A stretch of 55,864 nt of DNA, counting the filler, from Dugesia japonica (Eukaryota): assembly GCA_001938525.1 (NCBI GenBank). It is 4 parts of 4 records of this genome, joined end to end, with 100 filler letters (N's around TTAATTAATTAA, not from the genome) between each part and the next. Parts side by side here need not be neighbours in the genome. Positions count along the whole stretch, not along the records: positions 32,558 to 45,559 come from MQRL01510923.1; positions 45,660 to 55,864 come from MQRL01615569.1; 2 more parts are not named here. One strand, given 5' to 3'. Position 1 is the stretch's first letter. Each line of letters begins with the position of its first letter. Positions 1 to 55,864 of the stretch are shown here, piece by piece. The translations under genes and the position numbers were made by a program. The notes under the pieces were generated by a model that saw only the letters and a list, made by a program, of their open reading frames with translations, was not told where the DNA came from and did no database searches.

Positions 1-54
1 TGTTCTAGTTTTATAGTAAAAAATCAAATTAAAGTTTAATTAATAGTTTGAATT

Positions 55-760
55 TTTTATTAAACATTGATTCATTGAAATAATTTCTAAAAATTTATTT
101 TGAAAATAACCCATATAATTGATTGAATAAATTAAGTATGACGAATTGACTAATTTTCAAATAATTTACTGAAAAAGTAAATTAACTTGAATTTATTTAA
201 AAATACAGTAATTTTAGACGAAGTTTTAAAAAAATAGTTAAAATTTTGTCTGGTATATATTTAAATTTATAATACAAATTTTTTATTAAGTGTTGAAAGT
301 TTAGAAATAATTTGTAATTGTTTATTGAAAATATTGTAAATGTTTTGAATAATATCGATTGAATAAATTAATTATGTTGGAATAATATAAAATTCTTATC
401 AGTTTATTAGTAATGTCTACAAATTTTAATTAATAATAANTTTAATTCANGNATTGGTACAATTTTTGATTATGATGGTAGGAATTTATAAAATGTTTTA
501 ATTTTTTGATTAGAGTGCAAATTTTGATTATAAACTTTTTCTAAATGTCATTTCTTAATGTGTTGAATTTTTTAAATCAATAATAGAAATGTTTATTAAG
601 TAGTGATGAATTTTGAAATAATTTGTAAATATTTATTGTAAATAATTTGAATAATATTGATTAAATAAATTAAGTATGATGGGTTTAATAATTTTCAAAT
701 AATTATCAGAAAAGTACCTAAAAACTTTAATTTTAGGTGTTAAATACAATAATTTTAGAC
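55..760. repeat. Degenerate tandem repeat, three copies of a ~230-310 bp unit
   Basis: The block TTATTAA..GAAATAATTT.TAA..TTTATT.....GATTGAATAAATTAA(G/T)TATG recurs near 57-140, 283-380 and 593-680. Confidence 0.55.
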
Positions 761-949
761 ATTTTAAATAAGAAGTGAAAATTAAAGATTGGTTATTATT
801 GATTCTTCTTAATAAAATTTAAGCTTTTACAATTAAAAATTAATTATAAACAGGAAAAATATTTACAATTTATTGTTTCACATTCAGTAAATACTTATAT
901 AAATATTGATAATTCTAAAATTTAAAAATAATTTGACAAACCTTTTAAA

Positions 950-1080
950 ATCACAGCTCACTTACGTAATAATGTCGCGACGAAAAGCTTAGAAATTTCT
1001 AGCTCACTTATGTAATAATTCTTTACGTCAGCGGGGCCGGGAGATAAGCTGGTGCGCCAGCTCATCTATTTACTACTAAT
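950..1080 (+). mobile_element. Helitron/Helentron-like non-autonomous element 3' end
   Basis: GC-rich hairpin AGATAAGCTGG-TGCG-CCAGCTCATCT about 10 nt before CTAAT, preceded by two CTCACTTA(C/T)GTAATAAT motifs; related copy at 40550-40735. Confidence 0.45.
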
Positions 1081-1364
1081 ATAATCAAATATTACTGTTT
1101 TATTTATTTCTAGTCGAATAATCAAAAGATAAAACACCACCAGGCTCATGAATTATAGATGAATAGATTATTGTATAGAAAACATGGTTATTAACTGGTC
1201 AATTATTAACTAAATTTCTTGAATTTTTTGTAATTGATGAAAGTAGTAAAGAATGAAATGGAAATAATATTTATTTATTAATTAAGCATTTGTTTCATTT
1301 AATTGATTTACATTAATACTTAAAAATAAGTATTATAAAAATCAAAAATGTCTAATAATAAGTT

Positions 1365-1450
1365 TAATATATTTAATATTTAATATTTAATATATATTTA
1401 AATATATATTTAATATTTAATATATTTAATAAGTTTAATATATTTAATAC
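1365..1450. repeat. TATTTAA/TATATTTAA minisatellite
   Basis: Directly visible. Confidence 0.8.
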
Positions 1451-3159
1451 GATAATCCAAATATCAATGAAAACGTTTATAAAACTTCATCTATAAATTA
1501 GAAAACCAAAATTTCAAGATCCTTATGAAGTATTTTTAATATCAAGCATAATACATATTATTATATTATTATTATAAATTATTATTATTATTACATTATA
1601 TTATTCCAAAATATTTTTTAATAAATAATGATTTAATATGTAATATTTAAATTAAATTAAATTTATTTAAAAAATAAAAGAACTCCTATAAAATTATCAA
1701 GAAATCTAAACCTATTGATTTCTTTATAAATATAAATTTGAAATTTTAATAATATAATTAATTTTAAATTTTTTATATATCATTATATATTTCTATTCGA
1801 AAATAATTTTTTAACAAAAATTGAAACTTCACAAATGACACGGAGAAAATCAGACTTAAAAATAAAATCCTTCAATCTTGTAGTCTTAGTTCTCGTCTTG
1901 ACCGAATTAATTGTAAATTTTTAATTAACTTAATAATTGTATCAGTAAGTTTTGTTGAAAATAAAATCCGAGATAATCGCAATTCAGATTGACAGACTTT
2001 CAGCTATACATTTAAAACTAACGGAGTATTTTCATTGAAAAAAGTTTTAATAAAATATTATAATAATAATGATAATAATAATAAAAATAATAATAATAAT
2101 ATATTGATAGTAATATTAAGCATAGATTATATTAACATGAAATATTTTTGTAAAAATGAAATTAAAAATTTATATTATATTAAATTGAAAATCAGAGACT
2201 CAAATTTTATTGAGGAAAATACAATTCAAACAAATAATTCATATTTTATTCAAATAAATATTCATAGAACTTAAATATTAAATTGATTTTTTAGCATTGT
2301 TAGCAGCTATGTTTATATAAATTATTAAAATTATGTCAAAATACTGAAAAAACAGAATACATTTTAATATTATGCTAATAATTTTCAAATGCTCGAAAGA
2401 CAATGAATTCACTGGAATACCTCTTGCAAATTTGCTAAATATATAGATACATGTTAAAATGTACTTGTAACCTTTATTAATATTTTAATAAGGTATCATT
2501 TCCATCACATTTATTTGCCATACATCGTCAATATCGAATGTTTTACATGGTCTTGTTGGATATATTTGGATATACACATATGAATGTATTTTAATATTAT
2601 GAGTCATAATTTATGACTAACAAAAAGTTTGTATTAGAAGTAAAAATACAAATAACGATTACAAATAATCAAATACAATAATTGAAAATTTAAAAAAATA
2701 TTTAAACATGAAAATTCTTGGCAACCGCCAAATGTACTAAATAAAACAAATTTTGGAGTTAAATCATAATTGAAGTCAGAGAATTTGAATTATACTTAAA
2801 GATAAAAGTGTAAGAAAATTACAGAAGAATTTATTTCCAAATTGGAGTTAAATCATAATTGAAATCAGAGTAAATTTTATAGTCAGTTATATTTTATTTT
2901 TATAAATTCGTTAATAAAATTTGTTAATTAATAATATTTTTATTGAAAGTATCGCAAATTAACTATTTGATAAATAAATTATTTACATACACATACACTC
3001 CGGCTGTCCCAACGCTGATACATGAGACGCTGCCGGGTTCAACAAAATGTCTTTATAAAATATAATTAACAATAATACTAGTAATAAATTATCTTCCAAA
3101 TAGGAAACATATATAGGAAATTTAAATAAGGTTACTTTCAAACTTAACACTATTTTCTG

Positions 3160-4790
3160 TTTTAACAAGTACAAAACGTGAAGTATTGAAAGAATAAGAC
3201 AGTTATGTTTTGCTCAAAGTGATGTTTATACATATTAGTGTGGTCCGAAAGTCTTTAGACTGTTTATTGGTAACTTTGTTTTGATCAATTGTATTGTTTC
3301 ATTAATAAATTATTAGCTAGTGTTGTATATCAAAATAAAAAGTCAACAAAATTTGTAAGGAAATGCCTCACGAACTAACCTATGAGCAACAAAAAAAAGA
3401 TCGAAATTTGTCAAAACCTCTAACAAAAACTATGTGAAGAACAGTTTTTAAACGAATCATCACTTGCGATGAAAAATGGATTTATTTTAGCAACTATAAC
3501 AGGCAAAATCAGTAGCTCAATCCAAATCAACAAGCTTTTGCTGTAACTTAAAAAGAAAGCTTCGCAAAAAATGTTCTTCTCTGCGTATGGTGGAATCACG
3601 AGGAAATAGTCCATTTCGAGCTTCTTCCAAGCGNAAAAACCATTAATGCAGAACTCTATTCCATGCAATTAGAACGAGTACATGAAGCTTTGAGTTCCCG
3701 TTATCATTCCTTAGTCAATCATAAATACGTTATTCTTCAACAGGATAACGCCAAACCGCATACTTCAAAGGTAACGCTCCAAAAGATTGAAGAGCTACAG
3801 TATAATCTTTTACCTAATCTTGGCTATAGTTTAGACTTAGCGCCATCAGATTACTACTTATTCAAGTCAATGGAACATTTTCTACGGGGACGCTTCTTTC
3901 CTTCAATTGACGAGGTAGAAAATGCCTGTCGAGAATTTTTCTCTTCCAAAGACAGGGCATGGTATGCCAGATGAATCTATCGGCTTGCAAAAATATGGCA
4001 GAAGACTATTCAGCAGAATGGTTTATATTATAAAGAATAAATTTTTGTTTAATGTATTGTATGAAGTTTTTATATTTTGCTTTAATTAGTCTAAAGACTT
4101 TCCGACCACCATAATACTTGCGGCCTTTTAAAGAAAACAAAGAATTTGTAGAAATATATCTGAATTGATAGGATGAATTAATAATTCCAAATTGTATTTT
4201 GAAGTACTGGATTCCGAAGTTTGGATGCACGAAAGTGACACGTTCTGATTGTGAAAGAGTCTTTGAAGCTTAAGAGATGAACGAATTTGCAGATAAAGCA
4301 AAGATTAAGTGGCAAATGTCGAGTCTATATCATCATATGACCAACAGTATAATTAAACGATAGTTTTAGACGATTACATATCTTTTAAATGCATCAAAGT
4401 GAGAAAGAAGAACTACGCATTGGATAGACATCCTCTCAGAAGTAGAGTTCATAATTAATGCGCCTAAACAGAAACCAACACAGTTTTGTCCAGCAGGTTA
4501 GTATTCGTGGACCATGAATCATGAAAGGGTGATAGTCAGAAAAGAAAACGAATGAGGATCAATTGTTAGATTTGAATGATGGGAAAACAATACAGACAAG
4601 AAAATAATTTTAATTAGGTAAAGTCCTGGTAGAATAAGAATCTCTAGATAAAAACTAAAATCAACATGAAAGAGCGTAATTAATATTAAAAAAGTTTCTT
4701 GACAGACGCAAAGTGGTAAAAGATAAAGATGGGAAAGGATTGAAGCGGAACATCAAAACCCTTAAAAAATTTAAACCAAGCTGAATGTCA
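3160..4790 (+). mobile_element. Gypsy LTR-retrotransposon integrase relic, interrupted by a mariner
   Basis: Removing 3235-4116 restores FIHTCGLL (cf. xIDxCGPL); downstream degenerate frames give SSLYHHMTNSIIKR and WIDILSEVEFIINA (rve core); many stops and frameshifts. Confidence 0.55.
3235..4114 (+). mobile_element. Mariner (DD34D) transposon, internally deleted, 880 bp
   Basis: TIRs TTAGTGTGGTCCGAAAGTCTTTAGACT (3235) and AGTCTAAAGACTTTCCGACCACCATAA (ends 4114), TA duplication on both sides; transposase motifs PHELT, ITCDEKW, QQDNAKPH, YSLDLAPSDYYLF. Confidence 0.95.
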
Positions 4791-5424
4791 GTATAAGTAA
4801 ATGACAATTTTTTAGTTTAAAGTTTAGAAATTAATTAGAAATTAATTTTAATAAAGAAACAAAGAGTTTGTTTAAATGTATAGAGTTTGAGAGAATTAGG
4901 AAAAATAAATAGAAACGTATAATTAGTAATTTTTAATTTTATTGAATAAAATAGATTTGATAAATTAACAAGTATCAATTGGAAGACGAAGGTCTTTCTT
5001 GTATTTATTTATTTCAGCCATAGAAACAATAACTTAAGTGAAATTTATAAGAAATTTACAGAATAATTATTATATTTAATTTTGGAATAAATATGACAAA
5101 ATTATGACTGAGTCTTATATAAATGAGTTATGTTCTTCTTCTAATAATTATAATTATTTTAAATTTAATTTCATAAGTAGAAAAAAAAACAAAATAACTT
5201 AAAAAATATTTTAATTTCCAGGTTTTATTTTAAATTTACAAAACACTTAAAATTTTCATCATAAAACGTCAAATAAATTTCTAATAGAAAGGAAATGTTA
5301 TTTTGTAAGTTTAAACAAATATAATTTCATGCTATCAAATATTTTTATGCATGAAAAAAANNNNNNNNNNNNNNNNNNNNNNNNNNNGTTTAGAAAATAA
5401 TATATAATTCAATAAGAACTTTTT

Positions 5425-6738
5425 TTAACAATTCAAGCATTTTTTACTGTGTGGATTAGTAATTATTGTATTACTACATCCTCCTCCGTAAATACTTGAT
5501 CGTGCATTTGACATTGTTTTGTTATTCGTATCGACAGAGTAAATACATTTGTCAAGTTTTAGAATTTGCAGAAGATATTTTCGGAATTGTCTACCAGTCA
5601 GTAAATAAATCAATACATTAAAACAATAATGAGTTATTGAAAATAAATCGACAAATTCTTTAACGGTTTGATGTCGGAAAAATGTCCTCCAATTAGGATC
5701 GTGTTCGATTTCTTCATCAGATAGGCATTCATTTCCATCAGATATAAAAAACTGTGACACATATACAGCTCCCGATGGGAGAGTCGTAAAGATTTGATAA
5801 AAGGAAACTGTTAGTAACATGATTGTTGTCGATCGAAAATTAACTCCACCAGAACTTTGGAATCTTTGTAATTTCTGAGTATTATTAACAAATGCAAATC
5901 GTTTGATACTAGACTCTCCGATTTTTTGATTTAAAAGCTTTGATTTTTCAGCATTTGTTTCAGACAATTCTAATTCTTTTTTTGGCGATAAAGAAACTTT
6001 CTTCTCACCGATTGAAGATTCCGTTTTAGACACTTTGGTTACTTTATTAGATTTTTCCAAATCTTGTTTTAATGGATTTAAGACTATTGATTTTAATTCG
6101 TAAATTACTAGAATATTGAAAACTAAAGTACAAATTGGTACTCCACCAGACATTAAAAATTCAACAGCTGTAGTGAACCCTTGATTTAACATACTACTTT
6201 GCCAACTGTCTCTAAATTTACATGCTTTTTGGTCGTTATTTGTTGACCAGCCAAATGCTTGAACAAGTCCGATCATCAACATAATGATAAAAATTAAAGT
6301 GATGGCTAAATAAGCTCTTTTAGACGTACACCATCGTTCTCTTTTCAAAGGATAACAGACTGCAATCCACCTTTCAAGTGTAAACGCTAGAACAAGTGGT
6401 GATGAATTATATTGAAACATTAAATAGACCATTTGAAATATTTCACAGACTCCAGTATAATCAAAAACTTTAAGTCGCCAAGCAAATTTTAAATAATGCA
6501 TAAAATGAGTTACAAGTAGAATAAGATCACTGAGAGACAATGCTGATAAGTATGTGGCAGAAGAATTGTTTCTTCTTATCCTTGGATTAGTCCAAATTAG
6601 AAATGATACAGAATTACCAATTAAACCAGTAAATAACAAAACCGGTGTCACCCATCGGTGGCATAAAGCCGCTAAACCCAAGAATTTTAGTCTAAATTCA
6701 ATATTGGTTGGGTATCTAATATAAACACTGCAATTCAT
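5425..6738 (-). CDS. Class A (rhodopsin-like) GPCR, FMRFamide/myosuppressin/Srw-like peptide receptor group, 437 aa, intronless CDS
   Basis: Seven hydrophobic segments; GLIGN (TM1), LSLSDL (TM2), LERWIAVCYPL (TM3), TTLP (TM6), FNVLIY..TGRQFR (TM7/helix 8); splice-acceptor-like TTTTAG 16 nt upstream of the ATG. Confidence 0.95.
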   Translation of the reverse strand: MNCSVYIRYPTNIEFRLKFLGLAALCHRWVTPVLLFTGLIGNSVSFLIWTNPRIRRNNSSATYLSALSLSDLILLVTHFMHYLKFAWRLKVFDYTGVCEIFQMVYLMFQYNSSPLVLAFTLERWIAVCYPLKRERWCTSKRAYLAITLIFIIMLMIGLVQAFGWSTNNDQKACKFRDSWQSSMLNQGFTTAVEFLMSGGVPICTLVFNILVIYELKSIVLNPLKQDLEKSNKVTKVSKTESSIGEKKVSLSPKKELELSETNAEKSKLLNQKIGESSIKRFAFVNNTQKLQRFQSSGGVNFRSTTIMLLTVSFYQIFTTLPSGAVYVSQFFISDGNECLSDEEIEHDPNWRTFFRHQTVKEFVDLFSITHYCFNVLIYLLTGRQFRKYLLQILKLDKCIYSVDTNNKTMSNARSSIYGGGCSNTIITNPHSKKCLNC

Positions 6739-7140
6739 TTTTCTTGATTAAATATCTAAAAGATGACATTTATTAATATTATAATAAAAAAATACGATAA
6801 TTAAAGTGTAACAATATTTATCAATTCTAGTAATTAAATAACAATTAATTATTATTATTATTATTANNNTTATTATTATTATTAATATTATTAAACACAA
6901 ATATAATGGAAATATAACGGAGGAATTATATTTTTGTTCTCATTAACGAATCTTCTCATTTGTAAAACTGTGGAAATCAATGGCTTAACTAGGGAAAATA
7001 CGAAAACAATTTGTTTAAATTTCATTTTCGGTGGTTTCAATCAACATGATAAATAAAAATTTTATACAAAAAATTTATTGCACTGAAATGACAATATCTC
7101 TAAAATTGTAGACTTTAAAAGGAATTTATCTAGGAAAAAG

Positions 7141-7208
<68 letters not shown>

Positions 7209-7258
7209 NNNNNNNNNNNNNNNNNNNNNNNNNNNNNNNNNNNNNNNNNNNNNNNNNN

Positions 7259-7312
<54 letters not shown>

Positions 7313-7330
7313 CATCATCAGTATTATTAT
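7141..7330. repeat. (ATT)n microsatellite containing a gap
   Basis: Directly visible. Confidence 0.95.
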
Positions 7331-7557
7331 TCTTACTATTACTATAAATAATAGTAATAATAATATTATTACGATAAGGAAATAATGAAGAATTTCAACC
7401 AATATAAATGGATTAAAACAATTATTAGTATTTATTTAGTTACCATTTATTTGCCATTTATTTAATTAAATATTTTTGTTAATATTGAAATAACTTATGC
7501 CTGGAATTAATAGTTGTGATTTGGAAAATAAATCATCATTGGAAATCTTACCTAATA

Positions 7558-7720
7558 TGGTGGCAGCGGTAAATACTTATTCAATTACAGATTATTACAG
7601 GTTATTACCAAATGTGTTTTTTAAAGGAGATGACATTGAAAAATTTATTAAGCGTTGTGATTTGCCTTTTGATGATATTAATAAAAACATTACTAAGAAA
7701 AACAACAGTACAGATTAGTT
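7558..7720 (+). mobile_element. LTR-retrotransposon primer-binding site (tRNA-Leu type) and start of a gag-like frame
   Basis: TGGTGGCAGCGGT at 7558-7570 is complementary to a tRNA-Leu 3' end (ACCGCTGCCACCA); followed by LLPNVFFKGDDIEKFIKRCD. Confidence 0.5.
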
Positions 7721-8099
7721 TCTTGGACCTGTCATAAAAAAACATATGAGTTTAGCTTGTGCAAATAAAATACCAATAGGAATGGTTGAAATAATGCCAC
7801 ACCTCTGGAGAGAAGAATAACAGATTAAGCAGACATTATAGGAAAATGATTGTATAATGAACGCAACAAAGCAGAAAACAATTAGAAAAAGCCAGCTTGA
7901 GATCGTATTTTGAAAGAAAATTGACAGAGTAAAATGATAAGTGTCAGTAGTTTAAGAGAAAACTAAAGACAAAATTTTAGAAGTGACTACAAATTGAGAA
8001 TTCACAGTAGAAAATTATTTACTCATCAAAAACTGATAGTGTTTTTTTTACAAATCCTGACAGTTTTTGTGACAGACAATATAAAAGTAATTTGCTTCA

Positions 8100-8870
8100 A
8101 GAACTAAGTTATCGTTCTAGGTACTTCCCTTCTATTTGATCAGAGCAGATAAAAGTCTAAATAAATTAATTGAGTTCGTTCATAAAGCAGGGTATATTAA
8201 ATTTTTTACATACATATAAGTCTTTGAAACGTTTAATAAATTAAATAGTGATTTGTCTCCTGCTGATGTGTGTGAGGTTGTATTAAAAAATCCAAAACTT
8301 TTTGGTTGTCTTTATCTTATTCCGAAGGCTTTAAAACATTTAAACTTTCAATTGAAAATGCTCTTAAGTATATTTTAAATATAAAAATTGTTTCACAATC
8401 TCGTAAGAATTTAAATATATTCAAAAATAAATCATTAACATTTTTAGGCTTGTGTTTTGATCTGGTCTATTAATTTAAATATAACGGATGAAACGACACA
8501 TACATTGGAGAGACCTCCCATCATCTATGCACTAGAGTACAAGAGTATAATCAAAATAGTGGAAATAGTCTTATTGTTAATCATCGAAGAAAATGTAAAT
8601 ATTCAATATGGTTTTCTGATTTTAAAATCTTGTGCAGCAGATTTAATAATTATTGGAAGCAGTCCATGTGTGAAGCTTTGTCGATATAGACTTTAAATCA
8701 TAAAACTAATGCTTATTTGACTAAGTCAACAACGCTCTTAAAATTATTTTACTGATAATTTATTGAGAATACATAATTGGAATTACAGAATCATTTAAAC
8801 TTTAATAAATAGTTTGTTTTAATAAGTTCCAATTTCCAGATAATGACGGTTATTGTATATCAATTTGTAT
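8100..8870 (+). mobile_element. Penelope-like element relic 1 (GIY-YIG endonuclease)
   Basis: 8462-8600 translates LVY*FKYNG*NDTYIGETSHHLCTRVQEY; remnant CAGATAATGACGGTT of the family hammerhead at ~8837. Confidence 0.7.
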
Positions 8871-9057
8871 ATTTGTATATCATGCATTGTAATTGTATTC
8901 ATTATTATAATTTTTCATAAATATTAGCTGAAAACGATTTGATTTTTAACGATGGGGCTGTATGCCCACTAGCTACCAACAATAATAATAGTAGTAATGT
9001 TAGTATAATTATAATTATAATAATAATAAATAAATAACGCCATTTAAAATAAAGTGT

Positions 9058-9100
9058 TATTGTTATATATTTTGACGGATCAACCGTCATCATCTGTTAA
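9058..9100 (-). ncRNA. Degenerate minimal type-I hammerhead ribozyme motif (family A, inverted copy)
   Basis: Minus strand reads CAGAUGA U GACGG UUGAU CCGUC AAAA UAUAUA ACAAU; perfect helix II, core substitutions at U4 and G12. Confidence 0.55.
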
Positions 9101-9861
9101 AAATAAAAATTGTTTCTACTTCACATAAGATTGTTAATAGCTTTGTTAATATATGTCAAACACCAATTGGTTTGTGTTCTAACCTTGTTTATCAATCTAA
9201 ATGTAATGGGTGTGATGCCACATACATTGGAAAGACTGCCTGTCATCTATGTACAAATCTTCTAGAGAATAATCATTTTGGTAGTGGTAGTAATATTGCT
9301 GAGCATAAAAATAAAATAAAAGTAAATTTAATGCGAATATTGAAATTTCAAATTTAAAGATTATGTCTGTGCTATTTCAAAATTATTGGTATAGAGTGTT
9401 ATATGAGGCGTTAATGATTAGATTTCATAATCCAAGCATTAATGTACAGAGAACTCTTTCGACAAAATTGATTAAAATATTTAGATATAAAAAATTTTAA
9501 ATTGTTAGGTTTTAATATATTTTCAAGTTTTCATGGGTTTATAAAGATTTTCTAATATATTATTTAAAATAATTTTTTTTTAATTAAATTTTATTATTTT
9601 ATAGGTTTTGAAATGATTTTAATACGTTTTAAAATTAAAACTTTTTAATACTTTTGAGAAACGGTTTTTTTGGATTATTTGATTTTTATATGTTAAACAT
9701 AGTAATCTTAATAAAATATTATGGGAAAAATTTTCATTAGAATATAAATTAATCTTTTATTAAAAATTTTAAAAATAAAGAATTACCGCCACCTTATATT
9801 CAGTATAATTGCTTGAATCTTTGTTTAAATAATATAGACTGAATAAATTCATTTTTTCATT

Positions 9862-9905
9862 TTTGTCTGATGTTGACTGTTGATCCGTCGAAATATATTA
9901 CAATA
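9862..9905 (+). ncRNA. Minimal type-I hammerhead ribozyme motif (family A)
   Basis: UUGU CUGAUGU U GACUG UUGAU CCGUC GAAA UAUA UU ACAA: helix I UUGU/ACAA, helix II, palindromic helix III; A9 substituted. Confidence 0.6.
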
Positions 9906-9968
9906 AAATTTTATTTTAAATGGCGTTATTTATTTTTTATTAAACATTTGGCATCGTTTTTTATATAT

Positions 9969-9969
<1 letters not shown>

Positions 9970-10029
<60 letters not shown>

Positions 10030-10079
10030 NNNNNNNNNNNNNNNNNNNNNNNNNNNNNNNNNNNNNNNNNNNNNNNNNN

Positions 10080-10143
<64 letters not shown>
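9970..10143. repeat. (AAT)n microsatellite containing a gap
   Basis: Directly visible; begins just after the pLTR. Confidence 0.95.
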
Positions 10144-11801
10144 TTTGTTTTATTATCATTTTATTATTTTTATCATTTTATTATTGAAATTGTCGAAATT
10201 AAATTAGTTAAATATTATTACACAAACATTTAACTTGATTGCAAATGTTATTTTAAATATTTCTGAGCATTTTTAAAATTATCATAGTTAATTAGAAAGG
10301 CTGTTGAGGTTTTATTCAGTAGTAAAGCTGATATTCAATTGAACATCCGCTAACAATTATTTTAGAAGAAAACAAAATCATGATTTTGCAAGCAGTCTTA
10401 CTTTAATTTCTTTTTGAAATGTTTATGCTTCAGTTCCACGAGTTGTGTTGTTTAAAACTTTGCTTCCTTTTCTATTGGATATCAAAATTGATTTTTTCTT
10501 TGGAGCTATAGTATTTCTACTGTGTAATTTAATTTTAGTTTACTATCTATAAACTATATTTTACGAAAATTTATATTTAATATATATTTATTCATTTTCT
10601 TTGAATAACAAGAATTTAATTAAAACAAAATTTATTTGTTAACTATTTAAAATTATTTTAGAAAATTATAAAAAATCAAGTAAATGTCTAGGAATAATTA
10701 GAATATGATGTGTTCGTGCAAATTAACGAAATTAAAATATGTTAAATTGTTCGAATAATATTTTATTACATTAACCAGAATTCTTTGAAAATAAAGCATA
10801 ATAACTCTGTAATTATTCCCATAAGGTTGTAAAAAATAATAAAATTTTAAATTAATTAAGTAAAATGATAAAATAATTAAATTGAACATTTGCAAAGATT
10901 TTCGTATGGAAATTATATTGAGTTGTGGAATAAGTTCTACGCTAGTTTCAAATAATGAATTAATCACAAGTTGTTTAAATAATATTCATGTATATTTGGC
11001 AGTGTAATAATTTCAGAACAAAAACGTTTTAATTTTTCTTATTTTTAGAACACAGAAAGCTTATCAAACCGAATACATAAAAAAAGTATTATATCTGTTT
11101 ATTGCTTTTATTCAGAAAAGGGTAAAAGCAACGAGGTGATGTGTGAACTGTGTAAATCTATGTTTACCACTGAAAGTAATGAAATCTTATAATACATAAA
11201 TAAATGAAATAAATAATGAATTAATTAAAATCGATATTAAAAATATAAGAAATAAATAAGAAATACATAATCATATAAATATAAATATAAATGAAGGTGT
11301 ATAAACTAAAAAAATATGTAAACTAAAATAAAAATTTCTCTGTAATGACCAAGTTATTATTAAATCTTGCTAATGTAAATAATCAAAAATTGAAATTTGT
11401 TTTAATTCAATTGCATTAAATTTGAAAATAAAAATAATGGGAAACTCTTGTCTCAGATAATTGAAAAAACCGGTTGCAAAGATAAGGTAAATATTAGCTC
11501 TGTTTATATTTTGTATAATTAACATTTTTCCTAAGAACTAAGTTCATTTCTGTTAAATAATCAAAAANNNNNNNNNNNNNNNNNNNNNNNNNNTTTTTTT
11601 GAAATTTTTGATTGATTTATATTATTTTAAGTAGGTACGTAATAGCGCACTGCCACAAATCCCCCCGCTTTTTAAGCGACAAAAGTTTCCTCGGTGAGGT
11701 CAAATCAGATCTGATTTGGCTGGTTTTAGGTGAATTTGGTTGATAATTTACNNNNNNNNNNNNNNNNNNNNNNNNNNNNNNNNNNNNNNNNNNNNNNNNN
11801 N

Positions 11802-12060
11802 TTAGCTCTGTTTATATTTTGTATAATTAACATTTTTCCTAAGAACTAAGTTCATTTCTGTTAAATAATCAAAAAGTAATAAAAATAATTAGCAGATATT
11901 ATTTTTTTGAAATTTTTGATTGATTTATATTATTTTAAGTAGGTACGTAATAGCGCACTGCCACAAATCCCCCCGCTTTTTAAGCGACAAAAGTTTCCTC
12001 GGTGAGGTCAAATCAGATCTGATTTGGCTGGTTTTAGGTGAATTTGGTTGATAATTTACT
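11802..12060 (-). mobile_element. LTR-retrotransposon polypurine tract and start of 3' LTR (also duplicated at 11494-11751 across a gap)
   Basis: Minus strand AAAAAGCGGGGGGA-TT-TGTGGCAG: PPT at 11968-11981, then a TG LTR start at 11965. Confidence 0.45.
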
Positions 12061-12574
12061 CAGTAAGATTTTATCTTTTATTTGTTTATTAAGGAGAATT
12101 TTCTCATTAGGTTCAATTTTAGACAATCTTGGTCAATAATAATCTCACAATAGTCGAATAATTTAATATAGGTAATTTTTGTGGCTTAAATGAACAGCCG
12201 TCTAAAAAGCCTAAAAAAATATTGCTACTTAAAGAGTCTCAAAAATACTGCCACTTCAAAATTACATAATAAAATTAATTTTCTGATTATGTTATTACAT
12301 GATTGATTAAAATATCAAATTTCAGATAATCTCATTACACAACAGGAATAAGTTACGTCAGTAAGAGAATTCTTGCAGTGTATGTACTCTTTTAAATTCT
12401 ATTGAATTATATTTATGAATTTACATAATTTTAAATTCTGATTTAAACAAACTTTCATGACGGATTTCGTAAATGTTTTGCAAGGTTTTTCATATATTTT
12501 AAAATTAATTTATAATTAATTTATTTAATTTATTTTCACTTAACTAATTACTGATTAATGTTTTTCGGGTTTTC

Positions 12575-12638
12575 AAGGGGTGGGAGATGCCAAAAATTTA
12601 TTGGGCCTTAGACACTATTGTTGCTCGCTACGCCACTG
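12575..12638. mobile_element. hAT-type TIR end (CAGTGGCGTAGC class)
   Basis: GCTACGCCACTG preceded by GC-rich subterminal GGGCC motifs; partner end not found. Confidence 0.45.
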
Positions 12639-12915
12639 CAACTTGTTTGATTACTTTTTATATTTGAAATTTCTAATTTATTTTCATTTAATTATATTAA
12701 TGGAAAATTTTATATAAACATTTTACAAAGAAACTTTACTTAATTCTAATAAAACTTAAGTCAATATCAAATGATATAATTGAAATCAAAAGAATTCAAG
12801 TAATTTGAAAAGTATATATTTCAATAAAATAGAAGATAAAAACAAAATATATTAAAATATTTAATATATTTAATTAATTATTTTCTGAGTGTAATACTAT
12901 AAAAAAAACGAATAT

Positions 12916-12946
<31 letters not shown>

Positions 12947-13581
12947 CTTATTTATTTATTTATTTATCTATTTATTTATTTATTATGTATTTATTAATTA
13001 ATTTAATTAATAATTAAATTTATTTATTATTGCTTTTGACTATATTTATTTTTAAGATCTTTTCAAAACGATATTGTTTTCATATTTTTAGGGAATATTT
13101 ACTATTAAATATGAAAATTATTCAAAAATAATTGTATGTTAATTTTTTTATTCAATTTAAAAAATTGTAAGAAATTACGTTTTCTTAACAATTGATTTCA
13201 TTTAATTAATTTTCAAAATTACTGTTTTTAATTTTTATGCTTTAAGCGACTCTTTGAAAACTAAATGAAAAAGTCTAGATTTTCATTAATAATGAACATA
13301 TTTTTTTTATTAAAACGAAATTTGAAAATTCAAAAAAGTTTTTAATTTAATTGTTTTAAAAATATTTAATTAATTAAAACAAAGAAACTTAAAATTTAGA
13401 TTGAAAAAATTGCGTGGTCTTTTTGAATTAAATAAATCTTTTATGAAATTATTTTTTAATTATCATATAATCATATGAATATATTTCATGTGTATTAATT
13501 TTACTATTAAATACGGATATGATTCTGAAACATTTAATGTCTACGGTATAAATATTTGAAACTTACATTAATCTTGCCAAA

Positions 13582-13650
13582 TCAGTGGTTCTCAACCTGT
13601 AAGCTGTGGCCCTTACCCGGCCGTAAATAAAATACTAGTGGGCCACCCAA
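13582..13650. mobile_element. hAT-Charlie-type TIR end
   Basis: CAGTGGTTCTCAACCTG followed by GGCCC/GGCCG subterminal motifs. Confidence 0.5.
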
Positions 13651-14268
13651 GGATTATTAAATGGTTTCATAATTAACCTTTCTGAATTTATCTCAAGGCT
13701 AGGCTACTTTTCCTAATAAGACCATGTTAACGATAGATAAAAAAACATTCAAATTATATCAAAAAAAGAAAATAGATAAGGTATAGGTTAACTAAAGCTT
13801 TAGGCTGTTAAAAATGCAGTCGAACTATAACTAAAATAATTGGAAGTGCGTAATTTTTCTTATATCGTTCAATACCATTGTTTTATGTTTGACGATATTA
13901 TTATTTGGTATAATTTGACCTTTTTATATNNNNNNNNNNNNNNNNNNATATAATATAAATGTGACTTATAAATTTCTACAAAATGGCTAAACATCTATTT
14001 GTATGATGATATCATACTTTATATTTACTTTTGAAATTAATAAAAAATCAAAAGCTATTATAAAATTTATCAAACGTTTCAAGATATTTTAAATTTAAAG
14101 GTATATTTTGAGAGTTTTTATATACTCCGCGTTAGAATGCTTTTCTATCTACTGATTAGTGGTTGGTTTTTGGTAAAAAAACAATGGCCTAAATTATATC
14201 TTTAGTTCAATATTATTCTTCCGTTTTATTTTAATTATATTTATGTTTAATAATAATAATAATAATAA

Positions 14269-14368
14269 NNNNNNNNNNNNNNNNNNNNNNNNNNNNNNNN
14301 NNNNNNNNNNNNTTAATTAATTAANNNNNNNNNNNNNNNNNNNNNNNNNNNNNNNNNNNNNNNNNNNN
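14269..14368. other. Artificial assembly spacer (44N-TTAATTAATTAA-44N)
   Basis: Six-frame stop linker at 14313-14324; identical 100-bp geometry at three sites. Confidence 0.95.
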
Positions 14369-15243
14369 GAAATTTTGATAAAAATTGAAGATTTTACAAG
14401 TGATTTTGAAATTAAGACTTCTATCCATTACCTTTTGGCTGATAAAATAGAAACAAATATGGTATTTTAAACAAAGAAGTTCGAAGTGTAAGAATAGATA
14501 CTCATATTTGAACATCATACAAATGGTTCTTAACTATACAGTCTGGTATAGTTCTACAATATTAACTCGGCGTCTACAATACAGACAAAAAACTTATCTT
14601 TACAGAAGTGCTCTCCAAAATGACTCACATTCTTTAAAAGAAAGTTTTGTAAAATAATCAAGGATCGTATAACAGGGTTTATACATACTAGCAAGGTTGA
14701 TGAAAAACATTATCTTTCCATAGTTGGTAAATATACGGAAGAAATGCTCGTAAACGGATTCGACTGTATTTAATAATTATCTTTCTGTAATTTCTTATAA
14801 AATCTAAAATACAAATATCTATAACAAACTTTTTAATAAATTACTTATTGATTTTATTGTAACTCCTTCAATATCAAAAGTTTTAATTGTAAAATTATTT
14901 ATTTATTAATTAGATATGCACAAATACAATTTACGAACTTGCGCATTATTTCTGTAAAACGATATAAAACAATAAAATACATCCGAAAAATTGTTATGTA
15001 TTAATCTAATACAAATATCAAATACTGATTACATTGATTAATTTTAGGATTTCCTTTGAAATATGATTTATAACTATTTAAAATGTAAATTACAATGATT
15101 ATTATTTTAATAAACTCCAATCTCGCAATTAGTTATTAATCAATAATTATAAAGCAATATGGATAAATTTAAATTATCAATGTAAAGAAACGAGTAATAA
15201 AAATATAAAAAATAAATAAGATCAATAAATAAAGCAAACTAAC

Positions 15244-18200
15244 CTGGACTGCCACAATCAGAGCAAACTTCATTTCCAGCTATACTTCTAATGAGATTTG
15301 CAACAGCACCTACAGATAAATTGAGATTATTATTTATATTATTTGAGTTGTCATTTGGACTATCTTGTGATGGGGCATAACCATTTTGACCGGAAATTTG
15401 AAAATCACTACTTTTTTTATTAGGTGGTGCAATTTGAAGTCTAAGTAATATAAGTGATTCAATTTTCATTACCCAATCATCTCTTTCTTCCAATGAACCC
15501 GCATCAAAATGCCATTGTCTGTTGTCGTTACCGATTAAAATGAATTCATACGACTCCTGATCTGTAATAAGAAATATAACAAATTCAGATTAACAAATTT
15601 TTCAAATAATTTGATTATAAATTTCGTAATCAAAACTTATGGTCCAAAACTGAGTTCAACTCAATGTGAACTTTAAAATCTTTAATCAATTAAACTTTAA
15701 ATTAAAAAAAATAATTTTTAAAAGTATTTTGATGAAATCAATAGAGGGGACTTGATAAATGATTTNNNNNNNNNNNNNNNNNNNNNNNNNNNNNNNNNNN
15801 NNNNNNNNNNNNNNNNNNNNNNNNNNNNNNNNNNNNNNNNNNNNNNNNNNNNNNNNNNNNNNNNNNNNNNNNNNNNNNNNNNNNNNNNNNNNNNNATGAT
15901 TAATCAATAATAATTGAATTAAACATTATGTACAAATCATCGATATTTTCGTTTTTTAGAAACACCGCATTATATTCAGTGCTAAAAATCAATTATTTAC
16001 AATTTATTGAGAAATTTCCCATTACCTTCGTATTAACTAATATTATATGGAATTATTAAGAAACTAAAAATTGGTATCCGTTAAATCAGGTCAAATATTT
16101 ATTGTCCTTTTTATGTAAGTTGTTTTAGCAGAACAAGAAATTAGACTTAGGCTCCCCGGATGCGTTACCTTTATACCGAATTTCTGATAAGTAAAAGTCA
16201 AACATAACAATTTCCTTTATACAGTCAACCTTAAAGATCATCGAATTATGCGACCCAACAAAGCCGTATCCTAAAATGCTGATAAAGAAGTGACGATCGA
16301 TCCTAGTGTCAGCTTTGCTACTAATGTAAAACATTTACAATTCAAAGTCAAAATTTTGAAATATAAATATTAGATTAAAGAAAATGAAGAAATAAAAAAT
16401 CCGAATGTGATTTAAGCGGATATTCTTGATATGTGCAGAATTCATAAATAGAAAGTTTTCTCGTTATTATGTGTATTATGGAAACGAAGATTATATATAG
16501 ACATAAATACAAACAAACCATAATGAATGTTAATTGGGCATTAAAATAATTTGATTATTCATAAAACAATCGGACTTCTCAAAACTAAAAAATAATAATA
16601 ATTCCATAAAGTGTAATCCAATATCATTAAAAAGGAAACATAATTCAAATATAAACAGTTGATAACAGTTAATCCATCATTTTTTTCCATATTTTTGATG
16701 ATGCTAAAATGTGATCAATCGCAAAAAATTGTTTTATGATTGTTATGTAAATCGTTCAAAGATAATTTGAAGGAATTTATAATTTAAGACATTTTTATTC
16801 ACAATAATCAAAGATAAATATTTATCAAAACATTGTGTAATAGCATTAATTTCTTTTCCTTATTTCCTTATTTCCTTATAATGGTAATGGTAATCAATGT
16901 ATTAAAAATTATTAAAACTATTACAACCGTATTACAAGGTATAAATGATAAAAAAAACTGACCGATATATTTTTAAATGAATTATTATTGAGTAAAATAT
17001 TCTGATTTAACTTTTTGGAAAACACCGAAAATTTAAGATACTATGATTTTCCACCAGAGACCAAGGGCCTTACAATGGGGAAAAGTATATTAACGTGCGG
17101 TCTATTGAAATTTACAAAAAGCAGCTTATGAAAGATTATTGTAATTTGTATTCATATGGACACTTTCAACTTCTATTAAACCATGAATTTTAGCAGAAAA
17201 CTCGATTAAGAAGTAAAACAATACAAACTTGAATTTTCTGACAGTTGTTTTTCATGGAATAAAGTCTTTCCAATATTTTCTTACTATGAAATTATCGGAG
17301 AATTATTTTATCAAAATTAATAAACTTCTAATAATAAAATTATACGAAAATGGTAAATTTTATTAACAAAATATTTCGCAAAACATTATTTGTTCAAATA
17401 TTTTCTAGATAAACTTCTAAAATATCTTAGAATTATAAAACTAAAACATAAATAATAGTAGCTCGTATATTGTTCTTTCTTCGTAGTTAAATTCGGATTT
17501 TACTTTTCGTTAAAATTCAGAATATCTAACAAATAACTAAAACTTAAAAGTTGACTAATTTAAAACTCATTTTCATTGCTATTAATGTTAATATGTCTGT
17601 AAAGAGTCAAAATCTCAAAGTACAGTTATCCATAATGACCTACTTTAGTTACAAAAAAGATGAATTTATTAAAATACTCAGATAAATTAATATGTTTTAC
17701 ATAAAACAAAATCTAATTTTATTTATATAAATATATAATATTTATATATTTCTTAATTTATTATTTTATCCCACTGAAAAATGATACAACTTATATCAAG
17801 AAAATTCTTATTTTTCCAATGTTTTAGTTAAAGTGAGAAATTTATTTCAAATTTATATACAAATTAAACAATCCCACTACAAAATTGTATGCATCCACCA
17901 ACCATCATCATTGGTCACTTTCGGATTTGATTTCATTCTGCGATGTCGTTTGTTACGAACCGAAGAGTCTTTAATACGAGAGTCTGCATTGGAAGAACAA
18001 TCGATAACAGATGAGAGTCCATGATCAATCAGGTAAGCTAAGCAAGAAAATATTTAAAAACTGTCTTAATAAAGGACATGCAAGATGCACATATTTTGTA
18101 ATACCAATCATACAATAAGCAAGCAGAATGACCTCTTACCAAGTGGGGATGTGCAACAGCAAATTTGCAGATTCAGGTAACGCCACAAACAGGTGTAATA

Positions 18201-20994
18201 TAGAAAATTAATATAGCGTTAAATTATGAATCTGATGCAAATTTATAAATATTTTGTCTAAAACGAAGATTTCCTCTTAAATGAGTTTAATAATCTTTAT
18301 TCTCTATTAACTTATTCGAAATTTTTACTTATTCTTTCAAACACACATTAAAACACACTATTTTATTATTACAGAGTTATTCATAATTATAAATAAATTA
18401 TTCAAATGTATAAAGCATTAATAATTATATTCTTTAATCACATGAGACCAAATCTTCTAAAGAAATAGTAAAGGCTTCTTTGAAATCAAGATTTATTGCA
18501 TACACGAATTTTATTCCAAAAATGAAAACTTTAGATATCAATCATGTGATTTAATAAACCATTTCCCGATCAATTTGAGCATTTCCCCAATGAATTTGGG
18601 CCAAATATAATTTTAAAGTAAACGATATTTTAAATATAAAAATACTTTAAATGTGAAATATAAAAATTTTATTGATGAATATAAGGCAGTCCTGCTGCAC
18701 AATTAACAATGTTACATTGTACATAACCAAAATATCCCGCACAGTTTCCAGATATGGTTTCTCAAAATCCACAGTTAACATTAAGAAAAATAAAATCAAA
18801 AAATAAAATCTTCTCCTAATTTGAATCAATCTATTTTTACTACCTCAATTGACAGATGCTTGAAAAAACTTAAAACCACTATGAAATTAACACAAACGGA
18901 GATTGATAAAGTCAATCAACCCGATAAGATATTTGAACGAAAATTGTACTCTCATTGGTACAATAATAGAAACTTTGAAAATGCAGTGTTTATGGATGAG
19001 TCATTACATTAACTTACATATTAAAAGATCGATGTCTAGATCTAAAATTGGAACTCAACCTATATCTGTTCTAGTAACAAGAGTAAGATCTGTTGCATTG
19101 ATTTTAAGCATTACAAACGGAATAGGGTTTTCTAAAAAAATATCTCAGTCCACGGTCAAGGGTGAAATTTTTACAGAATATTTAAATGAATTGTGTACTT
19201 ATTTACGCGATGATAATAACTTTAAAAATGCGTGTTTAATTCTGGACAACGCCCGAGTTCATAAGAGAGATAATTTACAAAGAATAACAGATTAATTCGG
19301 ATTTCAATTAAAATTTTTATCACCTTATTAGTACATGCTAAACTCGATTGAAAATGCATTTTCAAAAATTAAAAGTTTTGTTAGATCTAGGAATATGAAG
19401 GTGATGTCTACATTAATACGTCAAGAAGTAGCAAATGTAACTGCCGGAAACTGTGCAGAATATTTTAGTTATGTGCAATGCCACATTGTTAATTGTGCAG
19501 CAGGACTGCCTTATATTCATCAATAAAATTTTTATTTTATTTTTAAACTTTTTATTATATTTTACATTTAAACTATTTTTATATTTAGAATATAGTTTTC
19601 TTTAAAATGATATTTTGTCAAAATTGACCTGAAAATGGTTTATGTTAAATAAAGAAATGGCCAAATTATTACGCATTTCTTCGCTGAAATAATTTTATTG
19701 AGAATATGATCTCAAAATCACTGAAGTATTCAATTTCCTGCATCGATATAGGCTGGCATTTCTTTTACTTGTTCAGTGAAAGCTTTGGCCTGAAACCAGT
19801 CAAAGCGACAATGCTGAATTAGCTGCATTAATCCAGGATTATTGCTCGTTAATACAAAAGCTATCAAATAAAAACTTGATGAATGTGAAATAACTACTAG
19901 AGAACCAAGCAACCCGCGTCAATTAAATCTTTGAGTATCACTAGTAAAAGTTAGATCGTTAACCAGACGTCACTTCAAGACTACGAATTATTGGTATAAG
20001 ACAAGCTGACTCAAGAGAAACAATGCTTACAATTAAATGCAGTTTCAATCAGCATACAACGACTGAGTATGGATAACTTCCCTATGCTTTTATTTCTTCC
20101 AAATTGTGGAAGGAATGCCATTATTAATTATTAAATTTTAAACCATTATAAATTACCAATGGTCACTTTTACATTGTCTCTGAAAGAATTGTTCTGAAAA
20201 TTACATTGTTATTTGAGGCAATCCAGAGTTCTACAGATCAGGAATCGTAAATTCAAAAAACTTTCAAAGGAAGTATTTACAACCTTAATCAGGGAAATTT
20301 AATTAAGAATTGTTCTATTGGTCATCACTNTTCATCTCAAGCTAAGAAACATGAAATAAACCAAAATATAAATTTACTTATCAATCAAATTAATTCTGGT
20401 GCAAAATTAGCCTGTCTTATTTTTATGATCATATAAGATCTACTTTTGATTTATATTTTCAAAGGATTCATTAAAATATTAAATTTTTGTCACATATTAT
20501 TGATAATGGATAAGAATAAATATAATCAATTATAAAACAAATCCAAAAGGCCATAAAAAAATTAAATTATATGCTGTCTATTAATCATCTTTGGTATATT
20601 CTTAATTTTTTTTATAATTCTGAATACTTTATCATTGTATAAACTTTATATAGAATTATGAATAACATTGTAACATGATTAAAATAAAATTTAACATTTT
20701 TAATTGTCATGGTCAATGTCAAAAAATCGAATTTTGATTAATGTTTATTTTATACTATTGTAAAAAAAATTTATATCAAACCACTTTTATGCAAATTTTA
20801 CAGTAATCTTTAAATTAAAATTATTTAAATTGAGGATGATGAAAATTACTTATTTTTCATGTTATAAAAATGGACGATGCATTCTAATTTGCTTATCAAA
20901 TTTACTATTTTAGTATATTACATAGTAATTATCATTTTAAAGTACTATTATTATAATGAAATCATGAAATAAAAGTATTGCTATACAAGCTTGC

Positions 20995-21063
<69 letters not shown>

Positions 21064-24000
21064 NNNNNNNNNNNNNNNNNNNNNNNNNNNNNNNNNNNNN
21101 NNNNNNNNNNNNNNNNNNNNNNATAATAATAATGATAATAATAATAATGATAATAATAATAATGATAATAATAATAATGATAATAATAATAATTAATGTA
21201 TGAATGAAGTAATAAATTATTTAAAAATAGACGAAAATAATTTTATTTCATCAAACGAGTTAAAAAAATTACCGTACTTGTTCAAATATTCGAGTACAGG
21301 TTTATAACTTGTATTTTAAAAATATATTAAATTTTTTTTGAAAAATTTGCACTAATTGTCTTAATTTTAGTGTAAATATAAGAAATCAAATTTTCCTGAA
21401 GAAGCCACATGTCTAAAATTTGAATTTATTGAAAACTTCAATTTTTAGAACGAAGGAATTCACTGAAATTCAATTTACAGTAGTTTTCAACTGTGGCTTA
21501 ATTGTACTCATTTTTATCTTTATCGAAAATTTTTTCAATACAAATTAGCTTCTTTTCATTCTCTCAGCAAAGATTTCCAGGTCTTAAACTCCAAATTTTT
21601 TCATCCTCCGATCCGTCACAGTCAAGGAAGGATTTGAAAATTAATTTCATTATTATCGAGTGCAGGTGCTTCCATGTTCTCCTTTCTAATACCTTTAAAT
21701 TCATCAAGAGCCATAAATTCATAAAATTGATGAAAAATAGTTGTTCCAATAAAAAAACGCAGGCTGAATATATTTCACACATCCTGTTTGAATAATCGAC
21801 ACTTGACATCCCTTTATCAAGTTTAACAGCAAAATACGACAGCGATATGCATCGTTAAAAAATCTACTTGAATTTCTAATTAGCCCGTTAATTTTTCAAT
21901 TTCCAAAAGCTACTTATACATACTGCTTGATCAATTCTTCCAGAATCACTGCTATATATATATATATATATAAACGATTCCAGTGTATTTATTTTCCCGA
22001 GCTTTAATAGGAGTTACAAGGAACAAAAGAAGATAAACTTGGTATTTTTTGCCATCTGTCGATGATATTAGCATAACTATATAACGCAATTTCTCATTGC
22101 GAGTACTCTTATCTGTCTTGGCGCCTATATGTTACAGTGTTGTATAATCAACGTGATCGATCCACGGTGGTGTTTCATCATTCCCAAAGTTTGAGCTTAA
22201 TGGTAATTCCTGTCTGCTTTGCGATTGCCTTGAATATATAATAAAATTTACGATCTTCTAGACATAATCTTCTAGGATATTTTGTCCACAAGTAGTGACT
22301 ATTAAAAGAATTAGGCTATTTCTTAAGAGTTTACTCAGCCATCCATCAGAAGCAATGTTTCTGTTGCAAGTGCACTAGCAATATAAATTTCAGTTGTAAA
22401 ATCGTTTTTGTTACGCGATCTTTTGACTTTCCCAACTGATTTGTATATTTTACAATACCGTGCTCAACTTCGACTAAGACGGATTCGCACTTTCCTTAGT
22501 TTTTCGCTTCTCGGAGATTTGTTTCCGATTTTCTCCATTCATTAATCAATTTTTTATTGCATAAAAACAGGAGTTTCTGTATTGCCAACATAATTTACAA
22601 ATTTAAATGATCGTAGCTTGATTTGGAAAGTATAGTTGCCTTCTTTGTTGTACCGCAGGTAATTTATTCGATAGATCATTTCACATTAGTAATTCTTGGT
22701 TTTTATAATATTTATAGACAATATCAATTGATAAGTAGACATGTTATTCATTAAAATGTTGCCTGCTGCCTATTTATTTTTTATAAAAAAATGTTATAAA
22801 TGTACATGTTTTTGAAAATATAAATATGTAGTAAATATATAAAAAATTTTAAAAATACTATATAATTGTGAAGTCATTTTTATGACAAGCTCCTTTATTC
22901 AAATTATGCTTTTAATTAATATTTTATTCAGAAATTTCGTGAAAATGAGCTACTATTTATAGATAATGTGGTCTTTATTTGACTGCACATTTTATTCGAA
23001 CAAATACGGTATTCATTTCAGAAGTAATATTCGATTATAGGTACTTAAAAAGTATTGTGTAGTGAAAGAAAAACCTAGTTTTAAATAAAATTAGAAATAT
23101 ATGGTCGGTTCAATTTATACTATTAGTCTAATTTTTTTGAATCTAGCAATCGAAAGTGTAACTACTAATTAAAACCTTTATTAATTAAGCATAGGTTAAT
23201 GTTAACTGTTGATATTATTCTAAATATAGACAATTTATTTTCATAAAANNNNNNNNNNNNNNNNNNNNNNNNNNNNNNNNNNNNNNNNNNNNNNNNNNNN
23301 NNNNNNNNNNNNNNNNNNNNNNNNNNNNNNNNNNNNNNNNNNNNNNNNNNNNNNNNNNNNNNNATTTTACATACGTGATTTAACGAATGAGATATGCAAA
23401 AGATCTTTATTATTCAGAAGTTTAATTTGGTAACAAAAAATTATGTAAAATTTGCTTTGATTCATAAAATATTATTGAAAAGTTAAAATTTTAGAGATAA
23501 AGTAAAATTTTATAAATTATAAAATGCAAAATATTTGGCTCATTAAATTTGTTTGTAAAAACAGATTTAAATGTTTTTTCTTTTATTTTTAATGAGTTTT
23601 CAATGGATCCAAATACTATTCTAAATTCAACGGTAAGTTTCGTAAACTCACTTAACAACAAATGTAAATTAAAAATATATTAATAAGTATAAACATAATT
23701 CTGAATTTAGAACATATTTTTATTCTTACGGTAATTTTACCAATCACCAAAAACTACTAAAAAATGAATATGTTTACAAAACNGAAATAGATAAGCAAAT
23801 TACACTAATAAATAAAACTGATATAAAAAAACTATATAAAATATACCATGTTTTTATATAGTATATGTATTTTAATGTCAACGTCATTTTTTATTAATTA
23901 AATTACTAGTTACAATTATTAAAATATTACTGTCCTTATAATTAAGGAAAAACAATATTTTTTCTCCTATTTTATATGATTTATTTGTTAAGATTTTAGG

Positions 24001-27000
24001 TTGTATTTGAAATTTGCTATAAAAACTCGTGGTTTTTGGTTTTGAGATAAACTACCTTTCCGCTTAATCAACNAAAAACTACTACAAATGTATTTAATTT
24101 ATTCTATTTAAATTATAAAACAGAAGATAAATTTTTTAAAAAATGGGCGTTATAAAGTCAATCATACAATCCAACACCAGAAGAAACTCATATTTCAAAG
24201 AAATTTTTCGTACCGATGAACTTTATATAAATCTATAATTATGTTAATTTAATTTAATAAATTCAAAGGAAAATATATATGTGCACACATGCATCAATAA
24301 AATTAAAATTCACACAACACTAGGATTAAATGTAAACTTAATTTCGAAGAACACCAACTAAAACTTTCATGTCAAAATAAAGCAAACCTAGACCAAGAAT
24401 CACCAGAGATTTATTGATATTGATATAAAGACAAGAAAAAGTAAAGATTCCATTTCAATTTTAAAAAGAAAAGCACCCACCGGTGGTCATGGAATCAGAT
24501 ACGAGAGTAGGACCAATGTGTTCTGGGATGATACATGCAATTAAATTTATGACTTGAATATATATGACAAATTAACCTTGAGAAGTATTATTTTTTGATT
24601 TGGAGATTTGCTGAATACTTTGAAACGGTGCTGGTTGAGGGTTTGCATTAGGAGTAGTTGGCAGACAACTATTTCGATAGGGAACACCGGGAATTTTGAT
24701 TGAAGTTAGCTTAAGATCAACTTCTTTGCCTCTTACTTGATTCATATAATCCTAGAAAAGATATTGTAAATGAATTATTTTTGATTAAAAAATATTTCCT
24801 TTATGAAGAACAAATACTATTTAAATCATGTCTTTTATAAAAGGTTTCGTAAAATAAAATACAATTAAACCTAATAAACACAATAGAGTTAGTAAAATTT
24901 CAACAAATAGTATGAATATTGGAAAATGATTTTATTACAAAATTATATAATAAAAATAAAACGATAAAAAAATTTACTTTCTAAAANNNNNNNNNNNNNN
25001 NNNNNNNNNNNNNNNNNNNNNNNNNNNNNNNNNNNNNNNNNNNNNNNNNNNNNNNNNNNNNNNNNNNNNNNNNNNNNNNNNNNNNNNNNNNNNNNNNNNN
25101 NNNNNNNNNNNNNNNNNNNNNNNNNNNNNNNNNNNNNNNNNNNNNNNNNNNNNNNNNNNNNNNNNNNNNNNNNNNNNNNNNNNNNNNNNNNNNNNNNNNN
25201 NNNNNNNNNNNNNNNNNNNNNNNNNNNNNNNNNNNNNNNNNNTATAAATAATATATAATAAAAAACAAATCATACATTCATATTCGGATAATAAGTTAAT
25301 TTTGCATCTTCAGTCAAAGTGACATACTTTCGATTTTTTCTGTCTTTGTTTAACTGATTGCTAGACTTCTTGAACAGGTAGTTCTAAAACAAAAATTATT
25401 TATAAATAACATTATATAGCAAAAGTTTAATTTTTATTGAATACAATACCATTTTAATACTGTTAGATGAGTTTGAAGTACTTGTTGGATCATTAATGTA
25501 AAAACTAATTTCCAATACTAATTGTTTATTCCAATAAATCAAAATTCCAGATTGGTGATCATTTTTCAAATTATTTAAAATTTATTTAAGGTTCTTTAAA
25601 ATTTTGTACTTTATTATTAAATCGTCATTGAAAATTTAAAACAAAATACTCATACCTTATTTAAATTTTCNNNNNNNNNNNNNNNNNNNNNNNNNNNNNN
25701 NNNNNNNNNNNNNNNNNNNNNNNNNNNNNNNNNNNNNNNACTCGCTTTTCAAAACATACTCACAAATACCATTTTTAAATTAACTAATTATTTAAATAGA
25801 AACAATTATAATTTTTATGTTTTCAAGTTATAACATAACTATTATCTTCATTCATTCACAGATGACTATTCTAACAATGTACAATTTAAATAATATAATT
25901 GGAATTTAAAAAAATAGAAATTCAAATTCCGGTAAATACTTATTTTTAATTTTGTAAATTATTTTTTTGTTGTTATACAAATTATATTCAAACACAAACA
26001 GTTAATTTGATTTCAAATATTTAGAAAATTGCGTGCTAAAGAAACATTCAAAATATATAACCGTTATATTATCGAAATTAATATCTATAAAATTAGCAGA
26101 TAAACTTTTGATGCAGGTCAAAATTATAATTAACTGGGCTATTTATATTTTTTTTAATTTTTCTATAGAAATCAATGATAATTGTGAAAAGTGAAATAAA
26201 ATGTAATTATAATAATAACCAAACAAATAAAAACACTTTAAAAACTATTAATTCAATTGTAAAATAAAAATTAAATATTATAAAAACGTTAATTTTTTCA
26301 CATTTTCTGAACAAACTATAAAGGTAGCTTGGTAATAGTAATAATAAATGTAGACAAATAAAACACAAGAAAAGATTTTGGAAAAAAACTCAATTTTCTT
26401 CGGAGTCTCAGCTATAAGGATCATTTTTTTAAATTTAAAAGCAAACTATGATAAATAGAGCAATGAAATAGGATAATTAAATGCTTGTATTGAATCTGAA
26501 TCATGATGATCGGTTGAAGAATTAGTGAGAAATTTTGATTTTTATATATTAGGAAAATATCAACGAGCGCAGCAAAACCGATTGGAGCGATGGACAATTT
26601 CTATTTAAGAATATTTTACAAAATCGCGATATTACAATATTTAATTATCACTTTTTACTTAAGGCTGATGAATGTGTAATATGTATTTTAACAATACGTA
26701 TTTTAGTATATCATAAGATTTAATCCTTACATATCATAACACTACACGCGTTCAACGCAATTACCAACAAACGTTAATAAATATTTTCATCAAAAAAAAA
26801 TTCAAAGGGCGATGACATTTTTTAGAAAATAATATAAAATGATNCTTAAAAAAGTAAGGTTTAAACATCAAAAAATCTATGTAAGAATATTGCTTTTGTT
26901 TAAATATTAAAAATAAATAAAATGCTTGGTTTCTTTTTAAAAATGATAATGGACTTAACTTCGCTCAAAAAACTTTTGTAAATAAATTTCATTAATTATG

Positions 27001-28407
27001 CTTGTCTCATATACAGTGGTGCTCTGATTTAAAAAAAGCAGGAAATGAATCTTCATGAACTTTCTTGATTTAAGAACTGACCAAATTCATAGCCAGGGTT
27101 TAGCTGTATAAATTATTCACAGATAAATCGCGTCTCTATTTTAAAAATTCAAAAGCCAGTCTATAAAACCTTTCCTTATTCATTACTTATTCCATTATCT
27201 AAATTTATAGAACAATTAAAAATCAACGTAATATTTATACTTCGAACACTGATTTTAAAGATTTAAAAGTTATCTCTTGAGTTTTTAGTCATTTATAATT
27301 TCGAATAAATATTGACATCTGATATCATATTTTAGTGGGTTTTTGAATAAATTCAAAATGTATCATCTGATGTAAAATAAAAAATATTTTTAATTTGTAA
27401 TTTACCAATAAAAAAACATGTATGCATTTCTAGCCTATTAAATAAAATAGAAATGAGAAACTGTACTATTTTCAATTAGGGACCACGGACAAAAATTGGT
27501 TAATATTAACACTAATATTTCATTACAGGTCATTAAATGTCATTTTTGTCAACAAATTACAGTAATAANNNNNNNNNCATCATAAAAGAGTCCTTTAAAA
27601 ATTACATAAAATTGGTGATTATTAAACAAACAAATCTAAGCAGTAATAAAAACTGTAAATACATATAAATAACTGAAACTTTAAAAGAAAAATGTATTCT
27701 TATCATTAAAACAACGTAAAACAGTCTTTATAATAATTACAAAAAACATGATTAAAAATTTTTCTTGAATTATCAATCTGTTTAAACAAATAAAAAGCAT
27801 GAACACGTACAGAAAATCCGTAATTTAAAACAGGTGTTTCATATTTATTTTAGTGAAAACATTAACATTCCTCTATTTGCAACAAATTGTTGGCATCGAT
27901 GACAAAAATAAAACATTTATTCAATCATAATTAACTTTCGAAGTCAAAACGTTGACCTGAATTGCACTTAAAGGAGAGTGTTTGTTTCTTTGGCCTATCA
28001 TTACATCAATGCCTATAGCGTGTAATTGACCAATTAAATTAAAATGGCTATATTGTGACTAATACGCTTACTCATCAATTTTATTAGACTTGTATTAAAA
28101 TATCAACCAATCATTACAAATTACTGACAAACTAACCTGTTTCACTGGAATCAATCTGCCACTGCCTATGCCATTTATCTGCTGCTTGTTCTTGTCTACC
28201 ACGATATCTTTGTCTGAATGAGGTTTCTGAATGCAATAGACATAGATAATAATTTCGAAATGATCATTCGTCAATTTTCCACTAATATTAATTAGACCTT
28301 ACAAACAAATGTGATTTTCTCCTTGATTTTCTTATCTGCGTCGGAGTACTACCGGGGGTTGGAGGATCTTTGGTAATACCATCTGCACTGCTGGCGGTTG
28401 ATTTTTC
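15244..28407 (-). CDS. AGAP1: AGAP / centaurin-gamma (Arf-GAP with GTPase, PH and ankyrin domains), partial; exons 28407-28303, 28226-28137, 25383-25276, 24751-24577, 24522-24481, 18037-17903, 15561-15244
   Basis: All exons have AG/GT borders and compatible phases; spliced protein contains TPTQIRKSRRKSHLF, GSGRLIPVKQ, NYLFKKS..KYVTLTEDAKLTYYP, DYMNQVRGKEVDL..IKIPG, KRHRRMKS, YEFILIGNDNRQWHFDAGSLEERDDWV and IRSIAGNEVCSDCGSP; 5' and 3' exons not found in this contig; AGAP1 vs AGAP2/3 orthology not resolvable. Confidence 0.9.
18549..19650 (+). mobile_element. Tc1/IS630-type (DDE) transposon relic in an AGAP intron
   Basis: VFMDES (ORF 18821), LILDNARVHK (ORF 18903), KFLSPY*YMLNSIENAFSKIK; degenerate inverted ends TAAACCATTT..TCAATTT / AAATTGACCTGAAAATGGTTTA. 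Confidence 0.85.
20995..21195. repeat. (AAT)n / (AATAATAATGAT)n microsatellite containing a gap
   Basis: Directly visible. Confidence 0.95.
21272..23009 (-). mobile_element. pogo/Tc2-type transposon, decayed, 1738 bp
   Basis: TIRs CCGTACTTGTTCAAATA (21272) and TATTCGAACAAATACGG (ends 23009) flanked by TA; minus-strand relics SDGWLSK, GNDETP, STDGKK, IPTGCVKYIQPA. Confidence 0.85.
21391..21428 (+). ncRNA. Degenerate hammerhead motif (family B relic)
   Basis: UUUC CUGAAGA A GCC ACAU GUC UAAA AUUU GAAUU versus family B AUUC CUGAAGA A GAC AAGU GUC GAAA AUUU GAAU. Confidence 0.4.
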
Positions 28408-28942
28408 CTAAAACAAATAAATTTCATTCTTGTTTATGAACTGATATAATTTAAATAACATGCGTTAATAAATAAAACTTTTATTCTGGCAGCAAGCACT
28501 TTCACCAAAAATCAAATTCAAATCAATGGTTTAATGCATACATCAATCAATGGAAAAATAATTTTGAGAAAAATAATGATTTTAAAATTATTTTATTTCA
28601 ATAATATGATTTTTTCTAAAATATTATTTTATAATATAATGATATAATTATTAACAAGTAATAATAATAATAATAATTATGAGGAATATAATCCCATTGT
28701 TTTTTCCAAAGCGATATTTATTTTATATAAAACTAAAAATTCTGTGACAAAATTAAAATGTATTAATATAAAATAAATATCGTAAATATTCATAAATATT
28801 CTTTTATAATAAATTTAATACTACTACAAAAATCGCTAATTACAAATACAATTGAGATTACAACTTTTACAAAAATAGAATTTAAAAAATAAATGTTACA
28901 AAATAATACTAAATTTAGTTCACTCTAATTAAGACAATTTAA

Positions 28943-29971
28943 CTATGAGTACTGATTAATCATGCGGATTTATAATCAAAGAAATGTCCGTCACTAGTTA
29001 CGTATTTTTCATGTGTCAGGCAATTTGTGGATACCATCCCAATAGAACTTTTTTTGTTTTCAGGCAAACCATTCAGAAACCAATTTTTAAAACTTCTTTT
29101 TACGTTTTGAAGTGCTCAAATAAAGTACATATGACATCGATCGGAACAAATGGTAATCTGGAAGATTAATGTCTGGTGAGTACGAAGGATGGGTAAACTC
29201 TTCCCATCCAAGATCCTTTACCGTCTGTTGAACAGGTTTTGAAGTAGATGCAATGTCATGAAGCAAAACTAATTTTTAATGTCTTACTGGCAATTCTGGT
29301 CGCTTTACAATTATTTTGTGGATTTCACATTCTCAAAATTGATTCCCTTTTCATCCCCTGTCACAATTCGATGACAAAAATTTCTTCTGTGCCGTTGAAG
29401 AAACATCTCACTGACGACGTTTCGGATTTCCGTTTGCCTTTCATTGATTTGATGTGGTAACCATTTTTTCCCTTCAAAATCTTTGCATTGTTAGCAAACG
29501 ATTGGAAGCTGCTTGCTGAGCAACGTTTAATTTATTTTCAAGTGACTTTTCAATTTGAAACGCATCTTCATCCAATAACGCTTGTAATTATTAGTCTTAA
29601 AACTTTTTTGGTTGACCAGGGCTTTCTTTAACTATCAATTGAAACTATCATTTTCAAAGCGTTGAAACCCTCGTTTACTAGTACCTTGAGATGGCACATG
29701 TTGGCCATAGGCTACTTGTAGAATACAATAACTATTAGCAGTACTTTTCTTCAAAATGAAATTATGAATTAAAACTTAGCGCAAATGCTGCTGTTAGAGC
29801 GAATTTCAACATTGTTAATTCTAAAAAATTTTATGATAACACTTCAGAAAATTGGAACTATATTAATATTAATTTTAATCAATACAGCAAATAAATCAAA
29901 TCTGACATATATTAGCATATATGTAAATATGTCTATTCAAAAAAATCCACATGATTAACCGGTATCCTTAG
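28943..29971 (-). mobile_element. Mariner (Mos1-like, DD34D) transposon, decayed and internally deleted
   Basis: Degenerate ~29-bp TIRs (CTATGAGTACTGATTAATCATGCGGATTT / AAATCCACATGATTAACCGGTATCCTTAG); LQALLDED, WLPHQI, HRIVTGDEK, HPSYSPDINLPDYHLFRSM. Confidence 0.9.
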
Positions 29972-30127
29972 TAAATATAAAAATATGCAAAAGTTTTAAA
30001 AATTCAACACTTTAATATAATATGTAAACAACTCACATAATGACTACATTTTAATTTAATTTACATTTAAATTTAATTAGAAAAAATTCTTGCATATCTA
30101 CTTAAATATCTACATAATGTTATCTTA

Positions 30128-30128
<1 letters not shown>

Positions 30129-30188
<60 letters not shown>
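30129..30188. repeat. (AAT)n microsatellite
   Basis: Directly visible. Confidence 0.9.
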
Positions 30189-30789
30189 NNNNNNNNNNNN
30201 NNNNNNNNNNNNNNNNNNNNNNNNNNNNNNNNNNNNNNCAATTTAAATCAAAAAATATTCAAAATATTTTATTTTTTATCTTAAATCACAATTATAAAGA
30301 AAAGTTCAACTACAAAAATTTAATTTTTTAATGCTAAAAGAAAAAATTTAGAAAAAATTTTTAAATATGATTTTGAGGTTTTTATTCTATTTCTGTATTA
30401 AAGAGAGGTTTCAGTTCCAAAAAGAATTAAATATTTATGGGAACTATAAAAATATAATTTAACTATCCAATTTGATAGAGAAAACCCTATAAATAGGATA
30501 ATCGAATNNNNNNNNNNNNNNNNNNNNNNNNNNNNNNNNNNNNNNNNNNATAAATAAAAACAGAACTAAAAAAGTTGTATTTAAAAATAATTTATTTATT
30601 TTCTATTAATTAAAGTTGAAATTATGCAAGCGATCAATTAAACTACATTACTAGCAATGAAATATAATGAAAATAATAAAGTAATACAATAATATGTATA
30701 TTAGACAAAATTTATGAATAATTTCTTGAAATAATTTGAATTTAATTTTAGAATAACTTATTTCCGGTGTTTATTTCTAGAATTCTGCA

Positions 30790-31320
30790 TTTCTTTAACC
30801 ATTCAACTTTTTTAAATTTGGAACCTTGTGGAATTTCTAACCAAACTTAGAGAGGTGTTAGAAATTCAGCAATTTTATAAGAACCTTCATAGAGAAAATC
30901 AATCTTTTTCCGTTTTTGAGGGTCTTTTCTTACCTCGATACCTACTTCAAATTCACGATTAAAATTGTGTTTCCTTGATTTATTCGGGTCTGCGATGATC
31001 GTTTAATATTATCATAAGCTTTATTTATAATTTCGTCCTATCCAAAGTTGTGTTCCTTATTTGTGTGAATATTTATCTTCCTCCTGTAAATGATCTCCAT
31101 TGGTAAGAATTGAAAGCAAACTATATTCTATGAAGCTTATCCCAAAAAAACTTTTATTCTCTCTTGCCCTCATTGAAGTCACTATAAGGTCTTGAACTGT
31201 TCTGATTGCTCGTTCAGTTAATCCATTAGATTTATGTTCATATGGAGACTTAAAATTCCATGAAAAATTAAGTTTAATAGCTAGAATTTGTAATAATTTT
31301 CCTTTGATTTTTTTACGGTG
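30790..31320 (-). mobile_element. Gypsy integrase relic
   Basis: SPYEHKSNGLTERAIRTVQDLI, FAFNS, REFEVG, LYEGSYKI (GPY/F region). Confidence 0.75.
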
Positions 31321-31375
31321 GACTTAATTGAAATAAAACACAATATTTATACATTATACACATATATGAGGTTTA

Positions 31376-31561
31376 TCGTATGAGGTCTATCTTATTATAT
31401 TAATTAAAATAATAACATTATTATTATTGTATTTATACTTGGTTATAATATTATATTATATAATTAATATATTATATAATATTATATATTATAACCAAGT
31501 ATAAATACAATAATAATTTTGTTATTATATTAATTAATATAATGAGATAGACCTCATACGA
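31376..31561. repeat. 186-bp fold-back palindrome (MITE-like)
   Basis: TCGTATGAGGTCTATCT..TTGTATTTATACTTGGTTATAATA is mirrored by TATTATAACCAAGTATAAATACAA..AGATAGACCTCATACGA. Confidence 0.85.
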
Positions 31562-32457
31562 ATAAAGCACACATAAATTGATGAACTTCAGTATTTAGTG
31601 AATATTTTCTATTTATTGATAAATTCGATTGATTATTATTATTTAGTAATTCAGAAAAGATAATTTAGAATAAAAGCCAGCAGCCTTTTAGTTACCAAGG
31701 TAGCAATATAAACTTCAGAAAATTGTCGAAAACGAATTAAAAATTTTTAAAAACAAAAATTTATATTATAAATGTCTAAGCAAAAGAACGATTATAAATG
31801 ACTGCAATAAATTATTCTTAAAATAACGATAATAATGAGTAGATACTTATAGTATCAATTTGGAATTATGAAAAATTATATTAGAAACATGCCTTAATAA
31901 AAATGAGCAAACGAATAATAAAACACAACATTGCTATAAATTTAATAGTATATATTATACAAAGTTATTTTAAATTGAACATTCTTTCAAGGTTATAATT
32001 TGAGCACATTTTAATTTTCGATAAAAAGGCAGGAGTAGTCAATAATTTTCAAAATATTTTAATAATAAATTTTTGTTAATTAATTAATAATGTTTTTTCG
32101 GTTTATTTTCAGTCATCCTTTAGCCGAAACAGATTAGTAAAAATGAATGCTTCTTAAATTTAAAATAATCAATATTTTAGAAAATAAATGTTTATAAATA
32201 TTTATAGAAAATATTTATATATCCATGTTCTTGAAATACTCGATCAAAAGGCATTTGATTAAACAAAATTATTTTTTCAAACCACCATTTGGTGTATAAT
32301 ATAATCACTTCTCTTTAAAATAAACAGTGCAATTTTTTCAATCGAATTTCTTTTTAGTTGCTATGGTTTCAGTATCCTCGAAAATTCCTAAAATATTAAA
32401 TCAAATTTAAGTCAAATGAATTATTTTTTCAATTGAGAATATTCAGGATTTCATCAT

Positions 32458-32557
32458 NNNNNNNNNNNNNNNNNNNNNNNNNNNNNNNNNNNNNNNNNNN
32501 NTTAATTAATTAANNNNNNNNNNNNNNNNNNNNNNNNNNNNNNNNNNNNNNNNNNNN
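32458..32557. other. Artificial assembly spacer (44N-TTAATTAATTAA-44N)
   Basis: Linker at 32502-32513. Confidence 0.95.
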
Positions 32558-32624
32558 TATATTTAAAAGTAATAGATATAACAAATATATTATTAGTGGG
32601 AATCAATCCGCTTTAACAGTTGAT

Positions 32625-34370
32625 TTTAAATGCCCTGTTTGTAACAAGACATTTATAAATAACGCAGGGTTGTCACCGCATATACAATCTTGAACCTGTT
32701 CACGATCGGTACATGATTATTACACATGTAACATATGTCACAAAAAATTAGCAAGTGAAAAAGGCNNNNNNNNNNNNNNNNNNNNNNNNNNNNNNNNNNN
32801 NNNNNNNNNNNNNNNTAGCAAGTGAAAAAGGCTTGCGACTGCATAAAAACTCCACCACATGTGGAAGTAGTAGAGGTTCTGCAGGGATTTGTGTGATTCC
32901 TTTGTATTGTAATATTTTTAATCATAAATTCACAAGAAAAAATCATGCTCAATCACATTTCAACAGTGATTTANNNNNNNNNNNNNNNNNNNNNNNGAAT
33001 GAAGAAAAAGTTAAAGAATTATTTGATGAATTACCTGGTGATGAAGCAATTGATTTTGATAATAATGAAATTCGAAAGTTATTTAAACATTTGAAAAATA
33101 TAAAGTATTATAATATCAAATATTTTAAAGAAAATAAAATTGAATTAACAAGAAATGTAAAAGCATTAAATTCTAAATTAATAACTAGATTTAAAAAAGA
33201 AATTACTAAAATTGTTGATTTATATTTTGATTATTCGAAAAAGTTTATATTACGATTGAGTGTTAATTGTAATTATAATAAAGAAGATGAAGAAAGAATA
33301 TTTAATTCATATTCTAGTAATGAAAGAATGACAATCAAAAGTGATGTTGAAATTAAAGTGCAAGAGTTATTAAATCAACTTCAAAGATACATGGAAGATG
33401 AAGATCAAAGTGAAAGTGGATGGAATTTGGATTATATAGTTGATTTTAAAATTGAATTATCAAAATATCAATCATTAGTTGTCTCAAGCTATCAAAAATT
33501 ACCTTTTATTAAACCTGGTGTAATTTAAAGTGGTCCATAGAGCAGTAAAATTTACTCAATTTCATTTATTTGAAAAATATATTGAAACAAACACTACATT
33601 AAGACCCGAATGTAATAAGGAGCTTAAGAAAATTTATTAAAAACTATTGAACAATAGTTTGTATGGAAAATCTGTCGAAACTTTAAAGAAAATGATGGAT
33701 TTAAGATAATTTAATGCTAGCAAAAAGCTTGTAAAATATTCTTTAGAACCCAACTTACGGAAATCCATCAAGATTGTTGAAGCCATGATTGCTGCATTGA
33801 TGAATAAGTAGTCAGTATGCCTAAATCGTCTAAGCTACATTGGTCAATCTGTACTTGACTTGATCAAATTACGACTGTACCAGCTACAGTACATGGAGCT
33901 CGATAAGTATTGAAAAAAAGAAAAATGTAGTATTAATATTGTAGCTGACGATGCTGACAGCTTTTTTCCTGAGTTAGTAGATATAAGTTTAGAAAAAATT
34001 ACTAGTTTGATGAAAAACGATGGGTTATTAGATACTTCAAACTATAGTAAAGATGATTCCCTCTATAGTAATCANNNNNNNNNNNNNNNNNNNNNNNNNN
34101 NNNNNNNNNNNNNNNNNNNNNNNNNNNNNNNNNNNNNNNNNNNNNNNNNNNNNNNNNNNNNNNNNNNNNNNNNNNNNNNNNNNNTTTAACATTGAAGAAT
34201 AGCTGCATCAACCATCATAAATATGTTGACTGCTATAATAACGAGGAAAATGTCTTAGTCAATCATTTTAGAATTTTATCGAAAAATCATCAGTTTGTTA
34301 GTATAAAAAGTAAGAAAATAAGATTAAGTAGGATTAAAATGAAAGCATACCTTACGGACATATTAAAATA
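32625..34370 (+). mobile_element. Polinton/Maverick protein-primed DNA polymerase B relic with N-terminal zinc fingers
   Basis: ESGWNLDYI..KYQSLVVSSYQKLP (N-terminal region), KLLNNSLYGKSVE (motif B), LNRLSYIGQSVLDLIKL, ADDADSF (YxDTDS-like), LDTSNY, FRILSKNHQ; in-frame stops; exonuclease and motif A not seen. Confidence 0.85.
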
Positions 34371-34935
34371 AAATAAAATACTTTTAACTATAAAACATCA
34401 ACTGATCCGGTCTCATAAAGATCTTAAACAATGGTTAGTAATTGTTTTTATATCATAAATTATTTAATTATTTCTATTTAGAAAGGAAAAAACAATGTAA
34501 AAATTTGTATTAAAAAAACTAATGTGAATGATTAATCGTTTCTATTTAGGACCAATTATGATGATTTTGTAAAATAAAAATGAACGATTTTTATTATAAT
34601 TGTTATGAATTTAGATTTGGCAATAGAAAAAATTATTGAAAACTTAGATAAAAATTATTCTGTAGGTGAACTTCAATTAAGTTCACCAAATAATCAAATT
34701 AATATTATACTTTTTAAAATATAATTAAAATAATTAGAAAGAAATTTTTTTTGAATTATATTTATTTAATAAAATGACATCAAATAACATAACAAATAAC
34801 ATAACAAATAAATGTCTTCATAGCCATAAAACCTGATGTATCCTCGAGCTTTTCTCTTGACAGATCGGAACTAAACTAAAATTATTAATTTTTAATTAAA
34901 TAAATAAAATTACTATTATTTTGATTTGTTTCTAT

Positions 34936-35550
34936 TTAACATTGACGTTGTTTCCCCAACGCAATAGATAGAGCTTGAACTTTGATGTTTGCTTTTGTGA
35001 TATCAAGTATTTCTGGACTTTGGTATCTACAGTCTAAGTTCAATCTGTTTTTAATTATTTTCTTCTCTAATTTATAAAGTTCAATTGCTGCTGGTGGTGG
35101 GTTAAGATTGAAGAACTTTACGAAATTTTTCATTAAAAATCTAATATTTTCTAGTTCTTTTTTATTGTAACTGAGATTATCTTTACAATCATCTTTCCTC
35201 ATGGCAACTAATCTGTCAAGGAATTGAATTTCTACTAATGCATGTAGAACTTGTAACTCTTATCTTGTAACTTCCTCTTCAACTTGTACCGGTACAATAA
35301 TGTCTCGTTGTTTGAGATCTCTNTCAACGGTGGCATAAAAAGATCGAGATTTTAATGCATCTTTGATATTTCTGCTTTATTTACTACACATCTGGATAGA
35401 CTTTCTGCATAGTTTAGTGTATAACTTTGGTTTTGATTTAATTTTGTATATGTAATTTTCCTTTAAATCTTTATTCATTTTGTTGCATATCTCAATTTCT
35501 TTCAGTATTTCATATTGACGGAACGAGGTTTTCTTTAAGTCTGACATTTT
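34936..35550 (-). pseudogene. Decayed ORF of unknown function, probably a Polinton accessory gene
   Basis: Coding-like intronless sequence with frameshifts, convergent with pPolB; no recognisable family motif. Confidence 0.3.
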
Positions 35551-37249
35551 TTTAAAAGAATTAGTAAATATAATTTAAACTTTCTCTTTATATACTAACG
35601 ATTATGTGTGTATATAAAATATTATTGGCTCTATATTGGTCACAAAAATACCTGGAATTAATGAAGAACAACATAGAGGAACAGAAAATTGATAAAGAAG
35701 AAGAAAAATTAAAACTTTCTAAAAATAAATGTTTATTACTGTAAAAGTTTTATAATTTTATAAGTAGTCAAATAAAAATAAGTAAAAATATAATTAATGC
35801 AATAGTGATGCAACTGAGATGCAACTCATCAGCCACCCNNNNNNNNNNNNNNNNNNNNNNNNNNNNNNNNNNNNNNNNNNNNNNNNNNNNNNNNNNNNNN
35901 NNNNNNNNNNNNNNNNNNNNNNNNNNNNNNNNNNNNNNNNNNNNNNAACAAACAAACATTTTAGCTCATTTTTACCTTTTGTAACCTATAGACGTATTTT
36001 GATAGCAAACTCAAATATACCATCTAAGCCCAAATATTATTACCCAGCACACATTATGTCACAATTTTCTATAAAAATATACATTTTTACTCACACAAGC
36101 ATCGCCACATAGAAAAATACTAAACATTTATACCATCACCTGTTCCCCGTATTCTTCTTTCATTCAAACCAAAATCATCCAAATCCGTAAAGAAATTGCA
36201 ACACTAGACCTGTTAAACCAAAATCCCATAACACTTCACAGTAACCAAGAGGAACATTTTGCAAAAATTTATCTATGTCATTAAATACACACTTAAAAAC
36301 CCTATTGAAATAAATCATCGAAACCTAAATAAAGTTTAAAAAAATAAAAATTAGAGGAAAGAAAAAGAAGAAGAAAAGATAAAGTTTTTAAATTTATTGC
36401 TGAAAACTTTTCAGAAAAAAAATTCGTTGGAAATTTCTTTTATGAAATTTGAATTTCCCGCAAAACGTTATCTGAAATTTTTATTTCCCACAAAATTTAT
36501 TTGTTAATGAAAACAAAAAATAAGTTATACGGTTGACAGGACAACATTTTATCAATGTTTTCTATAAAATAAACAAAAGAAATTTTTAATTTCTCGCTAA
36601 ATTAACTTACGACTTAGTTAAAACAATAAATGGTTGAAAATATTTGAAATTCCCGCTAAATTTACTAATTAAATAAAACAAAACATGGGTGTGGGTATGA
36701 GTGTGTATGAGTTAATTAATTTAAATCGTGATAGCACCTCCTTATTATTTCTGATACGAAAAACGGTTTATCATTGAGTTATAAAGATTATCTCCTTAAT
36801 TGTAAAGTTGATGTCGCTGATAATTTGGCAAATATGTCCAATCTCGATCGATTTATTGCAATGGAATATCAAACAATGAAATAATCCTATACCGTTGTAA
36901 GTTTGAAGACACAGTAAAAAATGGACTCCATGCACTTTTTTCAATTCAATTGCTACATAGTCTAGTAATTATCAGAAGATCAGAATGTGTGTAGATACTG
37001 AAATTTAATACAGATTCATTGGAAATGTGAGATTTCTAATGGATAATCTGGTTAAGTTTCATAAACTTGATTTTTCAACAGTTACAAATGAGTTTTATGA
37101 GAATGAAAAGAAACACTAATAAAAGATTTCAATGAAGTTTTACGTTATTCAAGTCCTGGTCCAAACATTTAAAGTTCAAATATATATCAAACTGAAAGTT
37201 CTATCAATTGCTCTAAGATAAAAACATGAATGTAAAGATATACAAATAT

Positions 37250-37440
37250 ATTTCGATTTTGTCTTCGTCAATAATTGACTTTTTTTCGAAATATAATTGA
37301 ATATATATAGAAAATATATAGAATTGTTATCAAAAACCAAAAAACAAAAATTTTGATCGAAGCTTTTATTTTAAATGAATTCTAAAAACGATCAGTGGTT
37401 ACGCCCAACAATTATTCTCGCAAAATTTGCAATTGTAAAA
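37250..37440 (+). mobile_element. Family B pLTR-derived short repeat with an inverted, degenerate hammerhead
   Basis: TTTCGATTTTGTCTTCGTCA (reverse-complement hammerhead), then GAATTGTTATC..TTTTGATCGAAGC..CGATCAGTGGTTACGCCCAACAATTATTCTCGCAAAATTTG. Confidence 0.6.
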
Positions 37441-38254
37441 CCTAAAATTTCATCAATATTATAGACATTGTTATTTTCTTCCGCTGAATTGATAAAAGTT
37501 GCTTCCTTTAGTTCTATATGTTAATTGATTCTTATAAACAGATCATTTGAAATCATTTTTAAAACGCGCATACTATAAGCAAATCTCTTGNNNNNNNNNN
37601 NNNAAGTTATCCTAAATAAAATTTATTAATAAAGATTAATAAAATTAGCAAAATTAGTAGAATTTTGAAAGGAAACAATATTGGTTTCTAGATGAAAACC
37701 CTTTCATACTTGAGAAAATTGCATATCTTGCCAAAATTAAACATTGAAGAAGTATTCTTTTTTTCTTATCGACTCATCTTTAAATTGAACTCTTTCTTCT
37801 TCTAAGAAGTTTTAATGTTGTTTGATGGAAAAACTGACTTCTTTTCCACATAAGTTACCTAAATTTTTCTTCCGCGTAATTTTTGGGCATCTGAATCCAG
37901 TCATTTTTGCTAATTTAATTCGAATTAGTTTTTATATCTATTAATAATTGATTCTTTTAATATTGTTTAAAAAAATATATTTCTTCCTTAAATTGTTTAC
38001 TAATTAGTTAATCATCCATTTCTTTTCTAAAATTTTCGTTCTGAATTCTTTTTTTCAGGATTTATTTTCTGTCTAATTAAAATCTCTAACAATTAAATTT
38101 ATTTTCTCATTTATTTTCGATCTAATTTTNNNNNNNNNNNNNNNNNNNNNNNNNNNNNNNNNNNNNNNNNNNNNNNNNNNNNNNNNNNNNNNNNNNNNNN
38201 NNNNNNNNNNNNNNNNNNNNNNNNNNNNNNNNNNNNNNNNNNNNNNNNNNNNNN

Positions 38255-38296
<42 letters not shown>

Positions 38297-38984
38297 TTTA
38301 TTTATTTTTATGGTTAAAAAATAAAATTGATTTTTCAATTTAATATTAATAAAAAAAATTGTAAATTTTTATGGTATTATCGAAACTCTTATTTTTACTG
38401 CATGTTTTTGGTTTGTATGTACATAAAATAAAGGATAATTCTATAGGTCAGCGTATAGAAAGAAATTATGACGGATATTTTTTGAAAATTATCTCTGCTT
38501 TGATTGCTGTTTTCAATTTTAAATTAACATAAATTATTTCTTAAATTATTTCTATTAATTTAGTTTATTATAAAAAATCAAGACAATTAAGTTTTTGAAA
38601 TTTAAATTTCTTTTTACTTATACGAGAACTTATTAAATAAAATAATTAATAATAAAATTCATAATTGATTTCATTTATATAAATAAAATTCAGAGAAAAT
38701 TATCACATAAACAAGGTTGATGTACAGAGAAAATTTGATAATACGTATTTGTATAATTATAAACAAAAAATTTGGGAATTAATTTTATCACTTAAATAAA
38801 ACAATGTACACCCGAAGTTTTATTAATTATAATCAGAAATATATAATATAATAGGTATTTTGTGAATTAAATTTTAATTATTATTAAATTATTCTTATNG
38901 ATTTTAAATAAATTCAACACAGAATATCTGATTATATCTGTAAATAGTTTTGTTAAAATCGGTTCACAGTTGTAAGAGTGATTC

Positions 38985-40200
38985 ATAGATTTCATTAAAA
39001 TAAAGAAAAAGCTTCGATCAAAATAAAATGTATTTTTGTATAAATTCATATTTTCGACACTTGTCTTCTTGAGGAATGATGACATTTTGATAGATTCAAA
39101 ACGATAATAGATCTTTGTTACAAAATTCTTTAGATTTTATCACATTTTTATTGGTCTTAAAAATTATCATTTTTTTATTTTAAAATTAAATCTCAAAAAA
39201 TCTTTTTTTAACCAAATTGAATTGAAAATCTTTCAAATGTTTAAAAAGACTAATATATTAAAGTATTAAAATATTTAAAATATGTATTTTATTAAAATTA
39301 ATAAATTACAATATTAAAATATTAAAACATTACAATATTAAAATACTAAAATAAAATTATTTCTCTATCAACTTTTGATAAACATTCACAAGCTTCTCCC
39401 AATTCTTATTTAAAAAAATCTTTTATCAATATTTTTTTATTAAAAATTTCTTTTAAAATTTAATTTATTGATACTAATTTTTTAAAATTTTTAATTATTT
39501 TAATTATTGAAAATTACGTTAATTTCAGGTTTATCCTCTTTAATTAATATTTCATGTTTTTTTTCTGTGAAGTGCAGAAATTTAGCCTGTTCAAAATGTT
39601 TTCCATGTAATATGATGTTTTTTTGGTAAAATATTATGTTTCTATTGAAAGAGTTTGAAGACTTCGCTTTCTTTCTGTTTGAGATGTTCTTTAATTCTTG
39701 TACCGATGGTTCTGGATGTTTCTCCTATATGTGTATCTTTACATAAGGTGCATGTTATTTTGTAATATTTTTTAATGCATATATTTCTACCATCACAAAT
39801 GCATTTGGGACCGCAAAATTAATAAAAGGTAATTTAATTACTGTATTTGTCTTTTGTTTGATTTTATTAAATTCTGTATTTGAGTATANATGTTTATATA
39901 CAATTCTATTTGGATAAGCATTATTTAGAAATTTATTTTTTATAACTTAAGGGAAGTCAATCTTATCTCTTCATTTGAAGATAGTCATTCGGCTCTTATT
40001 CTTTCACCCTTGATTATTCTAATTTTCTGTCTGATGATAGTATTACTACTCCAGGGTAATAAATGTCCACTGTGGAATGGTTTCATATATAATTGAGTAT
40101 TTAATAATTCACCAGGTTTCTTTTGGATTAAAATGTCCAGAAAAGAAATAAAACTACTATATTTTAGATTGGACCTCATTAAACTAATTATCACCGAAAC
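38985..40200 (-). mobile_element. Penelope-like element relic 3 (RT C-terminus, GIY-YIG endonuclease, family B pLTR)
   Basis: ORF 39985-40194 SFLDILI..TQLYMKPFHSGHLLPWSS..KIRIIKGERIRA; NNAYP; YKITCTLCKDTHIGETSRTIGTRIKEH; same-strand hammerhead downstream. Confidence 0.9.
39044..39077 (-). ncRNA. Hammerhead motif (family B), G5 mutated
   Basis: AUUC CUCAAGA A GAC AAGU GUC GAAA AUAU GAAU. Confidence 0.55.
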
Positions 40201-40549
40201 CAGCCAANNNNNNNNNNNNNNNNNNNNNNNNNNNNNNNNNNNNNNNNNNNNNNNNNNNNNNNNNNNNNNNNNNNNNNNNNNNNNNNNNNNNNNNNNNNNN
40301 NNNNNNNNNNNNNNNTATCAACAAAATTCTCATAAAAAACTATCTTAATTGACCGAAATTAACCAGATTCGAACTCAGAACAAATTTTATCCTAATTCAA
40401 CCAAATTCGACCTATCCGAGAAAACATTCGACCGAATAGACCAAAAGCGATGAAAAAATTTTGCTCAATGTATAAAAATCGTAACTCATTTACGTAATTA
40501 TTACCGAAATTTCACAAAACAGTTTTTCCCAACTAAATACACAGGAAAA

Positions 40550-40735
40550 TTATAACTTACTTGCGTAATAATATCGCCGACGAAGTTAATCTATTACATA
40601 ATATGTGTGCAAAATTGTCGCTGCTTAAATATTTGAAAAATTCTGAGCTACGTAAGTAGTTCACTTACATGATAATGTTTTATGTCGGTGGGGAGAGGTG
40701 AGCCAGCACGTTGCTATCTACCTACTACCAATCAA
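40550..40735 (+). mobile_element. Helitron-like 3' end, homologous to 950-1080
   Basis: Shared CTTACTTGCGTAATAATATCGCCGACGAA, TCACTTACATGATAAT, GTCGGTGGGG and CTACCTACTACCAAT blocks. Confidence 0.4.
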
Positions 40736-41604
40736 TGAAAATCTTACAATAACAATAAACCAATGGAAAATATGAGGACGCATAAAATTATCGCTATAAA
40801 ACCGCAGCGATTTTTAATCAAAATAATCCTTAATTTTGGTTATAAATTATATTAAATCTTTGTTCATCTTGTAGCATTATTCACTGAAAACTTGTCAGTG
40901 ACAGATATGAACTTAGATTTTGTAAACTAAATTGTGCGTTATTCAATATTTATTTGAATACAATATTTTAAAGTTTTAATTTTGTTATATCATTTTATAT
41001 CGGAGTAGGGTTTAATTCTGTTTTATGTTATAATGAGTATGGGCAACCCCAAATAATTCGGTAAAATTAAGACAAGCTATAAATTAAATGAATAAACAGT
41101 TTAACAAACACTGAAACGAAACACTGCATTTAAAATTCTGTGAATAACTAACTGTACACGATACTGTCATAATACAGATTTTGTAATAAAATTTTGTCCG
41201 CGAAGTGATGTTGAAATAATAGGTTTTAATCATAAATAATTTTTCTTTTTCTCGGCTAAATCTGTAGGAAGAATGACTGAGGAGAACATTTTATCGTACT
41301 TTATAAACATTCAAATATAAATTATGAGATATAACTAAGAATTGTATAGTATTTCTTTATTGACCTCTGAAAGAGTAACTTGACATATGTATTTGATATA
41401 GGCGAATACTTGAATTAAACATTTTACTTCACTATAAAGTCATTTCTTTTACCTACAGATGTTTGCCAGGGTATATATTTCTCTAATTCGGCCCACAATT
41501 TCTTCTACAGAAAATAATTAAAATTAATATTTAGATATCGTTTGATTTATTTTGCAAAANTATTTTTTTCTCAATTTTATTTAAGTATGAAATTAAATTC
41601 TATA

Positions 41605-41657
41605 AAACGATCAATGGTTAAGTCCAACAATTATTCTCGCAATAATTGCAATTGTAA
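41605..41657 (+). repeat. Family B 3' terminal piece
   Basis: CGATCAATGGTTAAGTCCAACAATTATTCTCGCAATAATTGCAATTGTAA. Confidence 0.75.
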
Positions 41658-42062
41658 AATGAAATTAAATATCAAATATTCTTATATTCATTCCAGTTTT
41701 ACTTATTCTGTTCTGTTTTGTATGTACAACTAGGATTAAAATAAAATTCATTAAAATTTTAAATCTAAGGGTCTATTCCTATCCACATTTATTATTATTT
41801 TTAAGCTTTTAGATAAGTATAAAGATAAATTTATACGTACGCATGTTGTGCCAGGTCTAACGCATCGTATGGTAATATAAAAGTGGAAAATTGTGAACTA
41901 TGTCCCACAACCTAATTTCCAGAAAGTTTTGACAACCCAGCTTTATTTATAAGTAATTAATCTCTTAGTTTCTCAAAACTGTTTAGTAAAATCAATTGAT
42001 GATTATAAAACTTGTTTTTTCGTAATAACTGAGGAATAACTTTACAATTTATTTCTTCTATA

Positions 42063-42286
42063 ATTACAATTATTGCGAGAATAATTGTTGGACTTAACCG
42101 TTGATCGGATTTGAGATTTCATTAAAAGGAAGAAAAAACTTCGATTAAAATAAAATGTATTTTTTTAGAAATTCATATTTTCGACACCTGTCTTCTTCAG
42201 GAATAAAAAGACAAGTGTCGAAAATTTGAATTTCTACGAAAATACATTTTATTTTGATCGAAGCTTTATCTTTATTTTAATGAAAT
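42063..42286 (-). mobile_element. Family B pLTR-derived short element with fold-back
   Basis: Complete 3' piece plus hammerhead on the minus strand; 42116-42194 is mirrored by 42208-42286. Confidence 0.75.
42171..42204 (-). ncRNA. Minimal type-I hammerhead motif (family B)
   Basis: AUUC CUGAAGA A GAC AGGU GUC GAAA AUAU GAAU: intact CUGANGA and GAAA, helix I AUUC/GAAU, helix II GAC/GUC; the triplet before helix I is not NUH in this copy. Confidence 0.7.
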
Positions 42287-42752
42287 TTATTTATTAACTT
42301 ATGGATTAATTTCATTAATTAATTTTTTAAAATAATTAATTAACTAAATTTTCCACGAATTTGTCGTGCTTTAAAAATTTCTCTAAATCGTATTTTTCAA
42401 AAAAATATTTTCAATTTTAATTTTATTGAATTCACAACTATTCGGTTTGTCTTATAACGATTTTAGAAGCTTTTTAATCATCTGTTTTCATTCAGACGTT
42501 TTTACATATTCTTTTTTCTAGTAATTTTCCATTTGTCTTTTTTAAATTTTTTATCTAGCCCTTATAATCTTTGCACATTTCTTAGGATAAATAAATCAAT
42601 TTAATTTGAAAATCTGACCATGCACACCATAAACAAAACAAATGTATAAAATTATAAAATTATAATTTAGTAGAATTTTTAATTATATTCTTCTTTTATT
42701 TTTTTCATTATTTCATTTATAAATTTTATAAATTTTGTTTATTCCACTATAG

Positions 42753-43077
42753 GATTTCAAAGGATTTAAATGGAACGAAAAATTTAAATATGGAAACCAT
42801 CAAATCAATTGACGACATTTATATTTATGCCGATAAAATTGATGAAGATTACAAAGGATTTACTACTGATATTGATCCAGTTTATCGTAGTTTGCCATTA
42901 GCATTACTATCGAATAAACTATCGGAAGAACAATTAATTCGATGCATTAGAACTGAATGCCAAATTACTCATAAATCTGAAATTGCACAGTCAGCTTGCA
43001 TTTCTATCGTTTTACTTTTATCATTATTAATAAAAGGTCAAGATTTTGAAAAAAGCGCTAGAGAAGTAGCAAGAAAA
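42753..43077 (+). CDS. Internal exon of an ADP-ribosylglycohydrolase (ARH/DraG family)-like gene
   Basis: TATAG acceptor and GTAAAT donor, open frame; YRSLPLALL..EEQLIRCIRTECQITHKSEIAQSACISIVLLLSLLIKG resembles the MRxxP..A.xTH helical repeat of the family; other exons not securely found. Confidence 0.55.
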
Positions 43078-45309
43078 GTAAATTAGACTTTTAATTTATT
43101 AATATGATAATTTTTTTATTTTAAAAATATATTTAAATTTTGGAATTATATGATTAATAGATATAAAATTAAAATTACGAAAGTTTTCATCCGAGACAAA
43201 AAGTTATTTTTAATGAATTATATTTATTTTTATTACGCGATTGTCGTACGAGTAATCAATTTATTATTAAAGTTTTGTTCCGATTTTAGTTCATTTTAAA
43301 TATTTGTTTATATAAATTCGACATATTCATTATTTTTAGTGATACTATTTTTAACAGTTGTCTTGAGTTTTTGAACTTATATAACTAAAATTTTAATTCA
43401 TGTTAGAGATTATTTGTATGGTTTATTCATTTGCAATTTTAATATTTGAATTTAAATTTTTAAAAATTTTTTCATTGTTTATTTTTTGGGTGCGTTTTAA
43501 TTTCATAAATATAATTAATTGTATGTTGGGACAGAACCCAACTAATAAAAATCAAATAATAAATATTCAGAATCCGGAACTAATATAAAATAAAAATAAA
43601 AAACTGAAATTAAAAGATGATAAAATAACTATATTTTCCCAAGAAACGTGAGAAATTCAAGAAAAACATAGCACAGTCCGAAGTATTTATCCAAATATTA
43701 CCCAAAAATCAATAATTATGCAGGGAAAATATACAAATTTAGCAATTACAAATAATTAAATAACAAATAATAAGGATTTTGTCAATTAATCTATCACTCA
43801 TGAACCTTTTTTCGTGTTACAAGGGTTTATAAGGAGCTAACAAATGAAGAAAAAATGACTTTAACAACTATTATTGGCCTGAAAAAAAGAAAACATTGGT
43901 AAAATATTACAGCAACGATTTCTCTCAAATAATTGCAAACTATCTTTTATTCACTATAAGGAAATAATTAAAGATCTACCTAACATTAACCATCACAGTT
44001 ATGCATGCAAGAAATAATTGTCAGAGAATTATTTCAGAAATAATTGATCAACAATTATCGGTCTAAATTACTCTTTAGTCCCAGAAGATATTCATCAATT
44101 TAGAACATATTACTTACCAACAATTATTGGTTAAATTCTAATTACTTTCGAGTTCTAGAAGAAATTTGTCATTTCGAAGTATCTAATCTATCAACTAGTA
44201 TCAGTTTTAGTTTTAATAGTTCTCGAGTTCAAGAAGAAACTCTTTGCATCAGAACAAAATCGACCAGCAATTAACAATCAAAACTTGCCATTCTGAACTT
44301 TAATTACTCTCAACTACGAACACAAAACAATTACATTCAGACAATTTACTCCGCGAAGTTCAGAGATAATCGATCCACAGCCATAATATATAAACGCTAA
44401 CATTTACTAGCAAATTATTGAATTTCGCTAATAAAGTTAAAAAATCAGACACAGCAAATCAATTACTCAAAGTTTTTATCAATCCAAGTGGTCAAGTCCA
44501 TCCTAAAATTTATTTTCCCATCCTTTGTGAATTCTGTCAATTATGAGAAGCCGTGTTCAATCCATAAGTGTATGCGTTTATCAATTTATATTATTATTTT
44601 TAATATATAATAAAAATATCGACACAGTATTAGTTAAATTCAAAACCTCACAACTCTCCAAAAGTTTTTATTTATTATTTCAAGTATTTTATTAAAGTGA
44701 AAAAAAGATGAAGATTAATTCAAAGTATTCAAACAAATAATCTGAAAAATTTTAATCAAATATTTTAAAAAACATCGATTTTAGTTTTATGAAATATTTT
44801 ATTTTACATAAATCTTTAATTGCTTTCCAACATAATTTCACAAAATAATCTTTTTACTTTTATAATTTCGCCTAATATAATTATAGAAATTATTTAAATA
44901 ATTTGTATTTTAAAAAGTTTGTATATTAAAAACTTGTTTTACTTTTTTAATTTTAATATATGAATGTTTCAAAANATAAATTTTAATATAATAAATATAA
45001 AATTAAGAAAATCTCTCAGATATTCAAAATCTATGTATCAATCTTACATACAGAATTATATTCATTTTGATTATTATTGAGAATTATCATGACTATTCAT
45101 TCGGTTATTACCAATACTATTGTTAGGTAAATCTTTAATTGTTAATTCATTTTGCAAATTAGAATTCATTTTGTTAGACATTTTTTATTTTACTACTACA
45201 AACTATACTTAATAAGAGAAATAATTATTGAATAGTATTTTAAAAATCTTTATCCAGAATTAACTGAATTCATATTGGCTCAAAATTATTTAATAATAAT
45301 TATTTCCTC

Positions 45310-45559
45310 AAATCCCCATTCTTAAGAAACTTTCTTAGTTTTCCACATTTCTTTCTAATCGCTGTCCATTTTCTCCTTGTACCACATACCGCCTTTCATG
45401 AATTTTCTCAATTATTTGATAGGGTCCTTCAAATCTGTCTTGGCTTTTATTTCTTGTTCCTACCTTGATGAGTACCATATCGCCGACTTTGAATTCTCTT
45501 TTAGTAATCACGTCTGAAGTGTTTTCTTTAGCTCTTTCTGAAACGTCTGACTTATACCA
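45310..45559 (-). mobile_element. Gypsy integrase C-terminus, polypurine tract and LTR start
   Basis: KREFKVGDMVLIK..RFEGPYQIIEKIHERRYVV; AAGAATGGGGA-TT-TG. Confidence 0.8.
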
Positions 45560-45659
45560 NNNNNNNNNNNNNNNNNNNNNNNNNNNNNNNNNNNNNNNNN
45601 NNNTTAATTAATTAANNNNNNNNNNNNNNNNNNNNNNNNNNNNNNNNNNNNNNNNNNNN
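45560..45659. other. Artificial assembly spacer (44N-TTAATTAATTAA-44N)
   Basis: Linker at 45604-45615. Confidence 0.95.
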
Positions 45660-46798
45660 ACAGTGGAGATCGAGAGTGATAATGAAGATCAATATAAATG
45701 CAAACAACATCAAAAAGCCTAGCAATCCAACAAATGTTTCAAAAACATTACGATGCTTAGATATACAAATGCGTCAGAATTGATGGTTTTTGCGAATACA
45801 ATTATAATGCACAATTTTTTTAACAAATCTGAATGTTAGGTTTGTGACTTAATTAAACTTGGATTCTTAATGAAATTTGACTTTTTCTAGATTCTTAGAT
45901 TTGATTGATTGTGGATGAATCGAAGTAAATGTTTGAAACATTTGCAGTTGTCGTTTTGGTTGTTTTAATGAAACTTCATTAATTATTATTCGATTACATT
46001 TTAGTTATTTTGGTATATTAATTAATCGATTATTCTTACGATCGACTTAACTTTTTGATCGATTAATAAAGTTTTTATTAATAATCTCTTTTTTAATGAA
46101 AATTAGATTTTTAAGTGTACATATATTTGTTTAGATGAATTCGGGATTTTAGCGAACCCAAATNAACAGTTGCATGAGTTTAATTAAATATCAAATAATC
46201 GAATTAATTGTATATAACACTTATATCTTTTCTATAATACCTTAAATATTATTATTATACATAATAGATATTATTATAATTAAACTATATAGTCGACCTT
46301 ATATCAATTAAAAAGAATTTTACTTTTAAAAATTATAATTGTAATACAATATTTCTTTACAAATGCGTTAAGATTTTTACCACTGAGGGTTGATCTAAGT
46401 AGAATTTGACTCTATTCGTGATTTGAAAAAAATTGTAGTAAACTAAAATCTGTCTACGTATTTATACCAACAGGTCACTCGGTCATTACATGCAAATTAA
46501 AAATAAATCAAATATTTATAAAACTTTTACATGTAGATTAAAAATAAGGGCGGATATTTACAAAAGATTTATAAATTATATAATAATTTATTAGAATATT
46601 ACCTTTTATTAATAAAATCCGACAAAANNNNNNNNNNNNNNNNNNNNNNNNNNNNNNNNNNNNNNNNNNNNNNNNNNNNNNNNNNNNNNNNNNNNNNNNN
46701 NNNNNNNNNNNNNNNNNNNNNNNNNNNNNNNNNNNNNNNNNNNNNNNNNNNNNNNNNNNTTGATCAAAATTTAGGTTTTAATTATTGATATTGGATAA

Positions 46799-46835
46799 CA
46801 ATTCGATATTTCGACCTTGTCTTCGTCAGAATTTT
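46799..46835 (-). ncRNA. Minimal type-I hammerhead motif (family B variant)
   Basis: AAUU CUGACGA A GAC AAG GUC GAAA UAUC GAAUUG; AUC triplet, predicted cut between 46805 and 46804. Confidence 0.7.
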
Positions 46836-46854
46836 ACTTTTTTTTAAAAAAAGT

Positions 46855-46891
46855 CAATTCCTGACGAAGACAAGGTCGAAATAAAGAATTG
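46855..46891 (+). ncRNA. Minimal type-I hammerhead motif (family B variant)
   Basis: CAAUUC CUGACGA A GAC AAG GUC GAAA UAAA GAAUUG; perfect 6-bp helix I; cleavage triplet mutated. Confidence 0.7.
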
Positions 46892-48124
46892 TTATCCAAT
46901 ATCAATAATTAAAACCTAAATTTTGATCAAAGCTTTATATTAAATAATATTCGTAATTTCATTATTCGATCAATAATTATTAATAAAGTCCGATAAAGGT
47001 GATTTGTAAACAGGATTTACAATTTATTATTAAAATTAAAACTGTCTTTACATTAAAAATAGAATATTAATTACATAATTACTAAAGGTAAAATAATAAA
47101 ATTGTTACATAAAATTGTCACAAGGACTGCAATCGAAACTGCTAAAATTAAAAATAAAATTGATTATTCAGCAATATACAATTGTCACAATTAAGATATA
47201 ATTAAAGTTACTCATGAATGCAGAAACTGATCATAGAAATTGAATTTGAATTGAGGGACCCGAATTGAGGTTTGGCTGACTGAGGAGTACATTTGAATGT
47301 TTGTATTGTGGTTTTTTGTGCATGTTTGTGTATTGTGTATTTGTGTGTTTCCCAACATATTTGTTAATGGCTTTCAGAAATACCTTAATGAATCTATTTA
47401 CTTTGCAATATTTGTTAGTGTTAGGCTTGTCAACTCTCCCGGAACTGGATTTCATCTCCTGTCTCGGCGTTATCACTGACTCGGTAGATATAATCCTCTC
47501 GTAATTCCGTTTTTACAAGATTTTTTGTGTATATCTTTTTGGTATTAGTCATCATATCGTTAAAATCACACACATCACCATCATGTGTAAGTTGTAATAG
47601 TGTCAACAAAAAAATGAAAACTACTTTTTATATTTGTTAAGCGTTATAAATTATAATGGTTGCAATATTATGACCTTCTGGATTCGAGGTTGTAGGTATT
47701 GGTAACCCTAGTTAATGTTTTTCCATTCATTATTAACATTTTTTTTATTTTTCTTGTAATAATTTTCCAAATTCGAAACGATTTATTCAGAAGAACCAGT
47801 TCTAATAAAGTATATATCAGGAAAACTTTATTTTTTTAATTTGCCTGGAAATTTGATAAAATATAATTGTTTTCAAAAATAACCTTTATTTATTTATGTT
47901 AACTTCTATTTGGAGTAATAATGTTTGCATTTGCTATTTGTTTAACTTGTGCTTCATTCTTTTTTATTTAAAATTTAAATTAAAATTAAAGTTTTTAAAT
48001 GAATTAATATTTTAAATAATTTATTTTCAAGTATACTATATATTACGCGCAGAATAATTTTTTAAAACTATTTACAATCATATTAAATAATGACATACAG
48101 TTTATAATAATTATCTAACTTTAG

Positions 48125-48708
48125 ATGATTAGATCATTACTTAACCATAGTCAAAATGTATTTAAATTTGGTTTTTCGAAGAGATTTTGTACCATACTTC
48201 CTGCTGCTAACAGTAATGATGGTTCAAAAGTATATCCTCCTCATATAGAAGATATTGTAAACAAAATATCTAGTTTAACTTTACTAGAAGTAGCCGATTT
48301 AAATTCATTATTAAAATTACGGTTAAATATTCAAGTAATCTAGTAATGTTCTGGAAAATAACTGAGTTTTAGGGTACTCACATGATGATGGGAATGGCAC
48401 CTGCGCAACAAACAGCACCGGAACCAGAACCAGAAGTAGTTCAAAAAACTTGGTTTAATGTCAAACTAGTTAGTTTTGATGCAACTAAGAAAGTACCTTT
48501 AATAAAAGAAATTAAATCAATTTTTCCTGAATTGAATTTGGTTCAAGCCAAAAAATTTGTCGAAGTATTCAGTTTAAAGAGATAATAATTCGNATTTTAT
48601 TTATTTTAGAGTGCTCCTACAATTATTAAAAAAGAAGTATCTAAAGAAGAAGCTGAAAATATTAAATCATTGTGTGAAAATGTTGGTGGTGTTATAGATA
48701 TAGAATAA
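48125..48708 (+). CDS. MRPL12: Mitochondrial ribosomal protein L12 (bL12m), 166 aa; exons 48125-48334, 48373-48564, 48610-48708
   Basis: Basic N-terminal presequence; YPPHIEDIVNKISSLTLLEVADLNSLLK; FNVKLVSFDATKKVPLIKEIK..LNLVQAKKFVE|SAPTIIKKEVSKEEAE; two phase-0 GT-AG introns (38 and 45 nt); TAA overlaps AATAAA. Confidence 0.97.
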
Positions 48709-48959
48709 ATTAATAAATCGTCTTTTTTAAATGATTCAATTCAATCTGGTTTTTTCCTGTTTAATTTAATGTTACTCAATTATAATAAACAAATCAAAGT
48801 TTTGCACATTTTTAAACCTACTTTGACTCAATTTTATTGATTGCCATCTGATCATTCGAAAGATTTCACGAATTACTCATTTTCTTTAACATTATTTCTA
48901 TGGCAATCCTACTAAACATTTTGAAAATAGGATTTTTAAATTTCAAATAAGAATTTAAG

Positions 48960-49480
48960 TTAATCTTTCTCTCACCGAACATAGCCGACCCGAACGTGTT
49001 AATTCATGTCGTGTTTCTAATTTGCTCCCTTTTTTAACATGACTGTTTTACATTCGCTAATGACTACTTATGAGAAAAAATGTGAAAGAAGTTATGTTAC
49101 GCTTTTAATGTAGTAAAATCGAAGTTTTGTTCACAGCGAGGAAGAAATCTCAAAACGTATTGATTAGTAAAAGGGTTAAGGGGATATCCATTAATCATTT
49201 CGAAATCGGAGTAGAGTTTTCGAGAAGTTTGACCAGAAGAGGAAGATGTCCGAGATAATTTGGGGTCAACAAATTAGTTAAAATATTGCTAATTTGTTGG
49301 AGGGGTAAATATTTGCTGGAATATTTTTATTAGGTGGGTCACTAAAAATTGTTCAGTTGTTGAAAAGGGTTAATAAGTATCTGAAAATTGTTGACATAAT
49401 TAATGGACAGTCTCCAATAATTGAATAAGTTATTTTTTTCGTTTAAATAATTCTTGAATTAAACAAAACATCGTACCAAT
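48960..49480 (-). mobile_element. Possible Gypsy integrase C-terminal relic
   Basis: Minus-strand TRSGR..VRERL motif preceded by a highly degenerate GPY-like region. Confidence 0.3.
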
Positions 49481-50440
49481 AAAGAGCACNNNNNNNNTTA
49501 ATCGATATTTTAGATATGTTAGAAGATTTGGAATTGTCTATAAAATCAGGATATGAGGAAATCAATAAATCAATTGGAATAAACGAAAATCCGGTGAAAC
49601 TAGTTCATATATTCAAACTTGAATTAATAAAATAACACCGAAACCATCATCTTGCTACAGAATGATTCAATATCCCCACGGGATTAAAGTTTTCTACTGA
49701 ATTGTCTACCTAACTCAATTACGGTCGAAAAAAGTTTTCTATGTTAAAAAAAGACAGCAAATGACAGAAATTTTATCAAGTATTTTAATGTTACACCGAA
49801 TAAAAAGAACAGTTAAAATAATAATGAGGATTTGTGTAATTGTATAATCGACTAATTGGTGTCCAAATAATAACTAAAATTAAATTTTGTCTTGAACTTT
49901 TTCAACTTTTATACAAAAATAATTGCAATTTTTGGATTGCCCTGATTATTACTTAACGAAAATTATTTAAACCATTTGTTCATTTTTGTTTTAGTAGTAA
50001 AACGTACCGCGTTTTCCGAAAATAAGTCATTAAAAACAGTTTGAATAAATTAACTCTTAAATAGATGAAATTTTTCTTTTATTCTTAAAAAATCAATGGA
50101 GGATTTGTGGGCGTCACCTAGTTTTACCAAAAGATCATATATATGCAATTTATTGGTGGAATACTGAAAATATACATTGCATTTCTTATAAGGTTTAGTT
50201 TAGTTAACTCTCATTAGAAGTGTTGATATAATTTTTTAAAACCGAGTGGCGTTATGCTACTCAATGCTTTTAAGAGTTAAAATTATAAAGTTAAAGTTTA
50301 AAAAATCCAAATCTTAAAAGAAATTTTCAATTGATTATAAAATTAAATCAATTTTCAATACAGGAGACACAGCTTACAATGATCACTTCGGGGAAAATAG
50401 TATTGATTATATTAAGCGGCTTATTATTAATACTCTGCAT

Positions 50441-51369
50441 CAGTAGCGTAGGAAGGATGAGGCGATAGGGCGGTCTGCCACGGGCAGCTCTTTTGCTTCT
50501 ATTAATCAAAGAAGCGATATGAATTACTCAGATCAATTTTATTCTGATACTGGTTTCGTAATTATTTAAAAAATATTCTTCTCTAGTGTTTTTTAAACAA
50601 TAAAAAATACACCAAATTAAATAAATTTTCCCGAAGTTCTGTGAATGTTGTTTCAGCAATAACTGTGAAGAAGTGACTCATAAGTCATAGTTAAAAAAAC
50701 TATGTTGGTGTATCAGGCATTGATTTCGGAAACTGTTTGTTTACATTATCACTGTAATTACATTATTTTTTATTGTGTTGTTCCCAATTTTAATTATATT
50801 CTCAATGCAAGAAAATATTGTAAGTACGTACTATTTTATATTTTAGTGTATTATGTATAACCAATAGTTTTACTTTAAAAATTCAATTTTTGTAAATGCA
50901 GAAAAATTCTAGTTATTTGTATTATGTGAAATTTGTCTATTAAAAGAAATTTTAAAAAAACGTATCATATTATTAATGTTAGATGAACCGAACAAAAATA
51001 TATTAATCATATTAAATAAATAAACACGATCGAAAATAAATTGTTACTTTTTAAAAGTATAATTGTTAAACTTTTATTTATTATTTAATGAGTAAATCAG
51101 AAAAAATATTAGGGAGTTTAGCATATCCTAAAAAAGTTATTGAGATTGTATTATCTCTTCACCAAAGTAAAGGTTATATTGTTATATTTTTGGTTTTAAC
51201 CAATTTCTATATAAAAAGCAAAAAACCCTTTGGTATTTTTTGGTTGATTAAAAAGGAAAAAAAATTACATATTTTTCATTTTTCGTACTTAAAAATATAA
51301 TATATTTGATTGAGAAGGGCGGAAATTTTAGGGACCACCCGGGCGGCGTATACCATATCTACGCCACCA
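50441..51369. mobile_element. hAT-type non-autonomous element, ~930 bp
   Basis: Ends CAGTAGCGTAG / CTACGCCACCA with GC-rich GGGCGG subterminal motifs; 8-bp flanks CTCTGCAT / CCCAGTAT match at 5 of 8. Confidence 0.55.
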
Positions 51370-52119
51370 CCCAGTATTTAATACAATTATACGTTTGTAT
51401 CCCAAAGTCGGAAAAAATTATCATATTAATTGAATACTCGAAAGAAACATGAATTAATTTTATTTTTTTTGCGATTCTAAAAGGCAGAATAATTTTATTG
51501 ATGGCGAGGATAAAGTTTTCCTTCGATAAATATATCTTATTTTTTCGTTTTTATATTTTAATCATATTAAATTGTGGTCATTTATAAATTGCATCTGTAA
51601 AACAATTTTTTCCAAATAACTTGTAAACAAAGAATGAGAAGTATCAACTTCTTATTTATGCCTTTTTCGAATTGTATCCAGGTACCTTCAATTGCTTGGG
51701 TATGAGCAAATAAATCAGGATCAACAAAACGACTTAATTAAATAACCTCTTTCGTACTTAAACTCTTTCTTTGAAACCATGTAACAAGTTGAAATTCTTT
51801 CTTATAATTCTTTTGAAAATCTTTGAATTTCCTGTACACTTTATTTGGATTTTCATTTCACCGCTACATATAAAAATACGTTTTTTAAAAATCAATTAAA
51901 ATTTTTTAATCCAGAAAATGCATAAACACTTCTATCTGAAATAAGATTTTTAGAATAATTCATTAGACATTATCTTAAATTATTTTAAGTTATTTATCTT
52001 AAATTAAGTATTTTAACCAACGGGGACCTAAAGTGTAAATATACCAACTTCAGCTATAATAAGTCCAGCAGAAATTAGAATTTATTTTTAAATTTATATC
52101 AATAAATAAAATTTTATAA

Positions 52120-52255
52120 TTACAATTATTGTGAGAATAATTGTTGGACTTAACCATTGATCGGATTTGAGATTTCATTAAAATAAGATAAGGCTTCGAT
52201 CAAAGCCTTTTCGATCAAAGGTTTTGATCGAAGCCTTATCTTATTTTAATGAAAA
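52120..52255 (-). repeat. Family B 3' piece with fold-back (no hammerhead)
   Basis: TTACAATTATTGTGAGAATAATTGTTGGACTTAACCATTGATCGG..GCTTCGATCAAA, then inverted TTTGATCGAAGCCTTATCTTATTTTAATGAAA. Confidence 0.8.
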
Positions 52256-53376
52256 TAAAATCTATTTTTCATTAATTTCTGATTGTTCATTACACCTACT
52301 AGCGCCAATAAAAGAAAAACTTAATTTTCGTACAATAACATTATTATAAGAATATACTTTCATTCTGGCAGAATTCTTAATAATAAACATCCAATTCATT
52401 CACTGACTCACTGACTCACTCTGGAACGCTTCAGTTAAATAAAATATTTTAAGCTTATAAATCCTAATTTATATGTTTTTAAAGTTTCCAGTAATTTTAT
52501 CTTATGAGTAAAAATTGCTTCGAATGATGTGTACCATGATAAAAAGTCATTTTGTGTGTGTGCATTGGTCACTTTTCAAATTGCCAAAAATAAAAAAGTT
52601 CTTAAAAATTTTTCAACTAAATGTTGCTCTGAAAAACTCCTCCCCCCGGGGGATGATCTGGTTCACTCAAATCTATCTACTCTCATATTTGTTATTTAAT
52701 TTTAAATTTCAATGCCGTTGATAAACTTCGTTGCACACTATAACATGATTTTTAAATTTTTACAGACAATGGCACTTTAGCATTAACAGTTTGCCAATAA
52801 TGCTTTTTTTAAATTAAAACTTTTTAAAGGAAATTATAATGAATCTCTTACATAAAATAAGACTATTATAAATTAGTATATTTTAGTTTGTATAAAAATT
52901 GAAACTATCAAAATCAGTTTATCTAAAAAAAGGTATACATAACCTATTTACAAATATCTACTAATAAGATGGTTATTTTATAAATTAATTTATAGTTTGA
53001 GTCTATGATAATTCTGATAATAGTAAACACTAGGCAAAAGAGATATTTTGTAGCTAAATTTGTTTGATATTTTCATGATAAATAAAAAAATATGTTTCGT
53101 GCATTTAATTATAATTTGCTGCAGAAAATATTTGACAATGAAATTTAATTAATCATTACAATACTTATAAATCCAAAATCACGAGTTGTATTAAGCATAA
53201 TTATTATTAAAGATACGTTTAATGTGGGTCCTAATACACATGTAAATTCTGAAAAACAATTTTTGTAATTACATGATTATTTTATAAAATTAATTGACTT
53301 AAAAAATAAATTAAAATGATTAACTTTGTAACAATTGTCGATCAACTATTTCACATTTCAAATGATACTTCTAGAA

Positions 53377-53430
53377 TTACAATAATTGCGTGAATAATTT
53401 TTGGACTTAACCATTGATCGTTTTTGAGAT
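53377..53430 (-). repeat. Family B 3' terminal piece
   Basis: TTACAATAATTGCGTGAATAATTTTTGGACTTAACCATTGATCG. Confidence 0.7.
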
Positions 53431-53761
53431 AATACAAGGTAAAACAAGTGATTATTAAGAATACTATTTTGGTCACTGGATATTTACACATTAATAAAAA
53501 ATCTTCTTTTTGCTTTTTTTTAATTACTCAAAGAATATTATCGGGTGTTGACAGTCTGTGTCCAAGTGACAGCGTCAAATATCCGTCTGTTGACAGATCA
53601 GGACAGTGCCAGAACGGCAATGCGAGGTTAAGATTTTTGTTTCTTATAACAATATTAGTGATCTTATCGTAGCACTGCAACACGTAATCACGCTTATGCA
53701 CAAATGTTAAGAAAACAAAATACTTTTGCAGAACTCAAATGGGTCACTTAAAATCGTCAAA

Positions 53762-53786
53762 CGGGCCATAGGTTGTCAACACCTGG
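53762..53786. mobile_element. Possible hAT-Charlie-type right end
   Basis: CGGGCCATAGGTTGTCAACACCTG. Confidence 0.35.
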
Positions 53787-55799
53787 CCTAGATAATATGA
53801 AAGAAAAACTTCAGGCCAATATTTTAAAATACAAAACACTAAAAGATAACATAAAACCACCTGCCGAACTAGAAAATTGTCTTAAATACTTTTGTGACTC
53901 GCTCTAGAAGAATAGAAATTGATGGAATCTTAAGAAAATTGAAAGTGGAAAAATTCAAATGGATATAATCATTTTTAGTACAAAATGGAATAACCTACGT
54001 GGATTTCTCACAATACCTTAAAATTTATCAATGGTACTCCGTCATATACGGAACTTCTCAAATTTAATAATATATTTAAGCAAAAAAAACTCAACTTGGA
54101 CCACATCATAACATAATAGTGGCGCGTTGTCCCACAATATTTACAAGACAGAAAACAAATGTTTCGTACCATTTGTTCCACGATAATAATGTTGGGGTAA
54201 AACACGAAAAAGAAAAAGACAGAGGCTGAAATAATGATTGGAATGAGGAAACAAACCCGTAAGACCTCAGATAATGGTCAATCAATATTAATTCCAGTGT
54301 AGAACTATCTGCAAACAATCAATTAGGAAAGTATAAAAAAAATTTAAAAGAGATACAGAAAAATAATAATAAAATAATGAAAGATGACAAAGAAGACATC
54401 AATTAGATAATCCCAATCAAGAAATATTATAGATAATAATTAAATTTATAAAATGTTTAAGAAAATAAAACAGATAATGAAGAAAGAAAATTAATTAATT
54501 AGCGCACGAAAAAGAAATTAATTAAGACTGAAATCGGAAAAAAGGAAATAACTTTTCTCCTAACAATCAGAAATCGTTAAGGAAAGAAAAATCAGAAAGT
54601 TTTCTATCAGAAGAAGTCGATTTTGTCAAGCAGAAAACGTTATCATCATCAGAAGGGTTGGGGAAAAGGCTATGAAGATTGAGCCAATAACACGGCAGGA
54701 AAAGGGCAAAAATCAAAGAAAAGAAAGTCATGAGGTGTCTAAAAATAAGCACCAATAAAAGACAAAAGTTGAAACAGAAAATTTCGAAGAATCAGAAAAA
54801 GATCTAATAAACCATCTCAGAAGTAATCTAAAATATTAGGCTAATGCAAGTTAAGCAGTGTTGTATGGAGAATGATATAAAACCCCCCAGATTTTTAGTC
54901 TAAAACAGTCACTTTTTCAAATTAAAAACTCTCAAATCAGTTAGATTTTATTGTACTACTTCCAAAAGGTGAACCAACACTTTCATTATCAGTGATAAAC
55001 GGAAAGCGAGGAGAAATTTACGAAATTCATAGAATATCCAATAAGAAGTATAGTTAAAAATCTGGTTCAGTGATCGATAAACATTTGATAGCCAACAAGT
55101 TGAATAAAGAAATTCCATTATGCCTTGTTGCAAATTCTGAAACATTTTCAATAACAAGTATGAGTTTTGTTTCTGTTTCAATTATATGTTAATCATGTTA
55201 AATAATCAATAAAAGTTACTTATGTTGTATTTACTAATCTCTGATTATGATTTTGTGATCGAGGATTAAACAATTATACCCGATTCCCGCAACCCAAATT
55301 GCTCCTCGCACGTAACAATCCCGGAACGATCCTACTATCATTTGACGCGAAATTAAAATCAAAACGAAGTATTGAATTTTTAAAGATGAAATGCGTGTTA
55401 AAATATTCTACTACTCACACCGCTATTCAGGATTAGAGATTCCCGTAACACCCTGTCTGCCAGAATTTGCTGATAAAATAACTTGATTACTCTGACTCAT
55501 TTCCCTGTTCCAACTCGTTCTGAGCATCATCTGCAATAGTAGAAGACATAATGTAAATAGAGTTGGTGTTCGAATTTTACTCTGAGTGAATAACTCTGAA
55601 AATAAGATGAAAATATTGATGAACTAGACACATATATCAACTCTACAGTTATCGTAATGGATTCGCTCTGAGTCATTAAGATCAGTTTTATGATAAGCAA
55701 TACAATGATAATTTTTCTGTCTTATTGATGTCACTCCGGGGGTACTTTAATCACGAACGTTATGAATTGCTATTGGTATTACTATTAGGATTCTTATTT

Positions 55800-55801
55800 T
55801 T

Positions 55802-55864
<63 letters not shown>
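55800..55864. repeat. (TTC)n followed by (TTA)n microsatellite
   Basis: Directly visible. Confidence 0.95.

What the first reader, a model, noticed from the sequence alone, without database searches (positions are those of the whole stretch)
37250..53430. Dense family of short ribozyme-bearing repeats tied to a Penelope-like element (family B)
Seen: the unit [hammerhead]-TTTTGATCGAAGC-TTTAATGAAAT-CGATCAATGGTTAAGTCCAACAATTATTCTCGCAATAATTG occurs whole or in part at 37250, 38985, 41605, 42063, 46760, 52120 and 53377, plus a relic at 21391, on three separate contigs. Only the 38985 copy is attached to RT/GIY-YIG coding sequence, on the same strand. Four copies (37250, 42063, 46760, 52120) carry an inverted duplicate on their 5' side. 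Two subfamilies differ in helix I length and loop II but keep the core. Established: pLTR hammerheads in Penelope-like elements, and hammerhead-bearing non-autonomous retrozymes in animals. Inference: a high-copy, SINE/retrozyme-like family mobilised by the Penelope enzyme, with template fold-back during insertion; whether it has been described for this organism cannot be determined here.
Basis: partly seen in the sequence, partly recalled or inferred. Interest (0 to 1): 0.75.

Follow-up and report, generated by a model that had tools for sequence, protein, structure and literature searches.

The report
Stump insertions of a Penelope retrotransposon
These short repeats consist of the end module and first codons of a Penelope-type jumping gene, most with a damaged or missing hammerhead ribozyme motif, and they are likely stubs left by that element's own copying rather than a separate ribozyme parasite, so the finding is mostly ordinary.

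Summary
The repeats are real: 8 loci (12 arms) on 3 of 4 concatenated contigs. The 'SINE/retrozyme-like family' reading is not supported.

The unit's conserved downstream half encodes residues 2-18 of P0004, an 843-aa Penelope-like RT/GIY-YIG protein retrieved with the RT remnant alone (5 of 5 tailed copies match; 0 of 50 shuffles). So the unit is the pseudo-LTR end plus the Penelope 'tail'.

Copies end at two fixed sites about 60 nt apart. Three of 6 tested loci have 9-12-bp target-site duplications. Inverted arms, where their end is visible, lack the tail. This anatomy is published (Arkhipova 2013, Craig 2021, Frangieh 2024).

No tandem arrays occur. Three loci have no hammerhead, only 3 arms keep the exact core, and none passes a full descriptor.

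Small, post-hoc patterns: 5' ends cluster 5-16 nt upstream of the hammerhead, and two copies are tail only. Both fit priming at two sites near the RNA 5' end.

No genome-wide or read-level data were obtained, so copy number and cleavage are untested. New member of a known kind.

The parts
39509..40206 (-). Decayed 3' part of the PLE ORF (RT thumb, Cys linker, GIY-YIG endonuclease), with stops and frameshifts; the 5' part is lost in an N gap
   Evidence: tblastn of P0004 residues 585-841, 67-77% identity, E 5e-69; weak Pfam GIY-YIG hit, below cut-off
38987..39090 (-). ORF-linked pLTR, subfamily 1: hammerhead with core change G5C (C3 at 39073); ends at site A, no tail
42056..42205 (-). Long arm, subfamily 1: hammerhead with exact core (C3 at 42200) but non-canonical position 16.1; in-frame ATG; 60-nt tail ending at site B
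42206..42286 (+). Inverted short arm: starts inside the hammerhead core, ends at site A, no tail. The pair is flanked by a 9-bp TSD (42046-42054 / 42284-42292)
41599..41658 (+). Tail-only insertion from site A to site B, no hammerhead, 12-bp TSD (41587-41598 / 41659-41670); encodes RSMVKSNNYSRNNCNCK
46760..46845 (-). Subfamily-2 arm with the most complete minimal hammerhead (C3 at 46829, GAAA-UA-UC), helix I partly broken; runs into an N gap
46846..46945 (+). Mirror arm, subfamily 2: exact core (C3 at 46861), 6-bp helix I, U16.1 lost; ends at about site A, no tail
52112..52210 (-). Long arm with tail and no hammerhead; central junction holds repeated copies of a near-palindromic motif
52217..52254 (+). 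Inverted short arm ending at site A. The pair is flanked by a 9-bp TSD (52104-52112 / 52253-52261)
53369..53430 (-). Second tail-only copy, from site A to site B; no TSD detected
37237..37287 (-). Decayed inverted arm, subfamily 2, with a degenerate hammerhead (position 3 at 37271)
37288..37440 (+). Decayed tailed arm, subfamily 2; hammerhead part replaced by TA-rich sequence; ends at site B
21393..21455 (+). Relic of a subfamily-1 hammerhead region
   Evidence: 79% over 52 nt, E 3e-7

Best explanation
The repeats are the end module (pseudo-LTR end with a minimal hammerhead motif, plus the first ~20 codons of the gene) of a Penelope-like retrotransposon, and they are likely short dead-end insertions made by that element's own reverse transcriptase/endonuclease. 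Shown: the unit's downstream half is the ORF start; arms end at two fixed sites, A (at the ATG) and B (about 60 nt further); three loci have 9-12-bp TSDs in AT-rich DNA; and in both complete palindromes the tailed arm ends at B and the inverted arm at A. Inferred, by analogy with the anole PAc element: the enzyme cuts AT-rich DNA and primes internally on its own mRNA at B and/or A. Priming near the mRNA 5' end runs off after at most about 150 nt, just upstream of the hammerhead, giving stubs. Priming from both target ends and joining of the two cDNAs gives the palindromes. Loss or abortion of the A-primed part leaves tail-only copies. Hammerhead cleavage is probably not needed for these insertions.
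For: P0004 was found with the RT remnant only. Its residues 2-18 match all 5 tailed arms, best E 9e-13. Controls gave 0 hits at E<1e-4: 0 of 50 shuffles, 0 of 18 other slices, 0 of 4 relatives' N-termini. The 5 of 5 tails end at the same alignment column. Four arms end at or within a few nt of site A. TSDs of 12, 9 and 9 bp have AT-matched null fractions of 0, 0.017 and 0.033. Three hammerhead-containing palindrome centres lie 5, 15-16 and 16 nt upstream of C3; crude P 0.009-0.03. The ORF-linked 3' UTR has no second copy in the window. [quoted passage not shown] The inverted truncated copy and tail at one end are in PMC8557442. Two RT start sites bound the tail, both strands are extended, and HHR mutants still insert (PMC11167929). 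Single and opposite-strand minimal HHRs are in PMC4209133.
Against: The sample is 8 loci in one window; boundaries and null models were chosen after viewing the data. No TSD was found at 3 of 6 tested loci. No full-length or tandem master is in the window, and the DNA around P0004 could not be fetched. Fixed 5' ends are also what a short non-autonomous master would give, and two loci on different contigs share a palindrome centre. The tail (about 60 nt) is longer than the published 30-40 bp. Priming sites and RNA 5' end are inferred from an element of another clade. Arms at 52120 are identical with private variants, which fits fold-back equally well.
Confidence: 0.8

Rival explanations
1. A non-autonomous short element (SINE- or MITE-like, possibly palindromic) derived from the pLTR is transcribed on its own and copied in trans by the Penelope enzyme. 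Non-autonomous PLE derivatives are known, such as MRC1 among Chlamys elements.
For: 7 of 8 loci lack downstream ORF sequence. 5' ends cluster. Loci 37250 and 46760 share a palindrome centre. The conserved motif GATCGAAGC fits a recalled loose Pol III B-box consensus. Non-autonomous Chlamys elements are described in PMC8557442.
Against: Palindrome centres differ among subfamily-1 loci (42205 vs 52213). Arm lengths run from 38 to 150 nt. Both subfamilies tie to an ORF. There is no A-box or tRNA, and T-runs precede the B-box-like motif. In PAc the template needs ORF nt up to +172 while priming is at +111-118, so inserted stubs would lack part of the needed RNA (PMC11167929; analogy only).
Confidence: 0.12
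2. A hammerhead retrozyme: self-cleaved monomers circularise and are retrotransposed from circular RNA.
For: A type I hammerhead motif is present. Animal retrozymes are proposed to derive from pLTRs (bioRxiv 10.64898/2026.07.22.740005).
Against: There are no head-to-tail units. The motif is minimal, not canonical, and is damaged or absent in most arms. No arm clearly begins or ends at the cleavage site. Ends fall at the ORF-start sites instead.
Confidence: 0.03
3. Same origin as the best explanation, but the inverted arm arises by fold-back: one cDNA primed at B snaps back on itself and is copied until the strand joins the second target end. This rival concerns only that step.
For: Arms at 52120 are identical over 32 nt with shared private changes, and the junction has repeated palindromic slips. 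Centres lie in self-complementary A/T tracts or motifs.
Against: It does not by itself explain why the short arm stops at site A in 3 of 3 palindromes where that end is clear. At 42063 the arms differ at 9 of 79 sites, more than either differs from the ORF-linked copy (7 and 4). Two sites group the left arm with the ORF-linked copy against the right arm; this is one locus with weak, AT-context sites.
Confidence: 0.35

Closest known systems
EN+ Penelope-like element insertions with pLTR, inverted pLTR and tail (Pen2a_Av of Adineta vaga, PMC3846280; Fig. 2 of PMC8557442)
   Same: pLTR that reaches into the ORF start; optional tail at one end only; shorter inverted pLTR; 8-12-bp TSDs; solo pLTRs; ORF of about 840 aa
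   Different: Tail about 60 nt rather than 30-40; inserts reduced to 60-230 bp; tail-only inserts, one with a TSD; apparently dense (8 loci in 54 kb) whereas A. vaga copies are rare
PAc (Poseidon, Anolis carolinensis) internal RT initiation, PMC11167929
   Same: Two fixed 3' ends bounding the tail; AT-rich targets; a predicted hairpin near the outer end
   Different: Different clade; here the hammerhead lies about 78 nt upstream of the ATG rather than overlapping it; no biochemistry for this family
Minimal PLE hammerheads (Cervera and de la Pena 2014, PMC4209133)
   Same: Type I motif, short helix I, extra nucleotide between A9 and G10.1, G10.1-C11.1 pair, palindromic helix III; mostly single or opposite-strand copies ascribed to truncated PLEs
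   Different: Helix II here is only 3-4 bp (7-8 bp in Schistosoma); most copies are damaged
PNL2_SM and Nematis rows of Fig. S2 in PMC8557442
   Same: By eye: short Cys linker and GIY-YIG with CCHH, like P0004
   Different: No alignment or tree against these references could be run; identity with a Repbase family is untested
Non-LTR retrozymes (PMC7229834; bioRxiv 10.64898/2026.07.22.740005)
   Same: Short, AT-rich, type I hammerhead-bearing, pLTR-related
   Different: Those are head-to-tail 150-450-bp units with canonical hammerheads and circular RNAs; these are inverted or single stubs ending in the ORF start

Membership tests
EN+ Penelope-like element (C-terminal GIY-YIG) | Single ORF with RT followed by a GIY-YIG endonuclease | tested here: met
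   P0004: RVT_1 at cut-off, GIY-YIG just under cut-off; the window remnant matches residues 585-841
EN+ Penelope-like element (C-terminal GIY-YIG) | CCHH motif in the endonuclease | tested here: met
   C760, C763, H793 invariant and H798 nearly invariant in 12 aligned proteins
EN+ Penelope-like element (C-terminal GIY-YIG) | pLTR with a minimal hammerhead downstream of the ORF | tested here: met
   Motif at 39073 (one core change); exact cores in 3 related arms
EN+ Penelope-like element (C-terminal GIY-YIG) | [quoted passage not shown] | tested here: met
   5 tailed arms match P0004 residues 2-18; length about 60 nt
EN+ Penelope-like element (C-terminal GIY-YIG) | Inverted 5'-truncated pLTR and variable-length TSD | tested here: met
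   3 clear and 1 decayed palindrome; TSDs at 3 of 6 tested loci
EN+ Penelope-like element (C-terminal GIY-YIG) | Partial-tandem full-length master (pLTR-ORF-pLTR) | not testable with these tools
   Not in the window; no genome held; the contig of P0004 could not be fetched
Hydra clade of PLEs | DKT motif and CxCX5C linker | tested here: met
   P0004 has DKT and a CX3CxCX5C linker
Hydra clade of PLEs | CCHH motif absent | tested here: not met
   CCHH is present (definition), so it is not filed as Hydra
Nematis clade of PLEs | Short CX2-5CxxC linker plus CCHH | tested here: inconclusive
   P0004 and 6 relatives have CX3CxCX5C; 5 more distant relatives have CX3CxxC; resembles the PNL2_SM row by eye
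Nematis clade of PLEs | RT phylogeny with named references | not testable with these tools
   No named reference PLE proteins were available as usable sequences
Non-LTR retrozyme | Head-to-tail tandem units, each with a complete hammerhead | tested here: not met
   No such array among 23 TRF rows over 36500-55000 or in the whole-window self-BLAST
Non-LTR retrozyme | Canonical type I hammerhead (helix I 6 bp, helix II 4 bp, intact core) | tested here: not met
   Minimal motif; 0 of 12 arms pass the full descriptor; no Rfam hit
Non-LTR retrozyme | Abundant linear and circular monomer RNAs | not testable with these tools
   No read-level data were obtained
SINE | tRNA/7SL/5S-derived head with Pol III A and B boxes | tested here: not met
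   No tRNA and no Rfam hit; no A-box at 7 of 7 loci; a B-box-like 9-mer at 5 of 7 by a recalled loose consensus
SINE | Own master lineages, independent of the autonomous partner | tested here: inconclusive
   Both subfamilies tie to an ORF, but only 8 loci were seen
Hammerhead ribozyme (minimal, PLE type) | Compensatory base changes in helices | tested here: inconclusive
   Shared helix pairs are identical between subfamilies (read); too few sequences
Hammerhead ribozyme (minimal, PLE type) | Self-cleavage after H17, as a dimer | not testable with these tools
   Needs in vitro or RNA-end data

The most novel reading that the evidence does not exclude
The stubs are a genomic record of twin priming by a dimeric Penelope enzyme. 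The two ends of a double-strand cut are primed separately at sites B and A near the 5' end of the RNA, sometimes on two different pLTR copies, and the two run-off cDNAs are joined in the middle. This one rule would explain the inverted pLTR, the one-sided tail, the 5' ends just upstream of the hammerhead, and TSD-flanked tail-only inserts. A dense family of such stubs would make the unexplained tandem/inverted PLE structure testable from sequence alone.
Probability: 0.3. Interest if true: 0.6.

Novelty: new member of a known kind. Interest (0 to 1): 0.3.

Why it matters
For annotation, the repeats should be counted as Penelope insertions, not as a new SINE or retrozyme, and they mostly do not carry an intact ribozyme. 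For mechanism, how PLEs form inverted pLTRs and a one-sided tail is still open (stated in PMC8557442). A family that leaves many tiny TSD-flanked inserts with fixed ends, including tail-only ones, is good material for testing twin priming against fold-back. With 8 loci this is a lead, not a result.

Tried and rejected
- Rfam: no hammerhead at E<=1; 6 miRNA-family hits, all below gathering score and all on the palindromes.
- Whole genome: none held.
- Sequencing runs: 24 listed, no RNA holder listed. No read-level result was obtained, so copy number, expression and RNA ends stay open.
- Metagenome scan with a 20-nt tail motif: 2 loci (L001, L002), both lacking any flanking element sequence; rejected as chance.
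- Viral contigs: 53 pattern matches, 0 confirmed.
- Idea that the 37250 arms break at the hammerhead cleavage site: rejected, because the inverted arm continues about 12 nt past it in decayed form.
- RNA structure around the priming sites: a 7-bp stem enclosing the ATG and a 9-bp hairpin in the tail are predicted in some copies (z -0.2 to -2.0 for the three ~95-100-nt segments, +0.45 for the whole 150-nt arm). Cells are 89% paired but there are 0 compensatory changes (one search used a mis-registered string and is void). Not evidence.
- Monomer folds do not give the hammerhead structure, as expected for a minimal motif; uninformative.
- Hydra-clade membership: rejected (CCHH present).
- Host name: not established. 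GPCR relatives are unnamed (78%) or distant molluscan and trematode proteins.
- Literature: Penelope + twin priming + inverted + GIY-YIG gave 0 papers. A looser search gave 11 listed, none on this mechanism by title or abstract start. Flatworm searches showed no description of this family in their listings.
- Lunse et al. 2017 is not held.
- Look-ups of earlier notes by sequence and by place returned nothing.
Full report
Setting. The window is 23-27% GC animal DNA made of four records joined by 44N-12nt-44N spacers: 1-14268, 14369-32457, 32558-45559 and 45660-55864. No whole genome is held. A GPCR points loosely to spiralians. A second PLE remnant in the window resembles, by eye, the flatworm Perere_Smed row of a published alignment. 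A planarian-like flatworm is therefore a guess.

Observation. Self-comparison finds 8 loci made of 12 arms. That is one locus per 6.7 kb of non-N sequence and about 1.9% of it, spread 0, 1, 4 and 3 over the contigs (chi-square p 0.07, small counts). A tail motif matches 5 places against 0 in 100 shuffles. Three palindromes are clear (42056-42286, 46760-46945, 52112-52254). The 37250 locus is a decayed one, collinear with 46760 and sharing its centre.

The hammerhead. It is a minimal type I motif: CUGANGA, one extra A, helix II of 3-4 bp with G10.1-C11.1, then GAAA and a palindromic helix III. This is the architecture described for PLE hammerheads (PMC4209133, parts 1-2 of 4 read). Subfamily 1 has a 4-bp helix I and 4-nt loop II; subfamily 2 has 6 bp and 3 nt. 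Only 3 of 12 arms keep the exact core with helix II and GAAA. Only 46829 also keeps U16.1-C17, and its helix I is broken after 2 bp. Its mirror arm keeps helix I but has lost U16.1. Three loci have no hammerhead at all. Rfam finds none. Cleavage was not tested.

What the unit is. The 73-aa RT piece of the ORF-linked copy retrieved 1 protein among 17 candidates: P0004, 843 aa, 81% identical. It has RT and C-terminal GIY-YIG domains and 41 relatives. The window remnant covers its residues 585-841. P0004 was chosen without reference to the repeats, yet its residues 2-18 match the conserved downstream half of all 5 tailed arms (15 of 17 identical at 41608). Controls gave no hit at E<1e-4: 50 shuffles, 18 other slices of P0004, and 4 relatives' N-termini. 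An in-frame ATG lies seven codons upstream of the conserved Met/Val position in the two subfamily-1 tailed arms. So the unit is the pLTR end followed by the ORF start, the Penelope tail.

Ends. All 5 tails stop at the same column, site B. Four untailed arms stop at or within a few bases of the ATG, site A, about 60 nt earlier (38987, 42286, 46945, 52254). In both complete palindromes the tailed arm ends at B and the inverted arm at A. Two copies (41599-41658 and 53369-53430) run from A to B and nothing more. TSDs of 12, 9 and 9 bp flank 41599-41658, 42056-42286 and 52112-52254; none was found at the other 3 of 6 loci tested. AT-matched null fractions were 0, 0.017 and 0.033 in about 1000 draws; I set the boundaries after seeing the alignments. 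No solo arm reaches the 3' UTR (low-complexity filter on, and subfamily 2 may have another UTR). The three palindromes that include the hammerhead turn 5, 15-16 and 16 nt upstream of C3. A crude geometric null gives P 0.009, or 0.03 if the ORF-linked copy counts as a miss, and P 0.015 for two tail-only copies among five (post hoc).

Comparison with print. Arkhipova et al. 2013 (PMC3846280, parts 1-3 of 5 read) describe a pLTR holding the first 12 aa, a tail extending it to 22 aa, a shorter inverted pLTR, 8-10-bp TSDs and solo pLTRs. Craig et al. 2021 (PMC8557442; passages, section 11, supplement part 54 and term searches) give the inverted truncated copy and one-sided 30-40-bp tail as general PLE traits and call their origin unresolved. 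Frangieh et al. 2024 (PMC11167929, parts 1-2 of 4 and passages) show two internal RT start sites bounding the tail, extension of both target strands, AT-rich targets, a predicted dimer, and no need for hammerhead cleavage. Schostak et al. 2008 (PMC2377424, passages) place the transcription start inside the pLTR. Retrozymes are tandem units with canonical hammerheads and circular RNAs (PMC7229834, passages; bioRxiv 10.64898/2026.07.22.740005, parts 1-3 of 5); no such array is here. PMC6765202 and PMC8969392 were seen as passages. Not seen, and possibly bearing on whether this family is already listed: the supplements of PMC4209133, most of the Craig supplement, the bioRxiv supplements, Lunse 2017 (not held) and Repbase.

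Mechanism. Shown: anatomy, two fixed 3' ends, TSDs, and identity of the tail with the ORF start. Inferred from PAc: internal target-primed reverse transcription at A and B. Inferred here: priming on the 5'-proximal pLTR-ORF junction runs off at an RNA start just upstream of the hammerhead, which explains short copies with clustered 5' ends without a separate non-autonomous RNA. For the inverted arm I favour a second priming at A from the other target end over fold-back, because that arm has a fixed end. The arm sequences are mixed evidence. At 52120 they are identical over 32 nt with private variants, which implies one template. At 46760 they differ at 5 of 85 sites. At 42063 they differ at 9 of 79, and two sites side with different lineages. 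Tail-only inserts could come from an aborted second priming or from later deletion of the palindrome; these data cannot separate the two.

Against this reading. There are only 8 loci, no master copy, and no copy-number or RNA data. The shared centre at 37250 and 46760 and the excess of solos also fit a short non-autonomous master (0.12). The conserved TTTTGATCGAAGC island is unexplained. It can pair with the tail start across the ATG (no covariation), and it fits a recalled loose B-box.

Clade. CCHH is present, so it is not Hydra despite DKT and a CxCX5C-type linker. The best resemblance, by eye, is to the PNL2_SM and Nematis rows; no tree with named references was possible.

Earlier notes of this scan report similar stubs and palindromes in other genomes. 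They are unchecked AI notes and are not used as support, but they suggest the pattern is not rare.

Verdict. A real repeat family, best filed as stump insertions of an EN+ Penelope-like element: new member of a known kind, interest 0.3. The twin-priming reading (probability 0.3, interest 0.6 if true) is the part worth a genome-wide test.

Noticed in passing
window 9021-9942 (and 8375-8553): A second, unrelated PLE family in textbook form: inverted pLTR 9021-9109 (-), truncated GIY-YIG 9154-9455 (+), pLTR 9854-9942 (+) with a degenerate hammerhead at 9867. The endonuclease resembles the Perere_Smed row by eye.
   Followed up: partly
window 31363-31575: A 213-nt AT-rich imperfect palindrome (88%) with no match to this family or to the PLE proteins tested; possibly another inverted-terminal stub or a MITE.
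   Followed up: no
window 52195-52237: The palindrome centre holds three copies of a 15-nt unit built on the near-palindromic conserved motif, suggesting repeated template switching at the junction.
   Followed up: partly
window 37436-37456: Right after the tail lies a 21-nt piece 90% like the subfamily-2 pLTR interior; possibly a second fragment in tandem, possibly chance.
   Followed up: no
window 37351, 39011, 42252, 46922, 52222: The TTTTGATCGAAGC island is conserved across both subfamilies although the flanking spacers differ. It is complementary to the tail start across the ATG and fits a loose B-box; function unexplained.
   Followed up: partly
window 18593-19625: A DDE_3 transposase remnant (18891-19292) between 79%-alike inverted repeats, likely a Tc1/mariner-type element.
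   Followed up: no
window 3552-3971: Mariner-type transposase remnant (PF01359).
   Followed up: no
window 5425-6747 (-): Intronless 7TM GPCR of about 440 aa; closest relative unnamed at 78%.
   Followed up: partly
window 42700-43083: ADP-ribosylglycohydrolase exon (PF03747) about 400 bp from the 42063 insertion.
   Followed up: no
window 32752-33528: A 258-aa frame with N gaps and no convincing Pfam match; by recall it looks like the region upstream of Maverick/Polinton-type polymerases. Untested.
   Followed up: no
window 35-783 and 11494-12059: Degenerate repeats of about 240-300 nt at the window start, and a 258-nt duplication across an N gap that is probably an assembly artefact.
   Followed up: no
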